DNA of 63,793 nt, the filler included, from Nemertoderma westbladi (lineage: Eukaryota; Animalia; Xenacoelomorpha): NCBI GenBank assembly GCA_032718475.1. It is 3 parts of 3 records of this genome, joined end to end, with 100 filler letters (N's around TTAATTAATTAA, not from the genome) between each part and the next. Parts side by side here need not be neighbours in the genome. Positions count along the whole stretch, not along the records: positions 1 to 31,977 come from JAUCBJ010000741.1; 2 more parts are not named here. The stretch is one strand, 5' to 3'. Position 1 is the stretch's first letter. Each line of letters starts with the position of its first letter. The notes beneath the pieces are model-generated. The model ran no database searches, was not told where the DNA came from, and saw only the letters and a list, made by a program, of their open reading frames with translations. A program made the translations under genes and the position numbers. This document shows positions 1 to 63,793 of this stretch, piece by piece.

Positions 1-2303
1 GACGACGTCGTCCCACAGTCCCACCGCTGGCTGACTGGTTGCCATGCCGGTTGAACTCAAAATCGTAGGGCAGTTAGGGGACATCGTCCCGTCGCCAGTT
101 AAACTCTTAGGGGACATCGTCCCGTCGCCAGTTAAACTCCTAAGTCACAATAGATAAATCGTACCGGTAGATGATGCTGTTCCAAAAAATCGCAAAGGAT
201 AAACTATATGCGCCTGGATGGTTAAACTCGTATTCCAGTGGTCCTATGGTGGGGTGGTAGCTAATTTGTAGGCTGTTAGGTCAAGTCGCCTGCGAAATAT
301 TCTTAAGCATCAATTTTATATAATTATTAGTGCAGCAATGCAGCATGATCTGATACTTCTGTACTGTCTCTACCATTATTGCATATCGCCTGTGCCTTAT
401 ACGCCTGTGTAGGCCTAACTGCCTACATAGGCAATTGCAGATTGGTATACTTGTCGATCAGCTGGTAGGCCTATAATATGATTATTCATCCTATTTCCTG
501 CGATATTATCTAATTTCCTAGCTTTTAAGGTTTTTAGCTTTTTTCCTAGGAATTAATGTTAATGGCTAATTTCGCTTAAAGCCTGCAACATAACAGACAA
601 TAAATTCAGACAATGTATATTATTAACTAAAAATCCATTCAAGCTATGAATGAAACCTCTTTTCGATCAAATTTCCCGGGACTTCATCCACATAATATGA
701 GGGTGAAGCTGAAGATTCATGGATGTGAACAAAGATATTATCTTTGTTCACATCCATGAATCTCAATGTTTGACCCGCCCAATGTATTCTAGGTCCATTA
801 ATGTCCTATTTACAGATGACATGTTTATGTTTACATATAATCTGAAAAAACAAGTAAAGGCCCTTATTTATAACATGTTGGTAAATTTCACAATAGTTCC
901 ATCATGTGGCAATAAATTGTGAAAGATGGCGATTCCAGTTACTCTTCTATTCCAGTTTTTGTGGAGATTCCCTTTTGATGGAGAATCCGCATATACACAG
1001 CTCCAATTATGAAACCATTGAACTAGGCGATCTAATAAGAACAAGAATGCCAAGAACTACAAAACTACCTGCGTGTTACTACTTCTCTACTGTGTACAAT
1101 AATGAATATGAGTGCTCATACCCACTTATAGTAATCACTCATTGCGTTCGGTAGGCCTACTATCATTGCTATTTAAGTTGAAGGTTTGTTCGACTTACCA
1201 TAATAATAACTCATCCAGTTCTGTTTGAAATCTGGCCAAATTCTATCTAAAGCTGCAGAATTATAATGATACATCGAAGAAAAATTATCTTCCTTTTTCA
1301 TAGCTCGTAAAGTATAGCTGCAGTAATTAGTGCTTTCTTTATTATGAGGTTTAAATACAACAGCCATGTACGTTGATTTGTTGTAATTTGAACCATTCAA
1401 CATTAGAAACAATTCTGATATCATATTTTCTTCTTTGTCAAATCCAAGAGCAACTATAAAAAAATATAAATAAATATAGTGATTAGTAAAGAAGAGAAAT
1501 GTCCTACAAACGTCATCAATGTGGCTGAACCCCAAGATAAACTAAATCACTACTGGTCAGGCTTGCAATATGCACATTTTGAACTGTCATGCTGCCATTG
1601 TCGGTGTCAAGTCATGTCGTGCCACAACAATCTATGTGCTTACCATGTCATGTCATGGCAGGGAATTTCATAGCATGTAATGAATTTCATATGATGCAGA
1701 TGCTGATCTTAATACCTACTATCCACGAAGCTAAGGAAAATCAACTACTTTCACTAAAAAATATTTTCCTTAGCTGAGATGGTGTATTCATAGTTACTTG
1801 TATGGAGCAGATTTAGTGTTTTTTGATTCCAGAAAAATCTAGCCTTTAATAGTACCCTGAAATTTTGCATGTATATACTACTCATCAAGGCGCATCGTGT
1901 GGGATGGGTGTCATATCCAGGAAAATCTGGTTTCCATGGCAACGGACTTAGAAAAAAGTCTATGTATTTCAAGTCAATATTTATAACTCTATTTGTAGGA
2001 AAACTATAATAGATATAAACTTGGGTTTTCTCAACTCAACTATAAGGTTCATAGCTGAGCCGATTGAGGTTAAATAGAAAATACAGTTGCCTTGGCAACC
2101 GGGCTAAACAGATGTTAATATTTATAAAATGTTAATTTGAAGCCTAAGGTTAATGTGTTATGACTTGGGACCAACCCCTACCCCCACTATATAACTTATT
2201 CGGCGTCCGAATTTTATTGTTCTATTTTGCAGTTACTATGGCAACCGCTGAAAACAGATGTTTTTATACTAAAATATTCAGTTCATTTTACAAAAAAATA
2301 AAA

Positions 2304-2440
2304 AACTCGGTCGGCGCACATTTCACACACAAACATAGCGACACACATACAGACCACCCGTTCACAACAACTATTCTCTGGCGATGCAAGGACTGGCCAG
2401 ATAGGAAATTAGCAGAACACATACTGATAAATAGGAAAGC
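2304..2440 (+). mobile_element. Penelope-like element fragment (GIY-YIG 3' part)
   Basis: Near-identical direct copy of 8605-8741 (NSVGAHFTHKHSDTHTDHPF...RKLAEH). Confidence 0.85.
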
Positions 2441-2560
2441 GTGTTGCGTGAAAGCGTTAAAAGAGTGTTGCATTGTCCTGTTTTCACATATTGTTTATAA
2501 TCTGACTGAATTCCATCACACTCTGTTAACATTTAATTTAATTTAATTGATATCTATAAA

Positions 2561-3352
2561 ATGGCGCAGGAGTTTCTAGCTGCCAAGGATGAAATCGTCA
2601 GTATATTCAAATCGAAAAGTATCAATACGGACCAACAGCGAGTACTCAATGATAATTTAATGATCATGATGTCAATCTAAACTGATCTACAAGGTAAACT
2701 AGCCGACACCCAGCGCGAGACAATAAACGCAAAGGACGAATTACTTCGGGTTAAGTCGATACCAACGCGTACTATTTCCTATCCTACCGCCACTTCAAAC
2801 CTACCAATCGCAATCAGCAATGTACCGACTCCATCGCTGTCGACCGAAACCACAGGGACAAACAGCTCTGCTACTGCTCGCACCGGTCAGCCGGCGGTGT
2901 CCGGTCGGCCAGTTCTACAGCCTGCTGGCCCGGACTCTCGCCGCACCCATCCCACAATGATTCGAGGAAGCAAAGTGGGCGGGACGCTGAAAGTTACTGC
3001 ATATACTGCAGTGAGAAAAGCACACATCCACATTGGACGCCTCGACCCCTCAGTTAAGTCGGACGATGTTGCAAACTACTTAAAAAGTGAGAACATCGCC
3101 TTCGAAGAAGTGATACAAGTTCCCCCTCGACCAGACTCACCGTTTGTTAGTTTCCACGTTGTCTGCAACCAAGAACAGCGTGATTCAATTATGAATCCAA
3201 CAATTTGGGAAACGGGTATCAGCATTAGAAACTACCGGCTGAACGACGAAGAGAGGGTGCGCTTTAGTGGGCAGCCCGTATCCGTAGACAACAGCACACT
3301 GTCGTCCCCTTTGGGTTCAACTACAGGGGTGATTTCTTCCCCCTCCAATTAG
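2561..3352 (+). pseudogene. LINE ORF1 (coiled-coil plus RRM-like domain) with one premature stop
   Basis: ATG at 2561 is in frame with listed ORF 2897-3352, with a TAA at 2678-2680. The C-terminal HIGRLDP...SFHV...IWETGISIRNY resembles LINE ORF1 RRM domains. Confidence 0.7.
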
Positions 3353-3419
3353 GAGAATATGAAACTGACTCATTGTGTTTGGGACCGTCATCCACAAAGG
3401 GGCTGCCAACCATCCCGAG

Positions 3420-4570
3420 TCCATCGACCTCCCTGGGTCCGGTGACTTCCATGGGTCCGTGGACCCTCCCAGGCCCGGCGACCTCCCCGGGTCCAGTGAC
3501 CTCCCCAGGTCCGGCGACCTCCCCGTGTCCGGCGATCCCCCCGGTTCCGGCGACCTCCCCGTGTCCGGCGCCCTCCCTGGGACCGGCGACCTCCCCGGGT
3601 CCGGCGACCTCCCCGTGTCCGGCGATCCCCCCGGTTCCGGCGACCTCCCCGTGCCCGGCGCCCTCCCCGGTACCGGCGACCTCCCCGGGTCCGGCGACCT
3701 CCCCGTGTCCGGCGATCTCCCCCGGTCCGGCAACCTCCCTGGGTCCGGCGACCTTCCCGGGTCCGGCGACCTCCCCAGGCCCAGCGACCTCCCCGGGTCC
3801 GGCGATCTCCCTGGGCCCGGCGACCTCCCCGGGTCCAGTGACCTCCTCGGGTCCGGCGACCTCCCTGTGTCCGGCAATCCCCCCGGGTCCGGCGACCTCC
3901 CCGGGTCCGGCGACCTTCCCGGGTCCGGCAACCTCCCCGGGTCCGGCAACCTTCCCGGGTCCAGCGACCTCCCTGAATCCGACGACCTCCCTGGGTCCGG
4001 CGACCTCCCCGGGTCCGGCGACCTCCCTGGGTCCGGCGACCTCCCCGGGTCCAGTGACCTCCCCGGGTCCGGCGACCTCCCCGTGTCCGGCAATCCCCCC
4101 GGTTCCGGCGACCTCCCCGTGTCTGGCGCCCTCCCCGGGACCGGCGACCTCCCCGCCCCCGGGTCCGGCGACCTCCCCGTGTCCGGCGATCCCCCCGGTT
4201 CCGGCGACCTCCCCAGGCCCAGCGACCTCCCCGGGTCCGGCGATCTCCCTAGGCCCGGCGACCTCCCCGGGTCCAGTGACCTCCTTGGGTCCGGCGACCT
4301 CCCTGTGTCCGGCGATCCCCCCGGGTCTGGCGACCTTCCCGGGTCCGGCAACCTCCCCGGGTCCGGCGATCCCCCCGGGTCCGGCGACCTCCCCGGGTCC
4401 GGCAACCTTCCCGGGTCCAGCGACCTCCCTGGGTCCGGCGACCTTCCCGGGTCCGGCGACCTCCCCGGGTCCGGCGACCTCCCCGGGTCCAGCGACCTCC
4501 CTGGGTCCGGCGACCTCCCCGGGTCCGGCGACCTCCCCAGGTCCGGCGTCCTCCCCGGGTCCGGCGACCC
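3420..4570. repeat. GC-rich 18-bp minisatellite (CCGGGTCCGGCGACCTCC)n, about 60+ units
   Basis: Directly visible. It reads PATSPG in the ORF2 frame. Confidence 0.95.
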
Positions 4571-5789
4571 TCAAACTTTCAAAATTCTCACTGTTATTAT
4601 GTAATGTAGAAGGGCTACGTTCCGTGATAAACCTATCCCATAGGAACTTAGTCTTTAATTCCGACATTCTACTCATGACCGAAACAATGCTCTTGGAGCC
4701 GCTGTCTATCCCAGATATATACACCTATGACTCATTGGGCGCAAAACATGAACGCAGCCGCCCCAGTGGAGGAATAACAGTGGCAATAAAACCCTTCCTC
4801 AACCCCAAGCAAATCATCTCTAGCAAGTCATATGTCTTACAATAAACCGACGCCGGCATATTTGGGTGTTGTTACATACCTCCGACTACACCGCTGATAG
4901 ACTTTATTGAGCTGATCTCAGAACTGCTTGATAATATTCCACAACATTATGCTGGTAATATTTTCATTGGGGGAGATTATAACGCGAGACTTGACAGAGG
5001 TATCGAAAACAATAATAAAGCTACTGCACTGCTTGAATTAATGGAAGACTCAGGATTATCCCTCGAGACAGACACCAATGAGCCAACTTACATCTGCCAT
5101 AATGGGAGCAGCACAATCGACGCAATTTTCTCAAATAAAACGCCGTATTCTGTATGCTATCAACCCAGTTGTATCCGTAAACACGTTCCCATTATCTGTG
5201 TATGGGAGAGCGATCTAATCCGGCCCCTCGCCCATTCCGGAAAAGTGGATCCTGCCAGGAAACTGACTCTAGACCCAGCTGAACTCGAATCGGACGACCG
5301 TCTGATTGAAGCAGGCAACTATCTCCAACAAGGTGATATCGGCCGAGCTTACGACAAACTAACTATGGCCATGCGCGAAGCCGCACCGTTGATTCAAATT
5401 AGGGACTGAACGGCAAAACCATGGTTCGATTCCCTATGTTATTCGAAACGCAAAGAAGTCATTTCGTTAAACTTATGCGCAAAGACAAATACGATTCTTC
5501 GAGAGTCCCTCTGCCATGCAAAAAGAGAGTACAAACAACTACTGAACATGAAACGAAATGAATATTTACGTATCAAGGAGATAAAGCTGCTAGCAGATGC
5601 AGAAAACAAACCTCATTGCTGGATCAAACAGAAATATGGACCTACTAGTTGTCCGATCCCCCTGGAGACATGGGAAAATCACTTTGCAAAAATATTATCC
5701 ACGAACCCTAACCACAAGATCGATTCAAGTACCAATCTAGATGACGGGTCACAATCCGGGACTGCTAACAACCTTACAAATACTATTAC

Positions 5790-6040
5790 CATCCCCGGGT
5801 CCGGCGACCTTCCCAGGTCCGGCGACCTCCCCTTGTCCGGACAGCTCCCCGGGTCCGGCGACCTCCCCGGGTCCGGCGACCTCCCCGGGTCCGGCGACCT
5901 CCCCGGGTCCGGCGACCTCCCCGGGTCCGGCGACCTCCCCGGGTCCGGCGACCTTCCCGGGTATGGCGACCTTCCTGGGTCCGGCGACCTAACCGGGCCC
6001 GGCAACCTCCCTGGGTCTGGCGACCTCCCCGGGTCCAGCA
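5790..6040. repeat. Second array of the same 18-bp minisatellite, about 13 units
   Basis: Same unit. It reads GSGDLP in the ORF2 frame, between endonuclease and RT. Confidence 0.95.
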
Positions 6041-7575
6041 ACATTCCGTTGTTCACACCCGAGGAAATAGAGTCAGTGATTAAAGGAAAGAAACCGGGAA
6101 AATCTGGATGATCCCTCCCAGCTGCAGTCATTCTCCTCTGGACCACTCTATTTAATATTTGCCTGTCCACCGGAAACCTGGTTAACTGTTGGAAGTTAAG
6201 TATTATGATGGTATTATACAAAGGCAAAGACTCCCGTTTGGACCCTAACTCATATAGGGGAATCTCGTTGCTATGCAACGCATTCAAAATACAAACTAGT
6301 TTAATTGAAAAGCGCCTACATCCCCTGGTATCACACCGTATTCCTCCCGAGCAATTTGGCTTCATGCCGGGGAAGTCCACGTCCATACCGATTGCCCAGC
6401 TTATAAACCGCATATACCAAAATCTCTCAACACCTAAGAAGCCACTCTACGCTGTCTATGTAGACATTAAGAAAGCGTTCGACTCTGTACCTCGCTCTAG
6501 GCTACTGTTCAAGCTCCGAAATTCCTTTCATATTAGCGGTAATCTGTATAAAATTATTGAATCTATATTACGCGTAAACTACATACAATTATTCGATGGC
6601 ATCCGAAAATCAAAAATAGTACAGCAGACACGAGGAGTGCTTCAAGGGGACAGCCTCAGCACCCTGCTCTTCATTTTATTTATTTACGATATTGTCGATT
6701 TTATAAAGCGCGCAGTCTTCCGTATTGGCGAACTCATAGTATTACTATTCGCGGATGACCTCCTATTTTACGGCGATTCCCGTGAAGCCATCCAGGCTGG
6801 GCTCAACGCAGTGGCCGAATGGTCTGCAGAAAATGGTCTAGATGTCAACCTGTCCAAAACCAAAGTGATGAAGTTTCGACGTGGAGGGCGACTTAGCAAA
6901 GAAGATAAATTTACATTTAATGGACAACCACTGGAATTAGTAAACTGATATAAATATCTCGGGGTAACTCTTCAAACAAAGTTATCTTTTACAAAGCACA
7001 TCACCTGTATAACATGTAAAGCGATATCAGTAATCCAATCAATCAACAAACCATATCTCCTTTCTCTACCCTGTGCAATAAAACTGTTTAAATTGAAAAT
7101 TGTTCCCGTAGTTTTATACAGCTTACGTGAAATTTGGCCTTTCATAACTGCAACGAACTTGGAATTTATAGATAAAATCAAATCAACCTATCTTAAGAAA
7201 GTTCTAGGTCTCCATAAGTCCACAAGGAACCAGCTAGTGCTCGCATTGCATTATGCAACGAACGCACCCTCATTTGCGATATCGTTTCACAGCTTCATCT
7301 CACTGCCACACCCGAGTTCATTATATATACTAATAGAGTCGATATTAAGCATCAAGAAATTCCCCCCGCGTTTTGGTCTTGCATTGGGTTTAGTAACCGA
7401 AACTGGTGCAACTCCAACAACCCGAATCGACACGTTACAACTAGATACAGTGTTCATGGTTTTCACCACCGGATCTGTCAGAACAAGCAATTCCACCAAG
7501 CAAACTCATCCTGTATCTTGATTCTGTAATGTGTAGGGCTGGGAGACCTCAAGTGACAAAATAAAACAACCGTTT

Positions 7576-7610
7576 TAGCTAGCTTTCACCCACAGGGCTT
7601 CTTCAGGCTA
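7576..7610 (-). ncRNA. Minimal hammerhead ribozyme in the inverted pLTR
   Basis: Reverse complement of 9171-9205. Confidence 0.7.
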
Positions 7611-8046
7611 GATGGGTACTACGTATTTACCGAAAAACTGCACGCACTGACTGAATGGCCGGTACCGGTTTCGAGGCTACATTACAAATGTTGTTGGGTC
7701 AAATATTCCTTGTATTCCTATCTACTGTATTCCTATCTACTGTATAGAGCTAATCATAATGATATGTAACCAAATAATTATAGTTTTAATGTACTAGCAC
7801 CAAAAATCCTAAACTAATGTATAGAGCAAAAATAATATATAATATAAATAATACATGTCACGAAATAATTGATTTAAATGTACTAGCACCACAAATGTCT
7901 AATTATAATTTTGATGTAAAATAATTAGATAAATAATATAAATAAATTTATACGAGTGTAAAAAATGGGGATGTAAAAACATTATTTAATAATACAAAAT
8001 TACAACAATATCCTACCAACCTGTATCGTATTCAGTTGCATACTGT

Positions 8047-8790
8047 TGCTCACCCCCAAACCATTATCTTAAACGTAGCTAGGAGTACCATTATACGAGC
8101 CATTAATAACAGTACCACAGCTGCAGGCGTAAACAGGAGTCTGGAGAAAGTTAGACAGAGGCTGGCAAACAATGACTACCCATTTGACAATATTAATAAA
8201 CTTATTACACAAATTAAACACCCCCGCATACATACACGAATACACCCCCTACCACAATATATACAACCCTTGGTTCTACCTTACATTAATGAAAACATAC
8301 TGAGACAAGTAAAAGCCGCAGTCCAAAATTCTCCATACGCACATACAACACGCATTGTCTCATCCACCGGCCCTAAGCTACGTAATATACTTACACGGTC
8401 TTCACTCAGCAACCCAAGGTGTCCCGCATTACCCAACACATTACATGTCACCATGGTATTAAGAACTGCATCAGGAAAAATATCGTATATCATGTCAAAT
8501 GCAACATATGTCCTGAGGACTATATAGGGGAAACTGTCGGACCCTTCAGGGGGCGCATCATGCAGCATCGCAACGCCATCCGTAACCGTAACAGAAAGAA
8601 AGATAACTCGGTCGGCGCACATTTCACACACAAACATAGCGACACACATACAGACCACCCATTCACAACAACAATTCTCCGGCGATGCAAGGACTGGCCA
8701 GATAGGAAATTAGCGGAACACGTACTGATAAATAGGAAAGCACCCTCCATGAACACACAGTACGCAACTGAATACGATACAGGTTGGTAG
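8047..8790 (+). pseudogene. Penelope RT C-terminus plus GIY-YIG endonuclease (frameshifted)
   Basis: NIVYHVKCNICPEDYIGET...RIMQH...VGAH...RKLAE...PSMN. Frameshift between listed ORFs 8036 and 8419. Confidence 0.88.
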
Positions 8791-9170
8791 GAAATTGTTG
8801 TAATTTTGTATTATTAAATAATGTTTTTACAACCCCATTTTTTACACTCGTATAAATTTATTGACATCAAAATTATAATTAGACATTTGTGGTGCTAGTA
8901 CATTTAAATCAATTATTTCGTGACATGTATTATTTAGATTATTTATTATTTTTGCTCTATACATTAGTTGAGGATTTTTGGTGCTAGTACATTAAAACTA
9001 TAATTATTTGGTCACATATCATTATGATTAGCTCTATACAGTAGATAGGAATACAGTAGATAGGAATACAAGGAATATTTGACCCAACAACATTTGTAAT
9101 GTAGCCTCGAAACCGGTACCGGTCATTCAGTCAGTGCGTGCAGTTTTTCGGTAAATACGTAGTACCCAAC

Positions 9171-9205
9171 TAGCCTGAAGAAGCCCTGTGGGTGAAAGCT
9201 AGCTA
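9171..9205 (+). ncRNA. Minimal type I hammerhead ribozyme in the Penelope pLTR
   Basis: TAGC-CTGAAGA(A)-GCCC tgt GGGT-GAAA-GC-T-A-GCTA: stem I TAGC/GCTA, stem II, and a palindromic AGCT in place of stem III. This matches the minimalist HHR known from PLEs. Confidence 0.75.
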
Positions 9206-12200
9206 AAACTGTTGTTTTATTTTGTCACTTGAGGTCTCCCAGCCCTACATATTACAGAATCATTTTATACAAAAATTACTCATTTCGACATAGACTTCGC
9301 GATAAAATTTTACAAAACTGGGTATGTGTTATCTTGACCACTAGTTGGAACTTTTAGTGAAACTCAAATCATTCCAGAAATATACAGTTACCATGGTAAC
9401 TGTAGTTTATTAAAGTCTATATCATTCAAGTCTATTCATTTTTTTCATTTCATCATCCGGAATTTTTATATCTATATTCACAACTCTATTTGTAGCAAAA
9501 CCGCAATAGATATAAACTTGGGGTTTTGCAACTCATCTATAAGGTCCATATCCAAGCCGTTTGAGGTTAATTAGAAAATCCAGTTACCATAGCAACCAGA
9601 CTAAACAGATGTTAAAATTTATAAAATGATAATTTGAAGTACAAGTTAATAGTATTATGACTTGCGACCAACACACACCCACTATATGACTTATTCTGCA
9701 TCCGAATTAATTGTTCTATTTTTCAGTTTCCATGACAACCACTGTGTAAACAGATGCATTTTGATAGAAAAACGTTAATTTGGACATAAACTTCAATATT
9801 TTCTGAAACTCGGTATATGTGTTATCTGAACCACAATCTGGACTTAATCTTTTTTCAAATGTTAAACCAACAGTTCCAGAGAACTCTAATTTCCATGGGA
9901 ACAGAAGTTAATTATTGGCAAATGTTACTAAACTAGGCTAAGCAACGAACCAAAGTGTGGCCGTTTGTTTAATGTTCCTTAGCTTCGTGGTTGCATTTCC
10001 TTTAGAAAATGCCTTTCTAGTACAAATTGAATAGCTCCAGTAGTTTTCGAGAAATAAGTCTACAGGGCCAAGGGAAATCAACTACTTTCCCAAAGAAAGA
10101 TTTTCCTTAGCTGAGATGGTGTATTCATACTGGGTTATTTTATTATTTGAATATATATATATATATAATTTGATTCTTCTATTTTGCAGTTACCATGACA
10201 ACCGCTGAAAACAGATGTTTTCATACTCATTTGGACATAGACTTCGCAATAAAAGATTACGAAACTGGCTATGTGATATCTGGACCACTGGTTTGAAATT
10301 TTAGTAAAACTCAAAACTTTCCAGAAATATCTAGTTACCGTCGTAACTGGAGTTTATTAAAGACTATATCATTCAAGTCTATATTCATAACTATATTTGT
10401 AACAAAACTGCAATATATAGAAACTTGGGGTTTTTCAACGCAATGATAAGGACAATAGTCGAGCCGATCGAGGTTAATTAGAAAATCCAGTTACCGGGGC
10501 AACCAGGCTAAACAGATGTTCAAATTTATAAAATGGTTATTTGAAACATAACTTTAAGGTATTATGACTTGGGACCAATCCCTACCCCCACTATATCACT
10601 AATCAACCACTACAATCAGACGTTTTAACAATTAAATCCTTAGTTTTGCACATTAATAACTCAATGAAACTGAATTGAAGTATATGTCACCTGGAACCAC
10701 AAACCGGATCTTAACCCTATTAAAGGGTTAAGGGGGGGGGGGGGGGGTCAATATTACCCCCCACCCACCGAGGTTTTTTTGTTATAACTCTGAAACAAAC
10801 GCAGTGGGGAATCTGAAATTTTATGACTTTTCCTAAAAATCTATTGCTTTCCTAATAGTGAAAACCGTTTTCAAAAATATTGGGAACTTTTCGAGTTATA
10901 GCACCATTTTTTAACCCTACTTCTGGCTCTTCTTTTGAGACGTTTTTTGAAAATTACATTTCATGAAATTTGATTTGTAACATCTCTATTTTTAATTTAC
11001 ACCGGTTTTTTGGTGTTTGCAATTATATATATAAATTAATTTAGAAATTTCAAACTTGTTTTTTAGGCGTGCGCCAAATTTTGGTGCCAGCACCAAATTG
11101 TGAAAAATGTAAATATTTTGTAAATTGATTGTTTGAACCTGTTTTTTGCGTAATAGGGGTTTGTTGGGGTTCGTTCTGATTACGATGGAATATATACGTG
11201 TTGCACCTGGCGTATCAAACTTGTATTTTTTGTTGCTGTATGCAAAATTTTGTGCCAGCACGAAATTTTGAAAATATATTCAATAGTTAAACTGCTTGTG
11301 ACAACTTATTTCCCCCGTTTAGATGTTTAAGACGTTTCTGAATTCAATGGAATAAATAATTTATCTAACTAGAAATCTCAAACTTGTATTTTTCGGAAGT
11401 GGGTGCAAAATTTGGTGCTAGCACCAAATTTTGAAAACTATCAAGTACATCAATTGATTGTGTCTCCTTGTTTCTTGCGTTATACGGGTTTGTGCGGGGT
11501 CTGAATTCAATAGAATAAGTAAAAATTGCATAATAGTTTTCAAACTTGTATTTTTTGTCAGTGGGTGAAAATTGTTGTGCGCCAGCACCAAATTTTTGAA
11601 AATAAGCAAATTGATCAATAGATAGTATCAACTTGTTTCTTGCGTTATACGGGTTTATGACGGTTCTGAATCCGATGGAATCAATAAAAACAGCACTGGA
11701 CATCTCAAACTTGTACTTTTTGGTGATGGGTACAAAATTTGAAGCAAGCACCAAAATTTGGCATATTGCGCCGAAATATACGTGTGTAGCAATGATCTGG
11801 CAAATTAGAAATGGTATACAGACGTTTCGGCCTAGGACGTTTCGGTCCAGGACGTTTCGGCCCGGACATTTCGGCCCGGACGATTCGGCCCGGACGTTTC
11901 GGCCCGTGACTGTAACCGAATGAAAAGGCCAACTTGTTTGATATGATAATAATTATTCATTAAAATTATAATTATGTCACAATAACATACAAACACTTAA
12001 TGAAATATCTTTCATGAAATGGATATTTAATTTATTTCAATCAAAATAAAATAAACATTATGCATGTGGTGCTCTGCCCCATTATGTTTTGCGGCCGAGA
12101 AAATGCAAGTCAGAACAAAACGTTTGGTACCGAGTACCACATTGCTAATAAACTACTAAAGCGAATCAATTTCACGAACCATTTAGCGCTTAAATCTCGT

Positions 12201-13794
12201 CTGATCGATATATTTTGGAGATACTTCATTAGTTTAAACATTACTCAATTGATAATTCTTGTAGCTGGACAATGTGTTGCAGCTATGTCTTAATGATCTG
12301 TTGAAACAATAACTCTCATCTCGATGATAGATGATTTATACCCATTTTCGTTTCGAGCGAATCCGTCCGATGGTTTTCGAGTTGGGCCCAATGGAACGTT
12401 TTAGAAATTTGAATTTCCCGCCAAACGCTACAGCCAAGCTACAGCCAAACTGGCAATAGATGGAGACTAGCGGCCAACGGGATCGCGTAGGGGGTATAGA
12501 TGTTAGTCCAGCTCATTCTTTTTTTGGAACGACTCGACCTATAGGGGCCGATCGGTAGCTGATCGAACACGATCTTTACGATCTTTGGCGAAATACGACC
12601 GGAAGGAGTGGGAATTTGAGAAAAGTTTGAAAGTAGAAAACGTTCCTCACCCCCGAATTATCCTAGACGGACCCGATAAAAATTTGAAAAAAATTAATTC
12701 TAGGGGGTCTACGGGGCCAACGAAGCATTCCGATTGGACGATATTATTTTCGCCTATTACTACGGGAAGGAACGGTTTTAAGTTTAAACATGTACAAGAG
12801 ATATGGTCGGGAAGCTCGAGCTCTATCCAACGGAAGCGGTCCTAGGATCGTAAATTAAGAAGTTCTAGAGATATAGAGGAAAATTAACGAGTCATTAAAA
12901 AATGCAGTAATTAGCAATTAGCGCTAATTAAGAGAGAATTAATTAATCGAATCTCGAAATTAACGGTGCCAATGTGAAACAACGAGAGGAGCTCGCCAAT
13001 TTTTTAAATTTTCGAAAAGACCCAGCGGAAGCCGAGATAAATGGATTTTCGTAAAATTGGGGTCCCGACCACCTAGTCAAATATTGGAGGCGAATCACCA
13101 CCTTTGCGAAATAGGCGAAAATATACCGAAAAAGCAAAACGAGCGATACTGATTTAAAATTCGAAACTTTTTGGTCGATACGGGTTCGCTAGTGGACGAT
13201 ATACACTATTTTAGTCAATTTATCCAAAAGGGTCTTTCTTATGATCTTTGATCATGATCTTTATGATCTTTGGCCTAAAGCATGGAATAAGAGTATTTTT
13301 ATATTAAATTGTAATTCGTACATTATAAGCAAAGTCTATGGGGACATTTTCAGACATCCTGTAAAATTTATCTTTGAAATTTAAATCATTTGTTCACCCA
13401 GCCATGCAAAGGCTGGGTGAACCACCAAAATATTAAGCGATGAAATCCGCAAAGCCTTTAAATACATTATAGGGTGGTGGGTGGGGCTAGTGGTTAGTGT
13501 TTATACATAGTTAGGTAATGATTGTATATATAGCGAGTTGTTAAAAAAGGGAATGGATATAACTTTATGTTACAAAAGACTATGAATGTAGATCTATCGA
13601 GTTACGAATATACACCATCGCCACCTTTTAGCGTAGCGTAGGGGAGGAATACAATTAGTTGGAATCTATGTACGGGGAATATAGCGGAACAACTATGTAC
13701 GAGATACTTCTTCGACTAATAGAACAATAACTATAGCTCTTTAAACTAATTCTAGAACTACATTTACCTACTAAAAAAACAATTAAATATAAAT

Positions 13795-15076
13795 GTGACC
13801 CAACACATAGAAAGGGGTCAATTGACCAAAAAATGGTTTTTAACTTTTTGTTGGCTTTATATAGATAATTTAACGGAGAATTTCCCATTGAAAACCATTT
13901 GTTAATATCTCTTTTCGTTTTTGAGTTATTGTCGATTTAGTAAGACAAGGTTCTGAGATAATTTCATAGCAACATTCTGAGAAAATTAGATTTAAAATTT
14001 TCAAACCTTCCCGCCTTTTTCAGAAACCGCAGTGATTTTTCAAACATCATTTGAACATTTCTGAATGGAATGGTTATTCAATAACATCAACATAATTAGA
14101 GCATTGAAAGTTTCCATGGACAGGTATTTAATATATTTTGTCAGTTTTAAGGTTTGACAGATTCTTTTCATGTATGTTTGTCTGTCTGTATGCATACCCT
14201 TATCTTATTTTGTCTATGAAATAATAAAGAAATTGCAATACCTAATCAAAATATTTGCTACCGGGGATTTCTTGGTCGGTAATATTTTTATGGTGTCAGT
14301 TTTAATGTTTGTCAGAATCTATACGGTCAGTATGTTTGTATGTCATTCTGTTTGTCTGTCTGTATGTATGTATGTATGTCTGACTTACAGACATACATAT
14401 AAACAGGCAGTAAAGATGCTGTTAAACGTAAAAACTGATATCGGAAATGTCTTCGCCGACATATAAAACCCCCATATAGCCATATTTTGGTTAGGGTTAA
14501 ATACTATTCTTAATTTTTTGACGGACATACATACAGACAAACAGACTGACTGACATACAGACATACATCTAGACAGACAGTCAAGATATCGTAAACATGA
14601 AAAACTGGCATCGAAAATGGATTCACCGACCTGGAAAACCCGCCAGAGCCATATTTTTATAAAGTTAAATTATTTTTTCAATTTTTTCACTCACATACAT
14701 ATAGACAAACAGACTGACAGACAAATAGACAGACATACATACAAAAAGACAATTAAGATGCTCTCAAACGTAAAAACTGATATCGGAAATGAGTTCGCCA
14801 ACCTAGAAAACCCCCATAGCCATATTTTGGTGAGGTTATGTGATTTTCTTTATTTTTTTGACTGACAAACAGACAGACAAACAGACAGACAGACATTTTC
14901 TGTAAGTACTGTAACCTTATAAGTTATTTTTTTGGATTCTACGTTAAATTTCGATCTTAAATCAATAAAAAAATGAAATTGAAATTTTTTTTTGTTTTCT
15001 ATAATTTTTTCATATATTTGAAATTTCTGGAAAATGAGATTATTTGAAATTGACCCCTTTCTATGTGTTGGGTCAC
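13795..15076. mobile_element. Sola1-like MITE
   Basis: 29-bp perfect TIR GTGACCCAACACATAGAAAGGGGTCAATT and an AAAT (AWWT) TSD. Internal (CAGA)n-bearing units. Confidence 0.75.
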
Positions 15077-15206
15077 AAATAATAATAATAATAATAATAC
15101 AAATTAATAATACAAATTAATGAAAAATAAATGATAAAAAAACTATCATCACTGGATGATAGATGATTTATACCCATAGATAACGACGTATAATGCTTTT
15201 ATTAAT

Positions 15207-15713
15207 ACACGAAGTGGGGACTTCGCGCAGCACGAAGTTGGCAGAGCCTTAGCGAATTGACACTGTTAGGGGGTAGGTCAATTTATGCAAACAGTCACGT
15301 TGGCCCTCTAGCGGCAGACTGGAGAACTGCAGATGGATTCGCCTCCTTTGAAAGTCACAGCTAATGGTCTAATACATATCTGCCAAGTTTCAGCTTAAAC
15401 GGATTAAAAGCAAAGAAATGGGAGGGCATTTAATGTTTAGACATGTGGCCCTCTAGCGGGAGACCATTGCACTGATGGTGTCTGAAAGTCTCTCAAAAAT
15501 CTCAACTTTTGCTCATATTGATACCTACAAATTTTCAACTTGGCAGCTTTAAATCCGACAAAGTTATTAGCATGTCAAAATCGTAACGACGACGACGACG
15601 ACAACGACGACGACGACGACAACGACGACGACGACAACTATTTGCATAAATTGACCCACCCCCTAACAGTGTCAATTCGCTAAGGCTCCGCCAACTTCGT
15701 GGCTCGCCTCACA
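15207..15713. mobile_element. ACA-flanked Helentron/HINE-like element, short copy with ~65-bp internal inverted repeat and (GAC)n
   Basis: Ends ACACGAAGTGGGG...TTCGTGGCTCGCCTCACA. IR at 15231-15296 / 15637-15701. Internal sequence shared with 56759-57521. Confidence 0.65.
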
Positions 15714-17388
15714 TATTTTATTTCACTTCACATCCACTCTGGTCCTTTTAATACGCATACATTTCATCTAAATTTAAATTTAATACGCATATATTTTATC
15801 TCATTCCATATGACATCCAGTCTGTCTCATAATTATTAGCAATGCCCCTAATGGAATATTTCTTATCTATTATATTTTTAAGACCAACATTAAAATACAG
15901 TAATAATTTTAATTCAGTGTATTTTAATGTACTTTATTTATTGACTCACATTTTAAAATACGTATGTTTTTAACTATTACTTTACCTTTATTACTTTACC
16001 TATTACCTTTACTATTAGTAATTTTTAACTATCTAACTGTTAACTAAAGTTAATTTGTCAGCATATGTTATCTTTGTTCTAAGTTACAGATGGTGTAAAT
16101 TTATATTAATAAATAATAATAATAATATTACATTAGTTATTATTTATAAATATAATGTAGAACTTCGATCTTGACGTCTTTCAAACAGGTGTCGGAGCAG
16201 TTCCTACTGACAGCTCCTCTTGTAACGAACGTAACAACTACAAAACAAATATATTGAATAACTTATTATTAATAGCTTATTTAAGGGAGTAAAATGAATC
16301 TTTGGGCCAAAACGTCCGACAAGCAAATCTTGTATTTTATTTATTGGGCCGAAACGTCCTAGGCCAAAACGTCTTAGACCGAAACGTCTGTTACCCTTAG
16401 AACTGTATTCTATTTGAATCAGCGCCCCAGAAATCCTATAAATGTGAATTTATAGCATCGTATGAGTTCATTACAAATTTGTGTTCAAACCGAAAAGTGC
16501 TGGTTACTTCTTTTTTTCTTTATTTTTGCCTACGTAGAGGGCTAAAACAGCCATTTATAGTAATTAGATCAATTTTAAATATTTTTCAATGGATATTACG
16601 TACCAGAAAGAAAACCTGTATTGAAAAACAATTAGCCGAAAATTGTAAGTTTCAAATTTTATGATAATTGTTCACTACTTGTAATTTTGGTGCTGCATAA
16701 TAACCACCCCAATACATTTTTCCGAAAATTTTATTTTTCGTTCGGAGCCGGACTACACCTTTTCAAGATGTAACTCAGAAAGCGTAATATGAAAATCAGA
16801 AAGCGTAATATGTCAATCAGAACTGTAATATGTAATTCAGAAAGCGTAATACAGTATGTAATTCAGAACCGTAATATGTAATTCAGCAAGTGTAATATGT
16901 AATTCAGAACGGTAATATGTAATTCAGAAACCGTAATATGTAATTCAGAACCGTAATATGTAATTCAGCAAGTGTAATATGTAATTCAGAACCGTAATAT
17001 GTAATTCAGAAACCGTAATATGTAATTCAGAAACCGTAATATGTAATTCAGAAACTTATATAGGAATCATATCTTTAACAGTATCTATCTCTTGGTATCT
17101 CTTGGAAACCAAATGTTCCAGAAGCTTTCTGCTATTTTATTTGTGTTAATGATAATAGAATTGGTAGTTACTTGGTAACCTGTTAATTCTAAAGGAATGT
17201 TAGTGCAATGCGTTTCATTAATCATAAACGCCTATTAATATTTATAAATCACGTTGTTTGTTGGTTCTTAGTGGAATTTAATAAGCAATTAATAACTGGC
17301 CCATGTGGATTATTTAATTATCTTTCCAAACAAAACACTTTTACCAAGGAAAATTAATATTTCATTCCAGTACTATGAGTTGTATTAA

Positions 17389-18288
17389 CCCTATTTGGAC
17401 CGGGAGTAGGGGTCATTTTTTTGTGGAAAGGAATTATGTTTACCAAGTTTTATCACGATCAGCGACCTCGACAACCCTTATACCATGGAAATTGTAATTA
17501 TTGAGCGAAGATCTAAAAGATCTTTGAATGGATTTGATTCAGGTAATTTGCTATCGTTTTTGGTATTTACATTAAATTATGTTTTAAATGGGTAAATTTT
17601 GAAAATGAAAAAAGATAAAAAAAATATTTCAAAACTTGGACCAAAATTTGAAAATTGAAAAAAGGACCGCCTTGAAAAATTTCACAGGGAAATGGACATA
17701 ACTTTTGATTGCTTGATTTTTGGAATCTACGTCAAATTTTTTGCGTCAGATGAGATGTTTTATGAACAATTCAGTAATTTCAAATTTTTTAGTGTGCAAC
17801 CACCCTCAATTTTTATACATAAATCACTCACGGGTGGACATTTCCGATAACTTTAACGTGGCTTTCACATCACGAACTTTCGGCATTCGTGACTTTTAAA
17901 AGTAAAGTAAAGTAAAGTAAATTTTCTACGTCCGTTAGGCCAGGGATTACGCACAAAGTCTGACAACTTATTTCCAGTGCGGTCCCCGCAGAACTTTACC
18001 CCTCAGAGGAAACTCCAGTACTCATTTAGCTACCATTTAAGGATGCAAGGCAGATATGACCATGGCTGGTCCCTTTAAAGCATTCGTGCCGAAACGAAAA
18101 CTGCCCTGGCCCATGTGAGGATCGAACCCATAACCTACGGAGAGATGTAAATTCAATGCAATCGCAACACCAAGGTGGAACCTTGGAAGATAATATAATA
18201 TTTTAATTTCATATACAAATTTTTTATCCCCGCCTGCAGAAGAAAAATCTTTTCACAAAAAATTTTTCTACTCCCGGGCCAAATAGGG
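17389..18288. mobile_element. piggyBac-like MITE at the centre of the foldback
   Basis: TTAA-CCCTATTTGG...CCAAATAGGG-TTAA. Confidence 0.75.
17899..18175 (-). mobile_element. tRNA-derived SINE with (TTTAC)n tail
   Basis: B-box GGTTCGATCC on the minus strand, central conserved block, 5-bp repeat tail. Homologous to 33132-33523 and 40626-41017. Confidence 0.7.
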
Positions 18289-19404
18289 TTAATACAACTC
18301 ATAGTACTGGAATGAAATATTAATTTTCCTTGGTAAAAGTGTTTTGTTTGGAAAGATAATTAAATAATCCACATGGGCCAGTTATTAATTGCTTATTAAA
18401 TTCCACTAAGAACCAACAAACAACGTGATTTATAAATATTAATAGGCGTTTATGATTAATGAAACGCATTGCACTAACATTCCTTTAGAATTAACAGGTT
18501 GCCAAGTAACTACCAATTCTATTATCATTAACACAAATAAAATAGCAGAAAGCTTCTGGAACATTTGGTTTCCAAGAGATACCAAGAGATAGGTACTGTT
18601 AAAAACATGATTCCTATATAAGTTTCTGAATTACATATTACGGTTTCTGAATTACATATTACGCTTTCTGAATTACATATTACGGTTTCTGAATTACATA
18701 TTACGGTTTCTGAATTACATATTACGCTTTCTGAATTACATATTACAGTTCTGAATTACATATTACGCTTTCTGATTTACATATTACGGTTCTGAATTAC
18801 ATATTACACTTTCTGAATTGGTTCTGAATTACATATTACGCTTTCTGATTTACATATTACGGTTCTGAATTACATATTACACTTTCTGAATTACATATTA
18901 AGTTTCTGAATTACATATTACGCTTTCTGAATTACATCTTGAAAAGGTGTAGTGACATCTACGTACAAACAAAAATCAGACGTTTTCGTTAATATTTGTA
19001 GATTTTAGAGGTATTTGTACAACATTTTATAGCCCGGTACTAATAGGTTAATGTAAACCTCAGAAGTTCTCGAAAACTTCGGTTGCCATGGTAATAGGAG
19101 TTTTTAAGGCATATGCCTCTTAACTCTGTAAAGCAATGAAGTGATGAGTCAAAGATTGTTTAACTTTCCATAGCTTCGTGGTTGCATTTCCTTTTGGAAA
19201 TGCCTTTCTAGTAATTAAAGTACAGAGAAGAAATATTAAAAAAAAAATTAAAAAAAAACGTAATTTAAAATAAATAAAATAAAAGTAAAAAGATAAATGT
19301 GCGCCGGAAATAGGTACACGAATAGGACTAATACGCATAGGATAAAGTAAGTATGCACTTATAAATTATAATGTGTATAATTAATGGTATAATGGTATAA
19401 TTAA

Positions 19405-20955
19405 GGGGAGATGGTACACCCCAGAACTTTTCAAATATTGAAAAATTTTCGACATTTTTTTTTTATTAATTCTAAATCAAAATTTAACGTAGATTTCAGA
19501 AATCGAAATCCTAACATCACATCATAAGCTTAACTTGTCTGTTTTTCTGTTTGTCTGTCTATTGGTCTGTTTTTCTGTTTGTAAACAAATTATGGATATA
19601 AAAATGTACACCACCTAACTAAAATAATTGCTACATGGGTTTTCGTGGTCGCGGATTTCATTTCCGGGGTCAGTTTTCAAATTTGACGTAATCTAGTTTC
19701 TCTGTCTGTTAGTCCGTCTGTCGGTCTGTCTGTCAAAAACATAACGAAGCACACTACGGAACTAAAATTTTCACTGTGGGGGCTTTTTAGTTTGGCTGGT
19801 GTTATCTTTCCTGTTTGGAGGATTCTATTATGCCTGTATATTTGTCTGTCAGTCGATCTGTCTGTCAAGAAAGACATACAGACAGACTTAAACAGACAGA
19901 CAGTCAAGGTTCATGCAATTATTAAAAATGACATGGGAAATGAAATCAGCAACTAGGAAAACCCCCATATCAGAAATTATAGTAAAGTGATGTGTTTACT
20001 TATATTTTATCTGTGACACCGACAGTAAGTCAGACAGACAGACAGACAAACAGCAGACAGATAGACAGACAGATAGACATACAGACAGTCCAGATGTCAT
20101 CAAATATTAAAACATGTATTTGAAATGAAATCAGCGACTAGGAAAACCTCCATATCTGATATTTTATTCACGTGACATGCCTCCTTATATTTTGACTGAC
20201 AGACAGACAGACAAAAAACAGACAAACAGACATTCTAGGTTCAGTCAAATATTAAAATTGACATCGCAAATTGAATCAGTAAGGAAAACCCCCATATCAT
20301 AAATTATAGTAAAGTGGTGTGCTTACTTATTTATTTTCTGTGAGATTGACAGACAGACAGACACATTGACAGACAAACAGACAGTCCAGATTTCATCAAA
20401 AATTAAAACAGATATCAGAAATGAATTCAGCGACTACGAAAACACCTAAATCGTAAATTTTGGTTCGCTGGAGTAGTTTATTATATTTTGGCTTATTTTT
20501 GAAATTTCCCGCGTTTTACATAAAATTAGCGGGAAGGTTTAAAAACTTAAAATGCGTTTTTCTCGGCATCATATTTTTCGTGAAATTTAGAAATAAATGT
20601 ACCTTTTTCTCGAGAACGACTTGATGGAAATGGCTGAAATTTTCGCAGCAGGTTTGTTGTAGTGAGACACAATTGTGGAACCTCTAAAAACATATGTTTA
20701 AAACAATTATCAAATGTATTTCTAATATAAATTTCGAAAATTTGTCATTTTTTGTTTTTTGGTGCAATTAAGTGACCCTCAAACATGGACACAAAAAAAT
20801 TTTTTTTTAGTTTCAATTTTTGTTCCAGGTGTGTATCGATAGTTACTCCGCCCTTCTGGAAATTTTCATGATTTCCATCTTGTAGAACCAACGTAATGGG
20901 TACATATGTGTTAATAGTAAAATCTATGGGGATAGCCTGGGGTACCAATCTCCCC
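19405..20955. mobile_element. Kolobok-like MITE with internal (CAGA)n-bearing units
   Basis: TTAA-GGGGAGATGGTAC...GTACCAATCTCCCC-TTAA. Confidence 0.65.
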
Positions 20956-22091
20956 TTAAGTACACGCAAAGTAAATGTACTTAGGAAGGGAGGGATGGAA
21001 GGGGATAGACCAGGACATGTACTGGGGGGGGGGGGGGGGGGGTGCTATTGTTGTCGTTTTTCGGGGGAATGGGCTGGGCAAATCTATTATTTATAGCCAT
21101 ATTATTACGCCTTTCTTCTGGTGCTGCTTGTTAACATCATTTTGTGCAGATATAATTATGTGCTTATTACTAATCTGTAATACACAAACCTTAGGAAGGC
21201 AGGAGTAAAGGCATATTCATAAAATGCGTGTGTTCGATCACAAGTATTAACAATGGCTGATAATAATCTAAGAACGTCCACATACAGTATATCACAATCG
21301 GCTCACAATTGCAAGAAAAGTTCACATATATGTAGGTAAAGTTCAGGCATATTAAGTTAGATCAATAAAAATAAATAAAAGAAAGAAAAAAAAATACATA
21401 CATTTATATAGTACATATAAAATTGTTGTTGCAATAAATGTAAATTATTATTAACTGTATAAAAAAGCCACACAGTCCAATAGGCTATATCGTACCAGAT
21501 AAATGGTTGTAGTTCCGTAGTAGTAGTAAGTATAAAAGTGAAAACAGAGTTCGAAATTATCAGCTCACAGAAGAACCAATAGATAAAGGGCAGGCGAAAT
21601 GATGCCACGATAAGCCAATGCGTAACAAAAAGAGATGGGCCATAAGAGGGAATAAATCTAGTGGATCCTATGTTAAAATATTATAGTTTGGGCTTAATTA
21701 GGTCTGTCTGTAGAACTAGGTAGGCCTAATTTAACTTGAAAGAATCTAATTTTAATTTTAATATTATACTCTTTTCACATACCTTCTCCAATATCTTTCA
21801 CATTTTCGTCTTGATATACTCTATTTATAATTCCAGTCGCCCATGCATTATTGGGGGTATAATAGATTCGAACATTTTCCTGCAATTAATATGTACATAC
21901 AGTTTGTCATTGTAAGGGAACTCATTCAGCAAACGTCACTGAAGGGATATCTTTCACCAGGGTGCGAGAATATCAAAAGACCCTTATTCGATTCTTAAGC
22001 GCTTCCGTAGTAGAATGCCTACCTCCCTTCCCACTAGACTTCCGGTTTCATTCAGGGAACCTGCTGTCGGACAATTCGTACCATTCGAGGA

Positions 22092-25000
22092 TTTTTTTTT
22101 TTTTTTTTTTTTTTTCATTTGTTTTATTTACTTCAAGCATTGTTACAGTATATATATACTTATAATTGCACATTTTATTTAATGTGAATTAAAAACTGAC
22201 AAAGTTATGTTGATGAAGTAGGACGCCGCCTTGTCGCAATGCGAGTTGAGTGGCGGTCGCCCTAAAATGTGAAGCCTATGGATGATATGATAATGAAGAT
22301 AATCAGATCTATGCAACACCATCTGTTTATAAGCCCAAACTACACCCCCCCCCCCCCCCCCCCTCACCCCCGGGTCGTCACTCCAGATACTCCAGCCCAT
22401 TGTAGTCAAAACTCAATTTTAATATTGGTTATGCTGTATTATTTGCAACTGCAAAGTAGTACTTATATGAACGGTTTTTCATGTTTGAATAATTCGTTAG
22501 TTAAATTGTTTTTAAATAGTCCTTTAGAATTAATGGTACATATATATTCCGGAATATTATTCCACAATTTTGCCCCAGCGTATGCAAGAGATGCCTGGCC
22601 GAGTGTTGGGTTTTTCCGAGGTATAAAAAATTTGTTTGTTTCTGCGGCTCTTGTATGATATCGATGAATCTGTCCTACACGTTGAAAAGATTTTGAAAAG
22701 TCAGTAACTTCATATTCATAGAAAACGGAATGCATTAGTAGACCTAATTGTAGACAGTGTAAGTGCTGAATCGGTAATATACGTAAATTATGATAAATTG
22801 GAAATGAATGGCTTTGGTTATCAGAATAGGTGATGCACCTTAAAATTTTATTAACTTTAATACGAATTTTTTGTATTTGACTTTGTTTGGCTCGACCCCG
22901 GACTATTAAGCAATACTGGATATATGGGTGAACGAGGGAGTAGTAAAGTTGCTTTAAAGTATTAAGAGAAAACAGATGCCGTAATTTATAAAACAATCCT
23001 GAACATTTGGATATTTTTTTTAAAACAAACTCTATATGTGCTTTCCATGTTACATTAGCATCCATTATTACACCTAGGTATTTAATCTGTTGCACTTGTT
23101 TCAACCTTGTTCCTCCTATATTCAAATTACGATCGCAAAATTTATTTCCGTATAAAATATATTACGTTTTCTTCACGTTTAACGTTAATCGATTTGACAC
23201 GAGCCATTCCTGGATTTTGATTAATTCCCCATTAACTTTGTCAAAAAGGTTTTCGGGTACTTTATGGCGGGTAATGAAACTAGCATCATCCGCGAACAAG
23301 GTTGTTTCCATATCTGTAACTGAGGATAAATCGTTGATATAGACCAAAAATAATAATGGGCCTAAAAGGCTACCTTGTGGGACTCCAGTTGTTATGGTGG
23401 CAATTGAAGAGGAATATCCGTTTAAGTTAACGTACTGGGTTCGGTTTGAAACGTAGTCTATAAATAGATTAAGGGGTTTGCCTCGCACACCGTAGTATTC
23501 TAATTTTTTAAGCAAAATACTATGATCAATTGTATCGAATGCTTTCCTTATATCGATGTATAAGGCACAAGATGATTCTCCAGATTCAATAGCGTCAATT
23601 ATTTGTTCTGTTACAGTGAGGATAGCCTGAAAGGTGCTACGATTTTTTCTAAATCCAAACTGACGATTAATTAACAAATTGTGACTTGATATGAACCATG
23701 CTAATTGGTCATAAATGATCTTTTCATAAATCTTACTAAAAACCGGGAGAACACTAATTGGGCGATAATTGCTTGCTTCTAGGGGGTCTTCTGCTTTATA
23801 GACTGCTTGCCTGTTTTAAAGAATTCGGGAATTTTCCGCTGCGAAAGGATACATTAATTAAATCAGATAGATGATGAGATATTATATGAGCCCCTATTTT
23901 TACAAGTTTGATTGGGATTACGTCATTTGTTGAACTAGATTCCTTCAGGAGGCGAATATGGTACTCAACCTCAACAGCTGATGTTTCAATCAATGAAAAC
24001 GACTTTGAAGGTGATTTGATTCCCTTTATCAATTTTAGCGGGCAACTTTTGGCCTGAGGCAAATTCCCAGCAAGGTTTTTTGCGACATTTGTAAAAAAAG
24101 TATTAAATTCTTCTGCAATAAGCTCTATTGTTTTGTTTGAGACGCAGACGCTTAGGCGTGCAACGAGATGTGTTGTTTGAACTAGCCATATTTATAATTT
24201 TCCACGTGCGTCTCATATTTCGACCAGACTCGAGAAAAGCTGACTCATAATACCTTTTTTCGGCCTCAAAATTGTAGATACATGATTACGATACTTTTGG
24301 TACTCAATTTTAACATGTTTATTTTTGGAAGTTAGTTTTCGAACATAGAGCTTATTTTTAACTTCAATGGATTTAGCAATCCCATTGGTAATCCAAGGCT
24401 TTCTTACTGGATTAGAATTTATGGTAAATTCTTTAAGTTTTACATGTTGATCACATATCGTCTTTAAATCGTTATAAAATACCTCGTATTTTTGTTCCAG
24501 AGGAATTTTAGAATCGTTATAGTTCCAGTTCGCTGGATTTTCAAGATCATGAGAAAAGTTAAACTCATTAAAGTTACTATAGTCATATCTAAACTTCTTA
24601 TCAATATGAAAATAGCTACCTACATTTTTTAATACTCCGAAGATTGGCAGGTGGTCTGTAGACCCAACTTCAGTAAGAAAGTTTCCAGACTCTATAACTT
24701 TGTGGGAAATATTTGTAAATAAATGATCGATAAGCGTTTTAGAATCCTTAAAAATTCGCGTAGCATTTCTAATGTGTTGTTTATAACCAGAAGCATTAAT
24801 TATATCAAGATACCTTTTTGAATTCCCTGTGTGTTTCAGCAAATCTATATTAAAATCTCCACATATTATTACATCACATTTTTCTTTATTTAATTTCTCA
24901 AATTGGGCCTCTAATTTTGAAATAAAGGTATCATAGTCGACCGAACCAGGCCGGTAAATACAGCCGACGATTAGGGAATTATTTTTAGAGTCACTTTTTG

Positions 25001-25200
25001 TTTGTTGAATTTCAGTCCAAACATTTTCAACCCCAGGAATATTTATTTTTAGGTCGGTTCTCTCTATACCAGTAACCCCTTTTTTTAAGTATATTGCAGC
25101 TCCACCTCTACCAGAAGTAGTGTCTGTCTTAAAATCGTAGAATGGCGGATTGTAGCCATCAATTTCAGTGAGGATGTGTAGTAGACCCCGGAAGACAGTT
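22092..25200 (-). mobile_element. L2/CR1-group LINE, 5'-truncated, frameshifted ORF2 (APE plus RT)
   Basis: LIDHLFTN, TDHLPI, KPWIT, QFGFR, KAFDTIDH, GVPQGSLLGP, FADD and KYLGV across listed ORFs 24213-24842, 23162-23677 and 22463-23125. AATAAA and poly(A) at ~22092-22130 on the minus strand. Confidence 0.9.
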
Positions 25201-25447
25201 TCAGTTTGACTTCCAATGTATATTGATAACTACTAGAACAATAACTACTATTTCTCACCAATATAAGTTATTGCACGTAAGGTGTGAATTAGAAACACCA
25301 ATAATACACAATAATAATAAATAGGAGAGATGGCATTTAATGTAGAAATGCACCCTTGAATAAACTCTATATCAAAAACCACCACATTAAATATGCAGCA
25401 ATATTGGAAATAATCGTCATTAAGCATCTGATCGCTCTACTATTAAC

Positions 25448-27122
25448 ACACGTTCGTGGGGCCTTCGCGCAGCACGAGGCCCAGTTATGAGATACAAATT
25501 AAAATTGAGCGACTGTATCACAAAATCAGGTTTTGAGAAATTTACCCACACCACCAATCAATCAAAGAAAGGGTGACAGTACGTGTTCACCCCTTTTAAT
25601 CCCCCCCCCCCCACCCTTCCCAACCACCAATACATAACCGCGACATCTACCACCCACGGAAGGGTAGCACGAACTTATTTCCAATCGCACGTTCAATATG
25701 CAAAGCCAGGTGGTTTATAGGAATATAATAAACGCAGTACTCGTTTTCATTATAAGCCTCGTTGCGTTCGTCCTGTTTTGTATTAGTACTCGTTTTCATT
25801 ATAAGCCTCGTTGCGTTCGTCCTGTTTTGTATTTAAATATATTTCTTAAACGCAGGCTAGGACGATCTTTATAATAATAATAACTAGGGATGCGATCAAT
25901 ATGTGAAGCCAGGTGGTTTATATAATAATTTAGTCAACGCAGTACTCGTCTTCATTATATGCCTCGTTGCGCTCGTCGCTTGTCCTGTTTTGTCATAAAA
26001 TATTTTTCCTAAACGCAGACTGACGATCTTTATACAGTTATAACTATGCGAAGTTTCGAAACTGTGCGAGTAACTGTTGATACATCTATGTGGAGATGTG
26101 TGATACAACGCCAACGCATATTATGCCGATGTAGTAATATGGGTATTGAAATAATATTAAATCAATGTACACTCTTAAAGCTGCAGCGAAAAAATGTAGC
26201 TAATTTCCTAGGTTACATATAAAATAATAATATTATTTTTAAGAACATTAATTTTACTACTTTGCAAAAATTCAATTAAAAAATAACCAGACATATATAT
26301 ACATTGTGGAATAAACTATTTCAGAAGCCTACAACAGCCATGCCATGGATTGTATTTATGTTATTATATCTGTCATTTACCTGAGATAGCAATAGTAGTA
26401 GTAGTCGAACGGTTATGCGGCCCGTCCAGCCTATAATAAACACAATTCAGTGATAGTGATAATAATACAACACTTATAGTAGAGTCAATAGGAATTGGAA
26501 TACAGGAAGGATGTTGGGATGTTGGATTTAAAGAATGCTGTCTGGGCTGGAATAGCAATACTGGTTGCCTATTACAATTCCTCTCTGGTTAGTCTACAGC
26601 CACAACTCCCAGCTGGCTAGCTCCACACCAGCAGAGACTTGACCAATAATGGGAAGGATTAAATTTTTACTCAATAATTGTGCCGTTTAATTACGTTTAG
26701 ATCAATTAAAGACACATTTATTAAAGCAAATCACTTGAACTAATTAAAAACTATAATAGAATGGCGTATGTGGATTACATCTGTAAATAATTTTTAAGTA
26801 TAATTATTTAAATCTTATACTGTAAAACAATTAATTTCCTTTAAAAGGCAGGTTGAAAATGGTGTTTTCACCGTAATCAACTTAATTAACTAATTAACTG
26901 CTATTATCTTAGCTTCTCGAAGGCCACACGGAAATTCTACTTGGAAAATTTCTAAACTTTTGCCAAACAACATGTGTACCAAGTTTGGATAGATTTCATC
27001 AAAGATTGGCCGAGTTATTAACGTTTAAAATTGAACACGACAGAACAACAGAACGACAGAACGACACGTTGATTAATGGTACCACTACGCTAAGGCTCAC
27101 TCACTTCGTGGCTCGCCCCACA
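25448..27122. mobile_element. ACA-flanked Helentron/HINE-like element, ~1.67 kb
   Basis: Homologous to 44525-46118. Asymmetric GTGGGGC/GCCCCAC inverted motif and (GACAGAAC)n near the right end. Confidence 0.75.
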
Positions 27123-30100
27123 TCAACTTTGTACACCGTGAGTACTGTTGCCAAACCACAAACCAATAATAATCCCTTTCGCCCACACAAACCGGATACA
27201 TTGTTCCTCTATTGTATTGTAATCCCCACAGTAGTTATTGCATATCGGTATAGCATATTCTGCATTATGGTATAGCAGAACTGAAATTAGCTAAGGTTGT
27301 TGTTACCCTGTATAAAAAGAATAGTAAAGTAGAACCCTGTAATTACCGACCTGTTAGTATATTAAGTACTGTATCTAAAATTCTAGAACTGTTTTTCTAC
27401 AGCTGGAAGCACATCTTAGTAGGCTAAATCTGATCTATGAACTTCAGTCCGGTTTTCGTAAATCATATTCTACAGACACCTGCCTTATTAACTTAACTGA
27501 TACAATTAGATGTAATAATGCAAATAGTTTAGATACTGTTATGGTAATGTTGGACTTACAAAAGGCTTTCGATACAGTAGATCATGAAATTCTGCTAGGT
27601 AAGTTAAGCCTGATGGGTGTAGGTTCTATAGACTGGTTCAAGTTCTAGCTGTCAGACAGAGGTCAAACTGTAGTCATTAGCAAATCGCAGTCTACTGTAC
27701 AAGAGATTACCTGTGGTGTACCGCAAGGTAGAATATTAGGTCCTCTGCTTTTAGTATGCTATGTAAATGATATGATAAGTAGTATAGATCCCGATTTTAA
27801 ACTCATCTTATATGCCGAGATGACAGTGCTCTTATTTTCTCTCATAAAGATCCTATCCATCTTTCCCAAAAGTTAAGTGCAGTTCTAGAATCCTGTAATT
27901 AGTTGTTGGTTGTTAATATGCTATCCAATCACCACGGTAAGACAGAAAGTATTTTGTTTGGTTCCAAAAGAAAGTTAAAGAAGGTTGAAGTCAATAGTTA
28001 TGGACATAAGATAGAAAATAAAAAGGAAGTTAAATATTTAGGCGCTACATTGGATAACTGCTTATCCGGAGAAAGCACAGTGAAAAATATTTGTTCTCGA
28101 AAGTTAACAGTATTACTACTACTTCTACTAGGTCGAGCGAACTCGGACGGATGAGATCCTTCCAGGCTTCCGGATTCTCCATAGTTGTCGCAATTTCGTT
28201 TCTTCTAAGTTCAGTATCCCTTTATGTTGATTTATATATGTTATGGCCGGTCGTCCACGACTACGCTTTTCATGAGTTGGTTGCCAGAAAAGTAGATCTG
28301 GTATGACCTGGTCTTTACTTCACCAGCAGTCTGCGTACTCTGCGTTCACGGAGTAGGTTGATACAGGTGGTATTGTTCCATAAAGCTCGACGTTTATCAT
28401 GTGTTGTCTCCAGCTGATGTTTAGGGCTACACTTAGTAGTCTTGTGTAGCAATCATCAATTCGTTGTTCAAGTGATTTAGTCAGTGTCCAGGTCTCACTC
28501 CCATATAAAAATACACTTTCCACTGTGGCTCGAAAGAACTTAGTCTTCAGATGCCTGGAGAGATCTGATTTCCAGATGGTATCCATTTTTGATAGAGCTA
28601 GCCAAGCCTTTGCTTTCCTAACTTCTATGTACTTTTTGCTACTCTCTATCCATGATCCAAGGTACTGGAAGTCGTCGACCTTCCTTAATTGATTATTATC
28701 AATGGTTGTCAAGTTTCCATCAACATTAAAACTCATGAATTCGGTCTTTGTAGCATTTATATGCAATCCAACCTCCTCAGCAGCCCTCTCCACTTTATTT
28801 AGTAGAAGCTGTGCATCTGGCTAGCGTATTAGAGAGCAGGGCGATGTCAACCACAAAGTTGGTGTCTGTGACTGTAGTTGCCGGATATGGGCCGTTCATG
28901 GAGTGTGAATCCCAGATCTTCACCCTTTGTGGCCATCCTCATTGCGTAATCCAGCACAATTACAAATAGTAATGGTGCTAATGTGTCACCTTGCATTACG
29001 CCAGCCAGGATTGAGAAAAACTCAGTTTCACCATCTGGTATAATATTGATAACAATCCACTACCAGCAACCATTAATTCCATAAGCTCTTAGGATTTCAA
29101 GCATTTTACCTCTATGGATGGAGTCGAATGCCTTCTTGAAGTCCACAAAAGTCATGACTGCGGGGAGATTCTTTGACTTAATTCCTTCAATCAGTCTCTG
29201 TAGTGCAAGTATCTGAGCTATTGTTGTAATCCTATATAGAATCATTTTATTGTATATTTTGGCAGCTACCACAAGCAGACAGATCCCACGATAGTTTTTT
29301 GGTATACCGAGGGCTCCTTTCTTGGTGAGAGGCTTTAGTTGACCTTTAGACCAAATTGGTGGTGGCTTTTCCCATTTTAACATCTGGTTGCAAACATTCA
29401 ATAATGGTCTGTTTAGCAATCCTGTTTTCCATACCTCCGCTGATTTCGCCTAATCCAATCGCTTTATTATGGGACATGCTTTTAATGCTTCTTTGGAGTT
29501 CGGCAGGTGTGAAGTCCCCTGTTTCTATAGGTGGTGTCTTGTCATATATTTTCCTTGTTGTTGACCTCGATGTTTGGTGGCTGCCCAAGCAAGTTGCTGA
29601 AGTGATTTTTCCACTTCCCAACACGTTCTTCAAGACTATCGGCTTTGAGGCGCCCCTTTGCACAAGTCTTGATTGTTGCTGTATGTGAGCAGTTGTAAAT
29701 GCTTCAATTTTATCCTGTATGTACTTTTCCTGGCTGATGTTTTAGGCCAATTTAAATCGTCCTTAGCTTTCTCAACCTTGTTAATGTTGTTGGTTGTTCG
29801 TTTTTTACTTTGTAGGCTATCTTAAAATCTTCTCTCTTACAAGTAACCTCAGAGTTTTGCCATGGCACATACTGTTTTCGTTTGAGTTTCTGAGGGATAT
29901 GCCTCTAAGCTGATTCCTTGTGGGCTTTTATTATATTCTGGTATATTGAATCGGTGGACTGGTCTTCATCCATTGACTGAAATACTTCAAAGCTTGAACT
30001 TCTACTGTGTAAGCATCCTTTACTGCATTGTCAGTTCTGAGTTTCTCCTAGTCGTAGTTGATTTGCTTGCTTGTCCTGGCTGGCTTTGCTGGCTCTCAAA

Positions 30101-30709
30101 CTAAGTCTGATCTCTGCAGTCACAATTCTGTGGTCCGAACCAATTAGGTTGAACGAGCTGTATGCCTAGCAGTTGATCATGCCGGTTCTCCACTTTTTGT
30201 TTATAAGGATGTAATCCAGTTGTGCTTTGGTTCCATTCGGGTATTGAAAGGTCCATAACTTCCCCTTACTCTTTTCGAATGTGGTGTTTGTTGGTATCAA
30301 TTCACATTCTTCCATTAGGTCTAAAAGTAAGTACCCATTTCTATTAGAACTGGTGTTATAGGTGTAACTCTTGATGTCTTCTGGGCCAATTTGCGCATTC
30401 AGGTCACCAGCGATGACTTTAACATTGTGTTTTGGAATGTCCTTTATAAGTCCAGTCAGATCTTCATAAAACTTGACTGCTTGTTCTGGCTCTGAGGCAT
30501 TGGTTGCACTGTAGCAACATATTACTGTTGTCTTGGAATTCCCATCAAATGTTGCGATCATAACCCGGGAATTTATAGATTCGATGTTGTTTAGGGTCTT
30601 AAGTGCAAATGGGCTTAGCAGAATTCCTACTCCACCAATTGATGCATTGGCCGAGTTTCTTACTGCTGAGTTTGTTACTAACGTCCATCAATTTCCTATG
30701 TCATTGTAC

Positions 30710-31053
30710 ATCAAATGGCAGCTGGCTTTGAAATTAATACTCCATATCTCAAGAACCTGTGACCTAGTGGTTGTAGTCTCGGCTTCCACCTCGAGGTCCC
30801 AGGTTCGAATCCGACACCACGCTGATGAGACCCAGTAAGGTCGAAACGCGTACGTGGTTTGGAGAGATATGAGATATTAATTTCAAGAAAAATTACGCGA
30901 TTCTTAAATTTGTACACTACCCGGTTAAAAAAGTACGCATGTGATGGGATTAGTCCTACAATTGCGCCAATAAAAGATAAGTTATTTTCGGTAAAATAAA
31001 CTTATCATTCGAGGTAAAGACCCCTAGATCCCTTCCTATATAATAAATGTATA
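30710..31053 (+). mobile_element. 344-bp retrozyme/SINE-like insertion: tRNA-like Pol III promoter plus hammerhead ribozyme
   Basis: 7-bp TSD ATTGTAC (30703-30709, 31054-31060). Removing the insert restores the RTE frame (..AMKY|NDIG..). A-box TGACCTAGTGG 30760-30770, B-box GGTTCGAATCC 30802-30812. Confidence 0.8.
30816..30858 (+). ncRNA. Type I hammerhead ribozyme
   Basis: ACCACG-CTGATGA-GACC cagtaa GGTC-GAAA-CGCG-T-A-CGTGGT: 6-bp stem I, intact core, 4-bp stem II, palindromic ACGCGT stem III. Predicted cleavage after A30852. Confidence 0.85.
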
Positions 31054-31260
31054 ATTGTACTTCATGGCAGTGTCTTCATGACAAATCCGATGTTCTTGGA
31101 TGCAGATGATGTCGATGTTATATTCCATTGCCAGAGCGACCATGTCACCCTGTTTGCTATGTGCTTTCAGCGCGCGTGCGAGCAATCTTTAGTGTCTTTT
31201 TACATTTCAACAGGTTGGTTCTTCTTTCTTCTCTGTCTTCTGTTGCAGTTGCCGATTTAT

Positions 31261-31338
31261 CGACCCTAGCCTGGTGTACCACTGAGGCCTTATTGACCCG
31301 GGCGACGACCGGGCCGGTATTTATCCAGGAGGGTTCTC
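31261..31338 (-). ncRNA. Possible degenerate HDV-like ribozyme at the RTE 5' end
   Basis: Minus strand has CGGCCC...GGGTCG (P2-like), GG-TCGTCGC-CC (P3/L3-like) and GCCT...AGGC followed by TA (P4/J4-2-like). P1 pairing is poor. The position matches known RTE 5' ribozymes. Confidence 0.4.
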
Positions 31339-31977
31339 ATACTCATATATCAGTTGACAGTATGCTTAGGTTTCTATACAGAAATAAAAATAGTTTAAAC
31401 ACCGACTCCCGTTACTTTGATCTTCTTTAATACAGTGTCACATGGAATATGCGTGCACTTCTTGGTATGAAAGCTTAACCAAACAGCTTAAATATAAATT
31501 ACAAGTAGCTCAGAATAAAGTAGTAAGATTTATTAAAGACTACAAACCTAGGCACCACCTAACTCCAGATGACTTTTCTGGATCTGGACTGCTTAACTTA
31601 GATAGTAGAGTTAAGCAGCTACGCCTTAACCATGTGCATAAAGTGTATAATGGTAAGTGTCCCAATTACCTAAAACAAAAATTCTACAGAGTGCGCGATA
31701 CACACTCTTACACCAGAGCTAGTGCTTCAAACTTTTACCTCCCGAATTGTAAATCCTTCGAATCGATACTTTCCTTTTTAACGTTATTAAAAATTGGAAC
31801 ACTCTGCCTAGTGAAATAAAAAACCTAGATAATCAATATTCTTTTAAATCTGCAGTTAAATCTCACCTCCGTGTGCAATGTAAAAATAGGTACAATAGTC
31901 CTACAGTAAGTTATTAGTTTATTAATTATTTACTATTTATACTGTAATTAAGTTTTATAATAACTTTTTCTGTACAT

Positions 31978-32077
31978 NNNNNNNNNNNNNNNNNNNNNNN
32001 NNNNNNNNNNNNNNNNNNNNNTTAATTAATTAANNNNNNNNNNNNNNNNNNNNNNNNNNNNNNNNNNNNNNNNNNNN
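31978..32077. other. Artificial contig linker
   Basis: 44 N + TTAATTAATTAA (six-frame stop) + 44 N. Confidence 0.97.
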
Positions 32078-32250
32078 TCTGAATGTGCTTTTGTCTATGT
32101 AAGTCTGCATGTGCTTTGTATGTACATTTTATTAACTGTATGTCTTATTGCTGTATTGCCTACCTATCATGAATATGGAAACATAGTGCAGAATTGCTTG
32201 ACTCTGTATTTTCAATTTTCTTCTGCTTGATTAGACTGCAATTCTCAACA
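32078..32250 (+). mobile_element. BEL/Pao LTR, 3' part (contig starts inside it)
   Basis: Matches 39571-39743. Confidence 0.8.
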
Positions 32251-32834
32251 AATTCTTTATTACAATAACCGCAATTATAATTTACATTTTTGTGGATTGA
32301 GTCGAAATGTTGTTTTAGAACGTTTTTTCTAACAAATGATTTTCCACAATCAAAGCAGGTATACTTCAGTACTTAATATCTTTATGGATGAAGTCGATAT
32401 GCATCTTAACAGAACTCTTCTTTAGAAACAGACTCTCACAATAATCGCATTTATACTTAGTGGTCTCTGTTGTTGTACAACTGATTGACGGTTCAGTCGC
32501 GTGGCAATGATCAACGTTGTTACCCGAAGTACCAGCAACATTACATTGTTCATTACGTTGTACCGTTTTTCGACCACAAAAGAATCTCCAGATGGTTCAT
32601 AAGAAATATCTTCGTCATCTAGAACTGGGACAGCATTTGCTGCACCGAACAAATGATGTTGTGATCTACGATGGTTGATGATCCGTAAACGCAGTTCTCT
32701 TGTTTAATTTCCTAGGGATAGGGTGTGAAGTCTGTTGGTTCATTCTTCACAATTGTAGATTCTGTTGGTTCTTTCTTTATAATTATACCAGAACCAAATG
32801 ATTTATCATTCAATACAATATGTTGTTGATTCAT
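32251..32834 (-). pseudogene. C2H2 zinc-finger pseudogene, copy 1
   Basis: Matches 39744-40327. Confidence 0.8.
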
Positions 32835-33131
32835 TATCAAATCTTTAATAAATAGTTATCAATAAATTGTATATATTAGTGTGGAATTAATTTCACACTA
32901 CACTTACTTAATCACCAGGCAGATATAATATCTAACTTTATATCGCAATGCGAAATTTAAAACACCACCACCCCCCAACCCCCCCCCCCCCCCCCCCCCT
33001 CCTCTAGCTTTAAGCAAACCTATCAACCCTCTCGAAATCTATATATTGCAGGAATCAATAAGTCTCACATGACCTCCTTCTCAGATCAAACTTGAGAGAG
33101 CTTAAAAAATAAGTTATCTATCTATTTTAAT

Positions 33132-33523
33132 ATTTTCCTCGGCCGTTAGGCCAGGGATTACGTACAAAGCCTGACAACTTATTTTCTTACAGTGCGGTCC
33201 CCCCAGAACTATATGAATTCCTTTTAGTTAGTTTCAGTTAGTCTTTTAGTTGGTAGCGTTAGTTTCAGAGAGGGAGGGGGGGGGGTGTTATATTGACCAC
33301 TATCCCCCTCGGGGTTTAAGGGGAATACCGGGGAAACTTAACATGCTGACATGGGCAGAAACTCCAGTACTAATTTAGCTACCATTTAAGGATGCAAGGC
33401 AGAGATGCCTCGCTAAACCCTTCAAAGCATTCGTGACGAAACGAAAACTACATTGGCCCCCAGTCCGGGGTTGAACGCACAACCTCCTTGAGATGTGGAT
33501 TCAATATAACCACTACACAAAGG
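33132..33523 (-). mobile_element. tRNA-SINE (family of 17899-18175) with an internal insertion; duplicate at 40626-41017
   Basis: Shared blocks CCGTTAGGCCAGGGATTACG, ACTCCAGTACT..TTTAGCTACCATTTAAGGATGCAAGGC and AAAGCATTCGTG. Confidence 0.7.
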
Positions 33524-33798
33524 TATGGGCTCTGAACCAAGGTGGAACAAGTGTCAGATACCGTCAGATCAGATCAGATCAGATAAGGGCAGACGTTTTA
33601 GCCATCCTACACAACCTAAGATTTTGTTTACCTTACAATTTTCTAGGCATATACATTATACAATTTTTTTACAAAGTAACCTGACTTCCTGACTGCAGAC
33701 AGGCAGACCTAGTGCAGTACCGGTAGTGTGTAACTTCTGAACTTAGTTGGTTAGTTCTGTGGTTGGTCACAGACTGTGACTCACAGTAATCTGGTAAT

Positions 33799-34630
33799 TA
33801 GGGCTCGATCGGAGTTGGGATTTGGCCGGAGCCGGAGCAGGAGCCGGAGTTGGACAATTTGGCCGGAGCCGGAGCAGGAGCCGGAGTTTTTCAAAAATTT
33901 TAAAAATTTAATTATTTATTTAAAAAAAAATAAAGTTTGGTTATCGTTCGCCAATCGCTCATAATCAATCATACTGTCAGACTGTAGGTATAATTAATTT
34001 CATAATTTATAGATTTACGAATTTTCAATTTAAAATTTAAGTAATTAATTTATCACTGTATCATGGACAGACGGCCTGACGCTGACGGCGACGGCCTGAC
34101 GGCTAAAAATTACCTACAGTACCTACCTCCCTAACTGTCTAACTGTGGTAGAGGTTGGAGGTGTGTACTGTAGGTAGCCTACCGTACGTGTACCAGTAGG
34201 CCTACTGCAGTACAGTACTGTGCAGTATGCTGGCATGACAGCAGTAAATTGCTGCAGTGGTACTGTCTGACAATCAGACAGTGTACAATCATAGCATTTA
34301 CAATTTTTTAAAGTAGGGCCTATCTGTAATCAGGTAATAGTCTGCTAGTCAGCTAGCTGGCCAGTACCAGTACTGCAGTACAGTCAGTCAGTCATTGACT
34401 TTAAGTAAATACTGCAGTATTATCAGATTATACTTGATATTGAAGCTGTAGGCCCTACTACAGTACTTATAGTGTTAAATAATTGTTCAGATTAGAATAT
34501 GCACGAAATATAATACTTTATTAAAAAATTAACTCCGGCAATATTTTTACCGGAGCCGGAGCAGGAGCCGGAGGTGCCAAAATCCGGCCGGAGCCGGAGG
34601 CCGGACTGCCGGAGCTCCGATCGAGCCCTA
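33799..34630. mobile_element. hAT-like MITE with CCGGAG subterminal repeats; duplicate at 43438-44261
   Basis: TIR TAGGGCTCGATCGGAG, 8-bp TSD CTGGTAAT. Confidence 0.85.
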
Positions 34631-34785
34631 CTGGTAATTGAGTAATATGACAATGATTGACATGGTTAGAGTTACATTTCTACAGTTTTAATTAGAGGTG
34701 AGGCCGTCACTTCTGTAACCTGCGACGCTACGAGTTTCATACAGTTGGCCCTATCTGCCTATAGGCCTACTGCATACAGCTAGGC

Positions 34786-36862
34786 CAAGGACTACTGAAG
34801 CAAGGACTGGCACACGGTAAATCCAGACTTCGCTAGCGAAGGCCATGTTGTTTATGTTACCGGCGGTAACCAGTTTCAATGATAAACATCAGAACATACA
34901 CATTTCTGGGGTGAAAAATTATGTAGAATCTATTTCTTGTATTAGTTTTTCAATTCTGCAATTACCTGTTGCTTTCATGTTTCATTTTAATGTTTCTTAA
35001 TAATGTAGAGTAGCTGTATAGTGTATATCTGTATAGGCCCTACTGGTATAGGCCTAATTCAAGTAATCCTCCGAAGTGGCATAGCACAGTCAGACAGTAG
35101 CACAAGCATGTACCAACGACATTTCGCCACACCGTCAGACCGTAACTACTAATTTGATTATTAGTAAATGGATTGCCACATTGATCGGATCGCCTTTCTC
35201 GAACAGTCTAAGGGTGAAGGTGAAGGGTAGAAAACGGTAATCTGTATCACCCACTGGCAGACTGCGAGAGTTTCCCGAGGATGTTCCGCAAATCAAGGTA
35301 GCCGGTTCGGTTCCCGGTTGGGTCGTTGCATTGAAACCAACTGTTACACCAAATGAATTTCCCAGAATACCAGCAACCTGTATACCTTCGACGCCACGTC
35401 AAACTCCGTCTGTTGAAGAACGACAGATTAGCTCATTGAACTCTAAGGACTTCTGGACTTGGTAGCTGGGTTCGTTGAATTTGATGCTGGGATCTACGGA
35501 TCTACTCCTGGCATCTGGGTGCACGATCTACTATGGACTGCAGATCGTCTGTCGTTGCGTCACTGCCTGGGACCAAATAACCAACTGTCCATTGGTCGCA
35601 ATTGAGATAACGCAATTCTGCAATTGAGAGAAGTTGTGGCAACGGTGAAAAGAGACACAGATCCACGAAGCGCTATAGGGTACCTCCAGAAGGCCCGCGA
35701 ACTTATTTGGAAGGTCGTCGACTCTGGGAATTCGAAACAACAGAGTCAGTTGGAGTACATTGTTCAAAGACATACTCAACAAAGGTTTATTATATGGTCG
35801 CATCGCAATCCAAGGCTATTCATTAACCCTATCTGGCCCGGGCCATTTTACAACGTAAGAAATAAATTTCAAAAATTTAAATTAAAGTTTCATTAATTAT
35901 TAAATTAATTAATTAAAATTAAAATAAATTTCAAACGCCAAAAATCGAATTTGGTTGGATAATACGATATTTTTGAGTGTCATATTCGTGTTCAGCGCCC
36001 CAGAAAACCCATAATGTCCAAAAATCAGGTTGATTTGGTGATGATTTTTGATTATGAAATTTGTGCTGCTTTGTATTTTCGTGCCGCACATTGACACATA
36101 TCCAAAATTACCATAATCAACAATGTACGATATATTTCAGTGTCATATTCATGATCAACATCACAAAAAACCTATATGATCATAAAATCAATTTGATTGA
36201 TTTTGTGTTGTGGTGATTCTTCATTATCATATTTGCGCTACTTGTTTATTTTGTGCCTCAGAGGCCACATTCAAAATTGCCATTTGAAAAGCAAAGTTAC
36301 TTAATCTATTTAATTAATAAAGAGCCCATATCAGGGCCATTGATGTGTTTTCTGGAGTGGGAATATTTGGTCGGCAATCATAATAATAAATAATATAAAT
36401 AATAACTGAATAATGTAATAACATAGGCCTAATAACATAATACTGTAATAAGCACCTGATAGTAATAAAAAGTACGGTATTATATAAAGTGATAATATAA
36501 AATACCTAAATAAGGCCTATAAAGTAATTATAAAATAATGAAATTTGTTGTGCATCTTTAAACAAATAATAAAATAATAGATATAAAGTAAATAACGGCA
36601 CCTGATAATGAAGGACTTCAAAAGGACATAACAGCATAACGAAAGGGACTACATAATTTATAAACACAAAAAAATATAGAAAATAATACATGAAAGCAAC
36701 AGATAATTGAAAAACTAATACCAGAAATAGATTCTCCATAATTTTTAACCCCAGAATGTGTATGTTTATCATTCAAATTGGGTACAGGTAACATAAACAA
36801 CATGGCCTTCGCTAGTGAGGTCTGGATTTACCATATGCCAGTCCTTGCTTCAGTAGTCCTTG
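34786..36862 (+). mobile_element. P-element-like non-autonomous transposon; duplicate at 44417-48084
   Basis: ~75-bp TIR starting CAAGGACTACTGAAG, 8-bp TSD AGCTAGGC. Internal degenerate THAP-like remnant at ~35165-35450 (KWIATL...FPED...KPTVTPNEFPRIPATCIP). Confidence 0.7.
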
Positions 36863-37583
36863 AGCTAGGCCTAGAAAATCTGTCTACCAAACAGATTTTT
36901 CCCGAAATTTAATAGGCCTACAATATACAACTGTTGCCTAAACTGCTAAACCACACTAACAATTTTCAGCTGAACAGTGTTAATTTTTTGTCACCTATTA
37001 ATTAATATAATAGCTGAATAATAGGTAGTCAGGTAGTATACCGTAATACAATGTTCGATACTTACTTATATATTCCACTACTTTTACGTACTTACGGTAC
37101 CGGACCGGTTTGCATTGCATAGTATTAGTACAGGTAGTATTACAAGGTGTAGTATTAATTTATATTTAATGACCCATCTTCCCACTTCCCATTTTGTACT
37201 TATTAGTTGCTAGTTATGTCGTTATGGTCATTGAAATATCTGAATATAGGTGGTGTACCGAGCACCGCAGACAACACACATTAATTATTTTATCTACAAG
37301 TACAGTACAGATGTACCTACGTCAGTACGTCTGTACGTTATCCAGTATTTCAGCATTAAGGAATATCTAATTTAACCTAAATTTTTTAGACACTGTTGTA
37401 CAGTATTTACACTTAGGCGTACCTACCTATATCTAAATTACTATATTTAAGTCTATCGGTAGGCCTATCTGCCTATACTACTATATTGTGTGTAAAGCCC
37501 GGTTCAAAGGTACACTTCAGTGACAGCGCTGTTTAATATTAAGATTTTAATTTGCAAAGATGATTTATTTATGAAATTAAAAG

Positions 37584-37763
37584 ATGTCGTATACTAATAG
37601 TACCCTGAAAACAAGCTCCGAACAATTTCTTGAGATTAAACATCTTTCGGAAGACACAAACTTTTCTATGTCAGTTTCTAGATCAACAGAATCCCGTGAA
37701 GTACCACTTAACGGTAGACCTAATAATTCAGAAATCAACAATAAAGGCGTGGAGGTAAAATGA
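37584..37763 (+). pseudogene. Truncated ZNF copy (59 codons), ending in TGA at the duplication junction
   Basis: Matches 48806-48984. TGT (Cys) becomes TGA where BEL sequence begins. Confidence 0.9.
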
Positions 37764-39440
37764 CTTCGAGTAGTAGCATACATTTTGCGATTTATTACGA
37801 AACATACACGTAGTTCACTTATAATTGAAGCTGAGGAAATGAATTTATCTGAACTTTATCTTATTCGATCTCTTCAAGCTTCAGCCTTTGCAGATGTTTA
37901 TGAATATGTTGCAACTAATCGTCAACTTGAACGAATTGAAGATTTAAGTAGCCATGTCAAATTACATCATGAGCGAAGTCCACCCATTGTAAAGCAACTT
38001 GGGTTATGCATGGATAAACATGGCTGTATTTGTCTTGCCGGGAGAGTAAAGATAGATCATAGGTATACATTACCTTTACTGCTTCCTAAAGATCATTATG
38101 TCACAAAACTTATTATTCGACATGTACATGAAACAAACTTACATGCAGGTGTTAGTTCTACATTAGTAGCTTTTCGACAGAAATATTGGGTAGCCAGCTC
38201 AAGACAACAAGTGAGAAAAACAATCCATCCATGCATTATATGTTCTAAAGTTATAGGGAAACCCTTTCCCTTGCCACCAACTCCATCCTTACCATATTTT
38301 CGTATTGATGCTGATGTACCTTACTCTGCTGTTGGGATGGATTACACGGGACATTTATGGATAATAAATGATCTTATTAATAGAGAGAAATTAAAAGTTT
38401 ATGTTTGCCTATTTACTTGTTGTTCAACACGACATATTAATTTAGAACTAGCTAATGATTTATCAGCTGACGCCTTTCTTCAATGTTTTAGACGTCATTG
38501 TGCTGTATATTCTACCCCATCATTATGTATTTCTGATAATGCTTCAAACTTCGTAGCTGGTAATGATGAGATCAGCGAACTCTACAATACCTTAGATAAG
38601 GAGGATACTATTAATAGCATGAAAGATATATGTGATGCAAACAAAGTAAAGTTATATTTCTGCAAAAGAAGAATACGGTTTCATCACATACCAAAGAGAG
38701 CCCCATGGTGGGGTGGGTTGTGGGAAATTCTTGTTGGCCTTGTAAAGACTGTACTCAAGAAAATTCTAAGATCATCATTTTTGACATTTAATGAACTGGA
38801 AACTGTGCTAAAAGAATGTCAAGCAGTGATTAATGATAGACCACTATACTATATATCTTCAGATATTGACTATCCCCAACCAATATGTCCTTCCGAACTT
38901 GTATTTGGAAAGCGTATTACAGGATTACCTCATCCACATGTTGAATTAGATGATATACTTGACCCTAGTTTTGGTGTAGACAAAACAACAATTAATCAGG
39001 CCCATGATAGACGCTCCCTCCTCCATAACCAATTTGTAACACGTTTCAAGAAAGAGTATTTGGAAATGTTAAGAGATAAACATATATCCCAATACAAAAA
39101 GGTATCATCCTACCAGTCACGTATTGATGTTGGACAAGTAGTTCAAATACATAGTGACACACCAAGAGTCAACTGGAAGTTAGCAATTGTAGAGCAGTTA
39201 ATGAAAGGTCCGGACGGAGAAACAAGAGCTGCTATAATACATACGGCAAATGGTAAAACCAACCGTCCAATTTCTAAACTATACCCACTGGAGCTTAGTG
39301 TAAGCAATATAGGGGACTTTAGAAAGAAAGAAACCCTTGAACCCCAAGATAAAGATATACGTAGAAGTACTAGAAATGCAGCTGCTAGAGCCACTGAAAG
39401 AATCAAGGAGCAGCTTCAAGATGGCCCGGGAGAATGTTGA
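37764..39440 (+). CDS. BEL/Pao LTR retrotransposon pol C-terminus: HHCC zinc finger, DDE integrase, DUF5641-like tail
   Basis: LRVVAYILRF, H-ETNL-H...CIIC, GMDYTG, ISDNASNF, PWWGGLWE, INDRPL, WKLAIVEQLMKGPDG..RPISKLYPLE. No stops over ~558 codons. Confidence 0.92.
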   Translation, partial: LRVVAYILRFITKHTRSSLIIEAEEMNLSELYLIRSLQASAFADVYEYVATNRQLERIEDLSSHVKLHHERSPPIVKQLGLCMDKHGCICLAGRVKIDHRYTLPLLLPKDHYVTKLIIRHVHETNLHAGVSSTLVAFRQKYWVASSRQQVRKTIHPCIICSKVIGKPFPLPPTPSLPYFRIDADVPYSAVGMDYTGHLWIINDLINREKLKVYVCLFTCCSTRHINLELANDLSADAFLQCFRRHCAVYSTPSLCISDNASNFVAGNDEISELYNTLDKEDTINSMKDICDANKVKLYFCKRRIRFHHIPKRAPWWGGLWEILVGLVKTVLKKILRSSFLTFNELETVLKECQAVINDRPLYYISSDIDYPQPICPSELVFGKRITGLPHPHVELDDILDPSFGVDKTTINQAHDRRSLLHNQFVTRFKKEYLEMLRDKHISQYKKVSSYQSRIDVGQVVQIHSDTPRVNWKLAIVEQLMKGPDGETRAAIIHTANGKTNRPISKLYPLELSVSNIGDFRKKETLEPQDKDIRRSTRNAAARATERIKEQLQDGPGEC

Positions 39441-39743
39441 AAATATATTAGACTGTGGTGATGGGAATGTTAACCATACTGTATCTATAAAATATATTCC
39501 CTTTGGGATCTAAGTTCTTATCTTTTAGTTGTACCGGTACTCTGTACTGTACTGCTTTCTTATATATATATCTGAATGTGCTTTTGTCTATGTAAGTCTG
39601 CATGTGCTTTGTATGTACATTTTATTAACTGTATGTCTTATTGCTGTATTGCCTACCTATCATGAATATGGAAACATAGTGCAGAATTGCTTGACTCTGT
39701 ATTTTCAATTTTCTTCTGCTTGATTAGACTGCAATTCTCAACA
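39435..39743 (+). mobile_element. BEL/Pao 3' LTR (309 bp)
   Basis: PPT-like GGCCCGGGAGAA immediately upstream. Ends TGTTGAAAAT...ATTCTCAACA. The right end abuts an interrupted zinc finger. Confidence 0.8.
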
Positions 39744-40327
39744 AATTCTTTATTACAATAACCGCAATTATAATTTACATTTTTGTGGATTGAGTCGAAA
39801 TGTTGTTTTAGAACGTTTTTTCTAACAAATGATTTTCCACAATCAAAGCAGGTATACTTCAGTACTTAATATCTTTATGGATGAAGTCGATATGCATCTT
39901 AACAGAACTCTTCTTTAGAAACAGACTCTCACAATAATCGCATTTATACTTAGTGGTCTCTGTTGTTGTACAACTGATTGACGGTTCAGTCGCGTGGCAA
40001 TGATCAACGTTGTTACCCGAAGTACCAGCAACATTACATTGTTCATTACGTTGTACCGTTTTTCGACCACAAAAGAATCTCCAGATGGTTCATAAGAAAT
40101 ATCTTCGTCATCTAGAACTGGGACAGCATTTGCTGCACCGAACAAATGATGTTGTGATCTACGATGGTTGATGATCCGTAAACGCAGTTCTCTTGTTTAA
40201 TTTCCTAGGGATAGGGTGTGAAGTCTGTTGGTTCATTCTTCACAATTGTAGATTCTGTTGGTTCTTTCTTTATAATTATACCAGAACCAAATGATTTATC
40301 ATTCAATACAATATGTTGTTGATTCAT
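39744..40327 (-). pseudogene. C2H2 zinc-finger pseudogene interrupted by the BEL LTR
   Basis: Manual translation: MNQQH..IKKEP..VKNEP..(stop)EIKQE, two frameshifts, YKCDYCESLFLKKSSVKMHIDFIH, an 8-bp insertion, YTCFDCGKSFVRKNVLKQHFDSIH, then YNCGYCNKE cut by the LTR. Confidence 0.85.
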
Positions 40328-41173
40328 TATCAAATCTTTAATAAATAGTTATCAATAAATTGTATATATTAGTGTGGAATTAATTTCACACTACACTTAC
40401 TTAATCACCAGGCAGATATAATATCTAACTTTATATCGCAATGCGAAATTTAAAACACCACCACCCCCCAACCCCCCCCCCCCCCCCCCCCCCTCCTCTA
40501 GCTTTAAGCAAACCTATCAACCCTCTCGAAATCTATATATTGCAGGAATCAATAAGTCTCACATGACCTCCTTCTCAGATCAAACTTGAGAGAGCTTAAA
40601 AAATAAGTTATCTATCTATTTTAATATTTTCCTCGGCCGTTAGGCCAGGGATTACGTACAAAGCCTGACAACTTATTTTCTTACAGTGCGGTCCCCCCAG
40701 AACTATATGAATTCCTTTTAGTTAGTTTCAGTTAGTCTTTTAGTTGGTAGCGTTAGTTTCAGAGAGGGAGGGGGGGGGGTGTTATATTGACCACTATCCC
40801 CCTCGGGGTTTAAGGGGAATACCGGGGAAACTTAACATGCTGACATGGGCAGAAACTCCAGTACTAATTTAGCTACCATTTAAGGATGCAAGGCAGAGAT
40901 GCCTCGCTAAACCCTTCAAAGCATTCGTGACGAAACGAAAACTACATTGGCCCCCAGTCCGGGGTTGAACGCACAACCTCCTTGAGATGTGGATTCAATA
41001 TAACCACTACACAAAGGTATGGGCTCTGAACCAAGGTGGAACAAGTGTCAGATACCGTCAGATCAGATCAGATCAGATAAGGGCAGACGTTTTAGCCATC
41101 CTACACAACCTAAGATTTTGTTTACCTTACAATTTTCTAGGCATATACATTATACAATTTTTTTACAAAGTAA

Positions 41174-43316
41174 CCCTGCAAACAATTTACTTTCAAGGAA
41201 TGTCAGAAAAACATCATTAATTTGTTATAAATGTTGATAAATGTTATTCCCTTGTTTGATAGAATATTTAGATGTTCAATATATGTTATTTTAACATTAC
41301 TCTATAATGTCTTTGTCAGACATTAAATAAATGATAACTGTTGATGTTAAAAAAACGTAATTATAATGTGAGAACATAAACATTAGTCAAAAATGTTTTA
41401 TAAGTGTTTAGTTCTAACATTTTAAGAACATGGTTTGTTACATATCAGAACAATGTTATTTTGTCACATAAAATAAACATTATGCGATAGACGCTGTCAC
41501 TTCTATTATCCAATCTGAGATTGATGATTGGCTAATTTTAAAATTCGCGGTAATGGAGGAATTTTCCACATGTAAATGGTATACAGTATGGTATGTTGTA
41601 CAATACTCATTCTGTCATGCCTGTATTCAATGTTTATTGTGTATATGTATTGTTATACTGCTGTACTGCAAGGCCTATCTCTATATTACTGTAGTGTAGT
41701 TACTGCAGGCCTACTGCTCTGTACAGTAGCTTATATTTTTGGTTTTATAGTTTTGGTTTTGTGATTTATTTAACCTGAACTCATAAATAAAACATATCTA
41801 CCTGAATGCGAGTTAGCCTTTACCCTCTGGATTCACACATTACTGCATTAGACCTACCAATTACAGAATTCAAGTCTGCCAGGACCAGAAAGTCCCCTTA
41901 AACCAGAACTGACAGGTGGAGGATTGACTTATTTGTCTGTACTGATGGTGGATTTCAACAGCCGAGGACTAAAGATTGGAATTCTTATTATTGGGAGGTC
42001 CCAGTTTTCAGTTGAAGGGGCAGGGCACAGGGACAGCATTACTACAAAACTTTCGATTCGATTTCGATTTGAAAACTTCACATTAACTGTTATTACAAAC
42101 TATTTATTGTTTCAGTTTTTAGATTGTACTTTTGTAGGGCCTAGGCCTATTGATTTATTTTTACAGTTTAATAAATGAAGCTCACTCAGCTATAATTATA
42201 ATTAACATTTAATTTTTTAAATATGATTTGTTCAGATAGAGAGGATTTGCGATGCAATCAAAATCATCCCTCTCCAGGGAGATATCGATTCAAATAAGTA
42301 CTGATTACTCTCCCAGAAATAAATCTGTAACCTGTTTTTTTTTGTTTACCCGTAGGATATAATAATGTGCCTCTGTAGCCAACTGTAACCTGCTCCTTTT
42401 AATAATTTAACATTGTTGTGAGGTATTATTTATTAAACCCACTATGTACATTATTTTATATAGTCTACAAATTAGATCTATAAATCTAGTGAATAATATT
42501 AACTCAAAGTATTTTAATTGATGCAATTCATTACGTTGTTGTCACTTATTATTACGTCATAAACATATTCTTTTTAAGTCTGTAATTAACTTTAACCGAA
42601 ATATCAAAACCATTTACATAATGGGCCATACAGCCATATATTTGTTGTTTTACTTATTCTGCGATATTTTACTTTGATTTTGCTGTTTATTTCATTATTT
42701 GTTCCTGACTGGTCATTATACAAAAAATTCAATTCATGTTAAACGTTTTAATTGTTATTAATTTGCATACAATTGCCTACAACAAAATTGTATTCAATCA
42801 AACTGTGTTAGAGATTGTAGCCTGCCACTACCATATCAACATGCATAGGGAAATTATTAATTAATTATTCAATAAAGGGTTTGGCAATTATAAAGAACGA
42901 TATAAGGAACGGCAATGGAGGGGGATTATTAGTTTGAGCAAGCGAACCAACCATAAAACATGAGAGAAGGGCTTAAATGTACGTATAATGTTACGTTTTT
43001 AGCAAACAATATTTTTATGTTAAGAAATAACATAAAATTAACGATCTAAATAAACATTACGCCGTTGTTATTTTAATGTCAATAAAAACACAATAATAAT
43101 GATGAGGAATAACATAAAAGTAATGATATATGTAACCATCCTGGCTTTGTTATTTTAATGTTATTAAAAACGAAATAATAACGTTAGTATATAACGTCAT
43201 ATTTCTTGGCCAATTTACAGTTTTTTTACCATTAATCTAACAATTTGAAATAATGTTATCTATGTCATTAAATAACATTTTAATAACAGCTTTTTAACAA
43301 TACATTGTTTGCAGGG
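41174..43316. mobile_element. CMC/EnSpm-like non-autonomous element (2143 bp), present only in duplicate copy 2
   Basis: 13-bp TIR CCCTGCAAACAAT and 2-bp TSD AA. Empty site GT-AA-CCTG at ~33676-33683. Confidence 0.8.
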
Positions 43317-44524
43317 AACCTGACTTCCTGACTGCAGACAGGCAGACCTAGTGCAGTACCGGTAGTGTGTAACTTCTGAACTTAGTTGGTTAGTTCTGTG
43401 GTTGGTCACAGACTGTTACTCACAGTAATCTGGTAATTAGGGCTCGATCGGAGTTGGGATTTGGCCGGAGCCGGAGCAGGAGCCGGAGTTGGACAATTTG
43501 GCCGGAGCCGGAGCCGGAGTTTTTCAAAAATTTTAAAAATTTAATTATTTATTTAAAAAAAAATAAAGTTTGGTTATCGTTCGCCAATCGCTCATAATCA
43601 ATCATACTGTCAGACTGTAGGTATAATTAATTTCATAATTTATAGATTTACGAATTTTCAATTTAAAATTTAAGTAATTAATTTATCACTGTATCATGGA
43701 CAGACGGCCTGACGCTGACGGCGACGGCCTGACGGCTAAAAATTACCTACAGTACCTACCTCCCTAACTGTCTAACTGTGGTAGAGGTTGGAGGTGTGTA
43801 CTGTAGGTAGCCTACCGTACGTGTACCAGTAGGCCTACTGCAGTACAGTACTGTGCAGTATGCTGGCATGACAGCAGTAAATTGCTGCAGTGGTACTGTC
43901 TGACAATCAGACAGTGTACAATCATAGCATTTACAATTTTTTAAAGTAGGGCCTATCTGTAATCAGGTAATAGTCTGCTAGTCAGCTAGCTGGCCAGTAC
44001 CAGTACTGCAGTACAGTCAGTCAGTCATTGACTTTAAGTAAATACTGCAGTATTATCAGATTATACTTGATATTGAAGCTGTAGGCCCTACTACAGTACT
44101 TATAGTGTTAAATAATTGTTCAGATTAGAATATGCACGAAATATAATACTTTATTAAAAAATTAACTCCGGCAATATTTTTACCGGAGCCGGAGCAGGAG
44201 CCGGAGGTGCCAAAATGGCCGGAGCCGGAGGCCGGACTGCCGGAGCTCCGATCGAGCCCTACTGGTAATTGAGTAATATGACAATGATTGACATGGTTAG
44301 AGTTACATTTCTACAGTTTTAATTAGAGGTGAGGCCGTCACTTCTGTAACCTGCGACGCTACGAGTTTCATACAGTTGGCCCTATCTGCCTATAGGCCTA
44401 CTGCATACAGCTAGGCCAAGGACTACTGAAGCAAGGACTGGCACACGGTAAATCCAGACTTCGCTAGCGAAGGCCATGTTGTTTATGTTACCGGCGGTAA
44501 CCAGTTTCAATGATAAACATCAGA

Positions 44525-46118
44525 ACACGTTCGTGGGGCCTTCGCGCAGCACGAGGCCCAGTTATGAGATACAAATTAAAATTGAGCGACTGTATCACAA
44601 AATCAGGTTTTGAGAAATTTACCCACACCACCAATCAATCAAAGAAAGGGGGACAGTACGTGTTCACCCCTTTTAATCCCCCCCCCCCCACCCTTCCCAA
44701 CCACCAATACATAACCGCGACATCTACCACCCACGGAAGGGTAGCACGAACTTATTTCCAATCGCACGTTCAATATGCAAAGCCAGGTGGTTTATAGGAA
44801 TATAATAAACGCAGTACTCGTATTCATTATAAGCCTCGTTGCGTTCGTCCTGTTTTGTATTTAAATATATTTCTTAAACGCAGGCTAGGACGTTCTTTAT
44901 AATAATAATAACTAGGGATGCGATCAATATGTGAAGCCAGGTGGTTTATATAATAATTTAGTCAACGCAGTACTCGTCTTCATTATATGCCTCGTTGCGC
45001 TCGTCGCTTGTCCTGTTTTGTTATAAAATATTTTTCCTAAACGCAGACTGACGATCTTTATACAGTTATAACTATGCGAAGTTTCGAAACTGTGCGAGTA
45101 ACTGTTGATACATCTATGTGGATATGTGTGATATGTGGAGATGTGTGATACAACGCCAACGCATCTTATGCCGATGTAGTAATATGGGTATTGAAATAAT
45201 ATTAAATTAATGTACACTCTTAAAGCTGCAGCGAAAAAATGTAGCTAATTTCCTAGGTTACATATAAAATAATAATATTATTTTTAAGAACATTAATTTT
45301 ACTACTTTGCAAAAATTCAATTATAAAATAACCAGACATATACTGTACATTGTGGAATAAACTATTTCAGAAGCCTACACAACAGCCATGCCATGGATAG
45401 TATTTATGTTATGATATCTGTCATTCACCTGAGATAGCAATACAACATTTATAGTGAATTTAAAGAATGCTGTCTGGGCTGGAATAGCAATACTGGTTGT
45501 CTATTACTATTCCTCTCTGGTTAGTCTTAGCAACAACTCCCAGCCAGCAGCAGAGACTTGACCAATAATCATTCCCAGCAACTGGGAATGACACACACAT
45601 CCCATCTATGTACCAGCATGTTGGCCAATAAATGAGCAGTATTTAATGAGAATAAATTTTTTTTGCCGTTTTAATTACTTTAGATCAATTAAAGACACAA
45701 TTATTAAAGCAAATCACTTGAACTAATTAAAAACTATAATAGAATGGCGTATGGGGATTACATCTGTATAATTTTTAATTATAATTATTTAAATCTTATA
45801 CTGTAAAACAATTAATTTCCTTTAAAAGGCAGGTTGAAAATGGTGTTTTTACCGTAATAACTTAATTAACTAATTAACTGCTATTATCTTAGCTTCTCGA
45901 AGGCCACACTGAAATTCTACTTGGAAAATTTCTAAACTTTTGCCAAACAACATGTGTACCAAGTTTGGATAGATTTCATCAAAGATTGGCCGAGTTATTA
46001 ACGTTTAAAATTGAACACGACAGAACGACAGAACGACAGAACGACAGAACGACAGAACGACAGGTTGATTAATGGTACCACTACGCTAAGGCTCACTCAC
46101 TTCGTGGCTCGCCCCACA
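44525..46118. mobile_element. ACA-flanked Helentron/HINE-like element (1591-bp insertion), present only in copy 2
   Basis: Empty site CAGA-ACA-TACAC at 34890-34901. The filled site has ACA on both sides. Confidence 0.85.
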
Positions 46119-48805
46119 TACACATTTCTGGGGTGAAAAATTATGTAGAATCTATTTCTTGTATTAGTTTTTCAATTCTGCAATTACCTGTTGCTTTCAT
46201 GTTTCATTTTAATGTTTCTTAATAATGTAGAGTAGCTGTATAGTGTATATCTGTATAGGCCCTACTGGTATAGGCCTAATTCAAGTAATCCTCCGAAGTG
46301 GCATAGCACAGTCAGACAGTAGCACAAGCATGTACCAACGACATTTCGCCACACCGTCAGACCGTAACTACTAATTTGATTATTAGTAAATGGATTGCCA
46401 CATTGATCGGATCGCCTTTCTCGAACAGTCTAAGGGTGAAGGTGAAGGGTAGAAAACGGTAATCTGTATCACCCACTGGCAGACTGCGAGAGTTTCCCGA
46501 GGATGTTCCGCAAATCAAGGTAGCCGGTTCGGTTCCCGGTTGGGTCGTTGCATTGAAACCAACTGTTACACCAAATGAATTTCCCAGAATACCAGCAACC
46601 TGTATACCTTCGACGCCACGTCAAACTCCGTCTGTTGAAGAACGACAGATTAGCTCATTGAACTCTAAGGACTTCTGGACTTGGTAGCTGGGTTCGTTGA
46701 ATTTGATGCTGGGATCTACGGATCTACTCCTGGCATCTGGGTGCACGATCTACTATGGACTGCAGATCGTCTGTCGTTGCGTCACTGCCTGGGACCAAAT
46801 AACCAACTGTCCATTGGTCGCAATTGAGATAACGCAATTCTGCAATTGAGAGAAGTTGTGGCAACGGTGAAAAGAGACACAGATCCACGAAGCGCTATAG
46901 GGTACCTCCAGAAGGCCCGCGAACTTATTTGGAAGGTCGTCGACTCTGGGAATTCGAAACAACAGAGTCAGTTGGAGTACATTGTTCAAAGACATACTCA
47001 ACAAAGGTTTATTATATGGTCGCATCGCAATCCAAGGCTATTCATTAACCCTATCTGGCCCGGGCCATTTTACAACGTAAGAAATAAATTTCAAAAATTT
47101 AAATTAAAGTTTCATTAATTATTAAATTAATTAATTAAAATTAAAATAAATTTCAAACGCCAAAAATCGAATTTGGTTGGATAATACGATATTTTTGAGT
47201 GTCATATTCGTGTTCAGCGCCCCAGAAAACCCATAATGTCCAAAAATCAGGTTGATTTGGTGATGATTTTTGATTATGAAATTTGTGCTGCTTTGTATTT
47301 TCGTGCCGCACATTGACACATATCCAAAATTACCATAATCAACAATGTACGATATATTTCAGTGTCATATTCATGATCAACATCACAAAAAACCTATATG
47401 ATCATAAAATCAATTTGATTGATTTTGTGTTGTGGTGATTCTTCATTATCATATTTGCGCTACTTGTTTATTTTGTGCCTCAGAGGCCACATTCAAAATT
47501 GCCATTTGAAAAGCAAAGTTACTTAATCTATTTAATTAATAAAGAGCCCATATCAGGGCCATTGATGTGTTTTCTGGAGTGGGAATATTTGGTCGGCAAT
47601 CATAATAATAAATAATATAAATAATAACTGAATAATGTAATAACATAGGCCTAATAACATAATACTGTAATAAGCACCTGATAGTAATAAAAAGTACGGT
47701 ATTATATAAAGTGATAATATAAAATACCTAAATAAGGCCTATAAAGTAATTATAAAATAATGAAATTTGTTGTGCATCTTTAAACAAATAATAAAATAAT
47801 AGATATAAAGTAAATAACGGCACCTGATAATGAAGGACTTCAAAAGGACATAACAGCATAACGAAAGGGACTACATAATTTATAAACACAAAAAAATATA
47901 GAAAATAATACATGAAAGCAACAGATAATTGAAAAACTAATACCAGAAATAGATTCTCCATAATTTTTAACCCCAGAATGTGTATGTTTATCATTCAAAT
48001 TGGGTACAGGTAACATAAACAACATGGCCTTCGCTAGTGAGGTCTGGATTTACCATATGCCAGTCCTTGCTTCAGTAGTCCTTGAGCTAGGCCTAGAAAA
48101 TCTGTCTACCAAACAGATTTTTCCCGAAATTTAATAGGCCTACAATATACAACTGTTGCCTAAACTGCTAAACCACACTAACAATTTTCAGCTGAACAGT
48201 GTTAATTTTTTGTCACCTATTAATTAATATAATAGCTGAATAATAGGTAGTCAGGTAGTATACCGTAATACAATGTTCGATACTTACTTATATATTCCAC
48301 TACTTTTACGTACTTACGGTACCGGACCGGTTTGCATTGCATAGTATTAGTACAGGTAGTATTACAAGGTGTAGTATTAATTTATATTTAATGACCCATC
48401 TTCCCACTTCCCATTTTGTACTTATTAGTTGCTAGTTATGTCGTTATGGTCATTGAAATATCTGAATATAGGTGGTGTACCGAGCACCGCAGACAACACA
48501 CATTAATTATTTTATCTACAAGTACAGTACAGATGTACCTACGTCAGTACGTCTGTACGTTATCCAGTATTTCAGCATTAAGGAATATCTAATTTAACCT
48601 AAATTTTTTAGACACTGTTGTACAGTATTTACACTTAGGCGTACCTACCTATATCTAAATTACTATATTTAAGTCTATCGGTAGGCCTATCTGCCTATAC
48701 TACTATATTGTGTGTAAAGCCCGGTTCAAAGGTACACTTCAGTGACAGCGCTGTTTAATATTAAGATTTTAATTTGCAAAGATGATTTATTTATGAAATT
48801 AAAAG

Positions 48806-50173
48806 ATGTCGTATACTAATAGTACCCTGAAAACAAGCTCCGAACAATTTCTTGAGATTAAACATCTTTCGGAAGACACAAACTTTTCTATGTCAGTTTC
48901 TAGATCAACAGAATCCCGTGAAGTACCACTTAACGGTAGACCTAATAATTCAGAAATCAACAATAAAGGCGTGGAGGTAAAATGTAAAAGGATTAAAGAA
49001 GAACATAGTAATATTTCGGATACCCTTGAAGAAACAGTTACGGAGGTAGAAGGAGTCAACGGTGAAGTTATAGAACCATCTGAAGATGTTGTAACAGGCG
49101 GCGTAAGAGATTCAATAACAGTTTTAAAAATCAAAACAGAATCGATGGATACGGGTGATGCCCTTGAAGAAACAGACGGTGAAGTTATGGAACCATCTGA
49201 ATATGTTGTAACAGACGGAGCTAGTGGTTCAATAAAAGTTGTGAAGGACGCTACTGAAATTAGTGAAAAGACAACAAAGAAAAGCATTTCAAAGAAACAC
49301 AGCAAATCCGTTAATAAGGGCATTAGATATAAGTGCGATGACTGTAATAAAATGTTATCAGGGAAAGGAAATCTAAAATATCACATAGAGTCAGTTCATA
49401 AACTTATTAGATATCATTGCCATCGCTGTAGCAAAAAGTTCGCATGTACAGCTTTTCTAAAAAAGCACATCGAATATGCTCATGAACGTATTGGTTATAA
49501 TTGCCCGGATTGTGGTAAAAGCTTCTTACAAAAGGTCAGTCTGAGGAAACACAAAGAAGTGGTTCATAAAGGTATCCGACATAAGTGCGATATCTGCAAT
49601 AAAATATACACGGCGGAAACAAATCTAAGGAGACACATAAATTCAGTTCACAAAGGTATAAAATATAGTTGCGATGGCTGTGATAAATTGTTCAAACTAA
49701 AGACGAGTCTAAAATTGCACGTTGAAACAGCCCATAGAGGCATAAAATATGATTGCTATCATTGCGGTAAAATGTTATCATCTATTGGGTATCTAAAGAC
49801 ACACATAGAATCAGCCCATAAAGGTATCCGTTATATTTGCGACATCTGCAATAAATTGTACACAGAAAGAAGACTTCTAAAGACGCACATAGAGTCAGCA
49901 CACAAAGGTATTAAATATAGTTGCGATGACTGTGATAAATTGTTCTCTCAAAAGGGAAATCTGAAGAAACACATAGAAGTAGTTCATAAAGGTATTACAT
50001 ATAATTGCTATGATTGCGACAAAGTATACACTGAGAAAAGTTATCTAAAGAAGCACATTCAATCTGTACATAAAGGTATTAGATTTAAATGCGATTACTG
50101 CGAAAAAACATACTCGGCGAAGGCACATCTAAATCGACACGTGAAATGTGGTCATAAAGTTGACAGAGTATAA
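48806..50173 (+). CDS. Intronless tandem C2H2 zinc-finger protein, 455 aa, 10 fingers
   Basis: Ten C-x2-C-x12-H-x4-H units at 28-aa period with mostly HKGI(R/K)Y linkers, and an acidic N-terminus containing IKEE/IKTE motifs. Confidence 0.92.
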   Translation: MSYTNSTLKTSSEQFLEIKHLSEDTNFSMSVSRSTESREVPLNGRPNNSEINNKGVEVKCKRIKEEHSNISDTLEETVTEVEGVNGEVIEPSEDVVTGGVRDSITVLKIKTESMDTGDALEETDGEVMEPSEYVVTDGASGSIKVVKDATEISEKTTKKSISKKHSKSVNKGIRYKCDDCNKMLSGKGNLKYHIESVHKLIRYHCHRCSKKFACTAFLKKHIEYAHERIGYNCPDCGKSFLQKVSLRKHKEVVHKGIRHKCDICNKIYTAETNLRRHINSVHKGIKYSCDGCDKLFKLKTSLKLHVETAHRGIKYDCYHCGKMLSSIGYLKTHIESAHKGIRYICDICNKLYTERRLLKTHIESAHKGIKYSCDDCDKLFSQKGNLKKHIEVVHKGITYNCYDCDKVYTEKSYLKKHIQSVHKGIRFKCDYCEKTYSAKAHLNRHVKCGHKVDRV

Positions 50174-52024
50174 TTATATATTGATTAGATGACGTTCCGC
50201 TTTTTCAGTTACGTTGGCAGAACCCCACTCTTAAAGTTAGAGTTGGCGGCGGTATATCCTTATGGGTTTGTTTTCTTATTACGTTCTGATTCGCTTTTAA
50301 CTGTTAGTATTAACTGTTAGTATCTTGTAAGCCTATCTGTCAATAAGTTATATTAATAATTACAAATATTTTATATGGTTATACACTACTGTAGTATTGT
50401 AAGTACGAATAGTCAATCCAAACGCATGTGTTGTATTGACGCTTGATGTCGTGTATTCTATTTAATTTAATTACAATAGATATTATAATAATATATAACT
50501 TTTTTTACGCATATGATTATTTCAACCTCCTCACGGGCGTATTCATCGGTTATTGGAAAACACTTAATTGAATACACAATTTGACATGGAGTTACAAGTA
50601 AGGTCAATTCAAATCAAATGGGAGTGGGGGTGGGGCGGGGCTTATGTCAAAAGTTTACTATATTTTGTATACCTGTAACTAAGAGAGCATAACGTCACAG
50701 CACAGTGTCAGAGCGGTTACCGTGTCTATCTGCTTTCACAGTAGTGTTTGTCGGAAAATGTTCATTTCAGGGTAAAGGAAGAGGAAATTTCGCACCGTGT
50801 TGTTTCCTTTGGGGTCTTAGTTCACCTACCAGGTGTGTGGATCAATGTTTCTCTCAAAAATTTCTACAAAAAATAAACAAGCAATTGGATATAACCTAAA
50901 TCCATCTTCATTAAAATCTGTATTTCTCTTCAAATCTGTATCGCGTTGAGGACGGCATACTAAACATCATAGATATAAGAGTAGGCCTAAGGGCTAATTT
51001 TATTCGGCAATAATATTCCAACCTATGTGCCACAAAAAGGCTTCTGCAAAAATCTGCCATGACCTTTTGAAGTCAAAATAATAGTTAAATGTGTCTCATC
51101 CACAACATTTGTAAAAAATAAACTACGTTAGTACTATAATTTACGAACATTATACTCAAAGAGTAGCTCTTTAATATTATGTGGTATATGTCCAACTTAC
51201 GTTTTAAAGTGAAAAAAATAAGGATTGATCTATTTTTAGGCTTTTATTTTAGCTTTTTCTGTGCAAAAAATTGTCATGCTAAATGTCCAATCTGAAACAT
51301 TCTTCATAATAATTATAATAATTTATGATCTAATAAAGATTTATAATTGGTTTTGGGAGCATTTATTTTTTGGTGTTGAATAATAAATTGTTTTCGGTGT
51401 TGAATAATTTATTTTGGTGTTTGAATAATTGTATTTGGGGGTGACTTTATTTTAGTTGGTGTTGAATAATTCTTTTTGGTGTCACATTATTTAAATTGGT
51501 GTAATATAATTTTTTTGGTGAAATTTTCATCGATTTTGGTATGACTCTAATTGGTATAGCCTTTATATTTTTTCTCTAAGACATTAACCCTACTACCGGT
51601 AATTAATAAGTAATAAAAAAAGTTGACATATATTGGCCCATCCGCAACGGATGCGGATGTCCCACCCGCAACGCCTACATTAAGGTACAGTATATGATAC
51701 TCACTTATCAGCCAATGTATGATGTTATGTTTTATATTATCGTAATATTTGTGATCTGAACAAGTTACTGATTTAAATTTAACTTGGAAATCCTTCAGCC
51801 ACATTATTATCAGTCAGTCTCCAAGAAGCATAATGATTGAGGTCAATTTTGTACAATAAAATTGAAACAATTATGACTTTGAATTATGACTTTTTCAATT
51901 ACAATGAAACAATTGAAACTTATTGGAACAATGATGGGTTACGGAGCTCAACAAATTGGAACAATATGTATGTATGGTATGCCAGTGAAACAAATTTGAA
52001 ACAAATTAGGAGGGCGGTAATGAT

Positions 52025-52138
52025 AGCCTACCGGAAGAATTGGAACAATGATGGGCTACGGAGCCTACCGGAAGAATTGGAACAATGATGGGCTACGGAG
52101 CCTACCGGAAGAATTGGAACAATGATGGGCTACGGAGC
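52025..52138. repeat. 37-bp tandem repeat x3
   Basis: AGCCTACCGGAAGAATTGGAACAATGATGGGCTACGG at 52025, 52062 and 52099. Confidence 0.9.
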
Positions 52139-52657
52139 TGCCTGGGTTGTTTGTCTGAACCAGTGGTGGCACGGATGAGAGGGTAAGAAATGGGGAAGGA
52201 TCTAAAAATAGCACCCAATAGGACGCTTCTCTAGCTTCTTGCAATACTAGTTGCTACCACCGGGACCAGTACCTTGCTTGGCCTCTAGGCTGGTATAAAT
52301 AACCCTTATTCTCGCATGCGAATATAGGAATTATTGAATTGATTAATGTTTTAGATCTGGGGCCGGTTGTATAAAACCGACTTATCTCTAAGTTCGACTT
52401 AACTTTAAGATAAGTCCATTACGTTAACTAAGTCAGTTGCAAAAAAAGTGTTAAAATATAAGTGGGACTTAAATATATAACTTAAGTCATAAAAGACAAG
52501 GTAGGTAGGGGGGGGGGGGGGTACCTTAAGTGCGATAAGTTTCACTTAAAATTTGAGAACGGCCTAGGGTTTACATAGTTGGGATAGCAACACTAAGCTT
52601 ATTGAAGTAATACTGTAGAAGTTCCAGTTGGGAATCGATGTCTTAGTACAAACAATA

Positions 52658-53777
52658 GCGCCCATGTGAAGAATACCAGGATTTCACTTTTCGGTCGACT
52701 TTTTATTTGAATTTTATATATGAAGATTTTTTATTTTTTTAAATTTATCTTTATTAAGTGTTTTATAGCGCTTATTTCTGTCTTATAACTTGTACATATA
52801 CTAATTCGTTTATTGTTTTGGTTAGATTCAGCCCTTCTGTAACCTGTGTTTTTGGTGAAAACCTGGTATTTTTCACATGGGGGTAACTGTAGAGTGAAAT
52901 ATAACAGCAGAAAGTCTGGTATTCTTCACATGGGGTAAACTGCAAAGTGAAATATAACAGCAGAAAGTCTGGTATTCTTCACATGGGCCCTATGAATATT
53001 ATTTTAAATAATGAGTAAATAACTGTTCCTTCACTACCGAACTTATAGGGATCGGACGAATATTCGTTTTCGTATTATGCGAATATTCGTCAAAAATTGG
53101 TTTGGTTCGTTTTCGTTTAGACAAATAACGAAAACAAAAATAGCCTTAATACAGTACCTATTACTGTAAATGGGGATGAAATATTTGTTTAAAATATTAA
53201 CATTAATAAAAGGAAGCAAAAATTGGCCCATGTCAAGAATACCAGACTTTCTGTCCCTGTCGTTATATTACACTTTACAGTTACCCCTATGCGAAGAATA
53301 CCAGGTTTTCACCAAAAACACAGGTTACATAAGGGCATAATCTAACCAAAACAATAAACGAATTACAGGTAGTATATGTATGTACAGGTTATAAAACAGA
53401 AATAAGCGCTACAAATCACTTACTAAAGATAAATTAAAAACAATAAAAAATCTTCTATACCTATAAAAATCAAATTCTCTCTCTCTCTCTCTCTCTGTGT
53501 TCGAACTCCTCCAAAACGGGTAGAGGGATTGCGCTGGAACTTGCAGGTGTGTATAACATTAACCAGCGGTCGTTATAGGCCACTTTTCGAAAAGTTTAAT
53601 TCACGTTCGGTACCGGTACTGGGTACCGGTACGTCATTAGGCCTATACCGGTACCAGTACGCCAGTAGGCCTATGCCGGTAGCGGGAAATGCCTCGGGTA
53701 TTGCCTGCTAGTCATATATAAAATTCCAATAAAAAGTCGACCGAAAAGTGAAATCCTGGTATTCTTCGCATGGGCGC
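52658..53777. mobile_element. Two copies of a MITE in inverted orientation (52658-52990 and 53225-53777)
   Basis: TIR G(C/G)GCCCATGTGAAGAATACCAG at each end. The first copy is TA-flanked, and the two copies are reverse complements. Confidence 0.7.
53454..53711 (+). mobile_element. Small non-autonomous Helitron inside the second MITE
   Basis: 5' TCTATACCTATAAAA, (TC)n, 3' hairpin GGAAATGCC-TC-GGGTATTGCC then CTAG|T. Absent from the first MITE copy. Confidence 0.75.
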
Positions 53778-54351
53778 CGAAATTTATTTCCGGTGAAATT
53801 TTATTATTTCTGAATAATAACTTAATAACATTTTTAAATAATGTAATAACACTAATAGGTACAGCTGCCGTGATATACAATATTTTGGCAAGAAACCAAC
53901 CAGCAGCAGTAACCAGTGCAATGAAATCCACCTACCCATGCTTACAAAATAAATTGCATTTATTAGAATCTCAGTAAATTCAAAACCACAGTATAAGGGC
54001 TTATCTGCCTATAGAGGCTTAACACAAACTATAGGCCAATGCTATAAGCCAAGCCCAACCAACATGCCACATACAGACATAGGCCTAATACATATTCATT
54101 AAACACACTTAACATAAGGCAGTAAGGTAAACTGATAGTTTTGTTTAGCAAAAGAGAGTACCTGCACAGTCAGACTTTTACATGTTAGACCTGTAGTCCA
54201 GTAGTCTGGAGACCTACAGAACAGTCAGACAGTGACACAGTGTCAGTGTTGAGGATGTCTAGCAGTCTAGCTCTGGTTTAGTGTTGGTCATTCATACAGT
54301 CATATGGCAGTATGGTAGGGTCTGATGGAGGGGTAGCGGTAGCCGGGCGGT

Positions 54352-56549
54352 AGGGGTCCGTCTAAAAGCCACATCGGACCCAATCGGTACCACATCGGAC
54401 CAAATCGGACCACATCGGACCACATCGGGGCCACATCGGACCACATCGGGGCCACATCGGAGCCACATCGGCCACAAATTAGCAATTTAGGATGTAAATA
54501 ACAAGTTCCAGCACCAACTGACCAAACTCGTATCAGTAATTCAGTAATTGTTAGTCTTTCTGACAACAGGTCAGGCTGGTAACCGGTACTGCACTGCAGT
54601 AGGTACTAGATACTAGAATATCTAATGCAGAGACTATTGCCCCTACTTATACAGCAGTACAGTACAGTACTGGACAGCTGGACGCAAATCCCATCTTGGC
54701 GAATTAATATCCCGCCTCAATGTTATATTCTCAATTTAGGGAAAGGAGCAGGTTGCAGTGGCACGTTATATTAACCAAAACAATAAACTAAACACAATTA
54801 TTATTTTTGATATTAATCATCTGTTATTTGCGTCGAATTTCCCCTGGAGAGGGAGGAATGTTTATTGCGTCCAGTTCCCCCACCCCCCCCCCCCCCCCCC
54901 TATCTGAATAATTTTGAGCTGAGCAAATATGTAGTACCACACCTTTGGCTGAGAGTTAGTGAAGCCTTTGATGCTGTTATTCTGATGTTCTGTTATCTGG
55001 TTATGTTCCAACTTTAAACGTTAACAACGTTCATACATCGGTCCCAATCGGTACCACATCGGACCAAATCGGTACCACATCGGACCTAATGGGTACGAAA
55101 TCGGACCCAATCGGTACCACATCGGACCAAATCGGTACCACATCGGACCCAATCGGTACCACATCGGACCAAATCGGTACCACATCGGAACCAATCGGTA
55201 CCACATCGGACCAAATTGGTACCACATCGGACCTAATGGGTACGACATCGGACCCAATCGGTACCACATCGGACCCAATTGGAACCACATCGGACCCAAT
55301 TGGTACCACATCGGACCAAATCGGTACCACATCGGACCCAATCGGTACCACATCGGACCCAATCGGTACCACATCGGACCCAATCGGTACCACATCGGAC
55401 CAAATCGGTACCACATTGGACCAAATCGGTACCACATCGGATCAAATGGGTACCATATCGGACCATATGGGTACAACATCGGACTAAATGGGTACCACAT
55501 TGGACCGAATGGGTACCACATCGGACCCAATCGGTACCACATTGGTACCACATTGGAACAAATCGGCACCACATCGGACCCAATCGGTACCAAATCGGAC
55601 CAAATCGGTATCACATCGGACCTTATGGGTACCACATCGGACCCAATCGGTACCACATCGGACCCAATCGGTACCACATCGGACCAAATCGGAACCACAT
55701 TGGACCAAATCGGTACCACATCGGATCAATTGGGTACCATATCGGACCATATGGGTACCACATCGGACCAAATGGGTACCACATTGGACCAAATGGGTAC
55801 CACATCAGACCAAATCGGTACCACATCGGACCCAATCGGGTTCACATCGAACCTAATCGCTACCACATCAGACCCGGTCAGACCTAATCGGTACCGCACA
55901 TGGTCCAGAGATCCCAGACGACTCCACAGTCCATTCCGATTGGTGGAAGAATATGTTGCATGATTGAATCCTCGGATCGCATATCGTGTTACTACAATAA
56001 TGTATCTTTCGATTGACAATTAGATGTTCGGTGATAAAACTCCATGGAATTCTTAAACCATACAGTCTATTGGGAATTCAATTGTCATCAAGCGTACAAA
56101 ACACTCGTCTCCTCCTAGATGTTGGTATTTTTTTTGGTATTACATTATATCATTATGCCAAATTAATAAACATAAATAAATAAAACAAACTAAAGTAAAA
56201 TAACACGTTACGCTTACAGTTACATGTATGTTGCATTAACCAAAATAATAAGAAAATCACTACCAATTCGGACCCAATTGGTGCCACATCGGAGCCACAT
56301 CGGTGCTGATTGCGACCAGTAGCTTTGGTCCGGGCTGGTACCTTTTGAGTCTGGCTTGGAACCTTTTTGAGAACGGTGTGGTACCGATTGGGTCCGATGT
56401 GGTACCAATTGGGCCGATGTGGTACCGATGTGGTACCGATTGGGTCCGATGTGGTACCCATTGGTTCCGATGAGGTACCGTTTGGGTCCGATGTGGTACC
56501 GATTGGGTCCGATGTGGTACCCATTAGGACCGATGTGGTACCGATTTGG
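54352..56549. repeat. 21-bp minisatellite (GGTACCACATCGGACCCAATC)n, probably arms of a foldback/MULE-like element
   Basis: Main array 55035-55895, short array 54370-54475, and an inverted array 56375-56549 running into the gap. Confidence 0.85.
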
Positions 56550-56649
56550 NNNNNNNNNNNNNNNNNNNNNNNNNNNNNNNNNNNNNNNNNNNNTTAATTA
56601 ATTAANNNNNNNNNNNNNNNNNNNNNNNNNNNNNNNNNNNNNNNNNNNN
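56550..56649. other. Artificial contig linker
   Basis: 44 N + TTAATTAATTAA + 44 N. Confidence 0.97.
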
Positions 56650-56758
56650 CCTATTGTGCAATTCCACGGTCTACTGGTAGGGGGGGGCTAAATATCTAAT
56701 CGTCAAGGCTTAAGAACTTTTGAAGGGCCATTTCAACAATAAATTATACATATATAAT

Positions 56759-57521
56759 ACACGAAGTGTGGCCTTGAGCTTGCAAAACACATTATATAAA
56801 CTTATGTTAAGTGTCAACTCAAAATAATTATAAACAAAATAGGCCTATAAGCAGATGTCCATTTATTTATAAAGCATCACTTTTACCCCCTTAAGTCAGA
56901 CTTGGTAACTGCAGATAGTTTAAGACCTCACAAAAACTGAGTATACAATCTAGAAGATATGTGCCAGGTATCAATCAGTGTTTTAATTTCAACCCACTAG
57001 CGGTAGACTGGAGAACTGCAGATGGATTCGTGTCCCCACAAAGAGGCAGCCTGTGGATAGTCTTAGCATGTACGTATATCTGACAAGTTTCAACAAGGAC
57101 GGATAAAAATGGACGGACGAAATGAGAGATGGTTTTCACTTTCAGACATTTAACCCTCTAGCGGCATATTGTAGAATTGCGGACCGAATTCCTCACAAAG
57201 GAACTAACAGTATGTTGTCTAGTTCATATATGCTAAGATTCAGAAAGGATGGAAATTGACATTTAATGTTTAGACATGGGGCCCTCTAGCGGTAGACAAT
57301 TGAACTGATTGTGCCCTAAAGTCTCTCAAAAATCTCAACCTTGGCTCTTATTGGTGCCTACAATATTTCAACTTGACAGTTTCTGATAAAGTTATTAGCA
57401 TGTCAAAATCGTAACAACGACTACGGCAAAAATTTAATAAAGAAGAAAGAAAAAAACTATTCCCCCCCCCCCCCCCCCCCCTAACAGTGTCACTTCCGCC
57501 AACTTCGTGGATCGCCCCACA
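56759..57521. mobile_element. ACA-flanked Helentron/HINE-like element, diverged copy
   Basis: Ends ACACGAAGTG...TTCGTGGATCGCCCCACA. Shares CCCTCTAGCGG units with 15207-15713. Confidence 0.6.
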
Positions 57522-58159
57522 GTTTCACATATAGACTCTCGTACTGTATAAATTGTTGATGGTAGAACTACAGTATATAGAACTATGTAATCAATGCCCT
57601 GATTGGATCCAAACTAAGCAGAGATTCACTTTGGTAGCAATTAGTACCCAACTCGCCAACTGAGGCGCCTTTGCAGGGCACTGTTGGTAATGGTTAGTTG
57701 AACCATTCATGTTTGAGAAGGTTACCATAAATATTGAAATGCGTTCTAGAATTCGATTTCATGGCCGTCTGACAGACCACAGACAGACTAAAGTAATATA
57801 TAATAATATTAATAGTAAATTAAATAAAAGTTAATCCTGGAAGGAATCATCAGTAGAATCAGTCCACCAAGGAATAATAATCAATCCGTCCTCCAATCCA
57901 ATCCAATCCAATCCGTCCAGTAACATCAGTTATTTACTCTTGGTTCTCTTCATACGTTATTGAGATTATAGGTAATCCACCACAACCGTTCCGTAGAGAA
58001 TCTAGGAGATTTCAATTTATAGTTAAGTAAGGAAGTAAGTAACCTAAGAAAGTTACGTTTGTAAGTAAGTATAAGTGAATAAAGTATGTAAGTAGTACGT
58101 TAGTTAGTACAGTAACTTAAGTAATTAAGTTAGTGAATAAGTACATAAGAAATAACCTG

Positions 58160-58290
58160 ATTCAGTTCGCCATTGTCCGCGGCGCATCCCATTGTATCCG
58201 AGGGTCGAGGATAAAGTGGTGGATCGACCTTAGGATGATCTCCCGGGACCAGAACTAGCATTCTAACCCTAAGCTAGAATGACTGGACTA
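58160..58290 (-). mobile_element. Possible short tRNA-derived SINE
   Basis: GC-rich island in simple repeats. The minus strand has A-box-like TAGCTTAGGGTTAG and B-box-like GGTCGATCC. Confidence 0.35.
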
Positions 58291-58433
58291 ATTAAATATA
58301 ATTTTAAGTTTATAAGCTGTTTTAAATTTGTCGGAAGTTCAACCATACAAATTGTCATAATTATATAATAAGTAATACTGTAAAAAAGCTTGTAAAAAAG
58401 TATGTTTTAAGAAAGTACTATAGTACTATAGGG

Positions 58434-59230
58434 TACTATAGCACACGATTTTCAGTTACTCATGTTCTGTCGTGTCCCACAGGAGGATTTCCCTCTATTA
58501 GGCACAATGAGATTAGAGATTTCATTGTTTCCACTCTCTCAGAAGTCGCCCATAGTGTAACTGTTGAGCCAATGCTCCAGTCCCTCACTGGTGAGACCTT
58601 CGTTCATCGCTCAACATCAACTGACCAGTTGGCCCGTCTAGATGTATCTGCTTGTGGGTTTTGGGGAAACCGATTTCAAAGAACTTTCATTGACGTGTCG
58701 GTCTTCAACCCTCTCGCAGCCTCCTACGTCTCCATGGATTCGGACGCTGTCTACCGCCACAACGAGAACCGCAAGGTCCTCAAATATGAGGAACGTTTAA
58801 GGGAGGTTGAACATTCAACCTTTACTCCCTTCATCCTGTCGGCTTACAGTGGCATGGGCCCATCGGCGAGCCAGTTCGTGAAGAGGCTGTCGATGAAGTT
58901 GTGCGACAAACGAAGCGTCCCGTACTCAGATTGCGTTGTCTGGGTGAGGCGCAACCTGAGCTTTGCTCTACTTCGGTCGGCGCTGCTCTGCTTACGTGGG
59001 TGCCGCTCTGCAGCCAGGCGGCCAGTCAAAGTGACTTGGGCTGAGGCAGCCATCGTGATGGCGAATGCGGAGGTGGAACCATAAAATATATAATATTTAA
59101 ACTATCTATTAGCAAGTCAGCTGGTGGTGGGTTTATTTTATCCGTGTGTATATTGATGTCATGTCCTATTGTTCGATTGAAAGTTTTTTAACTATTGTAA
59201 ATAAAATGAGGATTGGTTTCAAAAAAAAAA
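58434..59230 (+). mobile_element. 5'-truncated CRE-clade-like non-LTR retrotransposon (restriction-like endonuclease; frame open 58446-59084)
   Basis: HVLSC, RHNEIRD, VEP, ARLDV, FIDVSVFNP, KVLKY, FTPF, LSFALLR. AATAAA and poly(A) at 59221-59230. Candidate TSD ACTATAGGG (58425, 59231). Confidence 0.8.
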
Positions 59231-59299
59231 ACTATAGGGAACATACTAAGAAAATTAAGGTATGTACTGTAGGTCTGTACTGGTATCTAGGTAAGTTTA

Positions 59300-60680
59300 C
59301 TACTTAAATAGTTATAATGTAGTTAGTATCTACGTACGGAATTAAGTGAGTACGTATGTAAGTTACTAAGTAAGTTAGTTAGTATATACTTAAGTAGGTA
59401 GGTAAGTTAGTATGTACGTACGCAATTACGTACAACGTAAGTTATGAATTAAGTAAGTACGCATGCAAGTACTTAAGTAAGTTACTAATCAAGTCCCATG
59501 TAAGTAAGAAAGAACGTAAATTACTGAGTGTGTAATAAGTAGGCTTATGTCAGCAAGTGACTTACGTACTTAATTACTTACTTACTCATTCACTCACTTA
59601 CTTTCTTACTCACTTGCATAATTACTCACTTATTACCCAATGACTTACTTACTACTTACTTACTACTTACTTACGTACTTACTTACTCTACCTACCTACT
59701 TACTTACCTACCTTCCTACTTACGAATTTACGTACTCACTCAATTACTTACTTTCTCATTTACTCACTCACTTAAATGCATACTTACTCACTTACATGCT
59801 GTAGTAACATACATAATATTTTAATAACTACGGTGCCTTGTTTGCGGAAAATCTGATTTGTTCTTTCTTACTTACTCACTCACTCACTTACTTTCTTATT
59901 TGTCCACCCACACACTCATTCTTTCAATCACTCGCTCGCTCACGCACACATTCACTCACCCACTCACTCGCTCACTCACACATTCACTCGCTCACTCACT
60001 CACTCACACATTCACTCACTCGCTCACCCACACACCCACTCACTCGCTCACTCACCTCGCTCACTCACTCACACATTCACTCACTCACACTTTCGCTCAC
60101 TCACACATTCACTCACTCACTCGCTCACACACACATTCACTCACTCACTCGCTCGCTCACTCGCTCGCTCACTCACACATTCACTCACTCATTTAGTTAC
60201 TTACTTTCTTACTTACCTACTTACTTACTTTCTTTCTTACTTACTTACATAATAACCTACCGACTTACTTACTCACTCACTCACTTACTTTACTTACCCA
60301 CTCACTTATTTACTCACTCACTTACTTACTTACTCACTTACCTACTTACTTACTTACTGACTCACTTACTTGCTCACTCACTTACATTCTTATTTCACTC
60401 ACTCTCTCAATCACTCACTCGCTCACTCACACATTAACTCACTCATTCATTCACCCACCCACTCAATCAATCAGTCACTCACTCAGTCAGTCTCTCATTC
60501 ATTCACACATTCACTCATTCATTCACTCGCTCACTCACACATTCACTCACTCACCCACTCACTCACCCACTCACTCAGTCACTCACTCACACATTCACTC
60601 ACCCACCCACTCACTCAGTTACTCACTCACACATTCACTCACTCACTCACTCGCTCATCACACATTCACTCACTCTTATT
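59300..60680. repeat. Degenerate (TAAG)n/(TACT)n/(CACT)n microsatellites
   Basis: Directly visible. Confidence 0.9.
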
Positions 60681-62251
60681 AACATACTTTATTGAAATAT
60701 TAACGACTTTTTAAAAGACTATTAACAACTTCCTTGCTTACTTTAACTTGCCTATAGAGTTTATAACCCACAGTACAAATTATCCATTGTAGAAAAATTT
60801 GTCTACGAAAACCATCGGAGTATATTTCAAGTTTAGAATAATTACAAAGATAACAGCCCTAATATTCCGATATATTATTACCATCTCATTAACTGATACT
60901 CTAACTGGTGTGGTGGTTGTACGGCAAACCCCATATTATTGGAAAGATGTGTCTACATAGAAGGTGTACATTATAAATGTAAAATACAACCTAAGGACCA
61001 CTCTGATACAAAGAGGCCAATGGGCCACAAGGCCACACAGTTAGCGCAGATATATGTTGTAACTGTAAAACGCAACCTTAGGACCAGTCAGATACGAAAG
61101 CAGTCAATGGGCCACAGGGCCTAGAGGCAACATGTTGCCAAGATGCCACTAATGTTGCCATAGGGCCACATTTATATGCTGAGAGGTTGCCAATGGGCCA
61201 CTGTCAATTCTGGAGGGGTGGCACAGTGGCAACATTTATATCAATATATATATATATATATATTATATAACTATTATAGTAATTAACAAATTTTTTGGTA
61301 CCACCTCGATATATTTACCAATAACGGAATTTTTGTACATAACACTAGAACATTAGCTATTACTTATAGCTACTTAAAGCTTTTGGAGTCCATGATTTTG
61401 AGACAGTGGTTGAAGTCCGTGGTTTGTAGTCGGTGGTTTTCCTCACGGTTCTACTATAGCTAAGAAAATAATGTCACTGAAGCGAAAGTCATCCGAAGAC
61501 CTTCATTTGAACGACAAAGTAGTGTTCCAAAAAATGAAGAGGGTGGTAGTAAAAAACCGAGCAATGAAGCTGAAAACGTTAATTCAGCAGCAGATTCTAC
61601 CGAAATCATTCTGAATAATTTCTTCGAAGCATGGAAGACGTGGAGGAAGGTGGACATGCTGATATCGGATTACCTTTGAGAAGTTACTCGGGGCACATCT
61701 ACCATTTCGATATTTTGTTGAAAATTTATTTTTCCAACAATCATTGAAGAACAAAATAATTGACGTCGCCAAAAAAATGTGGGGGAAACATATTGACATA
61801 CATATGACTGGATTGGGAGGACACTTCTTTATATTTGGTGTTCATATAAAGTGACCGAATCACATTATGTATGTGCATCATATATAATAAGGAATGATTT
61901 TATAGGTATAACAAAAAGCTTATAATTAATTAATAAACAGAAGTTTATAATGCAATTATAGTTATAAATATTTTTAATTATTCTGTTCCTTTAATAGAAA
62001 TAGCACAACGCTGTCACATACCATACGGTTATAATTATTACTTGTATGGCTCAATCAAAACTACATATTATTCCTAATATTTTAATTACAGTCTAGCAAC
62101 CTCTAAACTAACTAATATGTGGGGCTTTCGTGCTGCAGAATATATATTGATATATTTATATGGAAAATGGTGCTATTTGTTTTCCATGCAAGGTGGCTAA
62201 GCAGTTCTTAAGTCCTCCAACTGGCACGGTTTCATCTGAAAGGGAATTTAC

Positions 62252-63793
62252 CCCTATTAGTACCAGGCTATAAAATGTTGTACAATATTGACCCCCCCCC
62301 CCACCCCCCCCCCTCTAATATCTACAAATTTTTAGGAAAACTATTTTTTGTACGTAGGTATCACTAGTCTGGATCCGACCGAAAATTTTCGAAAAAATGT
62401 ACTGGGGTGGTTATATTACAGCACCAAAATTACAAGTAGTGCACAATTTTCACAAAATTTGAAAGTTGCATTATTTGGCTAATTGTATTTCAAAACAGGT
62501 TTTCTGGGGCGCAAAATACATTGGAAAATATTTAAAAATGATATGATTTCTATAAATGGCGGTTTAGTCCTCTCTGCGTAGGAAAAAAATGAATAAAACA
62601 AGTAACAAAAACTTTTCAGTTAGAACACAAAATTTTTAATTCACTTATACGATGCTATAAATTCACATTTATAGGTTTTCCAGGGCGCTGCTTCTAATGG
62701 AATACATTTTTAATATGCCAGATCATTGCTACTTGTATTTTTCGGCATAATTTGGCAAATTTTGGTGCTAGCACCAAATTTCGTACCCATCAACAAAAAG
62801 TACAAGTTTGCGATGTCCAGTGCTGTTTTTATTGTTTCCATCGGATTCAGGACCCTCATAAACGCGTATAACGCAAGAAACAAGATGATACTATCTCCTG
62901 ATCAATTTGCTTATTTCCAAAAATTTGGTGCTGGCACAACAATTTTTACCCACAGGCGAAAAATACAAGTTTGAAAACTCTTATGAAATTTTTACTGATT
63001 CCATTGAATTCAGAATCCTCACAAACCCATATAACGCAAGAAACAAGGTGACACAATCAATTGATATATTTTTGGTTTTCAAAATTTGGTGCTAGCACCA
63101 CATTTTGCACCCACTTCCGAAAAATACAAGTTTGAAAGGTCTAGTTCGATAATAATATATTCCATTGAATTCAAAACAGCCATAAACCTCTAAAACGCAA
63201 GAAATAAATTGTCACAAGCAATTTTATATATTGAATGGATTTTCAAAATTTCGTGCTAGCACCAAAATTTGCACACAGCACCGAAAAATACAAGTTTGAT
63301 ACGCTTGGTGCAACTCGTATATATTCCATCGAAACCAGAACCCCAAAAAACCCCAATTGCGTAAAAGACAAGTTTCAAACAATCAATTTACAAAATTGAC
63401 ATATTTCAAAATTTGGTGCTGGCACCAAAATTTGGCACCCGCCGAAAAAAGACAAGTTTGAAATTTCTAAATCACTTTATATGAATTCCATCCAATTGCT
63501 AACGCCAAAAAACCGATGTAAATCAAAAATAGAGATGTTACAAGTCATATTTAATGAACTGTAATTTTCAAAAAACGTCTCAAAAAAGTGCCGAAAGTAG
63601 GGTTAAAAAATGGTGCTATAACTCGAAAACTTCCAAATATTTTTGAAAGCGGTTTTCACTACTAGAAAGACAATAGATTTTTAGGAAAAGCCATAAAATT
63701 TCAGATTCCCAACTGCGTTTGTTTCAGAATTATAACAAAAAAACCACGGGGGGGGGGGGGGGGGTCATATTGACCCCCCCCCGGGTTTAATAG
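62252..63793 (+). mobile_element. piggyBac-like MITE, uninterrupted copy, runs to the window end
   Basis: CCCTATTAG start and TAATAG at the window edge. Internal AAATTTGGTGCT units. Reverse-complement homolog of the 10715-19047 core. Confidence 0.75.

What the first reader, a model, noticed from the sequence alone, without database searches (positions are those of the whole stretch)
30710..31053. Pol III/tRNA-promoter hammerhead retroelement (retrozyme-like SINE) inserted in an RTE
Seen: a 344-bp insert with a perfect 7-bp TSD and no poly(A) or simple-repeat tail. A and B boxes with a CT-TCC-AC anticodon-like loop run directly into a complete hammerhead (30816-30858). The cassette is enclosed by a ~23-bp inverted repeat (30728-30750 / 30864-30886), a second hairpin lies at 30976-31006, and the promoter is internal rather than at the 5' end. 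Known: Schistosoma Sm-alpha and animal non-LTR retrozymes combine these traits and yield small circular RNAs. Inference: a circularly permuted monomer of a possibly new retrozyme family, perhaps mobilised by the Penelope RT in this genome, whose HHR also has a palindromic stem III.
Basis: partly seen in the sequence, partly recalled or inferred. Interest (0 to 1): 0.85.

Follow-up and report, generated by a model that had tools for sequence, protein, structure and literature searches.

The report
Truncated tRNA-headed hammerhead retrozyme copy
A 344-base piece of a many-copy, non-coding animal repeat sits inside a broken LINE between two copies of a 7-base target; it carries tRNA-type promoter boxes and a predicted self-cutting hammerhead, and was likely copied from a circular or multi-unit RNA, a design already known from blood flukes.

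Summary
The insert is 30710-31053 with a 7-bp duplication; empty sites skipping exactly 351 bases occur in 4 of 4 runs. A/B boxes, a type I hammerhead (5 of 10 pairs covary with an independent relative) and both inverted repeats are real. It is one of many dispersed copies.

The reading needs correction. One contig repeats with a 411-nt period, so this is about five-sixths of a unit, not a whole permuted monomer. Right ends cluster near 31040-31055 while left ends vary, as for target-primed copying with 5' truncation. The copy still crosses the predicted cut site and starts about 50 nt before the A box, which fits a circular or uncut multi-unit RNA template. No tRNA cloverleaf is detected, a T4 run may stop Pol III, and the window's Penelope-like fragment shares no significant sequence with it. 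Cleavage, circles and Pol III use are untested.

It works like Schistosoma Sm-alpha and animal non-LTR retrozymes: a new member of a known kind. This scan already noted 411/412-bp arrays of this design elsewhere in this genome (unchecked notes).

The parts
30703..30709 (.). Target-site duplication, left copy (7 bp)
   Evidence: empty-site joint in 4 of 4 runs
30710..31053 (+). Inserted element: about five-sixths of a 411-nt unit, non-coding, 39.8% GC, antisense to the host LINE
30728..30750 (+). Left arm of the inverted repeat enclosing head and hammerhead
   Evidence: 20 of 23 matches, 0 of 150 shuffles; paired in fold
30760..30770 (+). A-box-like motif; this copy has A at 30762 where nearly all other copies have the consensus-type G
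30802..30812 (+). B-box motif, 31 nt after the A box; its last bases also extend hammerhead stem I in the predicted fold
30816..30858 (+). Type I hammerhead; predicted cut after A30852; palindromic 6-nt stem III predicted to work as a dimer
30864..30886 (+). Right arm of the inverted repeat
30976..31006 (+). AT-rich hairpin containing a T4 run (30985-30988), a possible Pol III terminator
30996..31055 (+). 3' segment: region where many copies end; also shared with another repeat that has different upstream sequence
   Evidence: loose ends and pieces
31054..31060 (.). Target-site duplication, right copy; its first 2 bases also match the element's continuation
28131..31212 (-). Host: broken single-ORF APE+RT LINE (RTE-like), interrupted in the endonuclease domain
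7519..9262 (+). Context only: 5'-truncated Penelope-like fragment (GIY-YIG ORF, inverted duplicate of its 3' end, minimal hammerhead-like motif at about 9171-9205); not shown to be the partner

Best explanation
The insert is a 5'-shortened copy, flanked by a 7-bp target duplication, of a many-copy non-coding repeat with tRNA-type A/B boxes directly ahead of a type I hammerhead motif, and it was likely pasted in by target-primed reverse transcription of a circular or uncut multi-unit RNA, most likely by a Penelope-like enzyme. Shown: insertion with duplication, many dispersed copies, a 411-nt period in one contig, motif anatomy and covariation. Inferred model: tandem source copies are transcribed (Pol III from the boxes with read-through of the T4 run, or Pol II read-through); neighbouring hammerheads pair through their palindromic stem III and cut after A30852; unit-length RNA is closed by a host ligase; an autonomous element's nuclease nicks the target and its RT primes near 31053, copies back across the cut site and the head, and stops at about 30710, before one full round. 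This lone copy is likely a dead end: one hammerhead only and a private A-box change.
For: Empty sites in 4 of 4 runs and same frame on both sides. Long, mutually unlike flanks behind 31040 in 28 (X1), 33 (X2) and 4 (X5) contigs; other pieces start at 30777, 30913 and 30996: clustered right ends, variable left ends. X4 contig of 441 nt holds 31017-31040, 84 other letters, then 30713-31040: period 411. 11 and 17 contigs continue upstream of 30713 with a shared sequence absent here. The copy spans the cut site and starts 50 nt before the A box, so neither a primary Pol III transcript nor a cut linear monomer could template it (inference). Two copies co-fold as a double hammerhead, -44.3 versus -36.0 kcal/mol for two monomers; monomer stem III probability 0.0. 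Independent relative L029 has the same head, hammerhead and palindrome in an approximately 1-kb tandem; 10 of 10 pairs kept, 5 with changes on both sides. Insert differs from its X4 contig at 3 of 328 places, host LINE at 28 of 798 (Fisher p 0.015): the insert is the younger. 7 bp is close to the 8-10 bp duplications of rotifer Penelopes (PMC3846280 passages); a Penelope-like fragment lies in the window.
Against: The 411-nt period rests on one contig of one run labelled as another organism (B) whose RNA/DNA status is a guess; no tandem joint was listed for the organism A runs (57 joints hidden, none). T4 at 30985-30988 with two more T just ahead would stop human Pol III efficiently in vitro, though read-through occurs in vivo (PMC3141230 passages). 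No tRNA fold is recognised. No significant similarity to the window's Penelope-like 3' end (15 and 21 of 200 shuffles score as high for the whole insert; 6 and 8 of 200 for the 3' part, AT-rich, among 15 comparisons). No Penelope hallmark (inverted partner) at this insertion. Duplication length does not separate Penelope from LINE enzymes. Covariation rests on two sequences (15 of 500 shuffles reach it). In Xenopus only 1 of 9 predicted retrozyme dimers cleaved in vitro (bioRxiv 10.64898/2026.07.22.740005).
Confidence: 0.68

Rival explanations
1. Same element and RNA, but a LINE (APE endonuclease + RT) is the mobiliser, recognising the 3' segment near 30996-31055, so it behaves as a hammerhead-bearing SINE.
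For: Clustered right ends and variable left ends are LINE-like. Long contigs of X5 (1965 and 869 nt) and an X6 contig run into the 3' third of the element from unrelated upstream sequence. An unchecked note reports 412-bp units joined to a LINE tail in this genome (e1-10596620).
Against: No similarity to the 3' regions of three LINEs in the window (63 to 178 of 200 shuffles score as high); no poly(A) or simple-repeat tail; the head is not at the 5' end.
Confidence: 0.18
2. A DNA fragment of a 411-bp tandem repeat was captured at a staggered break, with no RNA step.
For: The ends fall inside the unit, with 2 nt of microhomology on the right and 3 unexplained bases on the left; no RNA evidence was obtained.
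Against: Many dispersed copies share a right-end region; a clean 7-bp duplication; hammerhead structure is conserved with compensatory changes; no terminal inverted repeats.
Confidence: 0.08
3. A solo LTR of a small non-autonomous LTR element with a Pol III promoter inside its LTR (Helenus/Ajax/Cassandra-like), the 84 nt being the internal part.
For: The promoter-like head is internal; an LTR-internal-LTR element would also give a looped contig; such elements are described (PMC10886601 abstract start and passages).
Against: The ends lack the TG...CA termini (rule recalled); the duplication is 7 bp; left ends vary; at least 13 of the 84 nt appear inside this copy.
Confidence: 0.05

Closest known systems
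Sm-alpha / Sj-alpha SINE-like hammerhead retroposons of Schistosoma (PMC6765202, PMC2770079, PMC8490949: passages; Ferbeyre 1998 not held)
   Same: Promoter followed by a type I hammerhead, tRNA-related head, high copy number, tandem copies needed because cleavage leaves the promoter at the 3' end of the monomer; unit of a few hundred bases.
   Different: Sequence homology not tested (no Sm-alpha sequence available from the tools). Here head and hammerhead are enclosed in a 23-bp inverted repeat, no cloverleaf is detected (many Sm-alpha copies are called tRNA-Gln by tRNAscan), the unit is 411 nt, and Pol III use and cleavage are untested.
Metazoan non-LTR retrozymes (PMC7229834, parts 2-4 of 6; bioRxiv 10.64898/2026.07.22.740005, parts 1-3 of 5; supplements not seen)
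   Same: Type I hammerhead, 150-450 bp unit, GC under 50%, non-coding, duplication over 4 bp, self-paired fold, dispersed solo copies, Penelope-like elements in the same genome; weak helix III as in the dimer-dependent axolotl motif.
   Different: Those texts describe no internal A/B-box promoter (PMC7761336 suggests read-through by any polymerase). Circular RNA is shown there and not here. No homology to a Penelope pLTR was found here, while 24 of 57 Xenopus families matched known elements, nearly all PLEs.
Non-autonomous Penelope-like elements / pLTR derivatives (PMC8557442, PMC3846280, PMC9977147: passages)
   Same: Head-to-tail copies, frequent 5' truncation, short duplications, hammerhead in the repeat.
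   Different: No shared 3' end with the one Penelope-like fragment tested; that fragment's hammerhead-like motif is of the minimal type, this one is canonical.
Ordinary tRNA-derived SINEs
   Same: A and B boxes, non-coding, target duplication.
   Different: Head is internal, no LINE-like or poly(A) tail found, hammerhead directly behind the B box.

Membership tests
Metazoan non-LTR retrozyme | Type I hammerhead with intact core | tested here: met
   covariation with L029
Metazoan non-LTR retrozyme | Tandem unit of about 150-450 bp | tested here: inconclusive
   411-nt period in 1 contig of X4; solo, sub-unit copy in the window; arrays only in unchecked notes
Metazoan non-LTR retrozyme | Non-coding, GC under 50% | tested here: met
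   longest ATG-started frame 15 codons, GC 39.8%
Metazoan non-LTR retrozyme | Target duplication longer than 4 bp, multi-copy | tested here: met
   7 bp, empty sites in 4 of 4 runs, many unlike flanks
Metazoan non-LTR retrozyme | Self-cleavage | not testable with these tools
   only predicted, as a dimer
Metazoan non-LTR retrozyme | Circular RNA in vivo | not testable with these tools
   only contigs were available; they cannot tell a circle from a tandem array
Sm-alpha-like retroposon | A and B boxes directly ahead of the hammerhead | tested here: met
   consensus-type A box in other copies
Sm-alpha-like retroposon | Head recognisable as a tRNA | tested here: not met
   ARAGORN 0 genes; no Rfam tRNA hit at E<=5; rod fold
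Sm-alpha-like retroposon | Sequence homology to Sm-alpha/Sj-alpha | not tested
   no reference sequence obtainable from the tools
Sm-alpha-like retroposon | Pol III transcription | not testable with these tools
   motifs only; T4 run inside the unit
Penelope-derived non-autonomous element | Homology to a pLTR or Penelope 3' end | tested here: inconclusive
   not significant for the one fragment in the window; other Penelope families of the genome could not be searched
Ordinary SINE | Promoter head at the 5' end | tested here: not met
   A box begins 50 nt inside, and the unit continues upstream in other copies
Ordinary SINE | LINE-derived or poly(A) tail | tested here: not met
   no match to 3 of 3 LINE 3' regions tested; last 15 nt are element sequence

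The most novel reading that the evidence does not exclude
The Sm-alpha design (own tRNA-type promoter plus hammerhead) is a recurrent class of self-promoted retrozymes well beyond schistosomes; sub-unit inserts like this one record an RT priming at a preferred site on an RNA circle; and the long repeats that share its 3' segment are the autonomous partner, which would name the enzyme that mobilises animal retrozymes.
Probability: 0.3. Interest if true: 0.65.

Novelty: new member of a known kind. Interest (0 to 1): 0.4.

Why it matters
How animal retrozymes are transcribed and which retrotransposon moves them is open in the papers read (PMC7229834; bioRxiv 10.64898/2026.07.22.740005). A young, abundant family with built-in A/B boxes, clustered 3' ends and a 3' segment shared with longer repeats would let both questions be tested. 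The design itself is known from schistosomes, and this copy is a truncated, likely inactive insertion, so its own novelty is modest.

Tried and rejected
No whole genome is held, so no genome-wide copy count or end map. Rfam at gathering level: 0 hits in the window. No RNA holder listed. Pattern scans for close relatives found nothing: metagenome contigs with the strict pattern, prokaryote genomes, viral contigs. The relaxed viral scan gave 17 loci, phage tRNA-like or unrelated. The relaxed metagenome scan gave 12 loci, of which only 1 (L029) matches the insert. Look-ups of earlier findings by sequence, relatives and neighbourhood returned nothing, so identity with the 411/412-bp arrays in other notes is unverified. 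An 1831-nt X5 contig sharing 30777-30885 was considered as an autonomous partner and set aside: it has changes at three core positions (30824, 30844, 30851). Two loose-end motifs from other copies are absent from the window. The host taxon was not resolved: zinc-finger and LINE homologues were uninformative; the GIY-YIG piece found no longer relatives. DNA transposon: no terminal inverted repeats. Depth sums were not used as copy numbers. One search used a misplaced structure string and was replaced. The 84 letters of the X4 contig were not displayed by the tool. Paper searches listed no description of A/B-box hammerhead repeats outside schistosomes; only listings and the passages named were seen, subscription papers and repeat databases are not covered, and unseen supplements may bear on this.

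Full report
Observation. The window has no whole genome behind it, so copies were studied through public run contigs. The 7-mer at 30703-30709 recurs at 31054-31060 and cannot be extended. Contigs that jump from 30702 to 31054, skipping 351 bases with 7 letters fitting either side, are present in 4 of 4 runs laid. These are most likely other copies of the host LINE family, not proof that this locus is polymorphic. The host is a broken minus-strand LINE: Pfam endonuclease and RT pieces, relatives that are single ORFs of about 1000 aa (43 hits), and 4 of 4 of those tested match both flanks in order, in the same frame. The label RTE fits this layout but was not tested with a tree.

Motifs. The A box is at 30760-30770 and the B box at 30802-30812; boxes plus hammerhead core occur once in the window and in 0 of 300 shuffles. 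Other copies carry G at 30762, the consensus-type base, in nearly all depth in X1, X2, X4, X5 and X7, so this copy has a private A-box change. The head is not recognised as a tRNA (ARAGORN 0; Rfam none at E<=5), folds as a rod, and the anticodon-like triplet differs in the X7 relative. The hammerhead is type I with a full core, the only one passing my filter in the window; Rfam HH9 scores 26.6 bits, E 2.8e-4, below the gathering score. Stems I and II form with probability 0.76-1.0 in the whole insert; stem III does not form in a monomer, and two copies co-fold as a double hammerhead 8.3 kcal/mol below two monomers. The enclosing inverted repeat (20 of 23) exceeds 150 of 150 shuffles; the insert folds with z -3.4. 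It is non-coding and 39.8% GC. A T4 run lies at 30985-30988.

Family. The insert is single in the window, but 7 of 12 listed runs hold it or part of it. Behind 31040, 28, 33 and 4 contigs of X1, X2 and X5 go on into long flanks that agree poorly with each other (0.45-0.62): many dispersed copies that end there or a few bases later. An X6 contig follows the window to 31055, so the last bases are element sequence and not a tail. Upstream of 30713, 11 and 17 contigs continue with a shared sequence that this copy lacks. Other pieces begin at 30777, 30913 and 30996. Only 20 of 922 and 10 of 25 loose-end rows were displayed, so the end map is partial. The one X4 contig (441 nt) reads 31017-31040, 84 undisplayed letters, 30713-31040: a period of 411 nt, that is a tandem array or a circle. 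X4 is labelled as another organism and its RNA status is a guess; it also holds consensus-like contigs of two neighbouring LINEs, so it is no evidence of expression. The window copy is therefore about five-sixths of a unit. It differs from the X4 contig at 3 of 328 places, the host LINE from its contig at 28 of 798 (p 0.015, gaps not counted), so the insert is the younger.

Independent relative. Of 12 metagenome loci from a relaxed pattern, 1 (L029) matches. It has A/B-like boxes, a type I hammerhead with the same palindromic stem III (HH9 28.2 bits) and two units about 85% alike at about 1-kb spacing. All 10 stem I and II pairs hold in both sequences, 5 with changes on both sides; 15 of 500 shuffles reach this and slid controls do not. 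Two sequences only. X7 (sediment) holds a further diverged relative.

Mechanism. A transcript starting at the boxes would lack 30710-30750, and a cut linear monomer would start at 30853. This copy runs continuously across both points, so its template was likely a circle or an uncut multi-unit transcript; a hammerhead that needs a partner makes the second as plausible as the first. Clustered right ends and variable left ends suggest priming near 31053 on the hammerhead-sense RNA with 5' truncation. The driver is not shown. The window has a 5'-truncated Penelope-like fragment at 7519-9262: GIY-YIG at E 0.002, below the cut-off, Atlas look-alikes at 0.95-0.96 with GIY-YIG on 11-24% of members, an inverted duplicate of its 3' end and a minimal hammerhead-like motif near 9171-9205 read by eye and not the predicted minimum fold. 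It has no RT core and no significant similarity to the insert; nor do three LINE 3' regions. A palindromic helix III is general in metazoan type I hammerheads (PMC4209133 passages). Long contigs in X5 and X6 that run into 30913-31055 from other upstream sequence are the best lead to a partner or sister family and remain unidentified. Against a simple Pol III circle model, T4 terminates human Pol III efficiently in vitro, with read-through in vivo (PMC3141230 passages); the behaviour in this animal is unknown.

Comparison. Promoter plus hammerhead in tandem SINE-like repeats is the Sm-alpha design (PMC6765202 passages; PMC2770079 passages; PMC8490949 passages; the original paper was not held). 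Size, GC, duplication and fold match non-LTR retrozymes (PMC7229834 passages and parts 2-4 of 6; PMC7761336 passages), proposed to derive from Penelope-like elements (bioRxiv 10.64898/2026.07.22.740005 parts 1-3 of 5, where only 1 of 9 dimers cleaved). Rotifer Penelopes make 8-10 bp duplications (PMC3846280 passages). It works like both kinds; membership of Sm-alpha proper is not claimed, since a tRNA fold was not found and homology was not tested. Unchecked notes of this scan describe 411/412-bp arrays of this design in the same genome and similar families in two other genomes; my 411-nt period came, before those look-ups, but sequence identity with those arrays could not be checked.

Verdict. 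Real feature, partly right interpretation: a truncated, likely inactive copy of an abundant tRNA-headed hammerhead retrozyme family; new member of a known kind; interest 0.4.

Noticed in passing
L001-L004, L007, L012, L013 (viral contigs, match near position 1500): Type I hammerhead motifs lie a few bases behind apparent phage tRNA genes, in the 3' trailer; reminiscent of tRNA-linked theta ribozymes (recalled) but of the hammerhead class.
   Followed up: no
L029 885-1012: A 57% GC, roughly 1-kb tandem repeat from a metagenome contig with A/B-like boxes and a type I hammerhead; the contig starts about 15 nt after the equivalent cut site; no obvious protein; host unknown.
   Followed up: partly
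window 7519-9262: 5'-truncated Penelope-like element with frameshifted GIY-YIG ORF, inverted duplicate of the 3' end (93.6%) and a minimal hammerhead-like motif near 9171-9205.
   Followed up: partly
window 34894-37762 vs 46116-48984; 32078-33681 vs 39571-41175; 33678-34896 vs 43317-44527: Near-identical long duplications (100%, 99.9%, 99.3%) beside N gaps at 31978-32077: recent duplication interrupted by insertions, or an assembly artefact.
   Followed up: no
window 30777-30885, 30913-30975, 30929-30995, 30996-31040 (contigs of X5, X6): Long multi-copy contigs carry diverged pieces of the element at their ends, and one short motif recurs next to pieces at 30777 and 30996; suggests sister families or a longer partner.
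   Followed up: partly
window 37764-39440: 558-codon ORF with integrase zinc-binding and DUF5641 domains, BEL/Pao-like LTR element remnant (label recalled).
   Followed up: no
window 48803-50173; 3268-4845; 55025-55963: A C2H2 zinc-finger array ORF and two long minisatellite-like repeats giving open frames.
   Followed up: no
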